Below, one piece after another: positions 1 to 64,000 of a DNA stretch of 64,000 nt; the first letter of the stretch is position 1, and every line of letters starts with the position of its first letter. The notes below the pieces were generated by a model. That model did no database searches and was not told where the DNA came from. It saw only the letters and a list, made by a program, of their open reading frames with translations. Made by a program: the position numbers and the translations under genes. Source of the DNA: Haliotis rufescens (taxonomy: Eukaryota); contig NW_025964383.1 in the NCBI RefSeq assembly GCF_023055435.1, positions 26,474,001 to 26,538,000 of the forward strand, read 5' to 3'.

Positions 1-234
1 GCTGGTCAACCCCTGTCACTTTGCTGAGATTGTGTCATTTTGTCCGACGGTGTGATACGTTGCTCATGCTATCAACCACTGGTTTGACTTGACCGGCTCG
101 ATTATCTACATACCGCCGTGATATACCTGGGATAAGTTATCTGCGTAAAACAACATTCACTCACTACATTCTTAAATCGCAGTCACTTTCACAGAGTGCA
201 TGGAACGCACGTGCAGCATACACACACAAACAGT

Positions 235-400
235 GGGGCGGTCGGGTAGCCTAGTGGTTATAGCGTTCACTCGTCAAGCCAAAGACCCGGGTTGATTCCC
301 GACATGGGTACAATGTGTGAAGCCCATTTCTGTGGTCCCCCGCCATGATATTGCTGGAATATTGCTAAAAGCGGCGTAAAACCATACTCACTCACTCACT
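235..400 (+). mobile_element. tRNA-derived SINE family A
   Basis: A box tagcctagtgg, B box, (ACTC)n tail, TSD cacaaacagt. Confidence 0.85.
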
Positions 401-510
401 CACAAACAGTGAAATGTACACCTGAAGGGCAATAGACATGTCCAATGACGATCACTGACTGACTGGACAAGATCATTTAGATGTGATTCAACCATCATAC
501 AAAATGGTTA

Positions 511-749
511 GACCCGGGTAGAGAATAGGTTTTCAGCAACCCATTCTTGCCGTCAGAGGCGACTATGTTTGTCGTAAGAGGCGACTAACGGGATCGGGTG
601 GTCAGGCTCGCTGACTTGTTTGGTGCATGTCATCGATCCCAATATTGCGTATATCGATGCTCATGATGTCAGTCCAGACGCGATTATTTATAGACCGCCG
701 GATTATTGCTGATTGCAGCGTTAAACAACAAACAAACAAACAAACAAAC
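511..749 (+). mobile_element. SINE-like family B
   Basis: gtcgtaagaggcgactaacgggatcgggtggtcaggctcgctgac..., (CAAA)n tail. Confidence 0.8.
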
Positions 750-847
750 AGAAATATGGCTAACCGTTAGGAAGAGTCCTTGCAGTTATTGGACATGTGA
801 CACCATAAAGTGAAATGTCGGGACACTAACTTTTTGTCGTCTTCCAG

Positions 848-936
848 TTTTGACAGACCAAGCGTACATTATAATTCAGTTGTGAGCATTCCCGGGATAG
901 AGGAGGACAAAGGCGCGATCGTCAACCTTACTGACG
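848..936 (+). CDS. Candidate internal exon of a plus-strand gene (FDRPSVHYNSVVSIPGIEEDKGAIVNLTD; OTU-like HYNSV)
   Basis: Polypyrimidine tract tttttgtcgtcttccag, donor G|gtaatt, open frame, phase 2-1. Confidence 0.45.
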
Positions 937-1168
937 GTAATTACTAGTTGTGGCCCCGCAGCATTAAATCAAGCAGGGGGGGGGGGGGGGGGGGGACCAC
1001 ATGACCGCGCCGAGGCATCCCTCACACATCACACACACCTACACGGTGAAGGGTCTCATTGTATAGTAATTATGTGTTGTGGCAGAACTATAACATGCTG
1101 CATTTACAGAGAAGTGATAGAAATAGTTCGAGCATATAAATAACCACCCTGTGTACATATTCCTATAG

Positions 1169-1377
1169 GAGTCAGAGATCATGGTTTCGGCATTGTTTGG
1201 AAATGTAAAACGTCAGCACTTGAGAACAACCACCCCAACTATCCATCTCAACAGACTCCGTCGCTCACAAAACGCAAAACATTCCATGAAAGCGAACGAC
1301 ATCACCAGGCGCCCGCGAAAATGGCACGTATGCCCCGCCCCCACCGGCAGCACCCGCCACCCACACGGTCTGCATAA
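1169..1377 (+). CDS. Candidate next or terminal exon of the same plus-strand gene (GVRDHGFGIVWKCKTSALEN...)
   Basis: ttcctatag acceptor; phase 1 continues open for 68 codons to TAA 1375-1377; alternative donor C|gtatgc after 1327. Confidence 0.4.
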
Positions 1378-1440
1378 AACAGCTAGTGACTGCTTGATGC
1401 GAATATGTTTCCGGTGACTGTTGTGTGTCTGTACTTCATG

Positions 1441-1702
1441 TTTGTTTTGTTGTTTAACGCCGCACTCAGCAATATTCCAGCTATATGACGGCGGTCTGTA
1501 AAATAATCGAGTCTGGACCAGACAATCCAGTGATTGACATCATGAGCATCGATCCACGCTATTGGGATCGATGACATGTATCAACCAAGTCAGCGAGCCT
1601 GACCACCCGATCCCGTTAGTCGCCTTTTACGACAAGAATAGTCGCCTTTTACGGCAAGCATGGATTGCTGAAGACCTATTCTAACCCGGATCTTCACGGG
1701 TC
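1441..1702 (-). mobile_element. SINE-like family B
   Basis: Full length, TSD ctgtactt(c/t)atg. Confidence 0.88.
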
Positions 1703-1974
1703 CTGTACTTTATGAAGGAAATTCACGAGTGAATGGGAATTCAGATGTTGTGCTTGGAATGGCGTTGTTATTGATGTTTTTTGTATGGATTCAGATATTG
1801 AACACAGAGGAACTTGCTGAATCTCGAAACTACAGAAAAATATGAGTATCTTAGAGAAGACTTTTCAGGTCTAACAGTGTAGACAACGCGATTCATTTTA
1901 ACAGAAGGAACTCGTTAGTCGGGACCCCGATAGTCCGAAAAATCCTGCTTTCCGAACGATTCTGTTCTTAACAT

Positions 1975-2170
1975 CCCCGTAAGATCCGGGTTAGAATTGA
2001 TCTTCAGCATTCCATACTTGTCGTAAGGGGCGACTAACTAGATCGGGTGGTCAGACTCGTTGACTTGGTTGATGCACCATAATGTCAATCCCTGATTGTC
2101 TGGTCCAGACTCAATTATCACACATACTTGGAATATTTCTCAGTGCGATGCTAATCAACAAACAAACAAC
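1975..2170 (+). mobile_element. SINE-like family B (internal deletion)
   Basis: Head and tail match family B. Confidence 0.75.
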
Positions 2171-2267
2171 CCTTTGACCCAATGATTCTTTAATCCATAT
2201 ATTCGTTAATCCGGACGACACCGTAGGGATCAACGAAATTTCACAGCACACTCAAACGATAGTTTTG

Positions 2268-2450
2268 GAGTGAGTGAGTGAGTGAGTGAGTGAGTGAATA
2301 TGGTTTTACGCCGCTTTTAGCAATAATCCAGCAATATCACGGCAGGGGACACCAGAAATGGGCTTCACACATTGCACCATGTCGGGAATCGAACCCTGGT
2401 CTACGGCGTGACGAGCGAACGTTTTAACCACGAGGCTACCCGACCGCCCC
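2268..2450 (-). mobile_element. SINE family A
   Basis: Full-length reverse copy. Confidence 0.85.
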
Positions 2451-2584
2451 TGATAATTTTGGAAGGAGTTTATCTGCATATCTGCTCACAACATTTGCAA
2501 AAGACTACACCATATCACTCATAAATCTGTTCCTCTCTATATAAATTATTGTGAAGAGACTGAATGTACACGGCCACTCTACAG

Positions 2585-2649
2585 TTTCACGACCAACCTG
2601 CCCCGAGCCCCAACCCCTCACACGTAGAAAAAGAAAAACTGAAAATTAA
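2585..2649 (+). CDS. Candidate terminal exon (SRPTCPEPQPLTRRKRKTEN*)
   Basis: ctctacag acceptor, phase 1 compatible with the 1327 donor, basic NLS-like end. Confidence 0.25.
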
Positions 2650-3344
2650 AACAGGTAACGCAAGAAAGAAACATAAAAAAACGGTTCTGTAGCGGTGAGT
2701 GTATTGACAACAGTTTTCGCCAATCGGACTTACAGGCCGTTCATATTTAGGAAGTGGACAGTTTCTATACACTCTGTTTGGCAGCGGCCAGGGTAATTCT
2801 GTGTCAGCAGCTATGCGGACAAATACAGTAATTGTCTGTGTGTATAGGCAGATGCCCTCGTCATAACAAAGTTGGGAGATGTGTATACACCAGACGAAAA
2901 GACACTGTTTCATTGGTGTTAAACTCTCACCTTATTTTATATTTGTAAAGATGACAATAGCAGCTTTGTTGGGTCTCTGAATTGATCATACTTTTTTTAA
3001 TGGAATGGAGTCAATTTTCTTTTTACGAACATAATATGCTTTTTCACCTTTTTGTTTAAACTTGAAGAGTTTTTATGAATTGAATGTTTCATTGGCGTTA
3101 GACTTTCACCTATTGTATTGTCAAGTTGACAAAAGAGGCTTTATTGAGGCTCAGATTGGATTCTACTTTTTATGGAATGCATCCAATTCCTTTTTGCTAT
3201 GACATTTTACGTTTAGAACAGGTGTGTCATAAATGTTAGACCATCACCTTGCATTGTTTTCGGGAGGCTCCGAATGGATAATACATATATCGTTCTTATT
3301 GCACTGAATTATTTAAAATGACATTTTTCTTTTTGTTTAAGTAA

Positions 3345-3606
3345 TGAATGAGTGACATTTAACGCCACTTTGAACAGTATTCAAGTTATATCACGGCGTG
3401 TCAGCTTTATGTTGGAGGAAAGCCTGAAGTGTTGCAGGTCTCAGACGTTTTCCACTTTGCACGGTTATGGTGCTGACAAACCCAGAAACATATTCGGGGC
3501 AAACTGGGATTCGAACCCACGATCATAGATTTCTGGCGTGCCCAAGGGACGTAACTCTGCACAGCGAATTGCGGCGCCTTAGACGACTGTGCCAGCCGCG
3601 CCCCCT
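3345..3606 (-). mobile_element. tRNA-Leu-like SINE family C
   Basis: Reverse copy; (GAGT)n tail. Confidence 0.8.
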
Positions 3607-3659
3607 TTTGTTTTAAACTTCAAGGGTCATTATGTAAGTTTCGGTTATGTAAGACTTCC

Positions 3660-3910
3660 CCTTTCAGTGACAAACAAAATGTTCGATGCAATTCCCTATT
3701 TGACTTGTACCGTATGGTCCCGTGTTTTTTTTCAGGTGAAACAATTGACTTGCCTTTGCATGTTTTTGTGACGCTAATATTGTTGCGAACACCTGGTTCC
3801 TCAGCATTTGATAGTGATTCATAAACACATGCTCATGATATACCGAATCGTATAATCGACTCTGCTTTTGGAAGATATTTCTTATGAATATTGATAAGGT
3901 TTTGTCACTT
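3660..3910 (+). mobile_element. 3' tail fragment of the same RT family
   Basis: Matches 23540-23760 (gacttgcctttgcatgt...gcgaacacctgg...tgatagtgattcataaacacatgct). Further fragments at about 20530-20640, 54180-54380 and 56750-56990 (minus). Confidence 0.6.
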
Positions 3911-5611
3911 TTATTGCCAAGTTAACAAAACAGGTTTTATTGAGGCTCCTAAATTATCTTATTTTTTTTTAGAAAGCATTGGGACATTTTGATCACATGA
4001 ATTATTATTTGTTTAATTTGCTTAAACTTCAAGAGTAGTTATGAAATGTCTGTTTGTTGCTTTGTGAAGTGGTTGTTTTATGTGTAAAGTGCTACAAAGC
4101 TATACACATTAGTTACATTAACCATCCTTTAATGATATCATTAATGTCTCTATTAAGTCAATAGTAATGTCATATTTGAGATGTCAATGTATTTATACAC
4201 CACTGTATCGACACAGCACACGAAGTTCATCCTGATAGACTCAAATATCTATGGATTTTCGGATACAAATAAAAAAAAAGAAAAAAAGGAATAAGCTAGT
4301 CCATGCTAAGCTATTGGTGTTATTTTTGGGGAAAGAAACCTCAACATGATCTTGATAAGATAAGATAAATCGTTGTACATTTCCGACATAAGAAACGGAC
4401 GCCCACGTATATTTCCAAAAGGTGTTTAAAAGGTGGTTGTCCCAACATTGACCAGAATGTCGCACCTATGGGACAAACATACCCTCCCCATGCTGGAGAA
4501 TGCGGAAGAACACCAAGCGTCGAGCACGAGAGAGGAGCCGGCTTATTCACGGGTGCCAAAATTGACCAAGATTTGGGCCGTCTTACTTGACAAATTTACA
4601 CCAGGTTCTTCAGCGTTAAAATAGATAGTGATTTCCGTTGCCCGCGATTCAAAAGGCATCAAGGAGACAAAAAAGCGGAGCTTTGGGAGTAAGAAGGAAT
4701 CCTCCTTCAAGTTTGAATAAATCCGCTAGACGGGCAGAACGCCATGCCTAGCGGTCTTGCACAAATAGAAGAAAAACAACACAATGTTTGGTTCAATCGC
4801 GACAGGTATTCGCGCTTTACCTGTAGCAAGTAGCTGTCACTGTGGATGGGATTTGTGGTAATGTTGAAGATATCGAGTTGCATTTTATAAGATTACTTAA
4901 AACGTCTATGTAGTGCATGTGTCTTGACAGATTCCTTTCTAGTGTTGGTTCACGTCTTGTTCGTTGCATGTTTATACGCATCTTTTATGCATTGTCGCTT
5001 TAGGATAACGAGTTAAAGGACCATACAAACTGATGGATAAATTTGAGAATAATTCGAAAAACAATTTTGGCAAGATCATAGTTGGTTTTGTGCATTGTAT
5101 GAAATGCAATGAAAGATTTGGATTGATATATTATCAAGAGGACGTGCACACAGGAAACGTGTTACACAGGATAGATTTTGGACAAAACATTGTCTCTATA
5201 TTCTACATGTTTGGTATTGGGACATCCTTCAATATCAATGTCGTAACATAATGACAATGAAGTTATCAGTTTGGTCAAAGAAAATGTAATGAACTAAGAT
5301 AACAATGATACGACAGAGCGTCCAAATGGCAAGAATACACTAATCTGATTTAGTATGGTAGAAACTATTACTGTGGGCATTGTGTCTTTGTAATTTATTT
5401 ATAATATGATTGTAAACAAAAATGCTGATGCTGTGTACTCATTCAAAAGACGTGAAATAATGACTCTAACTGAAGGTGAAGGCAGCTTAGATGTAAATCT
5501 AAAACGTCAATGCCAGAGAGTAACCAGTCTTGTTTATCCAACGAAACTGATTCCATTTGGCGTAAAAGACAAAAAGGTGAAAGTTAAATGAATTGATCCC
5601 TGAAAATCAGC

Positions 5612-5893
5612 GAGTGAGTGAGTGAGTTGGGTTTAACGCCGCTTTTAACAGTATTACAGTTATATCGCGGCGTGTCTGCTTAATGTGGGAGGAAAGCCCG
5701 AAGTGATGCAGGTCTCAGACGTTTACCACTTCGGTGAAACCCACGAGCACGGGTATGGTGCTGACAAACCTAGAAACATAATCTGGGCGAACCGGGATTG
5801 GAACCCACAATCTTTAGGTTTCTGGCGTGTCCAAGGGACACAACTCTGCACAGTGAATCGCGGCGCCTTAGACGACTGGGCCACCCGTGCCCC
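5612..5893 (-). mobile_element. SINE family C
   Basis: Full length, TSD ccctgaaaatcag. Confidence 0.88.
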
Positions 5894-7430
5894 CCTGAAA
5901 ATCAGTGATGACACCAGGTGTTCGTGAAAAGGGTAATGAGTAACAAACACTCACAATTCTCTGTAAAGTAAAAAGTGATGCCATTCATATCAACAGCAGA
6001 AGGAAGAAAGGGAATAGAGGCAAAACAACATGGAAGCGACAGATTCAAGGAAAGGACAACGCTCACAACTCGTTGTTAAGTTAACATGACGCTATTCATT
6101 GTTACAATACCATTGCAACCAAGAACAAAATGTTCTCGTCTCTAGTCACGTATGTGTAAACGAATGTTTTGTCCAAGATGAGGATGTATTTTTTAGGGAA
6201 GAATATTTTGTAACTATCATCCCCATACCATACTTTTACACTCCTAGCAATCATGTCTTTATAAACATGAAACTAAATTCCACATGTTTAGCGTTTTATG
6301 AAGAAGCGTCAAGGACATCTAATATTAACACATACAAAATAAACAACCAAAAAGGGAAAAAAAAGAAGAAAAGTAACTAACACTTTTACAATACTGACAT
6401 AACATTAACATCGAACGTTTCACTTGAAAATCGAATCATATAAAATGATTCTCACAAATGGCTAGCATCAGGACATTTCTTTAACATGCCCCCAATGATT
6501 AATTCTAAAGAAATCTGTCTGGCTGTTGAACACGCCTCTATCAATCAGCCATGACTCTCCTTGTTAAACACCGCCCACGTTGAGAATCAGCATAGATAAT
6601 TCCAAATTTGACTTTGATGATGGAAGTATTTAGTTCGTCGTCTGATGTCGCCAATTCTGGTTGACAATACAATTCCTTTAATTTCATTCTATAATAAATG
6701 ATAGGAGACCCAAGCATGGCGATTGTTTCTCTATTGTCTTGTATTTGAATGAAGAGCTCCCCCTGTTTGCTAACACTGCCAGAAACCAGGTAGGGTATTT
6801 GACACTTGTTTGCACACACATTTGATCGATCTGGCTCCACATAACAATGCCCGATTCAGTTCAACACAGACTGGACTAAAGCTTTGGGTCTTTGAAATGT
6901 GGGAATGTTTTTTCGCATTCAGCTGGACGTTAGGTAACTTGCCGGTAGGATTTGCAGGACATCGAGACTTCGTTGCCATGTATTTGAAGTCACTGATGGA
7001 TTTGGGAAAAAAGTTGATTTTTCGAAAGAAGCTAATAGAATAAGCTTCGTCGGAAATAGCTGTGATGTTTTGTTGAGCTTTTGTATCTTCCTTCAATAAA
7101 AGTGTCCAAAGTTAACACTTCTAAATGTAGAGTTTGTCTGGAAATCCAGGAATTATTATACATTTGTACATGAATGTAACAGGAGGGTTGGACTCCAGGC
7201 TCTGTCCTTAAGAGGTGCCTGTTTCATTCAAAGTAAGAACCGGTACACCTTACCCTAGACAATAATCCCATCCAGAAAACTAGATCGTGGATGTGACATT
7301 TATGTCCGCACCAGCATATGTGCATATGCTTAAACAGAGAACAAACTGTCTCCTTACGATACATTTTATATTTCATGTTGATGAAATGTTCAAATTTAAA
7401 CCATGAAGATTAATAATTCATCACCGTATA

Positions 7431-7723
7431 CCCCGTGAAGATTCTGGGGTAGAATTGGTCTTCAGCAACCCATACTTGCCGTAAAAGGCGACTATTCTTG
7501 TCGTAAAAGGCGACTAACGGGATCGGGTGGTCAGGCTCGCTGACTTGGTTGATACATGTCATCGATCCCAATAGCGTGGATCGATGCTCATGATGTCAAT
7601 CACTGGATTGTCTGGTCCAGACTCGATTATTTTACAGACCGCCGTCATATAGCTGTTATATTGCTGAGTGCGGCGTTAAACAACGAACAAACAAATAAAC
7701 AAACAAACAAACAAACAAACAAA
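7431..7723 (+). mobile_element. SINE-like family B
   Basis: Full length, TSD catcaccgta. Confidence 0.88.
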
Positions 7724-7925
7724 CATCACCGTAGATGTGAAGGTTTCCGTTGAGATCATCCATAAACTTAAACCTGTAATGTTTGTCTGATCTCAGAGTA
7801 ACCACACAACACAATTCTAAGATAACAGGAATAAAACTGAATGGGGCACCTGTTTAACATGTCATGAAATGAAGGTTAAACAAATACACAGTTACGTTGT
7901 ATAAAACAAGTAACCAAATCCGTAC

Positions 7926-7981
7926 CTTGCATGACTTGCCAGGGTGAAGCTGAGTACAGTGTTATCATCGTAATCCACTGC
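7926..7981 (-). CDS. Cadherin exon 14 (AVDYDDNTVLSFTLASHA)
   Basis: AxDxD; tttcag acceptor, gtacgg donor; ends in phase 2. Confidence 0.88.
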
Positions 7982-9938
7982 CTGAAATAGATAACAGAAC
8001 TAGTGATAAATACGTACAGACTTACACATCAGTCTCAATAGCAGAATTACTTAGTACTTTTTGTTTTAAAGTTCTCTAAATGAAAATGGTGAGGTGAGGT
8101 GAAATGGGGTTTAACGTCGCGTTCAAGATTATTGCACTTATATAGCAACGTACATGCACGTGTGTGTGAGTGTGGCTGCTTATACTAGTCCGGACTGATG
8201 CCGATTTATAGTGCTAGCTCACTGAGATACCATGCCGTAGTTTAACATGAATACCCCACTCAGACACAGTATACTGACTCCGAGCCGACCAGTCCTTGTT
8301 TTAGCCCCTTAATGTCAAGCACCAGACAGGGTAACAACAAGTACCATCTTTTAACGTCTTTGGTATGACGCGGCCGGGGATCGAACCCCGGACGCTCTAC
8401 CACTAGACCACAATAACAATGCCAGATACACATAACATATGGTGGTCGTGATACTCTCGATGCGACGCTTACACTGTTTTCAATCAACATACCTCTAATG
8501 AAGAGAATTTATGGATGTCAGTATCTTTATTATGAGGAACAGAACGTTTCGGAGTATATGCTTACTCCTTCATCAGGTGAATTAGGTATAATCATTCACC
8601 TGATGAAAGATTTAGCATAATAAAGAAGTTGGCATCCATAAATTCTCTTCCTCGTGTGTATCACTAAATGCCTTCAAAGACTTACCTCTACTTTCGTTAT
8701 TAATTCATCTTGGACTCTTTCCCTGTCTACTGTGATCTCCTTCTGTGTGAAGACAGGGTTGTTGTCGTTAACGTCCGACACATACACCGTCACAGTGGCT
8801 GTTGTGTTCTGTAACAACAGGGTCGCATACATTTCTGGGCAGTCAACATCTACACTCACACAAGCTAAACTATAGTTGCATGAACATTACGACAGACAAA
8901 TAAAAAAGTGGGTGGGAGTGAACGCCGCTGGTAGCCATATTACTAAGGGGAGTCACAAGAAAAGAGGCCTCATGCATTGTACCACGGGGGAGTCACAATA
9001 AATTGGCTTCATATTGTATCACAGGGGAGTCACAATAAACAGGTTTCATGTATTGAACCACGTGGGGTCACAATAAATAGGTTTCATGCATTGTACTAGA
9101 AGGGAGTCATAAGGAATTGGCTTCATGCATTGTACCCGAAGAGAGTCATAAGGAATAGGTTTCATGTATTGTACTAAAAGGGAGTCACAAAAAATTGGCT
9201 CGATGCATTGAACAAAGAGGGAGTCATAAGGAATATATTTCATGTATTGTACCACATGGGGTCACAAGAAATTGGCTTCATGCATTGTACCCGAAGAGAG
9301 TCATAAGGAATAGGTTTCATGTATTGTACCACATGGGGTCACAAGAAATTGGCTTCATGCATTGTACCAGAAGAGAGTCATAAGGAATAGGTTTCATGTA
9401 TTGTACCACATGGGGTCACAAGAAATTGGCTTCATGCATTGTACCCGAAGAGAGTCATAAGGAATAGGTTTCATGCATTGTACTAAAAGGGAGTCACAAG
9501 AAATTGGCTCGATGCATTGAACAAAGAGGGAGTCATAAGGAATATATTTCATGTATTGTATTACAGGGGAGTCATAAGAAATTGGCTTCATGCATTGTAC
9601 GAGAAGAGAGTCATAAGGAATAGGCTTCATGCATTGTACCAGAGGGGAGTCAAAGGGAGGGACAGGGTTTCATGCATTAGACCACAGGGAAGTCATAATA
9701 AATTGGTTTCATGAATTGTTCCACAGGCTAGTCGAGAGAGCTGGGATTCATTCATTGCACCACATTGGAACAATTACAACAACTAAAATACCACGATATA
9801 TTGGTTGCCTCACATGTATGGTCAATTCGAAATAATATTAAAATCTTTCATTGATGTAGTTTTGAAACTGACTCAAGTAATAAAGAGTTAATCTCATCTT
9901 TGGAGTACACATCATGTGAAGCCGTAATAGCAACAATT

Positions 9939-9972
<34 letters not shown>

Positions 9973-12900
9973 CTAAACTGCCGGGCAAAAGAAAGCATAC
10001 ACCCATGTTAGATGGTTGATAAAATTGAGACAAACTAGAAATGGTTAATCGATAGCGATGTATTTGATACGGGTATTATAGTTGTATTTTTGATACCGTT
10101 TTGATAAAATTTGTAAGTTTTTGGTCAAATCCAATATTCAAGTGTTTATTTTCTTTGGTCCGACAGTATGTTTCCATGACATGATTAATTAAAATTAAGG
10201 GACATGCAACAAGGTTGTTTGGAAATGTAGCAGTGCACCAATCGGAGCTGCGCAATGACAGCAGCTAACACGGCTGAGCGAAATGTGGCAGAGTTGCACG
10301 TGGCTGGTGTATAGGTATCTACACAACACGGGCTACTTACAAACTGTCCATCAGTGGCAACTACGGGGATAGAATATTCAGTCTCTCGTTCGTAGTCCAA
10401 CGCTTGTCTCAGTTTGATGACGCCACTGCAACAACAAACATCAATGATGCAAGAAAGATGTCTCTCCATATATCACCCAATGACACTGATCCCTTGTTAA
10501 TCAATATGTTTTGTTGATTGTTCTCGACAGAGCATTCTTGAGTGCGACTCTGTCCTGGGGTGTAGAATGATGGTGACAAGCCTGATCGAGTAACACAGTG
10601 TAACGTTGAGCTATTAAAGATTTAAAAGTTAAGCTTGTCCTGGTAGACTTAAAATAAACCATCACTGGGGACAGTAATTTAAGTAGGATCTGTGCTTGAT
10701 AACATTGTTAGATAAGTAGGATCACCCAGTCCATAGTGATGGTCCCGGCAGAGCTGCAAGCATTGGCACGTTCGGATGTACACATATACAGGCAGCTGGG
10801 ACAAGATAATGGATGAACAACCTCTTCATTACAATTAGGAGCGACGTTCCGGTGTAGGTTCAACGATCCTTATCATGCAAGTGCTTGATAACGTTGTTGG
10901 AACCTACACCGAAGTGCTTGATAACGTTGTTATAACCTACACCGAAGTGCTTGATAACGTTGTTAGAACCAACACCGAAGTGCTTGATAACGTTGTTGGA
11001 ACCTACACCGAAGTGCTTGATAACGTTGTTGGAACCTACACCGAAGTGCTTGATAACGTTGTTGGAACCTACACCGAAGTGTTTGATAACGGTGTTAGAA
11101 CCTACACCGAAGTGCTTAATAACGTTGTTAGAACCTACACCGAAATGCTTGATAACGGCGTTAGAACCTACACCGAAGTGCTTGATAACGTTGTTAGAAC
11201 CAACACCGAAGTGCTTGATAACGCTGTTAGAACCTACACTCACGTGCTTGATAACGTTGTTAGAACCTACACCGAAGTGCTTGATACCGGTGTTAGAACC
11301 TACATCAAAGTGCTTGATAACGTTGTTAGGACATACACCGAAGTGCTTGATAACGTTGTTAGAACATACACCGGGGTGCTTGATAACGTTGTTAGAACCT
11401 ACCCCCAGGTGCTTGATAACGTTGTTAGAACATACACCGGAGTGCTTGATAACGTTGTTAGAACCTACACCCAGGTGCTTGATAACGTTGTTAGAACCAA
11501 CACCGAAGTGCTTGATAACGGTGTTAGAACCTACATCAAAGTGCTTGATAACGTTGTTAGGACATACACCGAAGTGCTTGATAACGTTGTTAGAACATAC
11601 ACCGGGGTGCTTGATAACGTTGTTAGAACCTACACCCAGGTGCTTGATAAAGTTGTTAGAACATACACCGGAGTGCTTGATAACGTTGTTAGAACCTACA
11701 CCCAGGTGCTTGATAACGTTGTTAGAACCAACATCGAGGTGCTTGATAACAGTGTTAGAATCAACACCGAAACGTCGCTCCTAATTGTAATAAAGAAGTT
11801 GTTCATCCATTTATGATCCTTACTTAGTGTTCCAACTTCTAAATGCCTCTCCAAGAAGTTATACAAGCAGCATATCCCTACTGCGAAAAGACAGTACAGT
11901 GAATCCTACTGTAATTGCCGCCCCCAATGATTAATATGTGATTTGGATCTGATCCTGCCCTACACTGAAACTCATCATGTTATTCAATATGTGGTGCCTC
12001 CTAAGCCTGGTCAATTCGCCTCACTTCACCAAGAAGCGAATGGGTAGGATGAGATTGAAATATTATTATACAGTGGACTTTATTTATAACGAACACGCTT
12101 ATAACGATCTGACGGATATAACGAACTGGTTTTTTTCATCCGAGCCATTTGCTGTATATATGCATATAACGAACTAGGGTTATAACGAACTATAATTAGT
12201 GGTCCCCTTGAGTTTGTTATAACCGTTGTTAACTGTATAACATAATATGCCTGGACGTGCTTGTAAACACAATATCTATTACTGAGTGTCGAAAATGGAA
12301 TTATTTCGGTTTAATATTAAAAGTGATGTTTGTAGATATTTTATTTCTCCTCACCTGTCAACATTGATCGTGAAAACATCTTCTTCTTTTGCAAATAGGT
12401 ACCGCAGTCTCGATCCCTGAAGGACAAGAAAATAACAACGCATTATAGCAATGAGTGAGTGAGTGAGTGAGTGGACGAGTGAGTGAGTGNNNNNNNNNNN
12501 NNNNNNNNNNNNNNNNNNNNNNNNNNNNNNNNNNNNNNNNNNNNNNNNNNNNNNNNNNNNNNNNNNNNNNNNNNNNNNNNNNNNNNNNNNNNNNNNNNNN
12601 NNNNNNNNNNNNNNNNNNNCGAGTAAGTGAGTGGACGGGTAAGTGGACGAGTGAGCGAGTGAGTGAGTGGACGTGTGAGTGAGTGGACGAGTGAGTGAGT
12701 GGACGAGTGAGTGAGTGAGTGGACGAGTGGATGAGTGAGTGAGTGGACGAGTGAGTGAGTGAGTGAGTGAGTGGACGAGTGAGTGAGTGAGTGGACGAGT
12801 GAGTGAGTGAGTGAGTGAGTGAACGAGTGAATGAGTGAGTGAGTGGACGAGTGAGTGAGTGGACGAGTGAGTGGACGAGTGAGCGAGTTTTACTAATAAG

Positions 12901-15072
12901 CCCTAAACAGGCTTTAAAAAAATAAAAAGCGTCAATAGTCGCTGGATCTGGAGATTACGTACAAAGTCCGTGTCTGTGGCAGTGACGGTTACAATGGTGG
13001 AACCCAGCGGCAGGCTCTCGGGGACGCTTGCTGTGTAGGCCGGCTGTTGGAAGGTGGGAGGTTTGCTGTTGATGGCGGATACCACTATTTTCAGGAAGGT
13101 CGTGTCTGTCCTGAACAAGTTGTCAATTTGTGTTGCCTGAAAGAAACAAATAGGTTTCGTCTGTGTAACATATGCATCGTTTCTGCTGTTATTAAAACTT
13201 GCATCATAAGCACGGATTCGAGTGGATATTTCGCTATAGGTTATGTACTGTTTACACCACCAGGACCAAGCCGCCTACATCGCTGGGATTCAGGCACTCC
13301 AGCATCGTTGACAGAGTGAGTGAGTATGGTTTTACGCCGCTTGTAGCAATATTCAAGCAATATCACGGCGGGGGACACCAGAAATAGGCTTCACACATTG
13401 TACCCATGTCGGGAATCGAACCCGGGTCTTCGGCGTGACGAGCGAACGCTTTAACCACCAGGCTACCCGACCGCCCCTCGTTGACAGAAGTACATGGACC
13501 TCGGAGAGATTTTGCTGAAAAATATTTAGTAATCAACTCCGTGTGCGCGGTCGGTCATAGTTAGGCTCAGAACGCTTCAGCTACATCCAGTATATAAATA
13601 CACATAGTGACAGTATATGGTCATCAAATGAGGTTTCCGTTTTGTATTTGTATTTATTTATTGATTTTTTGGTTGGTGGGGAAGAATTGCAAAAGTGCTT
13701 CAGTAGAGTGAGTGAGTGAGTAAGTTGGGTTTAACGCCGTCTTTAACAGTATTCCAGTTATATCACGGCGTGTCAGCTTAATGTGGGAGGAAAGCCCGAA
13801 GTGATGCAGGTCTCAGACGTTTACCACTTCGGTGAAACCCACGTGCACGGTAATGGCGCTGACAAACCTAGAAACCGGGATTCGAACCCACAATCATAGG
13901 TTTCTGGCGTGCCCAAGGGACGCAACTCTGCAGAGCGAATCGCGGCGCTCTAGACGACTGGGGCCCCAGTTCCCCCTGTTTGTATGGATCCAACGGTAAT
14001 TTTAAGTTTTTTTCTTTTTAATCTTACAAACTCAGATTTACTGACAAACATGATATGTATAGTTTGATAAAGTCGTATCAAAATAATTCTAAATTAAGTT
14101 TTTACCGACTGAGACGTGGGTGTGTGAGTGAGTATGATGTTATGCCGTTTGGGCATTATTCCAGCACTATCACAGGGATGGTACACAAGAAATGAGCCTC
14201 AGCCTCCCACATTGTGACCATGTGAGAAGTCGAACCTGGACCTTCGGCGTGAAGAGCGAACACTTTAACCACTAGGCTACCCGAGCGCCCCTTTAACCGA
14301 CTGAGGCTGTAGCCAGTGTGTACGGATGGTAATGACCCACCTCGATCATGATGGAGAACTCCTGGGCAGGGGGTGGGTTGTTGACGGACACTACAGCTGT
14401 GTCAGGGTCTATCTGGAAGTAGTCGTTGGTTGCTGAAATGTAAGGGATTATGTTAAAATACCCAGCCTAGATGTTGGGTTTGAATACGGTTTCTGCCAAC
14501 ATTAAGATAACACCTAGACATGCTAAAACATTGATGTGAATACATGTAAGTATATCTATAATGGATTATAACTTGTGTTTGAGCAGATATAATGTTCGAA
14601 AAACTATATTGCGACAGCTGTTTTGGTTATACGTATATCGGTTGCACAATAGTTGTTGAAGTGTACTTTCCTTAGTAGCAACAGCATTGGTAGTAATAGT
14701 AGTGGTAGTAGCAGCAGCAGAAGTAGTAGTAGTAGTTGTGTAGTAGAAGTAGTAGCGGTAGTGGTAGTAGTAGTAGTAGAAACAGCAGTAGTAGTAATAG
14801 TAGTAGTAGCAACAACAGTAATAGTAATGGTAGTAGTAGCAGTAGCAATAGTAGTAGTAGTAGTGGGAGCAGTAGAAGTAGTAGCAGTAGTCGTAGTAGA
14901 AGTAGTAGCAGCAGCAACAGCAGTAATAGTAATGGTAGTAGTAGAAGCGGCAGCAGCAGTAGTAGTAGTAGTAGTGGGAGTAGTAGTAGTAGTAGTGGGA
15001 GTAGTAGTAGTAGCAGTAGTAGTAGTAGTAGAAGTAGTAGTAGTGGGAGTAATAGTAGTAGAAGTGGGAGTA

Positions 15073-15118
<46 letters not shown>

Positions 15119-18100
15119 AAGTAGAAGCAGTAGTAGTAGTAGTAGTAGTATAATATCTCACCTTTCTTGATAGAATACCGCAGAGGGGCGTTGATTGTAA
15201 CATCTTGGTCACGTGCTGAGATGGCCTTTGTAACATTCACTACTCTCCCCTTGAACAGAAGATTACAGGAGATACTACACGGCAGCTTAAACAGTGTGTG
15301 AGTGAGTGGTTTGAGTTTAAGTGGCTTATCGCAATATTCCAGCCATATGAAGGAGGTCGAGACAAGACATGAACTTCACATAAGGTGTCCCTGTGGGGAA
15401 TGGAACCCAGGTCCTCGGCGTGGCGCCATTCCTTTAACCTCTAGACCACACCACCTCAAACAGGTGTGACAGCTCATGGACTCTTTGTAAACTAAACACA
15501 TAGATGATCTTCTTAAGACGACATCTTGAGAAAGTCAAACGAAAATTGCTTTATAAAGACACCCTAGAGGATTACGAGTAAGACGACAGACCCCCAGCAT
15601 CATATGGATGTCGTAAAGGCGACTACACGAATCGGAAGGTCAGGTTCGATGACTTCATTGAAAGCATGTCATCGTATCGCAGTTGCGTTGATCGATGCTC
15701 ATGATGTTAATCACTGGGTTGTCTGGTCAAGACTCAATTATTTAGAAACTGCCGTCATATAGCTGGAGTATTGCTGTGTGCGGCGTTAAACAACAAGCTT
15801 AGTGAATTTCGCATCCACTCTATCTAGACATGAAGACAAAAGAAGAAGATGTTTTCACGAAGAAAAAATATATATTACGTATCTTCAGTGAATCCAAATT
15901 TGAGACCAGGAACCCATACTTCAAAATGTTAACGGTACTGACATACTGATTGACCTACACGTAATGTCATGCGTCAATACCTCCAGGGTAGTCAGATTCG
16001 TATATCCTCATGTCATAACGCATTAAAAACCTGCACTCGGGAAGTAAATGACAAATAAATAAATGCAAAAATAGTGTGCAGCACTTCCTTCCGGAAGCAC
16101 CTTCACCCATATACCGTGTGCAAGTAATTACACACATGACCATGAAGGTATTTGACAGTAAATTTACACATATATCAGATTACGCTTTGTACCTTTGGTG
16201 AGAGTTCTGGTACGATTCCTGTATACGAAGGTTCGTCGAAAGCAGGAGGAAGATCATCCATGTCGACAACGTTGATGTGTAGCGTCGTTGTTGCCGTCAT
16301 CTGGGTTGCTCCACCAGTGGGCTGGTCCTGTCACAAAACACAAATTATAATTATAATTATGTATGCTTTTATCTTTAAACGAATAGCATACAAAGGGGCT
16401 ATTATTATTTATTGCAATCGTCAAAATAGGGTCTTCGTGTGTTCTTAGACCCTCCTCATTCCATAACACTGATAAGGACAAAATCTCACAGAGGTGGAAC
16501 GAGTCGTGCCTTGGTTCAATTGAATGATGTTTAACTCACCATTGCCGTGACTTGTATCGTCATGTTGGGGTTTGTTTCATAATCCAGCGGGCTGATGAGC
16601 GTAAGAGAAGTGCTAAGTGGGTTTTTAATCTCGAAGTATGACTGCAAAGAAAACAAGAACAACGTATTGAGAAAGCCAACTTTAGAATCATACAACCAAT
16701 AGCGGGCGTTTGAAAACCATGAAAACACATTGTACCTTTCGGAGTAATCGAACCATGGTCTTTGGTTATAACAGGCTCGCCGCGAATAGCTGCAAGATTG
16801 CTGATGCGGCGTTAAGCAAAACTTACTCACTCACTCATTATAATAGGCTAACGTTTTAACCACCATATTCGCCGGAGGAGATAATCTGGAAACTTTTATA
16901 CAATGTCATGTTATAAAATGAGGGTTTCTTTATCTTTCTTTATCTTGCGTCATCACTGATTTTCAGAAATCCATTCACGTCAATTTGATAACGATTTTGC
17001 TTTTACGCCCAATGAAATCTGATAATATAATATTTGACGTTGACGTTTTACATTATAGAAACACAGTGAATGTTTGGCTGAAATATGAGGGCTTTCCAGT
17101 GTTGGAGTAGACACGTGTGTGTTATATACTGACCGAGTACATCTCAGGGATGCTGTAGTAGATACGCCCATTGGAATTTTTATCTGCATCCCTGTCTGTT
17201 GCAGCAACTGGCGTTGGAATCACGCTTCCATTTGGCGTTATCTGCACATCAGTTGTAATCATCTCACCACAGAACTAAATGTTAAGTCTTTGAAAGGCAT
17301 TTAGAAGTGATACACATAAGGAAGATAATTTATGGATATCAACTTCTTTATTATGAGGAACACAACGTTGTGTTTGGAAGATAATTTATGGGTATCAACT
17401 TCTTTATCATGAGGAACACAACGTTGTGTTTGGAAGATAATTTATGGGTATCAACTTCTTTATCATGAGGAACACAACGTTGTGTTTGGAAGATAATGTA
17501 TGGGTATCAACTTCTTTATCATGAGGAACACAACGTTGTGTTTGGAAGATAATTTATCAGTATCAACTTCTTTATCATGAGGAACACAACGTTGTGTTTG
17601 GAAGATAATTTATCAGTATCAACTTCTTTATTATGAGGAACACAACGTTGTGTTTGGAAGATAATTTATCAGTATCAACTTCTTTATCATGAGGAACACA
17701 ACGTTGTGTTTGGAAGATAATTTATCAGTATCAACTTCTTTATCATGAGGAACACAACGTTGTGTTTGGAAGATAATGTATGGGTATCAACTTCTTTATC
17801 ATGAGGAACACAACGTTGTGTTTGGAAGATCATTTATCGGTATCAACTTCTTTATCATGAGGAACACAACGTTGTGTTTGGAAGATAATTTATCAGTATC
17901 AACTTCTTTATCATGAGGAACACAACGTTGTGTTTGGAAGATAATTTATCAGTATCAACTTCTTTATTATGAGGAACACAACGTTGTGTTTCTTATAATA
18001 AAGAAGCTGACCTCCATAAATTCTCTTCCCTAACATGTTGTCATTGAACATGTATGAAGTGTTGAGAACCTGTGCCATGACCTATTCATTATACAACACC

Positions 18101-21100
18101 TTAAGATGATAAACACAAGCCATATTGCTTGCGAAACGCCCCCCAAAATATTGATATAAAAGACAAAGGGTTTGCATTCGGCCAAGAACACTGCTAAGTA
18201 TTGGTCGAACGTTTCATATAAACATAGTTTGTCTTTAATAGGCTTTAATATTGCAAGACGCTTGACAAGCCGTGGAATCCTCCAGGTATTAGTGTTGGAG
18301 GCCTTAAAGAAACGTATAATGTAAACACATTTTTAGAATTTACTTGTAATTGCAATCCAGAAATAATATCTGCACAACCATGTCAAAACATAACTTGGCT
18401 CCATTTTTGCAAAAATATTTCTCAGTATATGACATTAACTACACTAGTTATAAATCGGTAACTTTCAAACAGAAATCTGTTTTGTCACAAGGATTCTCTG
18501 TGGGACTTAACACTGTTTACATTGTCTTGCCAATAACATACCTCGCTGACGTTTATGTAATAATTGTCCTCATCAAACACTGGTGGGTGGTCGTTGACAT
18601 CTTTGATCAGCATATGCACCGTGATAGCAACCTGGAATAGGATACAGTACTTACAATGTGGTACGTTTACATTGTCATAGCATCTCGATGATTACTGAGT
18701 CAGTGGGTTTAACGCCGCTTTTAACAGTGTTCCTTTTATATCACAGGGTGTCAGTTTAATGTGGGAGGAAAGCCCGAAGTGATGCAGGTCTTTCACGTTT
18801 ACCACTTTGGTGAAACACACGAGCACGGGTATGGTGCTGACAAACCTAGAAACATCACCGGGACGACCCGGGATTCGAAACCACGATCATCGGTTTCTGG
18901 CGTGCCCAAGGGACGCAACTCTTCACAGCGAATTGCGGCGCCTTAGACGACTTGGCCAAGTGTGCTCTCTCACGATTATTAACAGATTTATCCCATTATA
19001 AGTTATGCATAAACCATGACATGTTTCACTTCAGAAACACAGCTCTTCTGCCCTTAAAGAAGTTGAGCATCTTGTGAAAAGCCTAATGAGAAGCGATACC
19101 AGTGAAGATCCGGGTTACAATAGGTCTTCAGCAACCCATGCTTGTCATAAAAGGCGACTAACGGGGTCAGGTGGTCAGGTTCGCTGACTGGGTTGATGCA
19201 TGTTATCGTATCGCAAATGCGTGGATCGATGCTCATGATATCAATTACTGGATTGTCTGGTCCAGACTCGATTATTTACATAGCCGTTATATATGTTGGT
19301 TATTGTTGAGTGCGGCGTTAAACAACAAACAGACAAACAAATAATGAGACACGATAACACGATTGTTAAATGTTGATTAAGCTGGTACATGATGGTTGAT
19401 TAAGATAATACGCTTTACGCCCTATGGAATCGGCAGATAATCGAGTCAGGTTATTCTCTGGCCTTAACGTTTAGAATTTACACCTTTGTTCACAATTTAT
19501 GGTGGAAACTCTGAAAACCCCACACCCTTTCTAAAGCAGTTGTAAACTATCTTAATCGGTTAAGTGAGTGAGTGAGTATGGTTTTAAGCCGCTTGTAGCA
19601 ATATGCCAGCAATATCACGGCGGGGAACAGCAGAAATGGGCTTCACACATTGTACTCATGCTGGGAATCGAACCAGGGTCTTCGGCGTGACGAGTGAACG
19701 CTTTAACCACTAGGCGACCCGACCGCCCCTAATCGGTTAAGAACCATGAGTCAGTACTAACACATCAAAGAACAGGCAAACTCTGCAATTCACTAAAACG
19801 TTAAACGAGAAAACTTAAATAAAGGACGTTTCCGAGAAAATGGAGGTAGAAAAGGATCCTTTTACTTCACCCAACACGTGGGCACGGGTGGCCCAGTCGT
19901 CTAAGGCGACGCGATTCGCTCTGCAGAGTTACGTCCCTTGGGCACGCCAAAAACCTATGATTGTGGGTTCGAGTCCAGGTTCGCCCAGATTATGTTCTTA
20001 GGTTTGTCAGCACCATACCCGTGCTCGTGGGTTTCACCGAAGTGGAAAACGTCTGAGACCTGCATCACTTCGTGCTTTCCTCCAACATTAAGCTGACACG
20101 CCGCGATATAACTGGAATACTGTTAAAAGCGGCGTTAAAACCAACTCACTCACCCAACAGAGGGCACTGGTCAAAGTCCTGTTGGTGGTTCTTACCGTAG
20201 GTACCGGGGAGGTCGCCAGCTGACAACTCATGGAGAACTCCTCCCTTTCACTCCCTCTGTCAGCGTCCAACTTCTTGATCAGAATAATCTCCTGGCTTGT
20301 ATCATTGTAATCAAAATACGTGTTAGAATCTGCTGTGACCCTTATTTCATCGTGGGTGCCGTTGTATTGCATTTTCTTTACCACAGAACCTGAAAAAAGT
20401 AGGAAGTTACAAATATAGTATATTGGAAAGCTTCAAGCAAATTCTGTGCAGGTCTATCAATCAAAAAGTATTTTGAAAGTTGTTTAACATTAAGTTATTT
20501 GTTAAAGTGCCAAATTTTGCAGGGCCATTATAGTTTGTTAAACACACGCTCGTCATATAGTCGGAATCGTACAATGGATTCTGCTTTAGGCACAGATTTC
20601 TTATGATTGTGGAAATGTTTTTTGTTGCCTTTATTTACTCGCCAAGGAGCTGAGAATGCAATTGGGGATGAACGCTATCGATCCATGGATAACATAGGTG
20701 AGACGAAATGGGGTTCAACGTCGCGTCCAAGATTATTGCACTTATAGAGCGACGTGCATGTACGTGTGTGTGGCTGGGTGTTCTAGTCCGGACTAATGCC
20801 GAATTTATAGTGCTAGCTCACTGAGATACCATGCCGCAGTTTAACATGAATACCCCACTCAGACACAGTATACTGACTCCGAGCCGACCAGTCCTTGTTT
20901 TAGCCCCTTAATGCCGAGCGCCAGACAGGGTAACAACAAGTACCATCTTTTAACGTCTTTTGGTACGACGCGGCCGGGGATCGAACTCCGGACCTTCCGC
21001 TCTCCGGGCGGACGCCCTACCATTAGACCACGGAGGCGGTTTTTGATATAACATGGACATGATAAGATATTATACGCTTCCCTACGCTTGTGTATTAAAC

Positions 21101-22118
21101 AGCAGTATATCCCTTCGTACGCGGGCACATGGTATTGTTGTGAGTGAAAGTTTAATTATCATCATGGTACCTACCAACGGATGTACTCTCCTGGACATCG
21201 ACAAATATCTCAGTTATTTTATCGGGCAAGGGTAAACACACATCTGTAAAAATAAACAAATGTTATTGATTAATAACACAATGTATAAGGCAAACATCTG
21301 GACTAAAAGAAGCGGTTCCTGAATATGGATGCAGTTTTAGCATGTTGTTTAGATAGTGTCGTGAACAATGGATCCATATTCCGGAACAAGGGCAAGGTGG
21401 CCTAGATAGTTTCATCATCACAATTCGCTATGCGGAGCTATGATTCTTATCAGCCTGTAGTGGGTTTGAATCCCGGTTCGCCTCGAATAAGTTTCTAGTT
21501 TTGTCAGCACCATACGTGGTCGTGGATTTCACCAAAAGTGGTAAACGTATGAGACCTGCCTCACTTCGGGATTTCCTCCAACATTAAGCTGACACGCCGT
21601 GATATAACTGAAATAATGTTAAAAGCGGCGTAAAAATCAACTTATTCACTCACCCGAATCACAGATTCGGGTTTATAATGACCCTTGTGGTCAGTCGTTA
21701 CTAAACCCGTCCCGACCCGTGAAAATTCCGGGGTAGAATAGGTCTTCAGCAACCCATGCTTGCCGTAAAAGGTGACTATGCTTGTCGTAAAAGGTGACAA
21801 ACGGCTCGCTGACTTGGTTGATGCATGTCATCAATCCCAATTGCGTGGATCGATGCTCATGATATTAATCACCGGATTGTCTGGTCCAGACAACAAACAA
21901 ACTAAACCCGTCCCACCAGAGTGATAGGCCTCATTAAACTGACGTGAAGTAACTGAAATATTCATTCACATTTCTCAAAAGTCTGTCGTACATTAGCACT
22001 ATTGAGTAGCTTCAATTTGGTTTATTCTATTCACCGTACCATATACATCCACAGCCGAGGTGACTGACAACGCCAACAGCATCCACAACATCATCCTGAG
22101 TGACACGTCCATCGCCAT
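7926..22118 (-). CDS. Cadherin-related protein (PCDH15/Cad99C/CDHR5-like), 14 coding exons, 3'-incomplete
   Basis: Exons 22118-22040, 21243-21175, 20389-20196, 18631-18542, 17241-17134, 16641-16540, 16327-16193, 15249-15162, 14432-14341, 13136-12963, 12416-12355, 10425-10341, 8808-8686, 7981-7926. All are AG/GT flanked with matching phases; 1457 nt open. Motifs DVNDHPPVF, DRDAD, LDYE, DMDDLPPAF, DQD, DVNDNNPVF. The Cys pair in EC1, the DxDD linker and ATQIDN in EC3 resemble the PCDH15/Cad99C group (family assignment is inference). Confidence 0.92.
8087..8411 (-). mobile_element. tRNA-derived SINE family D (resembles molluscan Meta/V-domain SINEs)
   Basis: ccaaagacgttaaaagatggtacttg...cagtgagctagcactata body; (CACCT)n tail. 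Confidence 0.82.
8500..8685. mobile_element. Penelope-type inverted pseudo-LTR palindrome
   Basis: Arms gaagagaatttatggatg.. / ..catccataaattctcttc; inner catcaggtgaat / attcacctgatg; homologous to 17281-18030 and 56650-56735. Confidence 0.65.
8543..8580 (-). ncRNA. Minimal type I hammerhead ribozyme motif (Penelope-type)
   Basis: CTGATGA-A-GGAGTA(agcata)TACTCC-GAAACGTT on the minus strand; 6-bp stem II; stem I weak. Confidence 0.6.
8686..8808 (-). CDS. Cadherin exon 13 (NTTATVTVYVSDVNDNNPVF...ITKVE)
   Basis: DVNDNNPVF; ttacag acceptor, gtaagt donor; 123 nt. Confidence 0.93.
8945..9770. repeat. ~39-bp minisatellite (about 20 units)
   Basis: Unit approx. gggagtcataaggaataggYttcatgcattgtaccNNaa. 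Confidence 0.9.
10341..10425 (-). CDS. Cadherin exon 12 (GVIKLRQALDYERETEYSIPVVATDGQF)
   Basis: LDYE and ATDG motifs; ttgcag acceptor, gtaagt donor; phase 2-0. Confidence 0.93.
10809..11810. mobile_element. Inverted-repeat element enclosing a 33-bp x27 minisatellite (10881-11771) of a hammerhead-like unit
   Basis: Arms atggatgaacaacctcttcattacaattaggagcgacgtt / aacgtcgctcctaattgtaataaagaagttgttcatccat; unit gtgcttgataacg(t/g)tgttagaacctacaccgaa. Confidence 0.85.
12071..12235. mobile_element. Tc1/mariner-pogo type MITE
   Basis: TA-CAGT...ACTG-TA ends, internal tataacgaac repeats; second copy at 55394. Confidence 0.75.
12355..12416 (-). CDS. Cadherin exon 11 (GSRLRYLFAKEEDVFTINVDS)
   Basis: ccttcag acceptor, gtgagg donor; phase 0-2. 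Confidence 0.88.
12452..12888. repeat. (GAGT)n/(GAGTGGAC)n microsatellite with N gap 12490-12619
   Basis: Read directly from the sequence. Confidence 0.95.
12963..13136 (-). CDS. Cadherin exon 10 (ATQIDN...SAINSKPPTFQQPAYTASVPE...ATDTDF)
   Basis: 174 nt, phase 0-0; ttttcag acceptor, gtacgt donor. Confidence 0.92.
13314..13477 (-). mobile_element. SINE family A
   Basis: Full length, TSD tcgttgacaga. Confidence 0.88.
13706..13976 (-). mobile_element. SINE family C
   Basis: Near full length. Confidence 0.85.
14125..14292 (-). mobile_element. SINE family A (diverged)
   Basis: Similarity to family A; flanked by repeated accgactgag. Confidence 0.75.
14341..14432 (-). CDS. Cadherin exon 9 (ATNDYFQIDPDTAVVSVNNPPPAQEFSIMIE)
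   Basis: FxIDxxT; tttcag acceptor, gtgggt donor; phase 1-0. Confidence 0.9.
14672..15150. repeat. (TAG)n-rich microsatellite
   Basis: Read directly; starts about 10 nt after the exon 8 donor. Confidence 0.95.
15162..15249 (-). CDS. Cadherin exon 8 (GRVVNVTKAISARDQDVTINAPLRYSIKK)
   Basis: AxDxD; ttcaag acceptor, gtgaga donor; phase 0-1. Confidence 0.9.
15297..15457 (-). mobile_element. SINE family A-related (old)
   Basis: Degenerate match to family A head and tail. Confidence 0.55.
15560..15797 (+). mobile_element. SINE-like family B (diverged)
   Basis: Similarity to family B. Confidence 0.7.
16193..16327 (-). CDS. Cadherin exon 7 (DQPTGG...VVDMDDLPPAFDEPSYTGIVPELSPK)
   Basis: DxDD-PP-F linker and PE motif; 135 nt, phase 0-0. 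Confidence 0.92.
16540..16641 (-). CDS. Cadherin exon 6 (SYFEIKNP...LDYETNPNMTIQVTAM)
   Basis: LDYE motif; tttgcag acceptor, gtgagt donor; 102 nt. Confidence 0.93.
17134..17241 (-). CDS. Cadherin exon 5 (ITPNGSVIPTPVAATDRDADKNSNGRIYYSIPEMYS)
   Basis: AxDxD motif; tgcag acceptor, gtcagt donor; 108 nt. Confidence 0.9.
17281..18030. repeat. 56-bp x about 12 minisatellite inside a Penelope-type palindrome
   Basis: Unit ggaagataatttatNNNtatcaacttctttatYatgaggaacacaacgttgtgttt; closing inverted arm ataataaagaagctgacctccataaattctcttcc. Confidence 0.9.
18542..18631 (-). CDS. Cadherin exon 4 (VAITVHMLIKDVNDHPPVFDEDNYYINVSE)
   Basis: Canonical DxNDxxPxF; ttccag acceptor, gtatgt donor; 90 nt. Confidence 0.93.
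18696..18968 (-). mobile_element. SINE family C
   Basis: Near full length. Confidence 0.82.
19101..19341 (+). mobile_element. SINE-like family B
   Basis: Near full length. Confidence 0.82.
19563..19729 (-). mobile_element. SINE family A
   Basis: TSD taatcggttaag. Confidence 0.88.
19879..20153 (+). mobile_element. SINE family C
   Basis: gggcacgggtggcccagtcgtctaaggcg head; flanking repeat tcacccaaca. Confidence 0.85.
20196..20389 (-). CDS. Cadherin exon 3 (EC1: SVVKKM...KKLDADR...SCQLATSPVPT)
   Basis: ttttttcag acceptor, gtaaga donor, phase 1-0. Confidence 0.88.
20696..21040 (-). mobile_element. SINE family D
   Basis: Full length. Confidence 0.85.
21175..21243 (-). CDS. Cadherin exon 2 (DVCLPLPDKITEIFVDVQESTSVG)
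   Basis: tttttacag acceptor, gtaggt donor, 69 nt, phase 1-1, xE motif. Confidence 0.85.
21390..21654 (+). mobile_element. SINE family C (diverged, shorter head)
   Basis: Body and tail match family C. Confidence 0.7.
21714..21903 (+). mobile_element. SINE-like family B (deleted)
   Basis: TSD actaaacccgtccc. Confidence 0.8.
22040..22118 (-). CDS. Cadherin coding exon 1 (signal peptide MAMDVSLRMMLWMLLALSVTSAVDVY)
   Basis: Acceptor tcttccag lies 3 nt before the ATG, implying an upstream non-coding exon; hydrophobic signal peptide; donor G|gtacgg, phase 1. Confidence 0.8.
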
Positions 22119-22279
22119 CCCCTGGAAGACAAGAATATACATTAAAGGTGGATTCGTATCCGACAATTAGACAGGAGCAGCCTGATTGACATTGGTCATC
22201 CAGGCAGGATTGCGATAATTAGTTTCCAGCTCTCATGAACTAATTACCATAAACTCACGTATCATAAACTTCCAGTCGA

Positions 22280-23760
22280 TACCAGACTGGTGTTGATAAT
22301 ATTACCGTTCTAAAAGAAAGTCTCTTTTTGTCGTAATATTGTTTCAAATAATACATCAAACAATGCCACATATTTTAACTGAGGAAGAAGCCGGCAAAAA
22401 GCAGGCATGAGTACTGTCAACTTTTGATTTGTCTCTAAAACCTGAAGACTTTTGAAGACATGCCCAGTCCTCTTTTGTACTGGAAGCTCCCCAAGAATAC
22501 GTACAAAGAGAGATGCATTGCTTGGTCCTACAAAAGTACCACCAGAACCCAGCCTCAAAGATTACCCATAATTGTTACTATTTTTAAGGTAGGACTTTCT
22601 TTATATTCACAGAAAGTACTAGAACCCTGTTCAGTTGTGTAAAAACAGTTGATTTATAAAAAAAACTTTGTACACCACTGTCCCACACGACAAACTTAAG
22701 GAAAAACGTCATTCCTTGTGATCCATGGTGTGTTTGTTTTTAAACGAGGTGACCATAGATATATTTATGTATCTATCTTCAGAGGTTGAGGGCAATTTGT
22801 AAAAACAAAACGCAAATGTCATTTGAAATTTGCTAAGAAAACAAATGATTGACTAATTTAAAATATTTATGTGAAATTTGGGGATACGACCTTTAGGCAA
22901 GACGTAGGCATCCCCATTTGCACCAATTGTGCTCCCCTTCTTGAGGATCTTTGTTTCTTTATGCATTCGAATCCTGGTTTCTGCTCGGATGGGCAAAATA
23001 AAAAACAAAGCAATCGGATACCGTTCAATAACGGTCAAATAGCCAGTTCCCTTCCACAGATTTACCCACCCGAGCTAGAAATAAATCAGAGAAATGAGAC
23101 CGCCTCGTCTGTTTCATATTTAGGTCTTTACATAACGATTCAGAAAGACAAAATCCCTCTCTACTAGATGTATGACAAGATGGATAACTTCAACTTTCCA
23201 ATAGTCAACTACCCCTATATATTGAGCAATATTCCAGCAGTTCCAGCCTTTGGTGTCTACATTTCACAACTTTAACGTACAATGCCTAAGTGAGTGAGTG
23301 AGTGAGTGAAGGAGTTTGGTTTTACGCCGCTTTTAGCAATATTCCAGCAAAATCACGGCGGGGGATACCACAAATGGGCTTCACACATTGTACCAATGTC
23401 GGGAATCGAACCCTGGTCTTCGGCGTGACGAGCAAACGCTTTAACCACTAGGCTACCCGACCGTCCCAAGGCCTAAGTAAAACTTTCAAAAAGTGTTATA
23501 GTCGACATGTAGAGGATATTTCCAAATCTGACGCATCAGTGACAAAAGTGATGTCTGATACAATTCCCTATTTCGTCGTGTACCACATGTTCCCGTGTTT
23601 GTTCAGGTGAAAACTTGACATGCCTTTGCATGTGTTTTTGACGTGTGCCACCGGTGGGACACAAAACGCCCCCTTTTCGCGAACACCTGGTATCATCTTA
23701 ATTTGATAGTGATTCATAAACACATGCTTAGGATATAGTCGGAATCGTACAACGGACACT
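22280..23760 (+). mobile_element. Decayed Penelope-like (Naiad-type) reverse transcriptase element
   Basis: Frameshifted motifs YWK..K..YKERCIA, LYTTVPHDKLK, QDVGIPICTNCAPLL, IYPPELEI, YDKMDNFNFPIVNYPY..SNIPAVPAFGVYISQL; interrupted by a SINE at 23288-23467. Confidence 0.8.
23288..23467 (-). mobile_element. SINE family A nested in the RT remnant
   Basis: TSD gcctaagt. Confidence 0.85.
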
Positions 23761-23796
23761 AATATATGGACTCTAGATATATCATGATTATTGTAA

Positions 23797-23958
23797 GGGG
23801 CGGTCGGATAGCCTAGTGGTTAAAGTGTTCGCGCGTCACGCCGAAGACCCGGGTTCGATTCCCGACATGGGTACAATGCGTTAAGCCCATTTCTGGTGTC
23901 CCCCGCCGTGATATTGGTGGAATATTGCTTAAAGCGGCGTAAAATCATACTCACTTAC
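23797..23958 (+). mobile_element. SINE family A
   Basis: TSD atgattattgt. Confidence 0.88.
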
Positions 23959-25160
23959 TATGATTATTGTCATGGTTTTCGTCGCTGTAATTTCCAACAT
24001 CCTGGTGTGTTGGATGCCCATTCACATCCTCGTTATTCAAACAGTTTACGCGTGAAACATATTAATTATAATTAATGAAAGTCATAAAAGGAGATGTCAA
24101 AGAAAACGTAACGTTCTCGCTGTGATCGCAACTCCTTCGAAGACAAGTGTATTATTCAAGTTTTTACAACTACAAAACATTTCCGACAAACAAAGTCGAT
24201 CCATGCATACATTCATGTTGTAAACATCGACAACAACTGGAATTTTTCACGAAAATATTCCTTGTACATACAGAACGCACCTGTCAAAATGAAAACGTTT
24301 GTGTACTCGGGGCATAATTTGTATCAGTTTTTAAATAAAACATAACTACCCCACCTAGATTGGACACGTGCACAAGACAGCGAGTTTCCAAGTTAACACT
24401 CCTTCTGAAAGCTACCCTTGTGGCTAGTTCAGTACAAGTACATAGCCACTTTCAATAAAAGCGTTAAGTTCATCAGCAATATATCTCACCGAATTAATTT
24501 ACAATTGTTCTCAATAACATACAGTTTCCTTCGTGTGATAAACACACAGAAAAGCCTTTTATGACAAGATATTCAAAATGATGTCATTGTATACTACCGT
24601 CTATAAATATTCCGTGAATTGATACAGCCTTTAGAGGCACTGTCACAACAAGCGTTGTAAAATTCGGAATATTTACACTTAACAAACATCCAAATGAGAA
24701 TGACTGAGAGGTAAAATGGGTTGGGTGTTTCTTGGCGCAGACACTTCCACCCTGAAGTAGGATACTAGTTCACTATTAAGCCGTGTCGACACATTTTCCA
24801 AAGACATCCTTATGTCCGATGTGTATTTGACTAGTGGTCCTATTTGTCCCGTTGATGGCCCATCGTCTACTGGGCGGGCGTCCAACAAACAGTTTACCAA
24901 AGGGCTAAACCGCGCAACCGTCTGCTTGAGGAGAATTCAGGAGCTTCTGAACAGCTTTGAGAAGATTTAAGTTCGCTCGTCTGTTTCCTTGTTGATTATT
25001 AAAGATGTTTTTTCGCTTATTCGTTGTGTCAACTGTCTTTTCGCATGGTTTAATGTTCAGTATGATGACCATGTAAAGTTTAACTGAAAAAAGGAGAAAT
25101 TTATCCCTTCCAATTAAATTTTTCTCAGATGGTTGTATCGCTGCATATTTCTGAATATAG

Positions 25161-25306
25161 GACCGCTTCCGTGGCCTAGTGGATGGCGCGTCTATCCGGA
25201 GAGCGGAAGGTTGGTAGTTCGATTCCCGGCCGCGTAATACCAAAAGACGTTAAAAGACGGTACTTGTTCTTACCCTGCCTACGCTCGAGATTAAGGGGAT
25301 AAATGT

Positions 25307-25392
<86 letters not shown>
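25161..25392 (+). mobile_element. SINE family D 5' half followed by (CA)n
   Basis: Head matches family D; (CA) of about 40 units at 25309-25392. Confidence 0.8.
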
Positions 25393-25394
<2 letters not shown>

Positions 25395-25814
25395 ATCACT
25401 TAGATATCAAATATGACACAGATCTCGTCATGTGTATGCAAACGTAAGTACAACAAGTATTTCTGTGAAAACAATGAACGTCCCATTGACTTCAGGTATC
25501 CGTTTCATGTTGCAGCAATTCATTGGCAATTCCAAACTCCACCCCACCAACGTATGTGTCAGCAGAACATTTTTCCACACAGACCCTTGATAATGCTGAG
25601 AATTCAACAATTATTTTCAAATCTCATTCCCAAAATGCGTAATATTCATTATTAAGAAAATATTATCAGCACATATAAACAGATCGTTTGTAAGGTTTCA
25701 TATAAACCTTCTATTGGATATCTAACACACGGAAACATTGTTATCATATTAATTAAAGAGGTTGAAAGTTTTACTTATTTTTGGATAAATTCCAAAATGT
25801 CTTAAATTCATTGA

Positions 25815-26216
25815 TTTTGTTGGTTTGTTTGTTGTTTAACGCCACACTGAGCAATATTCCAGCTATATAACGGCGGTCTGTAAATAATCAAGTCTGGACC
25901 AGACAATCCAGGGATTGATATCATGAGCATCGATCCACGCAATTGGGATCGATGACATGCATCAACCAAGTCAGCGAGCCTGATCAACCGATCCCGTTAG
26001 TCGCCTTTTACGACAAGCATAGTCGCCTTTTACGTCAAGCATGGGCTACTGAAGACCTGTTCTACCCCGGATCTTCACGGGCCTTATGAAACGATGAGAT
26101 TATCTTTTCAGCGACATGTAGCATATGCCAATAAGTACAGATAAATGACGAGGAACATCTTATATTTTCTGTCATTAGACACGTGAACCTATTCTACCCC
26201 GGATCTTCACGGGTCC
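25815..26216 (-). mobile_element. Composite family B element (B head + ~95-nt segment + full B)
   Basis: TSD taaattcattga at 25803-25814 and 26217-26228. Confidence 0.8.
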
Positions 26217-27155
26217 TAAATTCATTGAGAATTGATTGCAACCACTTTAGCACCTTATGGTTTGACGTATCATGTAAGTTCTAACATTAAGACCCGAATA
26301 ATACACACATATCTAAATGTATATCTAAATAATAAATGCCCATGGGTGGTCATTACTTCTTAAATACTTGTACTTACACCCATAAAGGCCACAGAAAAAC
26401 GCCATTATTAAGAACATCAGTTGATCATAAGATACTATATAAGTGAAGCACACAGACACCGAGGACACTTTAACTTGAGGCATTGAATTTGAGACCACTC
26501 TAAATACTCAATCAACGATATCAAGAAGACTTTTGAAATACCCATGTGGGCGTCAAAACAATTTCTGTTACACGTCCTTCACACATCTCATGTCAAATTC
26601 CACTCTCCACTTGACCAACACTTAGACTGACCACACACAATGGGGAGGACGGTCCGAGATGGTACATTAGAGCCTGGTGTGAATAACGCCGTGACATCTA
26701 TAATATTCTGGTCGAACCATAAAGGTAACGTGACACCTTGAAGCGTGACGAAGTGGAATGTGTCGCCAGATAGAATACGTTATCTGGATATGTTAAGCTG
26801 GCAACAGTTGACAGCCGAGTGTGTCGTGTGACGGACTGGAACATGTGTCTTTACTCCTAGTATCAGATGAACGCGCGAAACAGGGTTCCAACTTGACATG
26901 ATGAGTTTACCTCGCCATACCTGAATAATTTTAAATAACGTCAACTGCAGATCTACAATTAATTCAGGATGTTGCCCTGAAACGTTGCGTATGTATAATA
27001 ATTTTTTTATTCATGATGCTCCTTGTCAGCACGATGGCATAGTGCATACACAGGTTCGTGTCTATTTCTGTGTTCTACTAAATATTCAGATAAATATCAA
27101 TGCTTTTGTTGATTGTAATTACTCTAGCCTGGGCCAGATAATCTAATGGGGGGAG

Positions 27156-27436
27156 GTCACGGGTGGCCCAGTCGTCTAAGGCGCCGTGATTCGCTGTGTG
27201 CAGAGTTGCGTCCCTTGTGCACGCTAGAAACCATTGATTGTGGGTTCGAATCCATGTTCGCCCAAATTTTGTTTCTAGGTTTGTCAACACCATACAAGTG
27301 CTCGTGGGTTTCACCGAAGTGGTAAACATCTGAGACCTGCATCACTTCAGGCTTTCCTCCCACATTAAGCTGACACGCCGCGATATTACTGGAATACTGT
27401 TAAAAGCGGCGTTAAACCCAACTCACTAACTCACTC
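27156..27436 (+). mobile_element. SINE family C (abutted by a reverse family B head at 27438-27507)
   Basis: Full length. Confidence 0.85.
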
Positions 27437-27891
27437 AATCCCGTTGGTCGCCTCTTACGACAAGCATGGGTTGCTGAAGACCTTTTCTGATCCGGATCAT
27501 CATGGGTGTTGCTAGCACTTATGTTGACTGATGTGTTATATTACATGACACATTTGCCTGACATAATTGTACTGACATGTAACATAATCATAACAGAAGA
27601 CAAGACAACGAATGTCATTCAAACTCTGGAGAACGGACCAGATCGGTACACACTCGATCTCCTGACAACACTACAATCAAATTGACGCCTGTCCAGGTAA
27701 CATAGGAGTCTGCCAAGCAGACAGGCGTTAAAACGTATTGACTGAAGCAACACGGAACAGGAAGGCTGCTCTTAACACTAATATCTGACCCGCTCAGCTG
27801 ACTCCAAGCTGATCGGTTGATCGTACCACAATCTTGATTGACGTTCGGATAAAATACACGAATGCATGACCTTATTGTCCGGAAACTTAAG

Positions 27892-28054
27892 AGTGAGTGA
27901 GTATGGTTTTACGCCGCTTTTAGCAATATTCCAGCAATATTAAGGCGGGGGACACCAGAAATGGGCTTCACACAATGTACCCATGTCGGGAATCGAACCC
28001 CGGTCTTCGGCGTGACGAGCGAACGCTTTAACCACTAGGCTATCCGACCGCCCC
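27892..28054 (-). mobile_element. SINE family A
   Basis: TSD ccggaaactt. Confidence 0.88.
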
Positions 28055-28261
28055 GGAAACTTTAGAGTTTACAAGTGCGATTATTGCTGAGAACACATAG
28101 AGCTATCTTTGGTATATCTGAATTAAATGATTTGACATGCATCTTTATACGATGTTTATTTCAAGCTATTTGTTTTACTTAGATCAAAATCTTCCGTTCC
28201 ACAGTCCAATGTTGCATCACATGATTAATCACGTGTGAATTATGTTTGAACATCATGGCTT

Positions 28262-28420
28262 TTGTGTTTTTTGTTTGTTGTTTGCCGCATTCAGAAATAA
28301 TCCAGCTATATGACGGAGGTGTGTAAATAATCGAGTCTGGACCAGACAATCCAGTAATTGACATCATGAGCATCGACCTACGCAAATGGGATACGATGGC
28401 ATGCATCAACCAAGTCAGGG
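28262..28420 (-). mobile_element. Family B 3' fragment
   Basis: Sequence similarity to family B. Confidence 0.75.
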
Positions 28421-29773
28421 AGCGGACGAAAAAAAAACAGGCGAGCGAGCCTGCACGTTTGCTGTTTCATTCCTTCTGGGCCTTCGGTCTCAAAGGGTAG
28501 TTTGGACAAGGGATAAGCATGGATTTCGCTAAATGTCCTGTGCATGACGATACACGCGAGCAGAAAGGGAATTCCCTCGACTGAAATACTGAGATTTCCT
28601 GACATTCCGTAGTAATATAAGAAGTCCGCTTCGGTGGGCGTAGCTTAGTTTTTTACATTCATTGCGAAATGAGTGCAATAACACGTGACCAATTGAGCTA
28701 AGCAGAAAGCAGGAATTACAATGAACACAACGAAAATGTAATTGCATATCAAACAATTCAAAATTTCACGAGTGTCTTTTTGAGAGTATCGTCTGGAGTA
28801 TATTTTGGAAACTGTTCAATGGTCGCGTTCAGTATTGAAGTGAGCACGTAACGACAACCGCTCTCACTCTATCCAAATACAGTCAAGCCCACCATTAATC
28901 CTTTAAGTAATCAAATCTACATGGATGTCCCTGAGGTTAACCTATCACACTCGCTGGTATAAAGGGGATACGATGCCCTTGTAGCTCTGGTCGTCCCTTG
29001 TTGGTAGTGAAAATATACCAATGTCACAATGTTTAAATGAGGACATCTCTTCTTAAAGCCTTAAAGCCATGCGGATTGAAAGTAGTTTTTAACCATTTGG
29101 AAAACATTTAAATACCATTGCCAAATGGCTTGTAAGGCGTTGACATTGGACAGTGTTGTGTCACGTATACACCAATATGTTGAGGAATCATGTTCATGTG
29201 TTTTGATGTCTTTGGTCTGGGCAAAAACAAAGGGAAACATATAAATAGCGTATTTAACATGTCCAAAGGTGATGCTGTTATCCATTTGTAAAGCTTTCGT
29301 TTTATCCATTTGTAAAGCTTTCGTTTTTAAAAATAATATTGATGGTGTTGTTATGTAAACTTTTATCAACTTTATACTTCAATAAAGATTAAGGTTTCGT
29401 TAGAACCTAATGGTAAACGTGTGAAATATTGTTTATCAATACTTACGGGTGAATTTAGATAATTTATATTGAGTTGTAATGTTGACAAATGTTACTCTTA
29501 TTGTGTCCAAAAAGCTTACAACAACTTCTTAGGAATGGTTATATTTTTGTATTTGAAAGCATGTTTGAAATAAAAGCAGTGATATACCATGTCAACAAAG
29601 TGGAACACTATTATTATTCTGATGAAAAGGCTTTCTTGTTAAGCTAGCGAGGTTGGGTAAACGCTGATGAATTTGTCTATTTTGGAACCTTGAAACATAA
29701 ATAAGGTGAATCGGTTATAGGTTTCTGACACGCCCAAGGGACGCAACTCTGCACCAGTACCCCCATTCTGATT

Positions 29774-30052
29774 AGTGAGTGAGTGGGTTTTTACGCCGCT
29801 TTAACAGTATTCCAGTTATATCACAGCGTGTCAGCTTAATGTGGGAGGAAAGCCCGAAGTGATGCAGGTCTCAGGTCTCAGCTGTTTACCACTTGGGTGA
29901 AACCTACGAGCACGGGTATAGTGCTGACATACCTAAAAACATAATATGGGTGAACCGGGATTCGAACCAACCATCATAGGTTTCTGGTGTGTCCAAGGGA
30001 CGCAACTCTGCACAGCGAATTGCGGCGCCTCAAACGACTGGGTCACTCGTGC
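29774..30052 (-). mobile_element. SINE family C (partial duplicate at 29710-29755)
   Basis: Full length. Confidence 0.83.
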
Positions 30053-30241
30053 CATGCATGCCCCCATCCCGTCTGCATAAAGCGATCGTATAAATGGACC
30101 ATGGTATGAAAGTAATAGGATACTTTTATTTTAAGACATTTAATATCATTTATGTCATATACACAACAATGCTCTGTTTTGTTATATTCAGTGTTTCGCT
30201 ATATCCACCTTCGTTACATCAGTATGCCGAGGGCGTTGTTA

Positions 30242-30435
30242 GTTTGTTTGTTGTTTAACTCCGCACTCAACAATATTCCAGCTATAAGACGGCGAGATTG
30301 ACATCATGAGCATCGATCTACGCAATCGGAGATACGATGACATGCATCAACCAATCACCCTAACCACCTGATCCCGTTAGGCGCCTCTTATGACATGGGT
30401 TGCTGAAGACAAACTCTAACCCGGATCTTCACGGC
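30242..30435 (-). mobile_element. Family B (internal deletion)
   Basis: Sequence similarity to family B. Confidence 0.75.
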
Positions 30436-32519
30436 TCCTATATGTTTGGGCATATAGAAGCGCACCCAAGTGCCTTGCGTATGACCTCGCATACACGAAT
30501 ACAGAATCTGCAATCTGAATCAGTACAGTCATGTTTCACGGATGATGCATGTACCTAATGTGTGTTATCCCTTTTGATTATGTTGATTGAGGAATTTTAG
30601 TTTCACAGCCTCTCTACGTTATTTTCAAGGTGGAAGTTTTAGGCCTTTAAAAAACCCATTACACTATAAAAGGTAAGAATGTCCCCAATATCCTACCCTA
30701 ATACTAAAACATCAAAGCGATAAAGGTTATGGATATGATGGGAGTACATACATATGCAACACATTGGCTCCTAAAGACACTGTGGTGGTCGTTATAGTGT
30801 TGAGAGAATATTGATGACACTTGCTACATTGTCAAGACGGTTAGCAATAACCCATCTAGCTTTTAAGATTGACTAAAGGTTATTCGAACAAAGTGCATTA
30901 CCAACAGTCAATATATATGTTAATGTCATATGCATGTAAATATACATTGTATAATGGTCAATCATGTATGGCACTTTATAACACTCAACAGGAATACCCA
31001 TCAGGGCTTCACTTTATCCGTTCACATAATGGATGTGCGTTCACATTACCCCTTTGGCTGTCATCCCATATCAAAATCTTATTTTCAAGTTAGGTTTAAG
31101 ATTGACTGAGTCGAGAGACATTCTCATTCTCAGTAGTCATGCCTGAATGCGTACAGGGGCTCTGGTGTGAGTACTTAAGAAATATAAGTCTCGTGGTTGT
31201 TTTTTTATCGTAGAATAAAACACTACAGGGAGAATAAATCAAACAAACGGTCGTATGTCCCTCTCGCAGTCGAAAGCAAAACAGATCAGCACCTGATGCA
31301 ATTCCAAGTATGTATGTGTTTGTCCATGTCTGATGTAAACGTAATGTTAGTACGTCGTAAGAAGGTCAACGAGTGTAGAATTGCGTCCCTTTGTTTGTCC
31401 AGGATCCACTGTTTGTAGATTCGAATCCAACGTTTCAACTGATAAGGATAATAATCGTCTACTTCATTTTAGGATAAACTCCCACATCAAGCTTAAAAGA
31501 CGCGAACTACTCATTATGAGCAAGGCAGTACTAAAATAGCTCACTCACTATAACTGTTGGCTTCAAATGACTGTAGGTATGTTTATCCCAAAATAAAATT
31601 CAGAAAAACAACCTACGTGCTCCTTAACATGAATGATGACCCAGAGCTTACGCATCACTCATCATTCCAGTAAAATACAACTGGATGAGTCACACGTTGA
31701 AACTACTTTGAATATTCTTTAACATTCTTTAACATTCGTACAATGTTAACACTGATGATTCATACGTCGGGAACGCTCTCCTGTGTGAGCTTCATTGACC
31801 TACAGTCAAATGACACATTGCATCCTGTTTCATGATTCTCAACCAAACGGTTATAAAATCATCTCCATCTTCTCCAGGCATCCAAAGACATCTACCCCGA
31901 AAATGATCGTGGGACTGTAAAGTCGCAGGTCAGAACAAGTCAGATGAAAGAACCTTCTCAAGCGATCACTTTCATGTGCTAGTCAGCCTCCTCAGAAAAG
32001 CTAAAATGTGGAGTGAAGTGAAACGATGTGTGGGCCGTTTCAATCTGATTCACATCATTAAGACCGAGAGGTGATCGGTTATATACAACAGGCTCACTGG
32101 AGTGGCGACACGAGTTTCCTACGCATCACTTGAGCGATATTTGTAAAAAAACATGGATGGTGTAGGTTATAACATCCTTTTGTGGTTTGACTCGAGTAAT
32201 TATCCACGCACCTGATCACCTTATTCATTTTCGGAAATCTCAACAGATGAGTGAGTTCTTTCATACATCTTGCAAATATGTCTATGTGAATGAATCATTT
32301 TAGAGTTTAAGTGCTTCTACAGTAACATCTGATAATGCACGGTTCTTGGTTTTGAGCATGATAGAAAAGTGATGAGATGTGCATTCCCGAAGGATGTGGC
32401 TATGCAACAAACAAATGCAGTGATGAAACATTTTTTATTTAGTTTAAGTGAGTATTTCCCAATGGAGATGGTGGATGAACCAGTGAGATTTATGCCGCTA
32501 TTCCAGCATAATTCCACAT

Positions 32520-33430
32520 GGCAAACCTAAGGGAAACCTTCATTCCCTGATCCAGGGTATTTTGTTACATATCGTGCTGACCATTGATACAGTTACATAT
32601 CTATCTTCAGAGGTTCAGAGCAACTTGTCAAAAATGAAAGTTTACTGAGAAAACAATGTATGAAATGCTGGACTTCCTCATTGACAGCATCTATGTTACA
32701 TTTTGGGGAAAGATATTTACGCGAGAAGTAGGCATCCCCATGGGCACCATTTGTGCCCCCCTTCTTGCTGGTCTGTTCTTGCTGGTCTGTTCTTGCTGGT
32801 CTGTTTCTGTCTATGAAGCAGAATTTCTGCTGGGATTGGCAAAATCACAACAAAACAATTTGGCCAAGAAGTTTGAGGTAAGCTTCAAGTATATCGATGA
32901 TGTGATATCGTTCAATAATGGTACATTAGCCAATTCCATTCCATGACTTATCCACCTTCACTAGAAATAAAAGAGATTTGTGAAACCGCCTTCCGCTTCA
33001 TATTTCGATCGATTTGGAGGGATGACTTTATCTTTCCAATAGTCAACGTTCCCTATGTGTCCAGCCTTCAGAGTCATGCCTTTGCTGTCTACATTTCAAT
33101 TTTTGAGGTACAATCGAGCATGTTCTTGCTACGAAAATGTGAAAGAGCGTCATTCGACCCTTGTTCAGGGTGTCAAAGACATTCAAGGCCTTAGTAAAAC
33201 TTTCAAAAAGATTTATGGTAAACATGTAGAGGACATTCCCAAATTTGAGGCACCATTGACAAGAATGATGTCAGATGCAATTCCTTATTGTTTAGACTTG
33301 TACTATATGTCCCCGCATTGTTTCCTTTGAACAGTTAACTTGCCTGTGCATGTGTTTGTGACGGGTGTCAGTGGTTGGGCAGGATACGCTCACTTTTTCG
33401 CGAACCCTGGTATCATCTCTGTTTGATAGT
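32520..33430 (+). mobile_element. Second decayed Penelope-like RT copy
   Basis: MLDFLIDSIYVTF..REVGIPMGTICAPLLAGLFL, FKYIDDVISFNN, YPPSLEIKE, DDFIFPIVN, RYNRACS; same 3' tail as 23580-23760. Confidence 0.8.
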
Positions 33431-33777
33431 GAGTATTATTATTATTATTATTATTATTATTCGTAGTATCATGCTGAGAGACACTTAGAATGAATTCCAC
33501 ACATAACACACAATTTGCGGAATCGAACCCGGGTCTTCAGTGCGACTAGTCAACGCATTCCCAAGGTTATCCGAAGGTCACTTTGTGTCTTTGAAGCTAT
33601 GAATGCTAGCCAAAGCATTGTATAGTCTGTAGAAATTGAGTGAGTGAAAGGTATCACGTCATTTCAGCTTTAGGCCTGGTGGTTAAAGCGTGAGCTCGTC
33701 ACGCCACAGGCCTGAGTTCGAGACCTCACATGGATACAGGGTAACATATCTGGTGTCTCTTTGCCTTGTTATAGCTG

Positions 33778-34131
33778 GACCGTCTCCGTGGTCTAGTGGT
33801 AGAGCGTCCGCCCGGAGAGCGGAAGGTCCGGGGTTCGATCCCCGGCTGCGTCATACCAAAAGACGTTAATAGATGGTACTCGTTGTTACCCTGTCTGGCG
33901 CTCGGCATTAAGGGGCTAAAACAAGGACTGGTCGGCTCGGAGTCAGTATACTGTGTCTGAGTTGGATATTCATGTTAAACTGCGGCATGGTATCTCAGTG
34001 AGCTAGCACTATAAATCGGCATCAGTCCGGACTAGTACAAGCAGCCACACACACACACACGTACATGCACGTCGCTATATAAGTGCAATAATCTTGGACA
34101 CGACGTTAAACCCCATTTCACCTCACCTCAC
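33778..34131 (+). mobile_element. SINE family D inserted into an old family A copy
   Basis: Full length, TSD ccttgttatagct. Confidence 0.9.
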
Positions 34132-35204
34132 CTTGTTATAGCTAGAATATTGTTAAAAGATACGACAAACTGTTGTTTGAGTCACTCTATTTTAACAACT
34201 AAAGGGGTATCAATGAACATAAAAATGGCCACATTTCTTCTTGTGGGCCTTTGAAGCTTTTTGTCCAGTAAAGTATATTTTAGTTGAATGCCATATTAAG
34301 TTTCTTACAAACCATAATACCAGCAAGCCAAGCGCAATCCCCTCTGATCCTGTTTTAATCAGGGCGTCAGGTTTCTTAGAAAATCAGTTCTTAACCATAA
34401 ATGCCTTAATACATTTATGGGCACAGGATTACCGTGGAAAAGTACATCCGTGTAGAATGACGCCAGTGTTCTCAACGTCCACCATCACACACGTACATGA
34501 TAAATAGAACCGTCCCGGAAACATAATACATTTGTGTCTCATACATGATGGCTGTTGTCATTGACAGGAAACAAATCGAGATATAAATGACGAATTTGTA
34601 ACATATTTACTGATGCAATATTGTGCGTGCATGACTATAGCAACACATCTCAATGACCATAACAATGCTATGCTTTGATCAAATGTGAAAACTGAAACTG
34701 TGGCAGAAGTTGCTTTTAAAGGAACACACCGAACACATAACAAAACTTACAATGCTCAGTCAGTTGACAAACAAGGGTGCTCTAATGCCACAAAAAGTGC
34801 AGAGCGATCCATATGACTGAGCCTCGGTGTATAATTGGCCAGAATGGCAGAGCAAAGCCTAACAACACACTGCTAGAAATGTTTTTTCGCTTGACTGAAG
34901 ATCCGCGGTCGCGGGGTTCAAACATGACACGATTCCCAAGGGAATAGACAGATTGTAGCACCTGAACTAGACGTGTCTTTTTATCAATGTGTGTCGATAT
35001 TAATTGCCAAAGAGCACTTTCGTTGAATATGATAATAATCCGTATTGTAAGGGCCACCTGTACAGAAATATGCTTTGGGAGGTCAGCAGTACTTCTTTAC
35101 AACATTGTGATATCTTAAGGACTTGTGTTAATTTTTTTTATCGCATGACATGACATGACATGACATCACATGACATCACATGACATCACATAACATGATG
35201 TTTG

Positions 35205-35378
35205 TTTTCGTTTGTTTGTTTGTTGTCTAACGCCGCACTCAGCAACGTTCCAGCTATATGACGACGGTCTGTAAATAATCAAGTCTGGACCAGACAATCC
35301 AGTGATTGAGATCATGAGCATCGATCTACACAATTGAGATACGATGACATGCATCAACCTAGTCAGCGATCCTGACCA
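35205..35378 (-). mobile_element. Family B 3' fragment inside pentanucleotide microsatellites
   Basis: Flanked by (CATGA)n at 35143-35195 and (GCATA)n at 35395-35490. Confidence 0.78.
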
Positions 35379-35994
35379 ACATAACATAATGATTAGCATA
35401 GCATAGCATAGCATAGCATAGCATAGCATAGCATAGCATAGCATAGCATAGCATAGCATAGCATAGCATAGCATAGCATAGCATAGCATAATGCTCCCTA
35501 CAGTTGGCTATGATTTATGGAGCGGTGCTGATATATTCGTTATCCTAACACACTCTGGTGAAATACGGGGACTACACTTGCACGTTAATTTCAAATATGT
35601 GCAGAATTTGTGATAATGCTTGAATATCCTAATTATATTTTTTACACTCCGTCTTTTGTGGTTTTACAGTTCGATGATACTACGTGACGCAATAATTAAC
35701 CAATTCATTAACATAATTAACCAGTGAGCAACGACGGCCGTGTAAATCGTCACAGTTTATCGTGCGAAATATTCCAAGCAAACCTCGTTAACTCGAAGTC
35801 GATGGTTATACATGCATATATCGAACCATTCGTAGTATCAGAGTGTCGACATGTGACCATAGCGCTGATAAGGATTCTCTTTGGAAAAAGGGGTATTGTT
35901 ATATGTCGTAATTTGTACACTGTCGTCTGTGACTTTTGAGGGATAATTTTTGTTTATGGCGTAAAATGTAACTTAAGGCAGAATCTAAATACTT

Positions 35995-36337
35995 AAGGTG
36001 AAGTGAGGTTAAATGGGGTTTGACGTCGCGTTCAAGATTATTGCACTTATATAGCGACGTGCATGTACGTGTGTGTGTGTGTGGCTGCTTGTACTAATCC
36101 GGACTGAGGCTAGCACACTGAGATACCATGCCGCGGTTTAACATGAATACCCAACTCAGACACAGTATACTGACTCTGAGCCGACCAGTCCTTGTTTAGC
36201 CCCTTAATGCCGAGTGCCAGACAGGGTAACAACAAGTGCCATCTTTTCACGTCTTTTGGTATGAAGCGGCCGGGGATCGAACCCCGGACCTTCCGCTCTC
36301 CGGGCGGAAGCTCTACCTCTAGACCACGGAGGCGGTC
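35995..36337 (-). mobile_element. SINE family D
   Basis: Full length. Confidence 0.85.
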
Positions 36338-37269
36338 ACACTTTAGAAATTAACATTATATAACGCTAATGAAAACAGATATTTGTACATGTATCTTTTA
36401 GTTACTAAATATGAGTTATCAGTTCATTTGACTTTTGAAATTGACGACCACTTATTATTTGAATCAGTGTACAGGGCTTCACGGAATTATTTATATTTGG
36501 GGATCATTAAGAACGTTACTAAGTCCAAATTAATAGTTGACCATCAGTGCTTATTTTTCTATCATCAAGAAATATTGTTGACAATGTGATGAATCCCATT
36601 TTGAAACGATAGAATCCACACGTGTCCAGTAGTGACCATGGATAGTGCAAAGCTATGATGCATTACATGATGACGTAAGCGGAAACCAACGAAGTGTCCT
36701 CAAACAGAAACCTCGGTGTGTTTGAACGTCTTCGCTGTACCTCGACTACATAAGGCTGGTGTACCCTACAATACACTAACAAATGAGTTTGATAAGCCAA
36801 CAGAAGAGAGTGGACCCACTTCTATGGAATCACGGTCTTCCGTGTGTTTAGTCAATCTTGGCACCTCTTCCCTAGGCTGCGCTATGCTGTTAGCAAATGT
36901 AATCGCTTGGAGCTGTATTGAAGCCACTCAGCTCAGCCTTGCAAATGCTGCCTGAGCACTAATTAGGAAGTTAAGCGTGGAGATGGAGACACTCCCCCAA
37001 ATGCTGGACACTGTGAACTGTCTATTCCAGTACACATGCTAAAGTTGTACAATATCCAATACCAGGTTTGTCGTAGATCTTTATAAAAATAAGTTTTACT
37101 TTGAAATACATCAATCGCTAAAAGCAAATTCATACACGTGAAAAAAATCAATTGTTGGTACACCCATGAATATATGATACCTGTGCAAATAAATTTGCTT
37201 GTTATCATTTTAAAGAATAAGATTAAGGTACGTGTGTACCATGGAACAACAGCATTATTATACTTTTGT

Positions 37270-38030
37270 AAATGAAATGTAATGCGGCTAAAATGCTAGG
37301 TCTTAGTACATTTCCTTGTTGTACTCCTTCTTTGATAAAATCAATTGAGTATTTGAAACGTTTTAAGTCTAGAACATTTATCAACAGTCTACAAATCGCC
37401 TTATTATCCTACGATCAAACTTTAGGTTTCAAATTACAGACAACTGGCAGGAATAGTCACTCAGTGCTCGTTACCGTTATCTCAGTTCATTGCTGGAATC
37501 TAATGTTTAAACAGTCACTACACGGGAATACTTTACGAGTCCGATAAGGTGCTGTTAATTGCAGGTTGAGGGTGACTGTGAAGAGTTTATGGGTCGAGAG
37601 ACCCCTAATAACCTCTTGTGTTAAGTACTTTCTCTAACACTTTCTTGTAACAATGGGTGTAACTTGTATGCCTGACACAAAAATACTAACCACCTCATAA
37701 TAGGTTACAGTGCTAAAACATTTGTCTTCTTGCTCAATAGCAATTATAGGTTTTAGCATGTGTTGAGTGCACAACAATGACACAGTTGGCACAGCAGGTG
37801 AAAACAAAGGGGATATATTGGCATATTTGCAGGCTAGTTTCGAATACATCAACATAGTTCAGACTAAACATACATTTTAGGTTAGCTGAACACATAAACA
37901 ACGATGTTTGCTAAAATGGCTCGAAAACAATGTCATGTTTAATATTGTCAAATGTATACTTTCTATATTTCTTTGTATATCTGAGAATCGTTTTGGAAGA
38001 TTATTGAGGAAGGGAACGATATTACTCATA
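37270..38030 (-). mobile_element. Highly decayed LINE RT fragment
   Basis: Minus-strand KEGVQQGNVLRPSI at about 37290-37335 (QGxxLSP-like motif); many stops. Confidence 0.4.
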
Positions 38031-39247
38031 TACGTTATCGAGCATGGAGATGAGGAGGACGAGGAGGAGTAAATGATTAATGGTTTGTACTTTTGCAGAG
38101 CATGGCGTGCCCTTCTTGCGAACACCCGGTGTCATTACTGATTTTCAGAGATCCATTCGTATAATTGTCACCGATATTTTGCCTTTTACGCCCAATGAAA
38201 TCTGTTTCGGCAGAAAATCGAGACATATATTATTCTCTGGCTTTGGCATTTTATATGTATACTTATGACATACGATGACTGCTCACAGCCCTGTTTAGAA
38301 TATCAAATGAGTATTCAAACCCCGTATGATCCAAATTTGTCAAACATAGATGTCATATAGTAATCTATTAAGGAACTGCATATATTTGTGAAGTCTATAA
38401 ATATGTCATCAATTAACAACAAACATATTTGAAATGTCCATTTAATTAGGAGAATTATCTCAGAAAATGTCTCGTCGTCCCAATCACTCAATATTTCATC
38501 GAAATCTCCGATGTGGAAGTCAGGGTAAATTTCCATCTGTTCCTTCATGTTGATGATTTCAAAAATAGTTCCATTAATTAATGTATACATACACGGTGAT
38601 GAGACCCCAAAAATGCAGCGATGTTATGCTCATTCGACAACACTTTTTAACCAATCAGATCAGAGAACATACCTACTTTTATGTTACAATGTACCTAATC
38701 AATGCATGAAACTAGTGTTTCTTACACTTGACACATTGTAAAGCTCATGACATAGCACTGCATCGAAACTGAGCAGACCACTTTGTTTAAATTTAACAAA
38801 GGGAACATCCTAAAATTTCTATGTACAAATTCCTGGTAAGGTTGAATAAAACGTGGCAAGGACATGTGTCATTTGAGGAGGTACTTCTGTATCTTGAATC
38901 TTGAATCTTAGATCACGCTCCTGATATGATGTTCTGTGTAACGACAATGGAACACACTTGTAGAAAGCATGTTGTAAAGGTATGTTTTCAATGAACTATT
39001 TGGCTGAGGAATTCAAACGTTTGTCTCACTGTTGACATTATCAGCGAATAAATCATGAACCGATTGGGATTAGATCTTAGGGTAAACTTGTACAAGTTCG
39101 TATACAGTTGAAAGGTATGCATCTTTTTAATAGGTGAAAATATATGGTTGAATATGAAACCCACCGATTACAATGTATTTAATGGTACCAGCTTTTTCAG
39201 GTATGAACATGCACACTAGAAATGATGGAAAGAGTTTATGAAACAAT

Positions 39248-39598
39248 GTTTGTTTGTTTGTTGTTTTACGCCGCACTCAGCAATTTTCCAGCTATATGAC
39301 GGGGGTCTGTAAATAATTGAGTTTGGACCAGACAATGCAGTAATTGACATCATGAGCAATTGGGATCGATGACATGCATCAACCAAGTCAGCAAGCCTTA
39401 CCACCCGATCCCGTTAGTCGCCTCTTTCGACAAGCATAGTCGCCTTTGACGGCAAGCATGGGTTGCTGAAGACCTGTTCTACCCCGGATCCACGGGCCTT
39501 GAGATGAGATTATCTTTTCAGCGACATGTTACAAATGCCAATAAGTACAGATAAATGAGGAGGGACATCTTATATTTTTCTGTCATTAGATACGTGAA
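39248..39598 (-). mobile_element. Family B with the same ~95-nt extension as 26090-26187
   Basis: gatgagattatcttttcagcgacatgt...gtcattaga.acgtgaac is shared. Confidence 0.8.
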
Positions 39599-39695
39599 CG
39601 TTTCTGAGTCATACGTTAAAAACGAAGGAAGCTGACTGGTTTAATCCTACCTGAAATATAATCATTTAAAAGGTTAGAGCCATCTCTGAAGGTAA

Positions 39696-39847
39696 GGGGC
39701 TGTCGGGTAGCCTTGTGGTTAAAGCGTTCACTCGTCACCCCGAAGACCCGGGTTCGATTCCCGACATGGGTACAATGTGTGAAGCCCATTTCTGGTGTCC
39801 CCCGCCGTGATATTGCTGGACTATTGCTAAAACCATACTCACTCACT
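39696..39847 (+). mobile_element. SINE family A
   Basis: TSD ctgaaggtaa. Confidence 0.85.
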
Positions 39848-40502
39848 GAAGGTAAACGATGTAAATTATTTGAAGTCCTGAGACAAAAGAACCGAAAAGA
39901 ATAAAACATTCCCTGTGCCTTATCTTAGGAAATTTTCAGAACGAAGACAAAGGAAGGTTTAAAGTTTTGCTTCTAAGATCGATAATCCCCCAGGTAGTCG
40001 CGATGAACCCGAATGGCCAAGGTCCAGTTGAGTCCAGAGAAGGAAGTGACCACCGCACTGGCAATAATGTTTGTTCCACTCAAATCTCGCTTTGTTCTCA
40101 CCTACCTGTGTCCAACACTTGTGTTTGCCTGATATCTCCACACAATCGGATTAGAAGAGAAATCCTCTTGTTCTCACATTGTTTCTAAATCTCTGATGTT
40201 GAGTCGGAGTTCAATGCGGTCAGAGACACCGAAGATTTGTGACTGGACGGTGCCATAGTAAAATACCAGGATGAATGGAAGTTTGTGAGTGAAATTCTTA
40301 AATGTTGACAAGGGAAGTTAAGTAGGTGTTCATTTGATCAAATCATTAGACACATATTCCGGTGGATCATTGACAGAAGTCCTGGTTGCACAATTTTCCC
40401 ATGGTGGTCCATTGCACTTTCGAACAGGGACGCATGGATTAGGACCCAGACATGTCCTGAATAACATTATTAAAATAGGTAATATTTATTTCCATACTTG
40501 TG

Positions 40503-40740
40503 NNNNNNNNNNNNNNNNNNNNNNNNNNNNNNNNNNNNNNNNNNNNNNNNNNNNNNNNNNNNNNNNNNNNNNNNNNNNNNNNNNNNNNNNNNNNNNNNNN
40601 NNNNNNNNNNNNNNNNNNNNNNNNNNNNNNNNNNNNNNNNNNNNNNNNNNNNNNNNNNNNNNNNNNNNNNNNNNNNNNNNNNNNNNNNNNNNNNNNNNNN
40701 NNNNNNNNNNNNNNNNNNNNNNNNNNNNNNNNNNNNNNNN
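40503..40740. other. Assembly gap (N)
   Basis: Run of n. Confidence 0.99.
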
Positions 40741-41149
40741 CGATGGTATTTTGTGTATGTTTTTTGCCAGAATATAAATTATCAGATTGAACACGTGACA
40801 TGTAGTCATTCATACAGGTTTAAGTAAGTAAGAACGTGAACAAATCTTAGACATATTATCGTAATTAAAGTGATTCTTTTCAACGCTCTGAACGAAAAGT
40901 TATTTATCATAATTTTTACTTTATTCGTGTTAGTCATTCTGATCGTTATGAAGTAATGAGGTCATTCCTCGGGAGTGGCCTGGAAGTTCACTAATATCAC
41001 CTTATGCTGTACAGACAGAAGTGGATGACATGTTAGACACGACTGATCAGTTGCCATCAATAATGTCATACCACACCTTAGATCACCAAACAACACACTT
41101 ACGTACGTCATTACTATGTGGAGATATATTCAACGTTGTGTCAGGACCC

Positions 41150-41370
41150 AAAGGCTTAATTAGGAGTAAGACAGGTCTGGAGTAAGGTGAACCACTGATG
41201 CACTCTATGCTCTAGCAGCGTATCCAGTTGAGAAAGGATAGGTAGAAACATCATGACATATTTGTTTAACGACACGTTAACGACCAGGATGCCATTTCGA
41301 ACGATGAATCCCAACATCTTCTTTTTTACTTCTTGTAATGCATTTACGATATAGACATACATGTATCTGA
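41150..41370 (-). mobile_element. Decayed CR1/L2-like LINE fragment
   Basis: KKMLGFIVRN...Y...PIL resembles the A.K.LG.I.RN...LY...RPILEY region downstream of RT. Confidence 0.35.
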
Positions 41371-41590
41371 GGATGAATGTAAATAAATATGGTTCTCAAA
41401 AATATATCTTATTAGAAAAGGTGCACACGTTACTTCTCTAAATTATTGAGGTTCATGAATTACCAATAATTCAACTTGGTTTACAAACCTACAAACAAGC
41501 ATTTTGAACTTCAAACATCCTCAAATCCTGATTCTGAAAACATTGAAATCCCCTCTAGTGAGTGGTAACAAATCATGTACCTGTTCTCAC

Positions 41591-41830
41591 CTGTAATTAG
41601 CCGTGTCACGCTATTACTGTATTGTTAAGCCCGACGTTGTGTCAGGTGTTAGCCTTTGTGTTCTTACTCAGGAGGGGGTATTCCACTGAAGCAAGGAGGC
41701 CCTTATGCAATGTAGTCTCGGTCCCCATGGTAGTGACATGTGTTGTTCTGCTTGCTGGTGAGAGAGAGGTGTGAGGGCGAATGGAAGGACGGGTGTTAGA
41801 TGGGGTGGTGAATGGATCTACCACACCGCG
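41591..41830 (-). other. Candidate exon (RGVVDPFTTP...KANT* followed by a donor); UTR or non-coding exon possible
   Basis: ataacag acceptor, CAG|gtgaga donor, GC-richer than its flanks. Confidence 0.3.
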
Positions 41831-41934
41831 CTGTTATATAACAAGGCGTGAAACATTAAGCTTAAGTCACGTGGATTGCACTGGAACTTCGTTTGATCAT
41901 ACATAAAGCAGATGATAAAATAGAAGGATATGTG

Positions 41935-42027
41935 ATTACTACTACTGCTACTGATGCTACTACCGCTGCTGCTGCCACTACTGCTAATGTTGATACTACT
42001 ACATAGCTGTTACCACCACCACTACTA

Positions 42028-42090
<63 letters not shown>

Positions 42091-42190
42091 CTCTGGAGGT
42101 GGCCGTGGTGGTGCTGCTACTATTTCTACTGCTGATTCTGCTACTACTGCTACAACTACTACAACTACACATGCCAACTACTACAACACG
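41935..42190. repeat. (CTA)n-rich microsatellite
   Basis: Read directly from the sequence. Confidence 0.92.
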
Positions 42191-42808
42191 AAGAGAAGAA
42201 CAAGAAGAAAATAAAGTGTATACAAATAAAGACGTATCAAATCCATTTAAGCAAACGTCCTGGGCACGTTGTCGTGTAATCAAAACTATACGACTGTCAC
42301 ATTAGCGTTAGCACAGACATACGATAGCCACATAGATCCGGTCTATGTAGGGAAGGTGCCTCCATCAAGAAACCAAGTTCATACCTATGACAATAGAAAG
42401 CCATTCCCAAGTTTTGTTATTCCAAACCTAACATTTCTATAATTAATAACTAGGTATTCCTGCGCATGACATTGAAACAAGCAAATATTTTCTGGTAGAA
42501 GTGTCTACTCCTCTCGCTGACATCTACAAGAAAACGTCACTTTAAAAACTTTTATACAGCTCCGCAGCGTTCAATTTTTTGGCACGTGATTGTGTCCATA
42601 GCCACATAATGCTGAATTGCAAAAAAACTTTTTTTTATACCTGTCCGTGCTTTATTGTGAAATAATAAAGAAATTGAATGCATGTATTCTTCTGCAAGAA
42701 CAGATTGAAAGAATGTACCTCTTGTTTCTTTGTTGACTTCTGATTCAAAATGTCTCTTTAAGATAGTTTACGTCAATGTATATATCAAAAAACATTGTGC
42801 CCCTCCCC

Positions 42809-42839
<31 letters not shown>

Positions 42840-43686
42840 ACACCCCAACCCCCCCAGAGAAACTGCATATACTCCAAATGACCTCGACGACTTAAGTCAA
42901 CTTATTTCAATCAACACTAACATTTGACCTACGAAACTTGATCCATTATTGTAAATACATAATTTTGTGTTGAATATTTGTTCTTCCAGGAAGCTCTGGA
43001 ACCTAACTCCGCATAACTCGATTTCCTCTTAGCTTCAACATTCGATTTTTCGCGACATTTTAAAAAATATTTGTTAGTCGAATTATTTAGCATTCACGTC
43101 ACTGTCAAACTTTACATTTTAACATTTGGGATCGAACAAACAAATACTTGTTGTGATTGCAAGTCGTATTGTTGGAAATAATTTTAATATGCGGAAGTGA
43201 CACGACTCAAATTGATGGACTTGGTATGTGTTGAGTAATGCAGTCAAACATTACTTTCTCAAATTCCAATGACGGTTTCAGCTGGCGGGCACACATTCAA
43301 GGCGTTATTCAGTGCAGGCTTCCATTTCTAGATGCAGAATCCACAAGCAAACACATCGGCAGCACAATTGATATTCAAGTGAAGACAGCATAGACTTACA
43401 CTTTGTCTCGAAACCGAATAAACGTGCACATTTAAATTTACTCCCAATATAATATACACAGTATTGTTTTCTTTAGGCACGAAACATCACTAAAATAATA
43501 ACGACATAGACTTACAACTCAACCGAACAAAGGTATTCTTAAACATATTTTGCATATTTATTTTACAAATATAAACATGAAACATATTTGTATTGAACAT
43601 AAGTAAGACCCATGTAATAATAATATCATATCAACCAATATCAAATCATTTCAGTAGGTGACTAGTCGTCAAAGGCGCGAGGGTAC

Positions 43687-43775
43687 GAGTCCAAGATTTG
43701 CTTTGTCAGAGTCCAAGATTTGCTTTGTCAGAGTCCAAGATTTGCTTTGTCAGAGTCCAAGATTTGCTTTGTCAG
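43687..43775. repeat. 22-bp x4 tandem in a family C remnant
   Basis: gagtccaagatttgctttgtca x4, followed by gcaccata as in family C. Confidence 0.85.
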
Positions 43776-43940
43776 CACCATACCTCTCTGGTCTGTCCAG
43801 AATCATCATATACTGACTTCAATATTGACGCCTAGACATGACTTCAGTATATCTTCCTTTGCTAGTTCGGTATGAATTTGTAAATGTCTTCACCAGTGTG
43901 TCCGATATATATGTGATGAACCATCCTTCACAAAGAGGTA

Positions 43941-44100
43941 GGGGCGGTCGGGTAGCCTGGTGGTTAAAGCGTTCGCTCGTCACGCCGAAGACCCGGGTTC
44001 GTTTACCGACATGGGTACAATGTGTGAAGCCCATTTCTGGTGTCCCCCGCCATGATATTGCTGGAATATTGCTAAAAGCGATGTAAAACCATACTCACTC
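43941..44100 (+). mobile_element. SINE family A
   Basis: TSD cacaaagaggta. Confidence 0.88.
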
Positions 44101-44918
44101 ACAAAGAGGTATGGTTGTTCATATATCCAAACACACATAAATAAAAGGTTTATGCAGTTAAATATGAAAAAACCCACCTCCTTTAGATAATTTACTCACT
44201 GACAAAATTTTATATATGCACATTTTCTTTTTGTGGATAGTATATAAACATCACTAGGCACCAAAAGAAACTACATAAGAAATGTATACACAGTTTGTTT
44301 TTTTTGTCGGCGAGTACAAATATATGTCGTGATCTCTACAGAGTCTAATAACAACCCTCGAAAAATATGACTTCCATATTTGAGGCACGCGAACGGGTTT
44401 TGATTGTTTTGTGTCACAGCATAGGAATTCATAAGCAAAAAACAAACAGCAAGAGACACTGGCCGGGCTTTATGGATTCCACAGATTAAGTCTACGCAAC
44501 TCAGACAATTCAACTGTCGGATTCCTTACACGAATGAATGGAATTCCATTGTATCCTTTGTAGGAGAATCGAGAAAACCCAACTGGGTATTTGGGCATTG
44601 GGCATGTCTGCCATGTATTCTTTATAGAAATAGGATAAGGCTTAAGAAATGAAAGCACCACTTACACACGGGTGAACTGTGTTCTTGCTTACTGGTGGAA
44701 CATGCTTAAAATACATCTGGATGAGAGCGTGTTCAAAAGTTCATAGCGTTATTGAAATGAATAATACCATTGATGACCTTCGTGGTTCTTGTAGGAAGGT
44801 GGTATTCAGTGACAGAACGTATGACTTATATTGACTAGAATGAGAACGTTAACACCTATATCAAACACGTGTTTGTAATCGTATTGCTTCATGTATAAAT
44901 CAAGGTTCTCTTCATGTG

Positions 44919-45198
44919 AGTGAGTGAGCGAGTTTGGTTTAACGCTGCTTTTAACAGTATTCCAGTTATATCGCGGCGTGTCAGCTTAATGTGGGAGGAA
45001 AGCCCGAAGTGATGCAGGTCTCAGACGTTTGACACTTCGGTGAAATCCACGAACACGGGTATGTGCTGACAAACCTAGAAACATAATCGGGGTGAACCGG
45101 GATTCGAACCCGCAATCATAGGTTTCTGGCGTGCCCAAGGGACGCAACTCTGCACAGCGAATTGCGGCGCCTTAGACGACTGGGCCACCCGTGCCCCC
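44919..45198 (-). mobile_element. SINE family C flanked by a ~135-bp direct duplication
   Basis: Full length. Confidence 0.88.
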
Positions 45199-45959
45199 GG
45201 TTCTTGCAGGAAGGTGGTATTCAATGAAAGAACGTATGACTTATGTTGACTAGAATGAGAACGTTAAAACCTATATTACACGTTTGTAATACATGTAGTA
45301 TTGCTTCATGTATAAATCAAGGTTCTCTTTATGTGTGCGAAGTGATATACGCATGCATGTCTTAGTGAGTTAATTTCGTGCTAACATTTATATATCATAG
45401 ATGCACATTCAGATATGGTAGCAAGTTTTCAATTGATCGTGATGAAATGCCATTTTCATTTCAGTTCTGAAGGGTTCTCCTGTATGCTGTTTCGAAGGAA
45501 GGGAGAATATTTGCATGCTATAAAGCGTGCCCGTGCCTACTTCATGGAAACCTGATACTGAGCAAAACATCTACAAAGTTGAACACATGACCCTGGCCTC
45601 ACGTTTAACGACACAAATGACAAAAAAACCTGTTGATGCAACGCTTCATGAAACGCACACACTCAATCTTCAGCGTTGGCACGACGTCGGTCTCATGACA
45701 TGGTGTTCTTGTATAACTTAGATATTAGCTTTGGGAAGTCACCAGTGTTTTAAATTAAGAATACGTGTAAGTCATACACGTTTTGAAGCATGTGAGATCT
45801 GTATGTTAATACGGTACTTGATCATCATTGCATCTTTAAATCTTGTTCGATTCCTATACGACGTACTCCCTGAAGTAGTCAGGCATATATGGATATGAGG
45901 ATAGCCGATCACGTGGGCGAGTGACGAAGTTACAAGTGTATTGTGACATCGCTAAGCCA

Positions 45960-46660
45960 TGTTATACCATGTTACATCGCCAATAATTATTGTGCCAAAT
46001 ATGTAGTTGCATCTGTCAAGAGTAAAATGTATGATATATTTCGTACAAAGTGGAGTGAGGATGTGTGTCAGCCACAAAGTGTAAATGGTACAGGAGGAAA
46101 CAAATTAAGAATGTTTTCTAATTTTAAGTATTTTCCAAATTGTGAGTTTTATGTTAGTAATTTTATGCCTCGTTCTTATAGACGAGCAAATGCTAGTTTT
46201 AGAAGTGGAACAGCCCCTATACGGATTGAGACGGGACGATACGATGGCACAGTTTTGAATGAGAGATATTGTTTTTCATGTCAGAATATTTTAGAAGATG
46301 AATGCCATGTTTTACTTAAATGTCCTTTATACAATGTTGAGAGATCCCAGTTACTTGATCTATGTTTTAACACTTGTCCAAATTTTGATATTTTACCTTT
46401 GAAAAGTTGTTTTATACTGTCCAGCCATGGTGTTTGCTATGTTAGGGCCAAGACCTGCTATTATATTTTAAAGAAAATAAAAGAAATTTTATATCGTTGT
46501 TAAACATGTTGTTTATATACTCTTATATATATATATCTGTATATATGTGTAAATAGTATATATAGTCTCTCATAACTCCATGTGGAGTGGCTCACATTTT
46601 AATAAGATGCTGTATTTTATAATGTACATTTATGAGGTGAGACTTAATTAAAAATATGTC
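45960..46660 (+). mobile_element. 3' end of a non-LTR retrotransposon ORF2 (RTEX-like C-terminus)
   Basis: KLRMFSNFK..EFYV, FRSGTAPIRIETGRY, ERYCFSC..LEDECHVLLKCPLY (CCHC); 5'-truncated. Confidence 0.75.
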
Positions 46661-47094
46661 TGTCTACCTATTTTCTCAATTCACTGATTCAACTAAAATA
46701 CACTAGGGTCCCTAATTAATTAAAACTACACAACTATACTATAGCTACAACAGGTACGCTACAAGGTTTGCGATACATAATATCCTGAAATATTGATATC
46801 TAAAAGCAACAAACAAAAACATGTTCAATAACAAAAATGAGTCGTGTTATATATGCAATTTAAAACTGCAAATAAAGCGTGTGGATAGTGTATACTTTTC
46901 GCAAATTTCAATGAAATAAAAAGTATCTTTCTACAAATCTAGTATTGAGTCTTCGGGTCATCAACACTGATTGGGATTTAATCGGTGAGATTATCATTCT
47001 TCTAAATCCTTATCCCGCAGTTTGATCTGGGCACTGATGTCAGGAGGATTAATAGTGCTGATATGTATGAAATGAAATCTAGTGTATGCTATGG

Positions 47095-47600
47095 CATTGT
47101 ATTTATTTCCTACACTCTCCCATCTTAGAAAACCCCTACGTATTATCAATACGCTTTTATCATCGTGCTTAATTCCTTCTAAATGTGAATCTAGGAGTCC
47201 ATCTCGCTCACTTAGGTAAACATTATTTATTTCCTACACTCTCCCATCTTCATTTAACCCTTACGTATTATCAATACGCTAACATCCTCGTGCTTGATTC
47301 CTTCTAAATGTGAATCTAGGAGTCCATCTCGCTCACTAAGGTAAATATTATATATTTCCTACACTCTCCCATCTTCCTTTAACCCTTACGTATTATCAAT
47401 ACGCTTTTGTCATCGTGCTTAATTCCTTCTAAATGTGAATCTAGGACTCCATCTCGCTCACTAAGGTAAATATTATTTATTTCCTACACTCTCCCATCTT
47501 CATTTAACCCCTACGTATTATCAATACGCTAATATCCTCGTCCTTAATTCCTTCTAAATGTGAATCTAGGAGTCCATCTCGCTCATTAAGGTAAATATTG
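47095..47600. repeat. ~125-bp x4 tandem repeat
   Basis: ttcctacactctcccatct at 47107, 47231, 47356 and 47481. Confidence 0.92.
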
Positions 47601-48724
47601 ACGTTAATCTCATTTGATTATCACACTGGCTTTATGCTTGCTATCAAATGGTGTTAATATGTGCCACTTCATTGACTCAACCTCACTCTGTGCTCATTTC
47701 AAAATGCCCTCTGTCCACATCCCATGTTTATCATTTCTGCTACTTGATAGTTTTTCACTGACGGTCACTCTAATAATGTTATCGTCTATTTAATGACAAA
47801 ATTAAAGGCAATTAAATCACATTTATAGCATTACACGGTCAGTTTAGTGCAAGAAAATTGTATATTGTTTTCAAGAATGTCCAAGCATTATATTTTTCAA
47901 ACTTGCCAGTTAGGTTTTCGATAAACACTGTGTTTCAGTTCCATAGGGAGCTGTGATCCTATGTTATATATAACAGTAAGTTCAAAACGTCATCGCCAGA
48001 GAATAATAAGTCTCGAATATCTTCGGAAACAGATTCTATAGGGCGTAAAGGCAGAATAGAGGTGAAAAGTATATGAATGGATCACTAAAAAACAGTGATG
48101 ACACCAAGTAAAGTAACTATCCATGTATAAGGAACCCTATATTTATTAATAGAATGACCTCAACGGAACAACAAAGATCACAAGAATGTTTTAATTGTTT
48201 CTATGGCTTCTTTTAGAAAGGTATGCCCCAATATGTACTTTGATACAAACACATTTACTACCTATTAATACCGAGTCCCAGCAAGGGACTTATGAATAAG
48301 ACTGCTATTTGTTCGCCCTGTCAGGTATGCTACCCTCTTGAAGTGTTTTATTAGTTCCCCAAGCTGCGATGTAGCTCGCTATTGTCATCGAGCACGGGAC
48401 GTATGCAATGAGTTTGACTGTACCGTGCATTTCCGTCTGAAAGCCCAGTGTCGGGCAGTCGTGGGAAAGGCTAGAGCTTTAGGCTAGGTCATAGATTCTG
48501 GCGTGTTATCCCAAGACTTTGGGCTTGCTGTATACATGATGTAGTTATACATACATATTCTGGTGCTTGATATCTGATTCAGATTCAAGTTCACATTTAC
48601 CTTACACATTTATGATATATTTTTGTACACGTACATAACAATACATATGACATATTTAATATTAAAGTATTCATATATTTTGTGTTAATCTCACGATATT
48701 CATATGTAATGATTGCTCTTACAA

Positions 48725-49310
48725 AATGCTGATATGTTCTCCTGAGCCGAAGAATGTTCATAGATTGTCAACTGGGCCTAATGATGTTCATAGATGGCCA
48801 AATGAGCTAAATATTGTTCATAGATATTCTTCTGGGCTTACAAATGTTCACTGGTTTTCTGCTGAGCCTAAGAATGTTCATAGATGATCTACTGAGCCCA
48901 TTAATGTTCATATATGTTCTACTGAGCCTAAAAATGTTCATATATGATCTACTGAGCCCAATAATGTTCATGGATGTTCTACTGAGCCTAAGAATGTTCA
49001 CAGATATTCTACTTAATCTAAGAATGTTCACAAATGTTCTACATAATGTACGAATGTTCGAAGATATTCTACATAATCTAAGACTATTTACAGATGTTCT
49101 ACTGAGCCTAATAAAGTTCATCGATGTTTTTACTGAGCCTAATAATGTTCATAGATGTTCTACTGAGCCGAAGAATGTTCACAGATATTCTACATAATAT
49201 ATGAATGTTCGCAGATATTCTACATAATCTAAGAATATTCACAGATGTTCTATTGAGCCAACAAACGTTCATAGATGTTCAACTGAACCGAAGAATGTCC
49301 ATATGTGATC
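48725..49310. repeat. 30-bp minisatellite (about 19 units)
   Basis: Unit approx. aagaatgttcatagatgttctactgagcct. Confidence 0.9.
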
Positions 49311-49909
49311 CGTTGTACAAACGTTAATGCTGAAAGTAACGATTCACGTATGTTCTGTTGAACATTACAATATTCATAAAAATAATGAACTTCATGTATT
49401 CATACACGTTATGTTGAACTTTATGCTATTCGTATATATCATTTTAAACCTTTCGATATGTATACATGATGAATTTGACATATCAACATTTATTTCAATT
49501 CCTTTTGTCCTGTCTAAATGGCTGTATATATGGTATATCGTTTTAGGTTTATGTGAAATATAGATTACCGTTCAGATCGAGTAATGCATAAATATACGAT
49601 ATGTTAGAACTTGTGAACATTCTCTGACATACAGCAGAGAAATATGATCAGCAATACATAATGCGTTTTGCTTTAAATACCAAGAAGTTTAGATATGGTG
49701 ACTGTCATGCAACCCTAGTTACTCATGGTTTCCCAAACACTCTGACTGTGTGATTCAGGACTCAACTTTGTACTTGTAAGAACGTATTACTTTACCTACT
49801 TCCTCACGTCACCAAAACCATTATGTCATAAATGTTACCAATCAAATAATCATGTTAAGGAACTACCATCTGTAATATCACGAAACCTGACACGAATTCT
49901 TTCACGACA

Positions 49910-50215
49910 AATACGTATACCCTTTTCCAATCATCTTTAAGAAAGTAAAAAGTAAAGTCTGTGATTTTTCTTCATTTTTCAGAAATATAATGTAAATAAC
50001 CTTAATTCTTAATGACCACATTGTATTCATGTTAATATGACTCTGCAAATGTTAAATCTAAAGCATGTGAAAAATTACCTCAGAAGTATGTTCTTCTCTA
50101 TATGTATACCCTTTCTGTCATCTTTAAGAAACTAAAAAGCAAAAGACTATGTTTTTCTCCATTTTTCAGAAATAAAATGTGAATGTACTAAGTCTAAATG
50201 TGGATCTAAAGCATG
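49910..50215. repeat. Diverged local direct duplication (about 190-bp spacing)
   Basis: gtataccc..tcatctttaagaaa..catttttcagaaata..atctaaagcatgt occurs twice. Confidence 0.7.
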
Positions 50216-51502
50216 TTCAAACTTGATGTACTAAACGTTTCCCGTGACCATTGCCTGCTCATGCACCACTTAGCCATTACCCATGGGCTAGTACCTTCAA
50301 TACAGAAACGTTATAGAGACGATTGCCTTGGTATCAGTAATGGTTCGCATAGCATCCACTGTCCTTTCTTCATTGTTAAAAATCCTTCGTATAAATGATT
50401 CATAGAAGCAAGCATATTCTTAATACTTCACAATTCCCAGACAAAGGAATCATGCTTATAATGCCAGGCTTGGTCAAGGGATTCCTCCTTTGGGAGTCTG
50501 GTCGGAGTTGTAAGACTCCATCAATGTTATAGTAGTACACACAGCCTCTGTATGCTGTCAGTCACCGGCCATGTACACACACTGCAATTCTTTTGGTTTT
50601 GTCGGAAGCAGAATACCTTGAAGTGACCGGGCATTAAAGTGTAGCAAAACGTGCATGTGTAAACATTAAACGCTAACAAGACTGCTTGTGTAACATTTGA
50701 TGTCGTACACAAGTCTTAACTTCTGTGTAGAGGAAAGGTTTATAATGGCATAGCATGTCAAGGGAGACTGCATGGTTAACACGCGGTCATATTGGAACGG
50801 ACTTGCTATTTCTACATGTAGAGTTAAATGTATTTGGATCCGTTAGACAAAATGTATATAAGAATACATGCCCGCTGATGGGTAGCCTTTTTTCAGTCAG
50901 AATGTAAAACATACTTTTTCATTCAGTAAAAAATGATGAAATGTTCAATAAACATCAACCGTGTATTATTTGGTTGTATTAATACACGTACGAATACATT
51001 GAAACCCCAGTTTTGTAAACCCATACTTGAGTGGATTTGGATTGTTTGGATTTGGTTATGCTATTTAAAGACAATACATAAACTCAGTTTAGTGCATGAA
51101 TGATATATACTGCTCAAAATTAGTTAAAGAAAACCCGATTTTTTTGCATGACATATTAACTATCGGGTGTTTTTTAAAACTTATTTCGAGTAGTAGATAA
51201 CGCATGGCAATGGATAGACTAACATTTAGTCTCTGAAATCTTATATTACACAATATCCTTCTTGATTCTAATAAAAAAAAAAATTCCCTATGCTGATTTC
51301 AGAATAGAGCTAGCTTGAGCTGGCTAGACTTGCTTTTGTATGCATTTCTAGATTATTTTTTTAAATAAACAAAATATATTCCACGGTCATGGTGCAGGAC
51401 TAGGTAATGGATACAACACAAGATGTATATAATCTTGTATTAATCCATTCCTGTTTTGTGGATTATGGTCATTTAAGGCGATTCATATACCATTTGTAGT
51501 GG

Positions 51503-51791
51503 CTCCGTGGTCTAGAGGTAGAGCGTCCACCGGAGAGCGGAAGGTCCGGGGTTCGATCCCCGACCGCGTCATACCAAAAGACGTTAAAAGATGGTACTTG
51601 TTGTTACCCTGTCTGGCGCTCGGCATTAAGGGGCTAAAACAAGGACTGGTCGGCTCGGAGTCAGTATACTGTGTCTGAGTGGGGTATTCATGTTAAACTG
51701 CGGCATGGTATCTCAGTGGGCTAGCACTATAAATCGGCATCACTCCAGACTAGTACAAGCACACACACACACACACACACGCACACACGCA

Positions 51792-51823
<32 letters not shown>

Positions 51824-51906
51824 CACACGTGCATGCACGTCGCTATATAAGTGCAATAATCTTGGACGCAACGTTAAACCCCGCTCAACCTCACCTCACC
51901 TCACCC
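51503..51906 (+). mobile_element. SINE family D
   Basis: TSD tttgtagtgg; expanded internal (CA)/(CACG) repeat. Confidence 0.87.
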
Positions 51907-52094
51907 TTTGTAGTGGTGAGGTTAGTTGAATTTGGGTCTAACGTCGCGTCCAAGATTATTGCACTTATATTGCGACGTGTATGTACGTGTCCCTTTGTTG
52001 TGAATTAATGTATATAACTCATGGTAATTTATATTAAACAAGGTATACATATATGGTTTTGCATTAAAATACCAATGTCTTTGTGGTCACATAC

Positions 52095-52187
52095 CTGAGT
52101 AAACGTCATCTCATTCATGCATAGTCGCCCGGGCTTCACAGGTAAATCCGATAGTGCCCTCGCTGGTATACGTGAAATCCTTTCCAC
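52095..52187 (-). other. Candidate exon of an unannotated minus-strand transcript (VERISRIPARALSDLPVKPGRLCMNEMTFTQ)
   Basis: acaacag acceptor (weak), strong CAG|gtatgt donor, 93 nt open in phase 0. Confidence 0.3.
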
Positions 52188-53789
52188 CTGTTGTGGTGTT
52201 TAATGTAGTTCAAGCACACAGCCTAACCACACACGGCTTCTTCACAATAAAAACTGTTATTAGCATCAGAGGCTATTTTCGATAGGGAGGTGAATACTTA
52301 ATAAATTTCCAAATTAAGCTGACATCAAAAGCTGCGAAGGTTACGTAATTATTTTGAGAGTAACCCCAATCGTTCAGTAACACACGGAATGCACAGATAG
52401 GGATTTAAGTTATGTCCACATCATACCATGCATGCAGGTGAAACACTGCAGAATATTTCAGTTTCAGGCAATCAAGCAAATAGGTCCTGATTCATCTGTG
52501 TTTGCAACCGACGTGTATGTGTCTAAAAGAAAGGGTAAAAGAGCATTGCCCTGTTTACTCCCGAGAGGAGGGGGTTGGGGTGGTCGCCTTGCTCCCTCCC
52601 TATTTCGGGTTAAGCTAGCTCAATACCTAGAGGTCACGATTCGCCTCTGTCATAGAGTATCCCAGTCGAACAAACGCACACATCCGTATCTCAACAGTAT
52701 AAGACTCAGCCCTTGTTGCGACTGTCGTTTTGCCAAGCGACAACGGCAGAAAAATGTCCAGAATTTCACCGTTTCCTTAAGCCCCGGTTGCAGGCCAAGA
52801 AAAAACTCTCTCTAGATCTGTAATCCTTGTCTGAAAAAGAATGAGAGTGTTCATTAGTGACCAGCTTGGGACACACGTAACAGTTTGGTCTTGCTGAAGG
52901 ATGAAATATCATACAATGCCTTAGCAGGTGGTCCGTCAAACCTGTTACGGTACAATACCCCAGTAACGAAATGCGAAAGATTAATCCGCACAGTTTGGAC
53001 GACTACAATATGGACACAGGTATGACATTTCTCCTGGATGTATCATAAACTGGCATCACAAAAATTAAAAAATCTAGAAACATAAATAACCAGGTCTCGT
53101 AAACTTGTCAAAGGTAAATACGGGCATTCACTTAAGCTAAAGCCCTTAACGCCTTCAATGATACTCGAACAACAATGAAAACACTCCACACACGTTAACG
53201 CACACCAAGGACAACCCATTCTAAACATGGATACAGAAACATTGCTCGTACTCCTCTTGGATGTCAACATATATTTACACAGTCATATGATCAATACTGT
53301 AAAATACAAGCTTACATTAAACAGAAACAACACATGTGATATTGACACTCAAACACAGGGTGACAAACCGTAAACATAACGAACTATTTATACCTACTCA
53401 AACCTAGGTATGATAAATAACCATAAGGGGTTTATGATCAGAAGCCTCTGTTCCTTATCTTTTACCTTCAGCGATATCTCCTGTTTATAAGTTGTATGTC
53501 ACTGTGTGATAAAATCCAATAGCAAGACTGGCAAATCAGGTCTGTTATGGAGGTTATTTCTCCTCGGATTATTCACATCCTTTGCAAGTCACGGATTACC
53601 CTCGAGCTGTCAACTTCTTACAAGTCTAAGTCCTGTTCTGTGCGGACCTTTCACTGGGTCAAGTAATCCGGCTTCCATGTATGTATTCCGGTGATTAATC
53701 CTGCGTATGAATCGTCGTGAGGTCTCCACTTGCTGGCTACATAGTGTCGAGCTGATATTCAATCAACAAGTTGGCAGCCATGAAAACTT

Positions 53790-53935
53790 TCGTGGAGTAT
53801 TGTCACGTAAAAAAGCATGGGGTCGCACGAACAGTGTTTTGAACAAATACCCGGTGCTCAGCCAATCAAATCAACGCAGTGGGCATCGATAGGGAGAGTT
53901 GCTATTCCGTCTGATCGCAGTTGTCTCCCTTTGAA
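53790..53935. promoter_or_regulatory. Possible promoter (CCAAT box)
   Basis: agccaatca at about 53860-53868, CpG-richer stretch, minus-strand donor AAG|gtaaaa at 53466. Confidence 0.25.
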
Positions 53936-55194
53936 TATTAGCTTCGTTTCATGTTAATCTGACAAATCGGCTGTTGTATTACTTTGCTGAACTATTCGTG
54001 ATAATAACAAAAATGAGTTTATCTTGAAATTAGCATGATTACTTTATCGTTTTAATGAATTTAGTTAATATTTAGTTTCAAACTATAATTATTTTGGATG
54101 TCCACTAGAAACGGTTAAAAGAATGTGATGGTGTTGTCACTGTAGATTAAAATATTAAAAAACAAACCATTCTTTTTTCATTTGACTTGCCTTTGCGTGT
54201 GTTTGTGACGGGTGCCATCGGTGGGGCAGAATACACTTACGTTTTCGCGAACACCTGGTATCATCACTATTACATAGAGATTCTTAACCACATGCTCATG
54301 TATATTTCGGAATCGTGCAATCGGCTCTGCTTTTGGCAGACATTTCTTATGAATATTGAAAGGGTTTTGAAGCTTTTATTTACTGTAGATAATTTGGAAA
54401 CCCCCGACACATCTTATAGATCACGTTCGTCTGACATAACATTAGGAATATGGATTAATGAATAATAACCCTAATCTATTGTTTCACTAATAGCGTATAC
54501 CTTTGTCATTAGCAATGGATCTTGACAATAGAGGACAATAAGCCATTGTTACTGTTATTGATCGAATTACTAATGACTGCGAACCGAGGTAGTCATTCAA
54601 ACGTCTCGGCCATGGCTCCCACCGCCACAGTGCGGGCAGTCAGTGATTAAGTTACCCCACCATTCTGCCGAAATGAAATGCACTCGTGAAAATGCATACC
54701 TTACCACACAATCGCATGTCAACTACATACATACATATATATATCCCATTGTCAGGAATGGGTCATTCGTCCGTTCCAATTTAATGAAATATTTTTATCG
54801 AAAAGTTGACATTTCAGTGACGTTTGAATGTCTTGATTCTATACAAAAAGCCCTACCATGATTTCAAGTACTCAAATCAAGTACAAGATACATTCTATAT
54901 TAAGGGTTTCATACCAACCTGCGTTATAGCGTGTGGAGATCGGATTTATGATAATTAACAAAATCAGAAAAAAATATTAAATTAATAATTATGGATTTGT
55001 TACATTACCTCGGACTCTGATATTGCCTGGGGGATAACAGTGAATTAGTCTTGGTATTATGTTGATGTGTACTTTTACATGGATACTATATTTGTCCTAC
55101 CTAACCATCAACAGCAAGGATTAATCTTTGCTCATCAACAACTTGTTTACATCAGATCCATCAATAAATCTTTACTTGAGATTTATTTGAGATC

Positions 55195-55678
55195 CACTAC
55201 GCTTTCGAGGTGTAGTGGATAGAGCGTCTACCGCATAGCGGAAGGTCGGCTGTTCGATTCCCTAGCTGCGTCAAACCTAATCACGTAAAAAAATATTGTA
55301 CTTGTTGCTGGCGCTTGGCATTCAGGGTATAAAACAAGGTCTGGTCATCTTGTATTCTGTGTTTGAGTAGGGCATCCATGGGAAACTGTGGTACAGTAAA
55401 CTACGCTTATAACGAACACGCTTATAACGAATTGACTGATATAACGAACTATCTTTTTAGTCCCGGCCATTTGTTGTATATATGCTTATAAAGAACTACG
55501 GTTATAACGAACTAAAATAAGTGGTCCCTTTGAGTTCGTTATAACCGTAGTTTACTGTATATGAAACTGGCATAAATCAAGACTAGTACAAGCAGCTTCA
55601 AACACACATGCATGCATGTCGCTACAGAAGTGTAATAATCTTGAACGTGACATTAACCTCCATTCACCTCACCTCCAT
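55195..55678 (+). mobile_element. SINE family D (old), split by a MITE
   Basis: Head and tail of family D lie on either side of 55394-55557. Confidence 0.7.
55394..55557. mobile_element. Tc1/mariner-pogo type MITE inserted in SINE D
   Basis: TIR cagtaaactacg.ttataacgaac / gttcgttataa.cgtagtttactg, TA TSD. Confidence 0.85.
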
Positions 55679-55919
55679 TAAAGGGGGGCTATGCTTGTAC
55701 AATTTGGCAGTCCCAGCAGGTTCAAACACCACTGTTTGCTAACTCAAATTTTATGATGTCAATGTAGCGGTCAAATGATGACCCCATTACACAGAAACAA
55801 TGCATCAGTTTATCAATAACAGCTTCTCGGCGTTCACTGAAAATGGGTAAACGACGTCAGGACGTAATTCTACTTTAATAACATTCATGGATGTGATTCA
55901 TTCTTGAAACATGGTATGC

Positions 55920-56172
55920 CAGGTAGAGATTAGGTCTTCAGCAACCCATGCTTGCCGTAAGAGGAGACTAACGGGATCAGATGGTCAGGCTCACTGACTT
56001 GGTTGATGCAAGTCATCGTATCTCAATGGCGTAGATCGATGCTCGTGATGTGAATCACTGGATTGTTTGGTCCAGACTCAACCATTTACAGACCGCGATC
56101 ATACAGCTGGAATATTGCTGAGTGCGGCGATAAACAACAAACAGCAGCAACAACAACAACAACAACAACAAT
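55920..56172 (+). mobile_element. SINE-like family B
   Basis: TSD aaacatggta, (CAA)n tail. Confidence 0.8.
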
Positions 56173-57387
56173 AAAACATGGTAATTTCAAAAAATTCTAA
56201 TAAGTGTCACAATATGAAATATAAATACATATTTCTCTACGTGTCCTGGTCCACTAGGTGTTTCCTCCAGCCCCAGCCTCCCGCCTACTGAGTTATTCAG
56301 GTCGTCAGACAAGGTGAACCCGTTCCCCACAACCTGTTTCTCCACATCAATAGCTGGCGACAGGTACACGGCTGTCAATCTGTCCCCTGTACAGCGCTGT
56401 GAGAGAGCGGAGAGGGTGCGGGAGGGACGCACAGTGGATGCTCATCGTGTGGGTATTACTCACAGGGGGCAGGATTGATGTTTAAGCGTACGGGTGTGAT
56501 TGTTACCGTCTATTTATGACGTAACGCACTTGTAACACGTGTTACGGTTAAATAAATCTGTGTGCCTATTTTCCGGTCTCATGTTTATAAAATGACTTCA
56601 ATGTATTCATCTTGGCGCCTTTTCTATCAATACTTGCGTCAAATACAAGTTTTTGAAAGGCATTTAGAAGTGATGCACATAAGGTAGAGAATTTATGAAT
56701 GTCAACTTTATAATGAGGAACACATAAACATATGTTCCTCCCCTCTCTATCATAAGGATTTGTTTATGAATCACTATTAGTTAGTGATACCAGGCGTTCA
56801 AGAATGGGTTAGCATACCCTGTCCCACCGGTAGCACCCGTAACAAATACATGCAACGGCAAGTGAATTTTTCACCTGAACAAACACGGGTACATATTGCA
56901 CAAGTCAAAATAGGGGATTCCATCGGACATCATTATGGTCACTTCTGCATTAAATACTGAAATATCCCCACACAACTTTTTTAAAGCCTTACTATGGTCC
57001 TCAGACGTCCTTCCAATTAACACTAGCGTCACAATAATTTACCACCGTGAATACAAATACGCAGAATCATAATTCAAATTCAAATACCTGCAGTTGCTTC
57101 TTAAGTCGGAACAAGACATTGACATTGACATTGTGAATTTTGCACATTTCAAAATGTAACAGGTTGTTACTGGTATATGGATTTGGGTGGTTTTTAATAC
57201 CAATATCAATACAGATATCTTTGTGTAATCATAGACTCAGGGCGTGTGGGATTTAATCATTATCTCTTTCCAACCGTTGTGATAGAGGGAACTGGGACAT
57301 ATATCATGAACCAATAGAGCGATATTAAATACAACACATAACACAATGTGAGGATGTAACTGATGTAGCATACATAAGTGTTATACA

Positions 57388-59240
57388 TCAGGGTAATGGT
57401 GATGATATGCACGTGGCACATAAAGGTAATGGTGATAATATGCATATGCACGTGGCATATAGAATAACATATTAATACCAATGTCAGTAATCAGGGTATT
57501 GGTGATAATATGCACGTGGCATATAGAATAGCATATTAATATCAATGTCAGTAATCAGGGTATTGGTGATAATATGCACGTGGCATATAGAATAACATAT
57601 TAATATCAATGTCAGTAATCAGGGTATTGGTGATAATATGCACGTGGCATATAGAATAACATATTAATATCAATGTCAGTAATCAGGGTAATGGTGATAA
57701 TATGCACGTGGCATATAGAATAGCATATTAATATCAATGTCAGTAATCAGGGTATTGGTGATAATATGCACGTGGCATATAGAATAGCATATTAATATCA
57801 ATGTCAGTAATCAGGGTATTGGTGATAATATGCACGTGGCATATAGAATAGCATATTAATATCAATGTCAGTAATCAGGGTATTGGTGATAATATGCACG
57901 TGGCATATAGAATAACATATTAATATCAATGTCAGTAATCAGGGTATTGGTGATAATATGCACGTGGCATATAGAATAACATATTAATATCAATGTCAGT
58001 AATCAGGGTATTGGTGATAATATGCACGTGGCATATAGAATAGCATATTAATATCAATGTCAGTAATCAGGGTATTGGTGATAATATGCACGTGGCATAT
58101 AGAATAGCATATTAATATCAATGTCAGTAATCAGGGTATTGGTGATAATATGCACGTGGCATATAGAATAGCATATTTATATCAATGTCAGTAATCAGGG
58201 TATTGGTGATAATATGCACGTGGCATATAGAATAGCATATTAATATCAATGTCAGTAATCAGGGTATTGGTGATAATATGCACGTGGCATATAGAATAAC
58301 ATATTTATATCAATGTCAGTAATCAGGGTAATGGTGATAATATGCACGTGGCATATAGAATAACATATTAATATCAATGTCAGTAATCAGGGTAATGGTG
58401 ATAATATGCACGTGGCATATAGAATAACATATTAATACCAATGTCAGTAATCAGGGTATTGGTGATAATATGCACGTGGCATATAGAATAACATATTAAT
58501 ATCAATGTCAGTAATCAGGGTAATGGTGATAATATGCACGTGGCATATAGAATAACATATTAATATCAATGTCAGTAATCAGGGTAATGGTGATAATATG
58601 CACGTGGCATATAGAATAACATATTAATACCAATGTCAGTAATCAGGGTATTGGTGATAATATGCACGTGGCATATAGAATAACATATTAATACCAATGT
58701 CAGTAATCAGGGTATTGGTGATAATATGCACGTGGCATATAGAATAACATATTAATATCAATGTCAGTAATCAGGGTAATGGTGATAATATGCACGTGGC
58801 ATATAGAATAACATATTAATATCAATGTCAGTAATCAGGGTAATGGTGATAATATGCACGTGGCATATAGAATAACATATTAATACCAATGTCAGTAATC
58901 AGGGTATTGGTGATAATATGCACGTGGCATATAGAATAACATATTAATACCAATGTCAGTAATCAGGGTATTGGTGATAATATGCACGTGGCATATAGAA
59001 TAACATATTAATACCAATGTCAGTAATCAGGGTAATGGTGATAATATGCACGTGGAATATAGAATAACATATTAATATCAATGTCAGTAATCAGGGTAAT
59101 GGTGATAATATGCACGTGGCATATAGAATAACATAATTATATCAATGTCAGTAATCAGGGTAATGGTGATACTATGTTCGTGGCATAAAGAATAAAATAT
59201 TTATATCAATGTCAGTAATCCGTAATGGTGACAAAGTGCA
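57388..59240. repeat. 64-bp satellite (about 28 units)
   Basis: Unit aatatgcacgtggcatatagaataRcatattaataYcaatgtcagtaatcagggtaWtggtgat. Confidence 0.95.
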
Positions 59241-59333
59241 TGTTACATTTATCCCACGCCTGTAAATAGTAAGGCATTTCTAGTTTCTTTTAAGCAAAGA
59301 TTGGTTGATGTATGTATGCAGAAATAACAATAA

Positions 59334-59398
59334 GAATCGAACCCGGGTCTTCGGCGTGACGAGCGAACGCTTTAACCACTAGGCTACCCGACCGCCCC
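59334..59398 (-). mobile_element. SINE family A 5' fragment
   Basis: tRNA-like head only. Confidence 0.75.
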
Positions 59399-59509
59399 TT
59401 ATACAACGTGAAGAAAGGAATATTGATAAGACTTGAAACGGCTTAAAGTTGGGTGTTTGGGTAGGTTGTTATGGGACTTGCCAGTCCCAGTTATAACATG
59501 ACAAATGAG

Positions 59510-59982
59510 GGCAAACACGAGTTATTACATGCTATATGATAGGTCACACTACTATTTACATGCCATATGCGGGGTTACACTACTTAGTTCAGGAAATATG
59601 AGAGGTTACACTACTTACTACATGACATATGAGAGGTTACACTACTTATTTCATGACATATGAGGACTACACTGGTTATTATATGACATAGGAGGGGTTA
59701 CAGTACTTATTACATGACATATGAAAGGCTACACTACTTATTACATGACATATGAGAGGTTACACTACTTATTTCATGACATATGAGGACTACACTGGTT
59801 ATTATATGACATAGGAGGGGTTACAGTACTTATTACATGACATATGAAAGGCTACACTACTTATTAAATGACATATGAGGGGTTACACTACTTATTACAT
59901 GATTGAGGGGTTACACTAGTTATTATATGACATATAAGGGGTGAAACTAGTTATTACCCGACATATGAGGGGTTACACTGCT
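59510..59982. repeat. ~31-bp minisatellite (about 15 units)
   Basis: Unit approx. ttacatgacatatgagaggttacactactta. Confidence 0.88.
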
Positions 59983-60107
59983 ATAATCAGCTACAAAACT
60001 GATCCAGCCCTAAGCAATGTTTCGGTTAACACAATGCTGCTTTATTGTCATCTGGCATTGATGGGCAACTTACATGTAGCACTATCCAGGGATACTGCTT
60101 TGTATAA

Positions 60108-62140
60108 ATACCTCCCTTTACACAGACACACCTACCCTCTGTCTACCTACCTACAGACACACCTACCCTCTGTCTACCTACCTACAGACACACCTTCCCA
60201 CTGTCTACCTACCTACAGACACACCTACCCACTGTCTACCTACCTACAGACACATCTACCCTCTGTCTACCTACCTACAGACACACCTACCCTCTGTCTA
60301 CCTACCTACAGACACACCTTCCCACTGTCTAACTACCTACAGACACACATACCCTCTGTCTACCTACCTACAGACACACCTACCCTCTGTCTACCTCCCT
60401 ACAGGCACACCTACCCTCTGTCTACCTACCTACAGACACACCTAACCACTGTCTACCTCCCTACAGACACACCTTCCCTATGTCTACCTACCTACAGACA
60501 CACCTACCCTCTGTCTACCTACCTACAGACACACCTACCCTCTGTCTACCTACCTACAGACACACCTTCCCACTGTCTACCTACCTACAGACACACCTAT
60601 CCACTGTCTACCTACCTACAGACACACCTACCCTCTGTCTACCAACCTACAGACACACATACCCTCTGTCTACCAACCTACAGACACACCTTCCCACTGT
60701 CTACCTACCTACAGACACACATACCCTCTGTCTACCTACCTACAGACACATCTACCCTCTGTCTACCTACCAACAGACACACCTACCCTCTGTCTACCTC
60801 CCTACAGACACATCTACCCTCTGTCTAACTACCTACAGACACACCTACCCTCTGTCTACCTTCCTACAGGCACACCTACCCTCTGTCTACCTCCCTACAG
60901 ACACACCTACCCTCTGTCTACCTACCTACAGAGACACCTACCCTCTGTCTACCTACCTACAGACACACCTACCCACTGTCTTCCTACCTACAGACACACC
61001 TACCCACTGTCTACCTACCTACAGACACACCTTCCCACTGTCTACCTACCTACAGACACACCTACCCACTGTCTACCTACCTACAGACACACCTTCCCAC
61101 TGTCTACCTACCTACAGACACATCTACCCTCTGTCTACCTACCTACAGGCACACCTACCCTCTGTCTACAACCCTACAGACACACCTACCCTCTGTCTAC
61201 CTACCTACAGAGACACCTACCCTCTGTCTACCTACCTACAGACACACCTTCCCACTGTCTTCCTACCTACAGACACACCTACCCACTGTCTACCTACCTA
61301 CAGACACACCTTCCCACTGTCTACCTACCTACAGACACACCTACCCACTGTCTACCTACCTACAGACACACCTACCCTCTGTCTACCTCCCTACAGACAC
61401 ATCTACCCTCTGTCTACCTACCTACAGACACACCTACCCTCTGTCTACCTCCCTACAGACACACCTACCCTCTGTCTACCTTCCTACAGGCACACCTACC
61501 ATCTGTCTACCTCCCTACAGACACACCTACCCTCTGTCTACCTACCTACAGAGACACCTACCCTCTGTCTACCTTCCTACAGACACACCTTCCCACTGTC
61601 TACCTACCTACAGACACACCTACCCACTGTCTACCTACCTACAGACACACCTTCCCACTGTCTACCTACCTACAGACACACCTACCCTCTGTGAACCTCC
61701 CTACAGACAAACCTACCCTCTGTCTATCTCTAAACAGACACACCTTCCCACTGTCTACCTACCTACAGACACACCTACCCACTGTCTTCCTCCCTACAGG
61801 CACATCTACCCTCTGTCTACCTACACACAGACAAACCTACCCACTGTCTACCTACCTACACACAGACAAACCTACCCTCTGTCTATCTCTATACAGACAC
61901 ACCTTCCCACTGTCTACCTACCTACAGACACACCTACCCACTGTCTTCCTCCCTACAGGCACATCTACTCTCTGTCTACCTACACACAGACAAACCTACC
62001 CACTGTTTACCTGCACACAGACACACCTTCCCATGTGTCTACCTCCCTACACACAGACACACACACACACTGTCTACCTCCCCACACATCTACCAACTGG
62101 ATACCTCCCTATATACAGACACACCTACCCACTGTCTACC
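60108..62140. repeat. 31-bp C-rich minisatellite (about 65 units)
   Basis: Unit ctacagacacacctaccctctgtctacctac. Confidence 0.95.
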
Positions 62141-64000
62141 ATCAAGCCATTCATCATTTAGTTCAAGTTGTATCTTTAATTCTCAAGGCAATGCAAACTA
62201 TAACTCTGAAACTGTTTCAATGGAGGTACATTCACCTGATAGATCCACAAGGTGTTTTAATGTGTGTATGATAGATCGTGTATACCGGGCCATAAATCAG
62301 ACGCCAACTCAGGCGTGACTGGCCTGTTCTTGTTCCCTGAATACATCCATCACGACCCACTGTCGTCATCTTAAACCCACGTTTTCAACTACTAGTATTT
62401 CCTCCTTTGAATGATGACGTATACCACCTGATCTAAACGTTGTACACACATACCGTTGAAGACTTCTGGGACAATTTACTTTTTTTCTCCCCAAGAATAT
62501 CCAATTGTCTGTTCTTAAGTACAGATTTATATTTGGTGAATTTACAAATTTGACAATTTATGATATTTCAAAACGTACACTGGAAAACAATGCATCGTCG
62601 GACATATATACAAGGACAGTCATAGGCCATTTCGAAATAGATTCATAACTATACATACACCAAGGGTGATGAAGGGCGGGTACAGTTTTCTTTCAAAGGG
62701 GTTGAGTGGAGTGTGGTGGTGCGTGGTAGGACTAGTCCATTTGGGGGATCTTTTGAATCAGTTTGGGGTAGGCTGGGGTAAGTGGGGTGTTACATCATGA
62801 TAGTGACAGCCTGTTTTGAGTCAATTGCCAACTCTCCCTTCATCTCATGTCTATACATACCGTATCACAGATGGACACGCGATGGTAAAAACACTGTTTG
62901 TCCCCTAGTCAGCCAGTAGACACGATACACACGCTGACACAGCCATACTCCAATACAAACACTGTGTATATCATTGACATATCAAGAAGAAGTCGTTGGT
63001 TGCATAAAACCTCCACAAGGAAACACCAGCCCAGACACAAGACAATACATAAATATCAAGATGATATACTCTTACCTAGAACGTCACAATAAATCAATTC
63101 CAGTGTCACGCTGCTGGCTTCAAACACATGCACACACCACTAACGACGTGACAACGTTCTTGTAGGAACGTCGCTAAGTGGAGCCCCACACCTGCATCAA
63201 ACTCAACCCTGGTCAACAACTGCCCCTAGCTATACAACACATACAAATCTTACCTGAAAGTAAGCGCTCGCGTACAGCTAATCCCGTAGGCCAATAATAA
63301 ACTGAAGCTTGGGACACAGGAAATATTATTCTGTGACAAGTTCACGACTTACCAGTATATGTCGCCCTCGTGGTCCGGGTTGACGCTTGTTATTCAAGAG
63401 GGTTATTTGCCATTTAATAAAATTAATTTATTCCATGGGGTTGTTGTCGTGGTCAGTGGAGTGTGTCAGGTAGTCGAGCGTGATGGGAACCAAGACCTGA
63501 GACTGGTGTAAGGCTGTGTGACACACGTAATATATCTCAGGCTTTATTTGGGTTGGGTTTAATGTAAATCCTTTGGACGTTTAAACATGATGAATTAAAT
63601 ACAGGGATTTGATCTTTGTTAGCAATTGTTGTTTGTAAAGTACAGGTGGCTTTGGTTTTTACACCTGAAGACAGTGTGTCTGTGAATAGTTTTATGACAT
63701 ACAATATGTAAATGAAAGGAAGTGAATTGTAGAATTAAATCAAGTTTCAAAATGATTGACAGACAGAGCGAATGCATGAAAAATTAGTGAATAGACAGAA
63801 AAATACCATTTCTCAATGTAAATACACACAGATCGTGGAATCTTGGTTACACTGTCATCATCTACTCGAGTAACCCACTAACTTACACAATTCCAACAAA
63901 GTTGTCTTGCCATCATGACACTCGAACAGTTCTGTTTGTTATTATCCATATATATACATGTACTTTGTAACTTTTATGTATTTATGATTGTATGTGAACT

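What the first reader, a model, noticed from the sequence alone, without database searches (positions are those of the whole stretch)
12368..15860. Perfect 24-nt intronic reverse complement of a cadherin exon, 3.4 kb upstream in the same pre-mRNA
Seen: 15837-15860 (caaaagaagaagatgttttcacga, intron 7, apparently unique DNA) is the exact reverse complement of 12368-12391 in exon 11 (codons A-K-E-E-D-V-F-T). One further G-U pair is possible. A chance 24-mer is very unlikely in 64 kb (roughly 1e-5 for uniform composition, somewhat higher given low complexity). The covered exon segment contains a GAAGAAGA purine-rich enhancer-like motif and many adenosines. Pairing would loop out exons 8-10 (354 nt, in frame, about one EC repeat including the atypical linker). 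Inference: a candidate long-range splicing switch or ADAR editing-complementary sequence; alternatively a templated repair insertion. On the plus strand the copy also lies in a 39-codon ORF (MKTKEEDVFTKKK...).
Basis: partly seen in the sequence, partly recalled or inferred. Interest (0 to 1): 0.72.

Follow-up and report, generated by a model that had tools for sequence, protein, structure and literature searches.

The report
Backwards exon scrap in abalone intron
A 24-letter piece of an abalone cadherin exon sits backwards in an intron of the same gene and could pair with the exon in the RNA, but a close relative carries the intron copy three letters shorter, so it is most likely a harmless scar of DNA copying and not an editing or splicing switch.

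Summary
15837-15860 is the exact reverse complement of 12368-12391. The word occurs at only these 2 places in the 1.33-Gb genome, even with 2 mismatches, and two other individuals carry it, so it is neither a repeat nor a misassembly. The host is a Haliotis cadherin gene.

The regulatory reading finds no support. In a close relative (2 of 2 runs, two studies) the only indel in 194 nt falls inside the intronic arm and removes one AAG, leaving 18 contiguous pairs. None of 12 annotated Haliotis isoforms skips these exons. The proposed 354-nt loop-out is in frame but 14 residues out of register with the cadherin repeat and deletes a DxD motif. In 1.66 Mb of this contig, three other genome-unique local copies (18-21 nt) exist, so short local copying occurs here; this one is the longest.

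Best reading: a likely neutral templated insertion (0.70). Editing and exon skipping in RNA reads, the relative's exon DNA and an empty ancestral site were not seen, so a young functional duplex stays open (about 0.1).

The parts
12368..12391 (-). Exonic arm (likely template): 24 nt inside coding exon 12, codons A-K-E-E-D-V-F-T, 25 nt from the acceptor and 13 nt from the donor; 11 of 24 bases are A in the mRNA
15837..15860 (+). Intronic arm (likely the copy): exact reverse complement of the exonic arm in the pre-mRNA, in intron 8, 332 nt after the exon 8 donor and 587 nt before the exon 9 acceptor; genome-unique
15840..15848 (+). AAG triplet run inside the intronic arm; organism B has 3 nt left out here
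   Evidence: table 4, runs X6 and X11
12355..12416 (-). Coding exon 12 (62 nt) of the cadherin gene; skipping it alone would shift the frame
12963..13136 (-). Coding exon 11 (174 nt), between the arms; ends just after the A-T-D-T-D motif
14341..14432 (-). Coding exon 10 (92 nt), between the arms
15162..15249 (-). Coding exon 9 (88 nt), between the arms; carries the A-R-D-Q-D motif
16193..16327 (-). Coding exon 8; no difference listed for organism B, against about 4% in the intron beside it
15595..15796 (.). Interspersed repeat copy (about 12 relatives in the window, thousands of contigs laid on it) 40 nt from the intronic arm
15830..15949 (+). 39-codon ORF that overlaps the copy; likely not a gene (218 such ORFs in the window; 4 of 6 organism-B substitutions change the residue)
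7926..52118 (-). Host gene: Haliotis cadherin; the 15 exons found in the window match P0007 (H. rufescens XP_046349140.2, 794 aa, automatic name protocadherin gamma-A1-like); later exons lie left of the window

Best explanation
The intronic 24-mer is a real, genome-unique inverted copy of part of exon 12 and is likely a neutral templated insertion: a germ-line break or stalled fork in intron 8 likely switched briefly to the exon a few kb away, copied about 24 nt from the opposite strand and returned. Shown: the match, its uniqueness, its presence in other individuals and, 3 nt shorter, in a close relative. Inferred: the direction (exon to intron, because the exon fits the protein in four species), the repair mechanism, an origin before organisms A and B split, loss of one AAG by slippage in B, and absence of selected function. 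The pre-mRNA could form the helix (about -38 kcal/mol), but only if intron 8 is still unspliced when exon 12 is made; any such pairing would be a by-product.
For: Two places genome-wide; chance 1.3e-5 per window and about 0.003 per genome for an exon-to-nearby 24-mer under assumed gene numbers, so it was copied rather than matched by luck. Sharp edges: no similarity in 60-nt flanks. Not conserved as a helix: in organism B (2 of 2 runs laid, studies P3 and P5) the only indel in 15792-15985 lies in the arm, which cuts the contiguous match to 18 nt and the duplex from -38.4 to -29.1 kcal/mol. Zero substitutions in the arm is unremarkable at the flank rate of 7 in 170 (P = 0.36). Local copying happens in this genome: in 1.66 Mb, 3 other genome-unique pairs (direct 21 nt at 445, inverted 19 nt at 793, inverted 18 nt at 5674). 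Two of 19 nt or more within 0.1-5 kb were seen against 0.07 expected from far pairs (P = 0.002), and no pair of 22 nt or more lies over 20 kb apart. Inverted templated insertions are common human germ-line variants, about 100 of 25 bp or more per person (PMC8421209, passages). The sequence shows GAAGA on both sides of the insert's ends, compatible with microhomology (by eye, low complexity).
Against: No empty site was seen: all 4 runs laid carry the element, so insertion is inferred, not shown. The comparators are few (3) and all shorter; after removing transposon ends and multi-copy words, this is the only genome-unique pair of 22 nt or more in 1.66 Mb. The papers read define templates within 100 bp (PMC8421209) or 25 bp (PMC9834056) of the insertion; 3.4 kb, or 1.5 kb if the 1,910 nt of repeats between the arms came later, is far beyond those search windows. 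The element has persisted in two taxa with no substitution. Organism B's exon 12 DNA was not read, so a matching exonic change is only made unlikely by the protein alignment. RNA was not examined at the site.
Confidence: 0.7

Rival explanations
1. Functional exon-intron duplex: an editing-complementary sequence that lets ADAR recode K/E/E/D/T codons, or a helix that hides a purine-rich enhancer and promotes skipping of exon 12 (frameshift, decay) or of exons 9-11.
For: Predicted helix of 25 pairs, -38.4 kcal/mol, in the most stable class of human conserved complementary regions, where editing sites are most enriched (PMC8052449, passages). 11 adenosines in the exonic arm. Abalone has ADAR1 and ADAR2 homologues (PMC6651903, passages). 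The arm has no substitution in 4 of 4 runs and organism B still pairs 20 bp. Both arms are about half unpaired in their local folds.
Against: The sole indel in 194 nt hits the arm in organism B. 0 of 12 annotated isoforms skip these exons. The exon 8-to-12 join is 14 residues out of register and loses A-x-D-x-D. The arm sits four introns upstream of its target. Inverted repeat pairs in the same pre-mRNA give far stronger duplexes, -285 to -397 kcal/mol for three tested, among 599 inverted pairs in the window.
Confidence: 0.12
2. Chance plus slippage: an accidental 18-nt match in A/G-rich intron DNA (the organism-B state) gained one AAG in organism A and so became 24 nt; nothing was ever copied.
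For: An 18-nt exon-to-nearby inverted match is expected about 10 times per genome under assumed gene numbers. The A/B difference is one triplet in a triplet run, and polarity is unknown without an outgroup.
Against: Even the B form matches 21 of the 24 positions with one 3-nt bulge, and exact 21-mers are expected only about 0.17 times per genome. The route also needs the one slip that perfects the match. The 18-nt core is itself at only these 2 places genome-wide.
Confidence: 0.13
3. Repeat fragment, transposon end or assembly artefact.
For: Of 9 other isolated matches of 18 nt or more at 0.1-20 kb, 2 flank transposase-like ORFs, 1 has a target-site-like duplication and 3 are multi-copy words, so most such pairs here are mobile-element ends.
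Against: Only 2 places genome-wide. One arm is coding sequence conserved in four species. Contigs of X3 and X5 cross the intronic arm without a gap.
Confidence: 0.02
4. The copy is part of a small antisense peptide gene (39 codons).
For: ATG-to-stop frame at 15830-15949; the 3-nt loss in B keeps the frame.
Against: 218 ORFs of this size or more occur in the window, and 4 of 6 organism-B substitutions are non-synonymous.
Confidence: 0.01

Closest known systems
Templated insertions from template switching or end joining (MMBIR-type MMB-TIs, PMC8421209 passages; polymerase-theta templated inserts, PMC9834056 passages)
   Same: Short insert, inverted relative to a unique template on the same chromosome, sharp edges, inherited in the germ line, possible microhomology at the ends.
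   Different: Template is 3.4 kb away, outside the 25-100 bp windows those papers used; no empty allele was found here, so junction microhomology cannot be scored properly.
Editing-complementary sequences of ADAR recoding sites (GluA2 Q/R type, recalled; BLCAP upstream-intron type, seen only in earlier scan notes)
   Same: Intronic stretch complementary to coding sequence of the same pre-mRNA; A-rich target.
   Different: Those are conserved, usually imperfect duplexes in an intron next to the exon (recalled). This one is short, perfect, four introns away, broken by an indel in a close relative, and no editing is shown.
Pairs of conserved complementary regions that loop out exons (PMC8052449, passages)
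   Same: Long-range, near-perfect helix below -30 kcal/mol with exons between the arms.
   Different: Those are defined in conserved intronic regions and supported by compensatory change. Here one arm is exonic, conservation is not shown, and no skipped isoform is annotated.
Terminal inverted repeats of Tc1/mariner elements and MITEs
   Same: Isolated inverted exact match of 20-32 nt a few kb apart; several turned up in my background scan.
   Different: Single-copy, one arm in conserved coding sequence, host exons and no transposase between the arms.

Membership tests
Templated insertion (MMBIR/TMEJ type) | Insert identical to a unique template elsewhere, often inverted | tested here: met
Templated insertion (MMBIR/TMEJ type) | Similarity stops sharply; flanks unrelated | tested here: met
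   flank scores 16 and 11, below the isolation cut-off of 20
Templated insertion (MMBIR/TMEJ type) | Empty ancestral allele without the insert | tested here: inconclusive
   present in 4 of 4 runs laid; no outgroup DNA run was among the 24 listed
Templated insertion (MMBIR/TMEJ type) | Microhomology at the junctions | tested here: inconclusive
   GAAGA on both sides by eye; cannot be scored without the empty allele
Templated insertion (MMBIR/TMEJ type) | Template close to the break (25-100 bp in the papers read; a search setting more than a definition) | tested here: not met
   3,445 nt between arms, 1,535 nt without repeats; PMC8421209 notes that distant templates were not searched
ADAR editing-complementary sequence | Can form an exon-intron duplex in the pre-mRNA | tested here: met
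   predicted 25 bp, -38.4 kcal/mol
ADAR editing-complementary sequence | A-to-G differences between RNA and DNA in the paired exon | not tested
   no RNA reads over exon 12 were obtained
ADAR editing-complementary sequence | Intronic arm conserved above its flanks, with compensation | tested here: inconclusive
   one close relative only: an indel in the arm, 0 substitutions (P = 0.36); its exon DNA unread
Long-range splicing duplex (PCCR type) | Alternative isoform lacking the looped or masked exons | tested here: not met
   0 of 12 annotated proteins; annotation misses rare or decayed isoforms
Long-range splicing duplex (PCCR type) | Arms lie in conserved intronic regions with covariation | tested here: inconclusive
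   too few species
Transposon terminal inverted repeats | Multi-copy in the genome and flanking a mobile element | tested here: not met
   2 places only; host exons lie between the arms

The most novel reading that the evidence does not exclude
A repair scar caught becoming an RNA control element: the copied 24-mer pairs with exon 12 across three exons and gives red abalone low-level, lineage-specific ADAR recoding of the K-E-E-D stretch or decay-coupled skipping of exon 12, with a one-triplet difference tuning the helix between sister taxa. That would be a natural experiment on how editing-complementary sequences are born.
Probability: 0.1. Interest if true: 0.6.

Novelty: new member of a known kind. 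Interest (0 to 1): 0.17.

Why it matters
As a neutral scar it matters little. It is one more short inverted exon copy in its own intron, a pattern this scan has noted in other genomes, and a caution that a perfect, statistically unlikely complement need not be functional. It has modest value as a test case: two close taxa differ by one triplet in the helix, so one RNA-seq comparison would show whether a newborn 24-bp duplex spanning four introns is enough to recruit ADAR or shift splicing.

Tried and rejected
Repeat family or misassembly: rejected.

Empty-site copies of the flank elsewhere in the genome: none found.

Clean one-repeat deletion by loop-out: rejected, 118 residues removed against a period of 104.

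Other exon-intron copies in this gene: for 15 exons (1,485 nt) the best other match in the window is 13 nt.

First reading of the background scan: the 32-nt and 27-nt inverted pairs at 1.2 and 1.5 kb looked like the same class. They enclose transposase-like ORFs (family judged from recalled Tc1/mariner motifs, no profile scan) and were dropped. So were a 20-nt pair with an 8-nt outer direct repeat (read, not searched genome-wide) and three multi-copy words (39, 8 and 7 places). Two direct pairs under 100 nt apart were treated as tandem repeats.

Small peptide gene: rejected.

Run X20 (share 0.09) was ignored.

Literature search for Haliotis, cadherin, RNA editing and alternative splicing (3 of 4 terms; 10 of 460 papers listed, none mentioning Haliotis) found no report of this element; this is a weak negative.

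Earlier scan notes near this place: none; one word search was empty.
Full report
Observation. Window 15837-15860 is the exact reverse complement of 12368-12391. From base composition, an inverted exact match of 24 nt or more is expected 1.3e-5 times in 64 kb. The word stands at exactly these two places in the 1.33-Gb genome, with 0 or with up to 2 mismatches, and so does its 18-nt right part. A BLAST of 15797-16180 finds only itself. The match does not extend into either flank. The intronic arm lies 40 nt from an interspersed repeat at 15595-15796 but is not part of it.

Host gene. An exon query found Haliotis cadherins. The window's exons match P0007, H. rufescens XP_046349140.2, 794 aa, which has Pfam Cadherin domains. 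The gene is on the minus strand. Counting a short first coding exon at 52095-52118, the exonic arm is in coding exon 12 (12416-12355, 62 nt) and the intronic arm is in intron 8. Exons 9-11 between them total 354 nt, in frame.

Other individuals and a relative. One run search listed 24 runs. I laid 4 DNA contig sets on 15750-16400: X3 and X5 (organism A, the label of the possible source run) and X6 and X11 (organism B, two studies). In X3 one contig crosses the arm without a gap; its depth, 33 against about 57 beside it, may mean only one haplotype is shown. In X5 two haplotype contigs that differ at 15829 both run to 15859 without a gap, and a third covers 15830-15985 unchanged. The arm is therefore no assembly artefact. 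In both B runs a single contig covers 15792-15985 with 7 substitutions, none in the arm, and one 3-nt gap at 15840, inside the arm's AAG run. Exon 8 shows no listed difference in B. Zero substitutions in 24 nt has P = 0.36 at the flank rate. The B form matches the window's exon over 18 contiguous nt, and its predicted duplex is -29.1 against -38.4 kcal/mol. B's own exon 12 was not read. All 12 annotated proteins from four Haliotis species keep the full A-K-E-E-(D/N)-V stretch, so a matching exonic deletion is unlikely. Contigs drop rare variants, and polarity between A and B is unknown.

Splicing and editing idea. None of the 12 annotated isoforms lacks exons 9-11 or exon 12; they differ at the N-terminus and by a 5-residue piece behind the membrane segment. 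The P-E motifs of the two repeats concerned are 104 residues apart, but the loop-out removes 118. Joining exon 8 to exon 12 would therefore drop the strand ending in A-x-D-x-D, a calcium-binding motif of cadherins (recalled). Masking exon 12 itself (62 nt) would shift the frame. The helix needs intron 8 to persist until exon 12 is made, three exons later (inference). The pre-mRNA is rich in stronger rivals: 599 inverted pairs in the window, with three tested pairs at -285 to -397 kcal/mol. In favour of function: the helix falls in the most stable class of human conserved complementary regions, where editing is most enriched (PMC8052449, passages); abalone has ADAR homologues (PMC6651903, passages); and the target has 11 adenosines. 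The GAAGAA enhancer label is recalled and untested. No RNA reads over exon 12 were obtained, so editing and rare skipping are untested.

Background. I scanned 1.66 Mb of the same contig in three blocks, window included. 10,490 exact matches of 17 nt or more were filtered to 8,371 by length and complexity, 462 with unrelated flanks and 97 without repeat hits. Ten of these are 18 nt or more and 0.1-20 kb apart, this finding among them. Of the other 9, two enclose transposase-like ORFs, one has an 8-nt outer direct repeat, three are multi-copy words and three are genome-unique pairs: direct 21 nt at 445, inverted 19 nt at 793 and inverted 18 nt at 5674. Pairs over 20 kb apart give 22 matches of 18 nt or more and none of 22 nt or more. 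At that rate 0.07 matches of 19 nt or more are expected within 0.1-5 kb, against 2 genome-unique ones seen besides the finding (P = 0.002). Short local copying thus occurs in this genome, though this pair is the longest such case in the sample and the comparators are few.

Mechanism. The most likely history (inferred) is a brief template switch during repair or replication that copied about 24 nt of exon 12 into intron 8 in inverted orientation before A and B split, followed by triplet slippage in B. Inverted templated insertions are common human germ-line variants (PMC8421209, passages). That paper and PMC9834056 (passages) looked only within 100 and 25 bp of the insertion, and the first notes that distant templates were not searched. 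Here the distance is 3,445 nt, or 1,535 nt without the intervening repeats. Copying from the gene's own nascent RNA cannot be told from DNA copying, because the insert crosses no splice junction. Chance plus slippage is the main non-copying rival: 18-mers of this kind are expected about 10 times per genome and 21-mers 0.17 times, assuming 30,000 genes with 1.5 kb of exon each. The overlapping 39-codon ORF is ordinary.

Comparison and verdict. It works like a templated insertion; membership is met for identity, uniqueness and sharp edges, open for the empty allele and microhomology, and the template is farther than in the papers read. It resembles an editing-complementary sequence or splicing duplex only in being able to pair. 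Earlier scan notes list 17 findings in at least 11 genomes under the words inverted, copy, exon, intron, duplex. Of the 8 shown, 5 were judged copying debris, 2 unproven and 1 a conserved editing guide (unchecked leads). One literature search found no report on this gene (listing only; searches also seen as listings). No supplements were read. Verdict: real, non-random, most likely neutral; new member of a known kind; interest 0.17.

Noticed in passing
L145:6080-7643 (G000:C605:40216080-40217643): 27-nt inverted ends 1.5 kb apart around an uninterrupted 362-residue stop-to-stop frame that reads like a Tc1 transposase (family from recalled motifs); possibly a young, intact element.
   Followed up: partly
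L109:7618-8888 (G000:C605:10257618-10258888): 32-nt inverted ends 1.2 kb apart around a mariner-like transposase split over two overlapping frames.
   Followed up: partly
L014:1642-6060 (G000:C605:26375642-26380060): 20-nt inverted word with 39 places genome-wide, often as +/- pairs about 3.4-3.7 kb apart: likely the ends of a low-copy DNA transposon family.
   Followed up: partly
L023:351-816, L004:7794-8605, L117:9740 with L118:5414: Three genome-unique short local copies (direct 21 nt, inverted 19 nt, inverted 18 nt), candidate templated insertions of the same class.
   Followed up: partly
window 15829-16121: Two deeply diverged intron-8 haplotypes segregate in organism A; the alternative one shares many substitutions and a 39-nt replacement at 15985-16025 with organism B, suggesting old shared polymorphism or introgression.
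   Followed up: no
window 12943-13136 and P0007 residues 349-357: The linker between the third and fourth cadherin repeats reads A-I-N-S-K-P-P in place of D-x-N-D-x-x-P in all 12 Haliotis proteins, so one calcium-binding junction is likely lost.
   Followed up: no
left of the window, P0007 residues 588-592: A 5-residue piece just behind the membrane segment is present or absent in isoforms of all four species: a conserved alternative splice, perhaps a micro-exon.
   Followed up: no
window 22122-52094: The first coding exon (8 codons) is separated from the second by a 30-kb intron.
   Followed up: no
window 43676-43775: Four tandem copies of a 22-nt unit.
   Followed up: no
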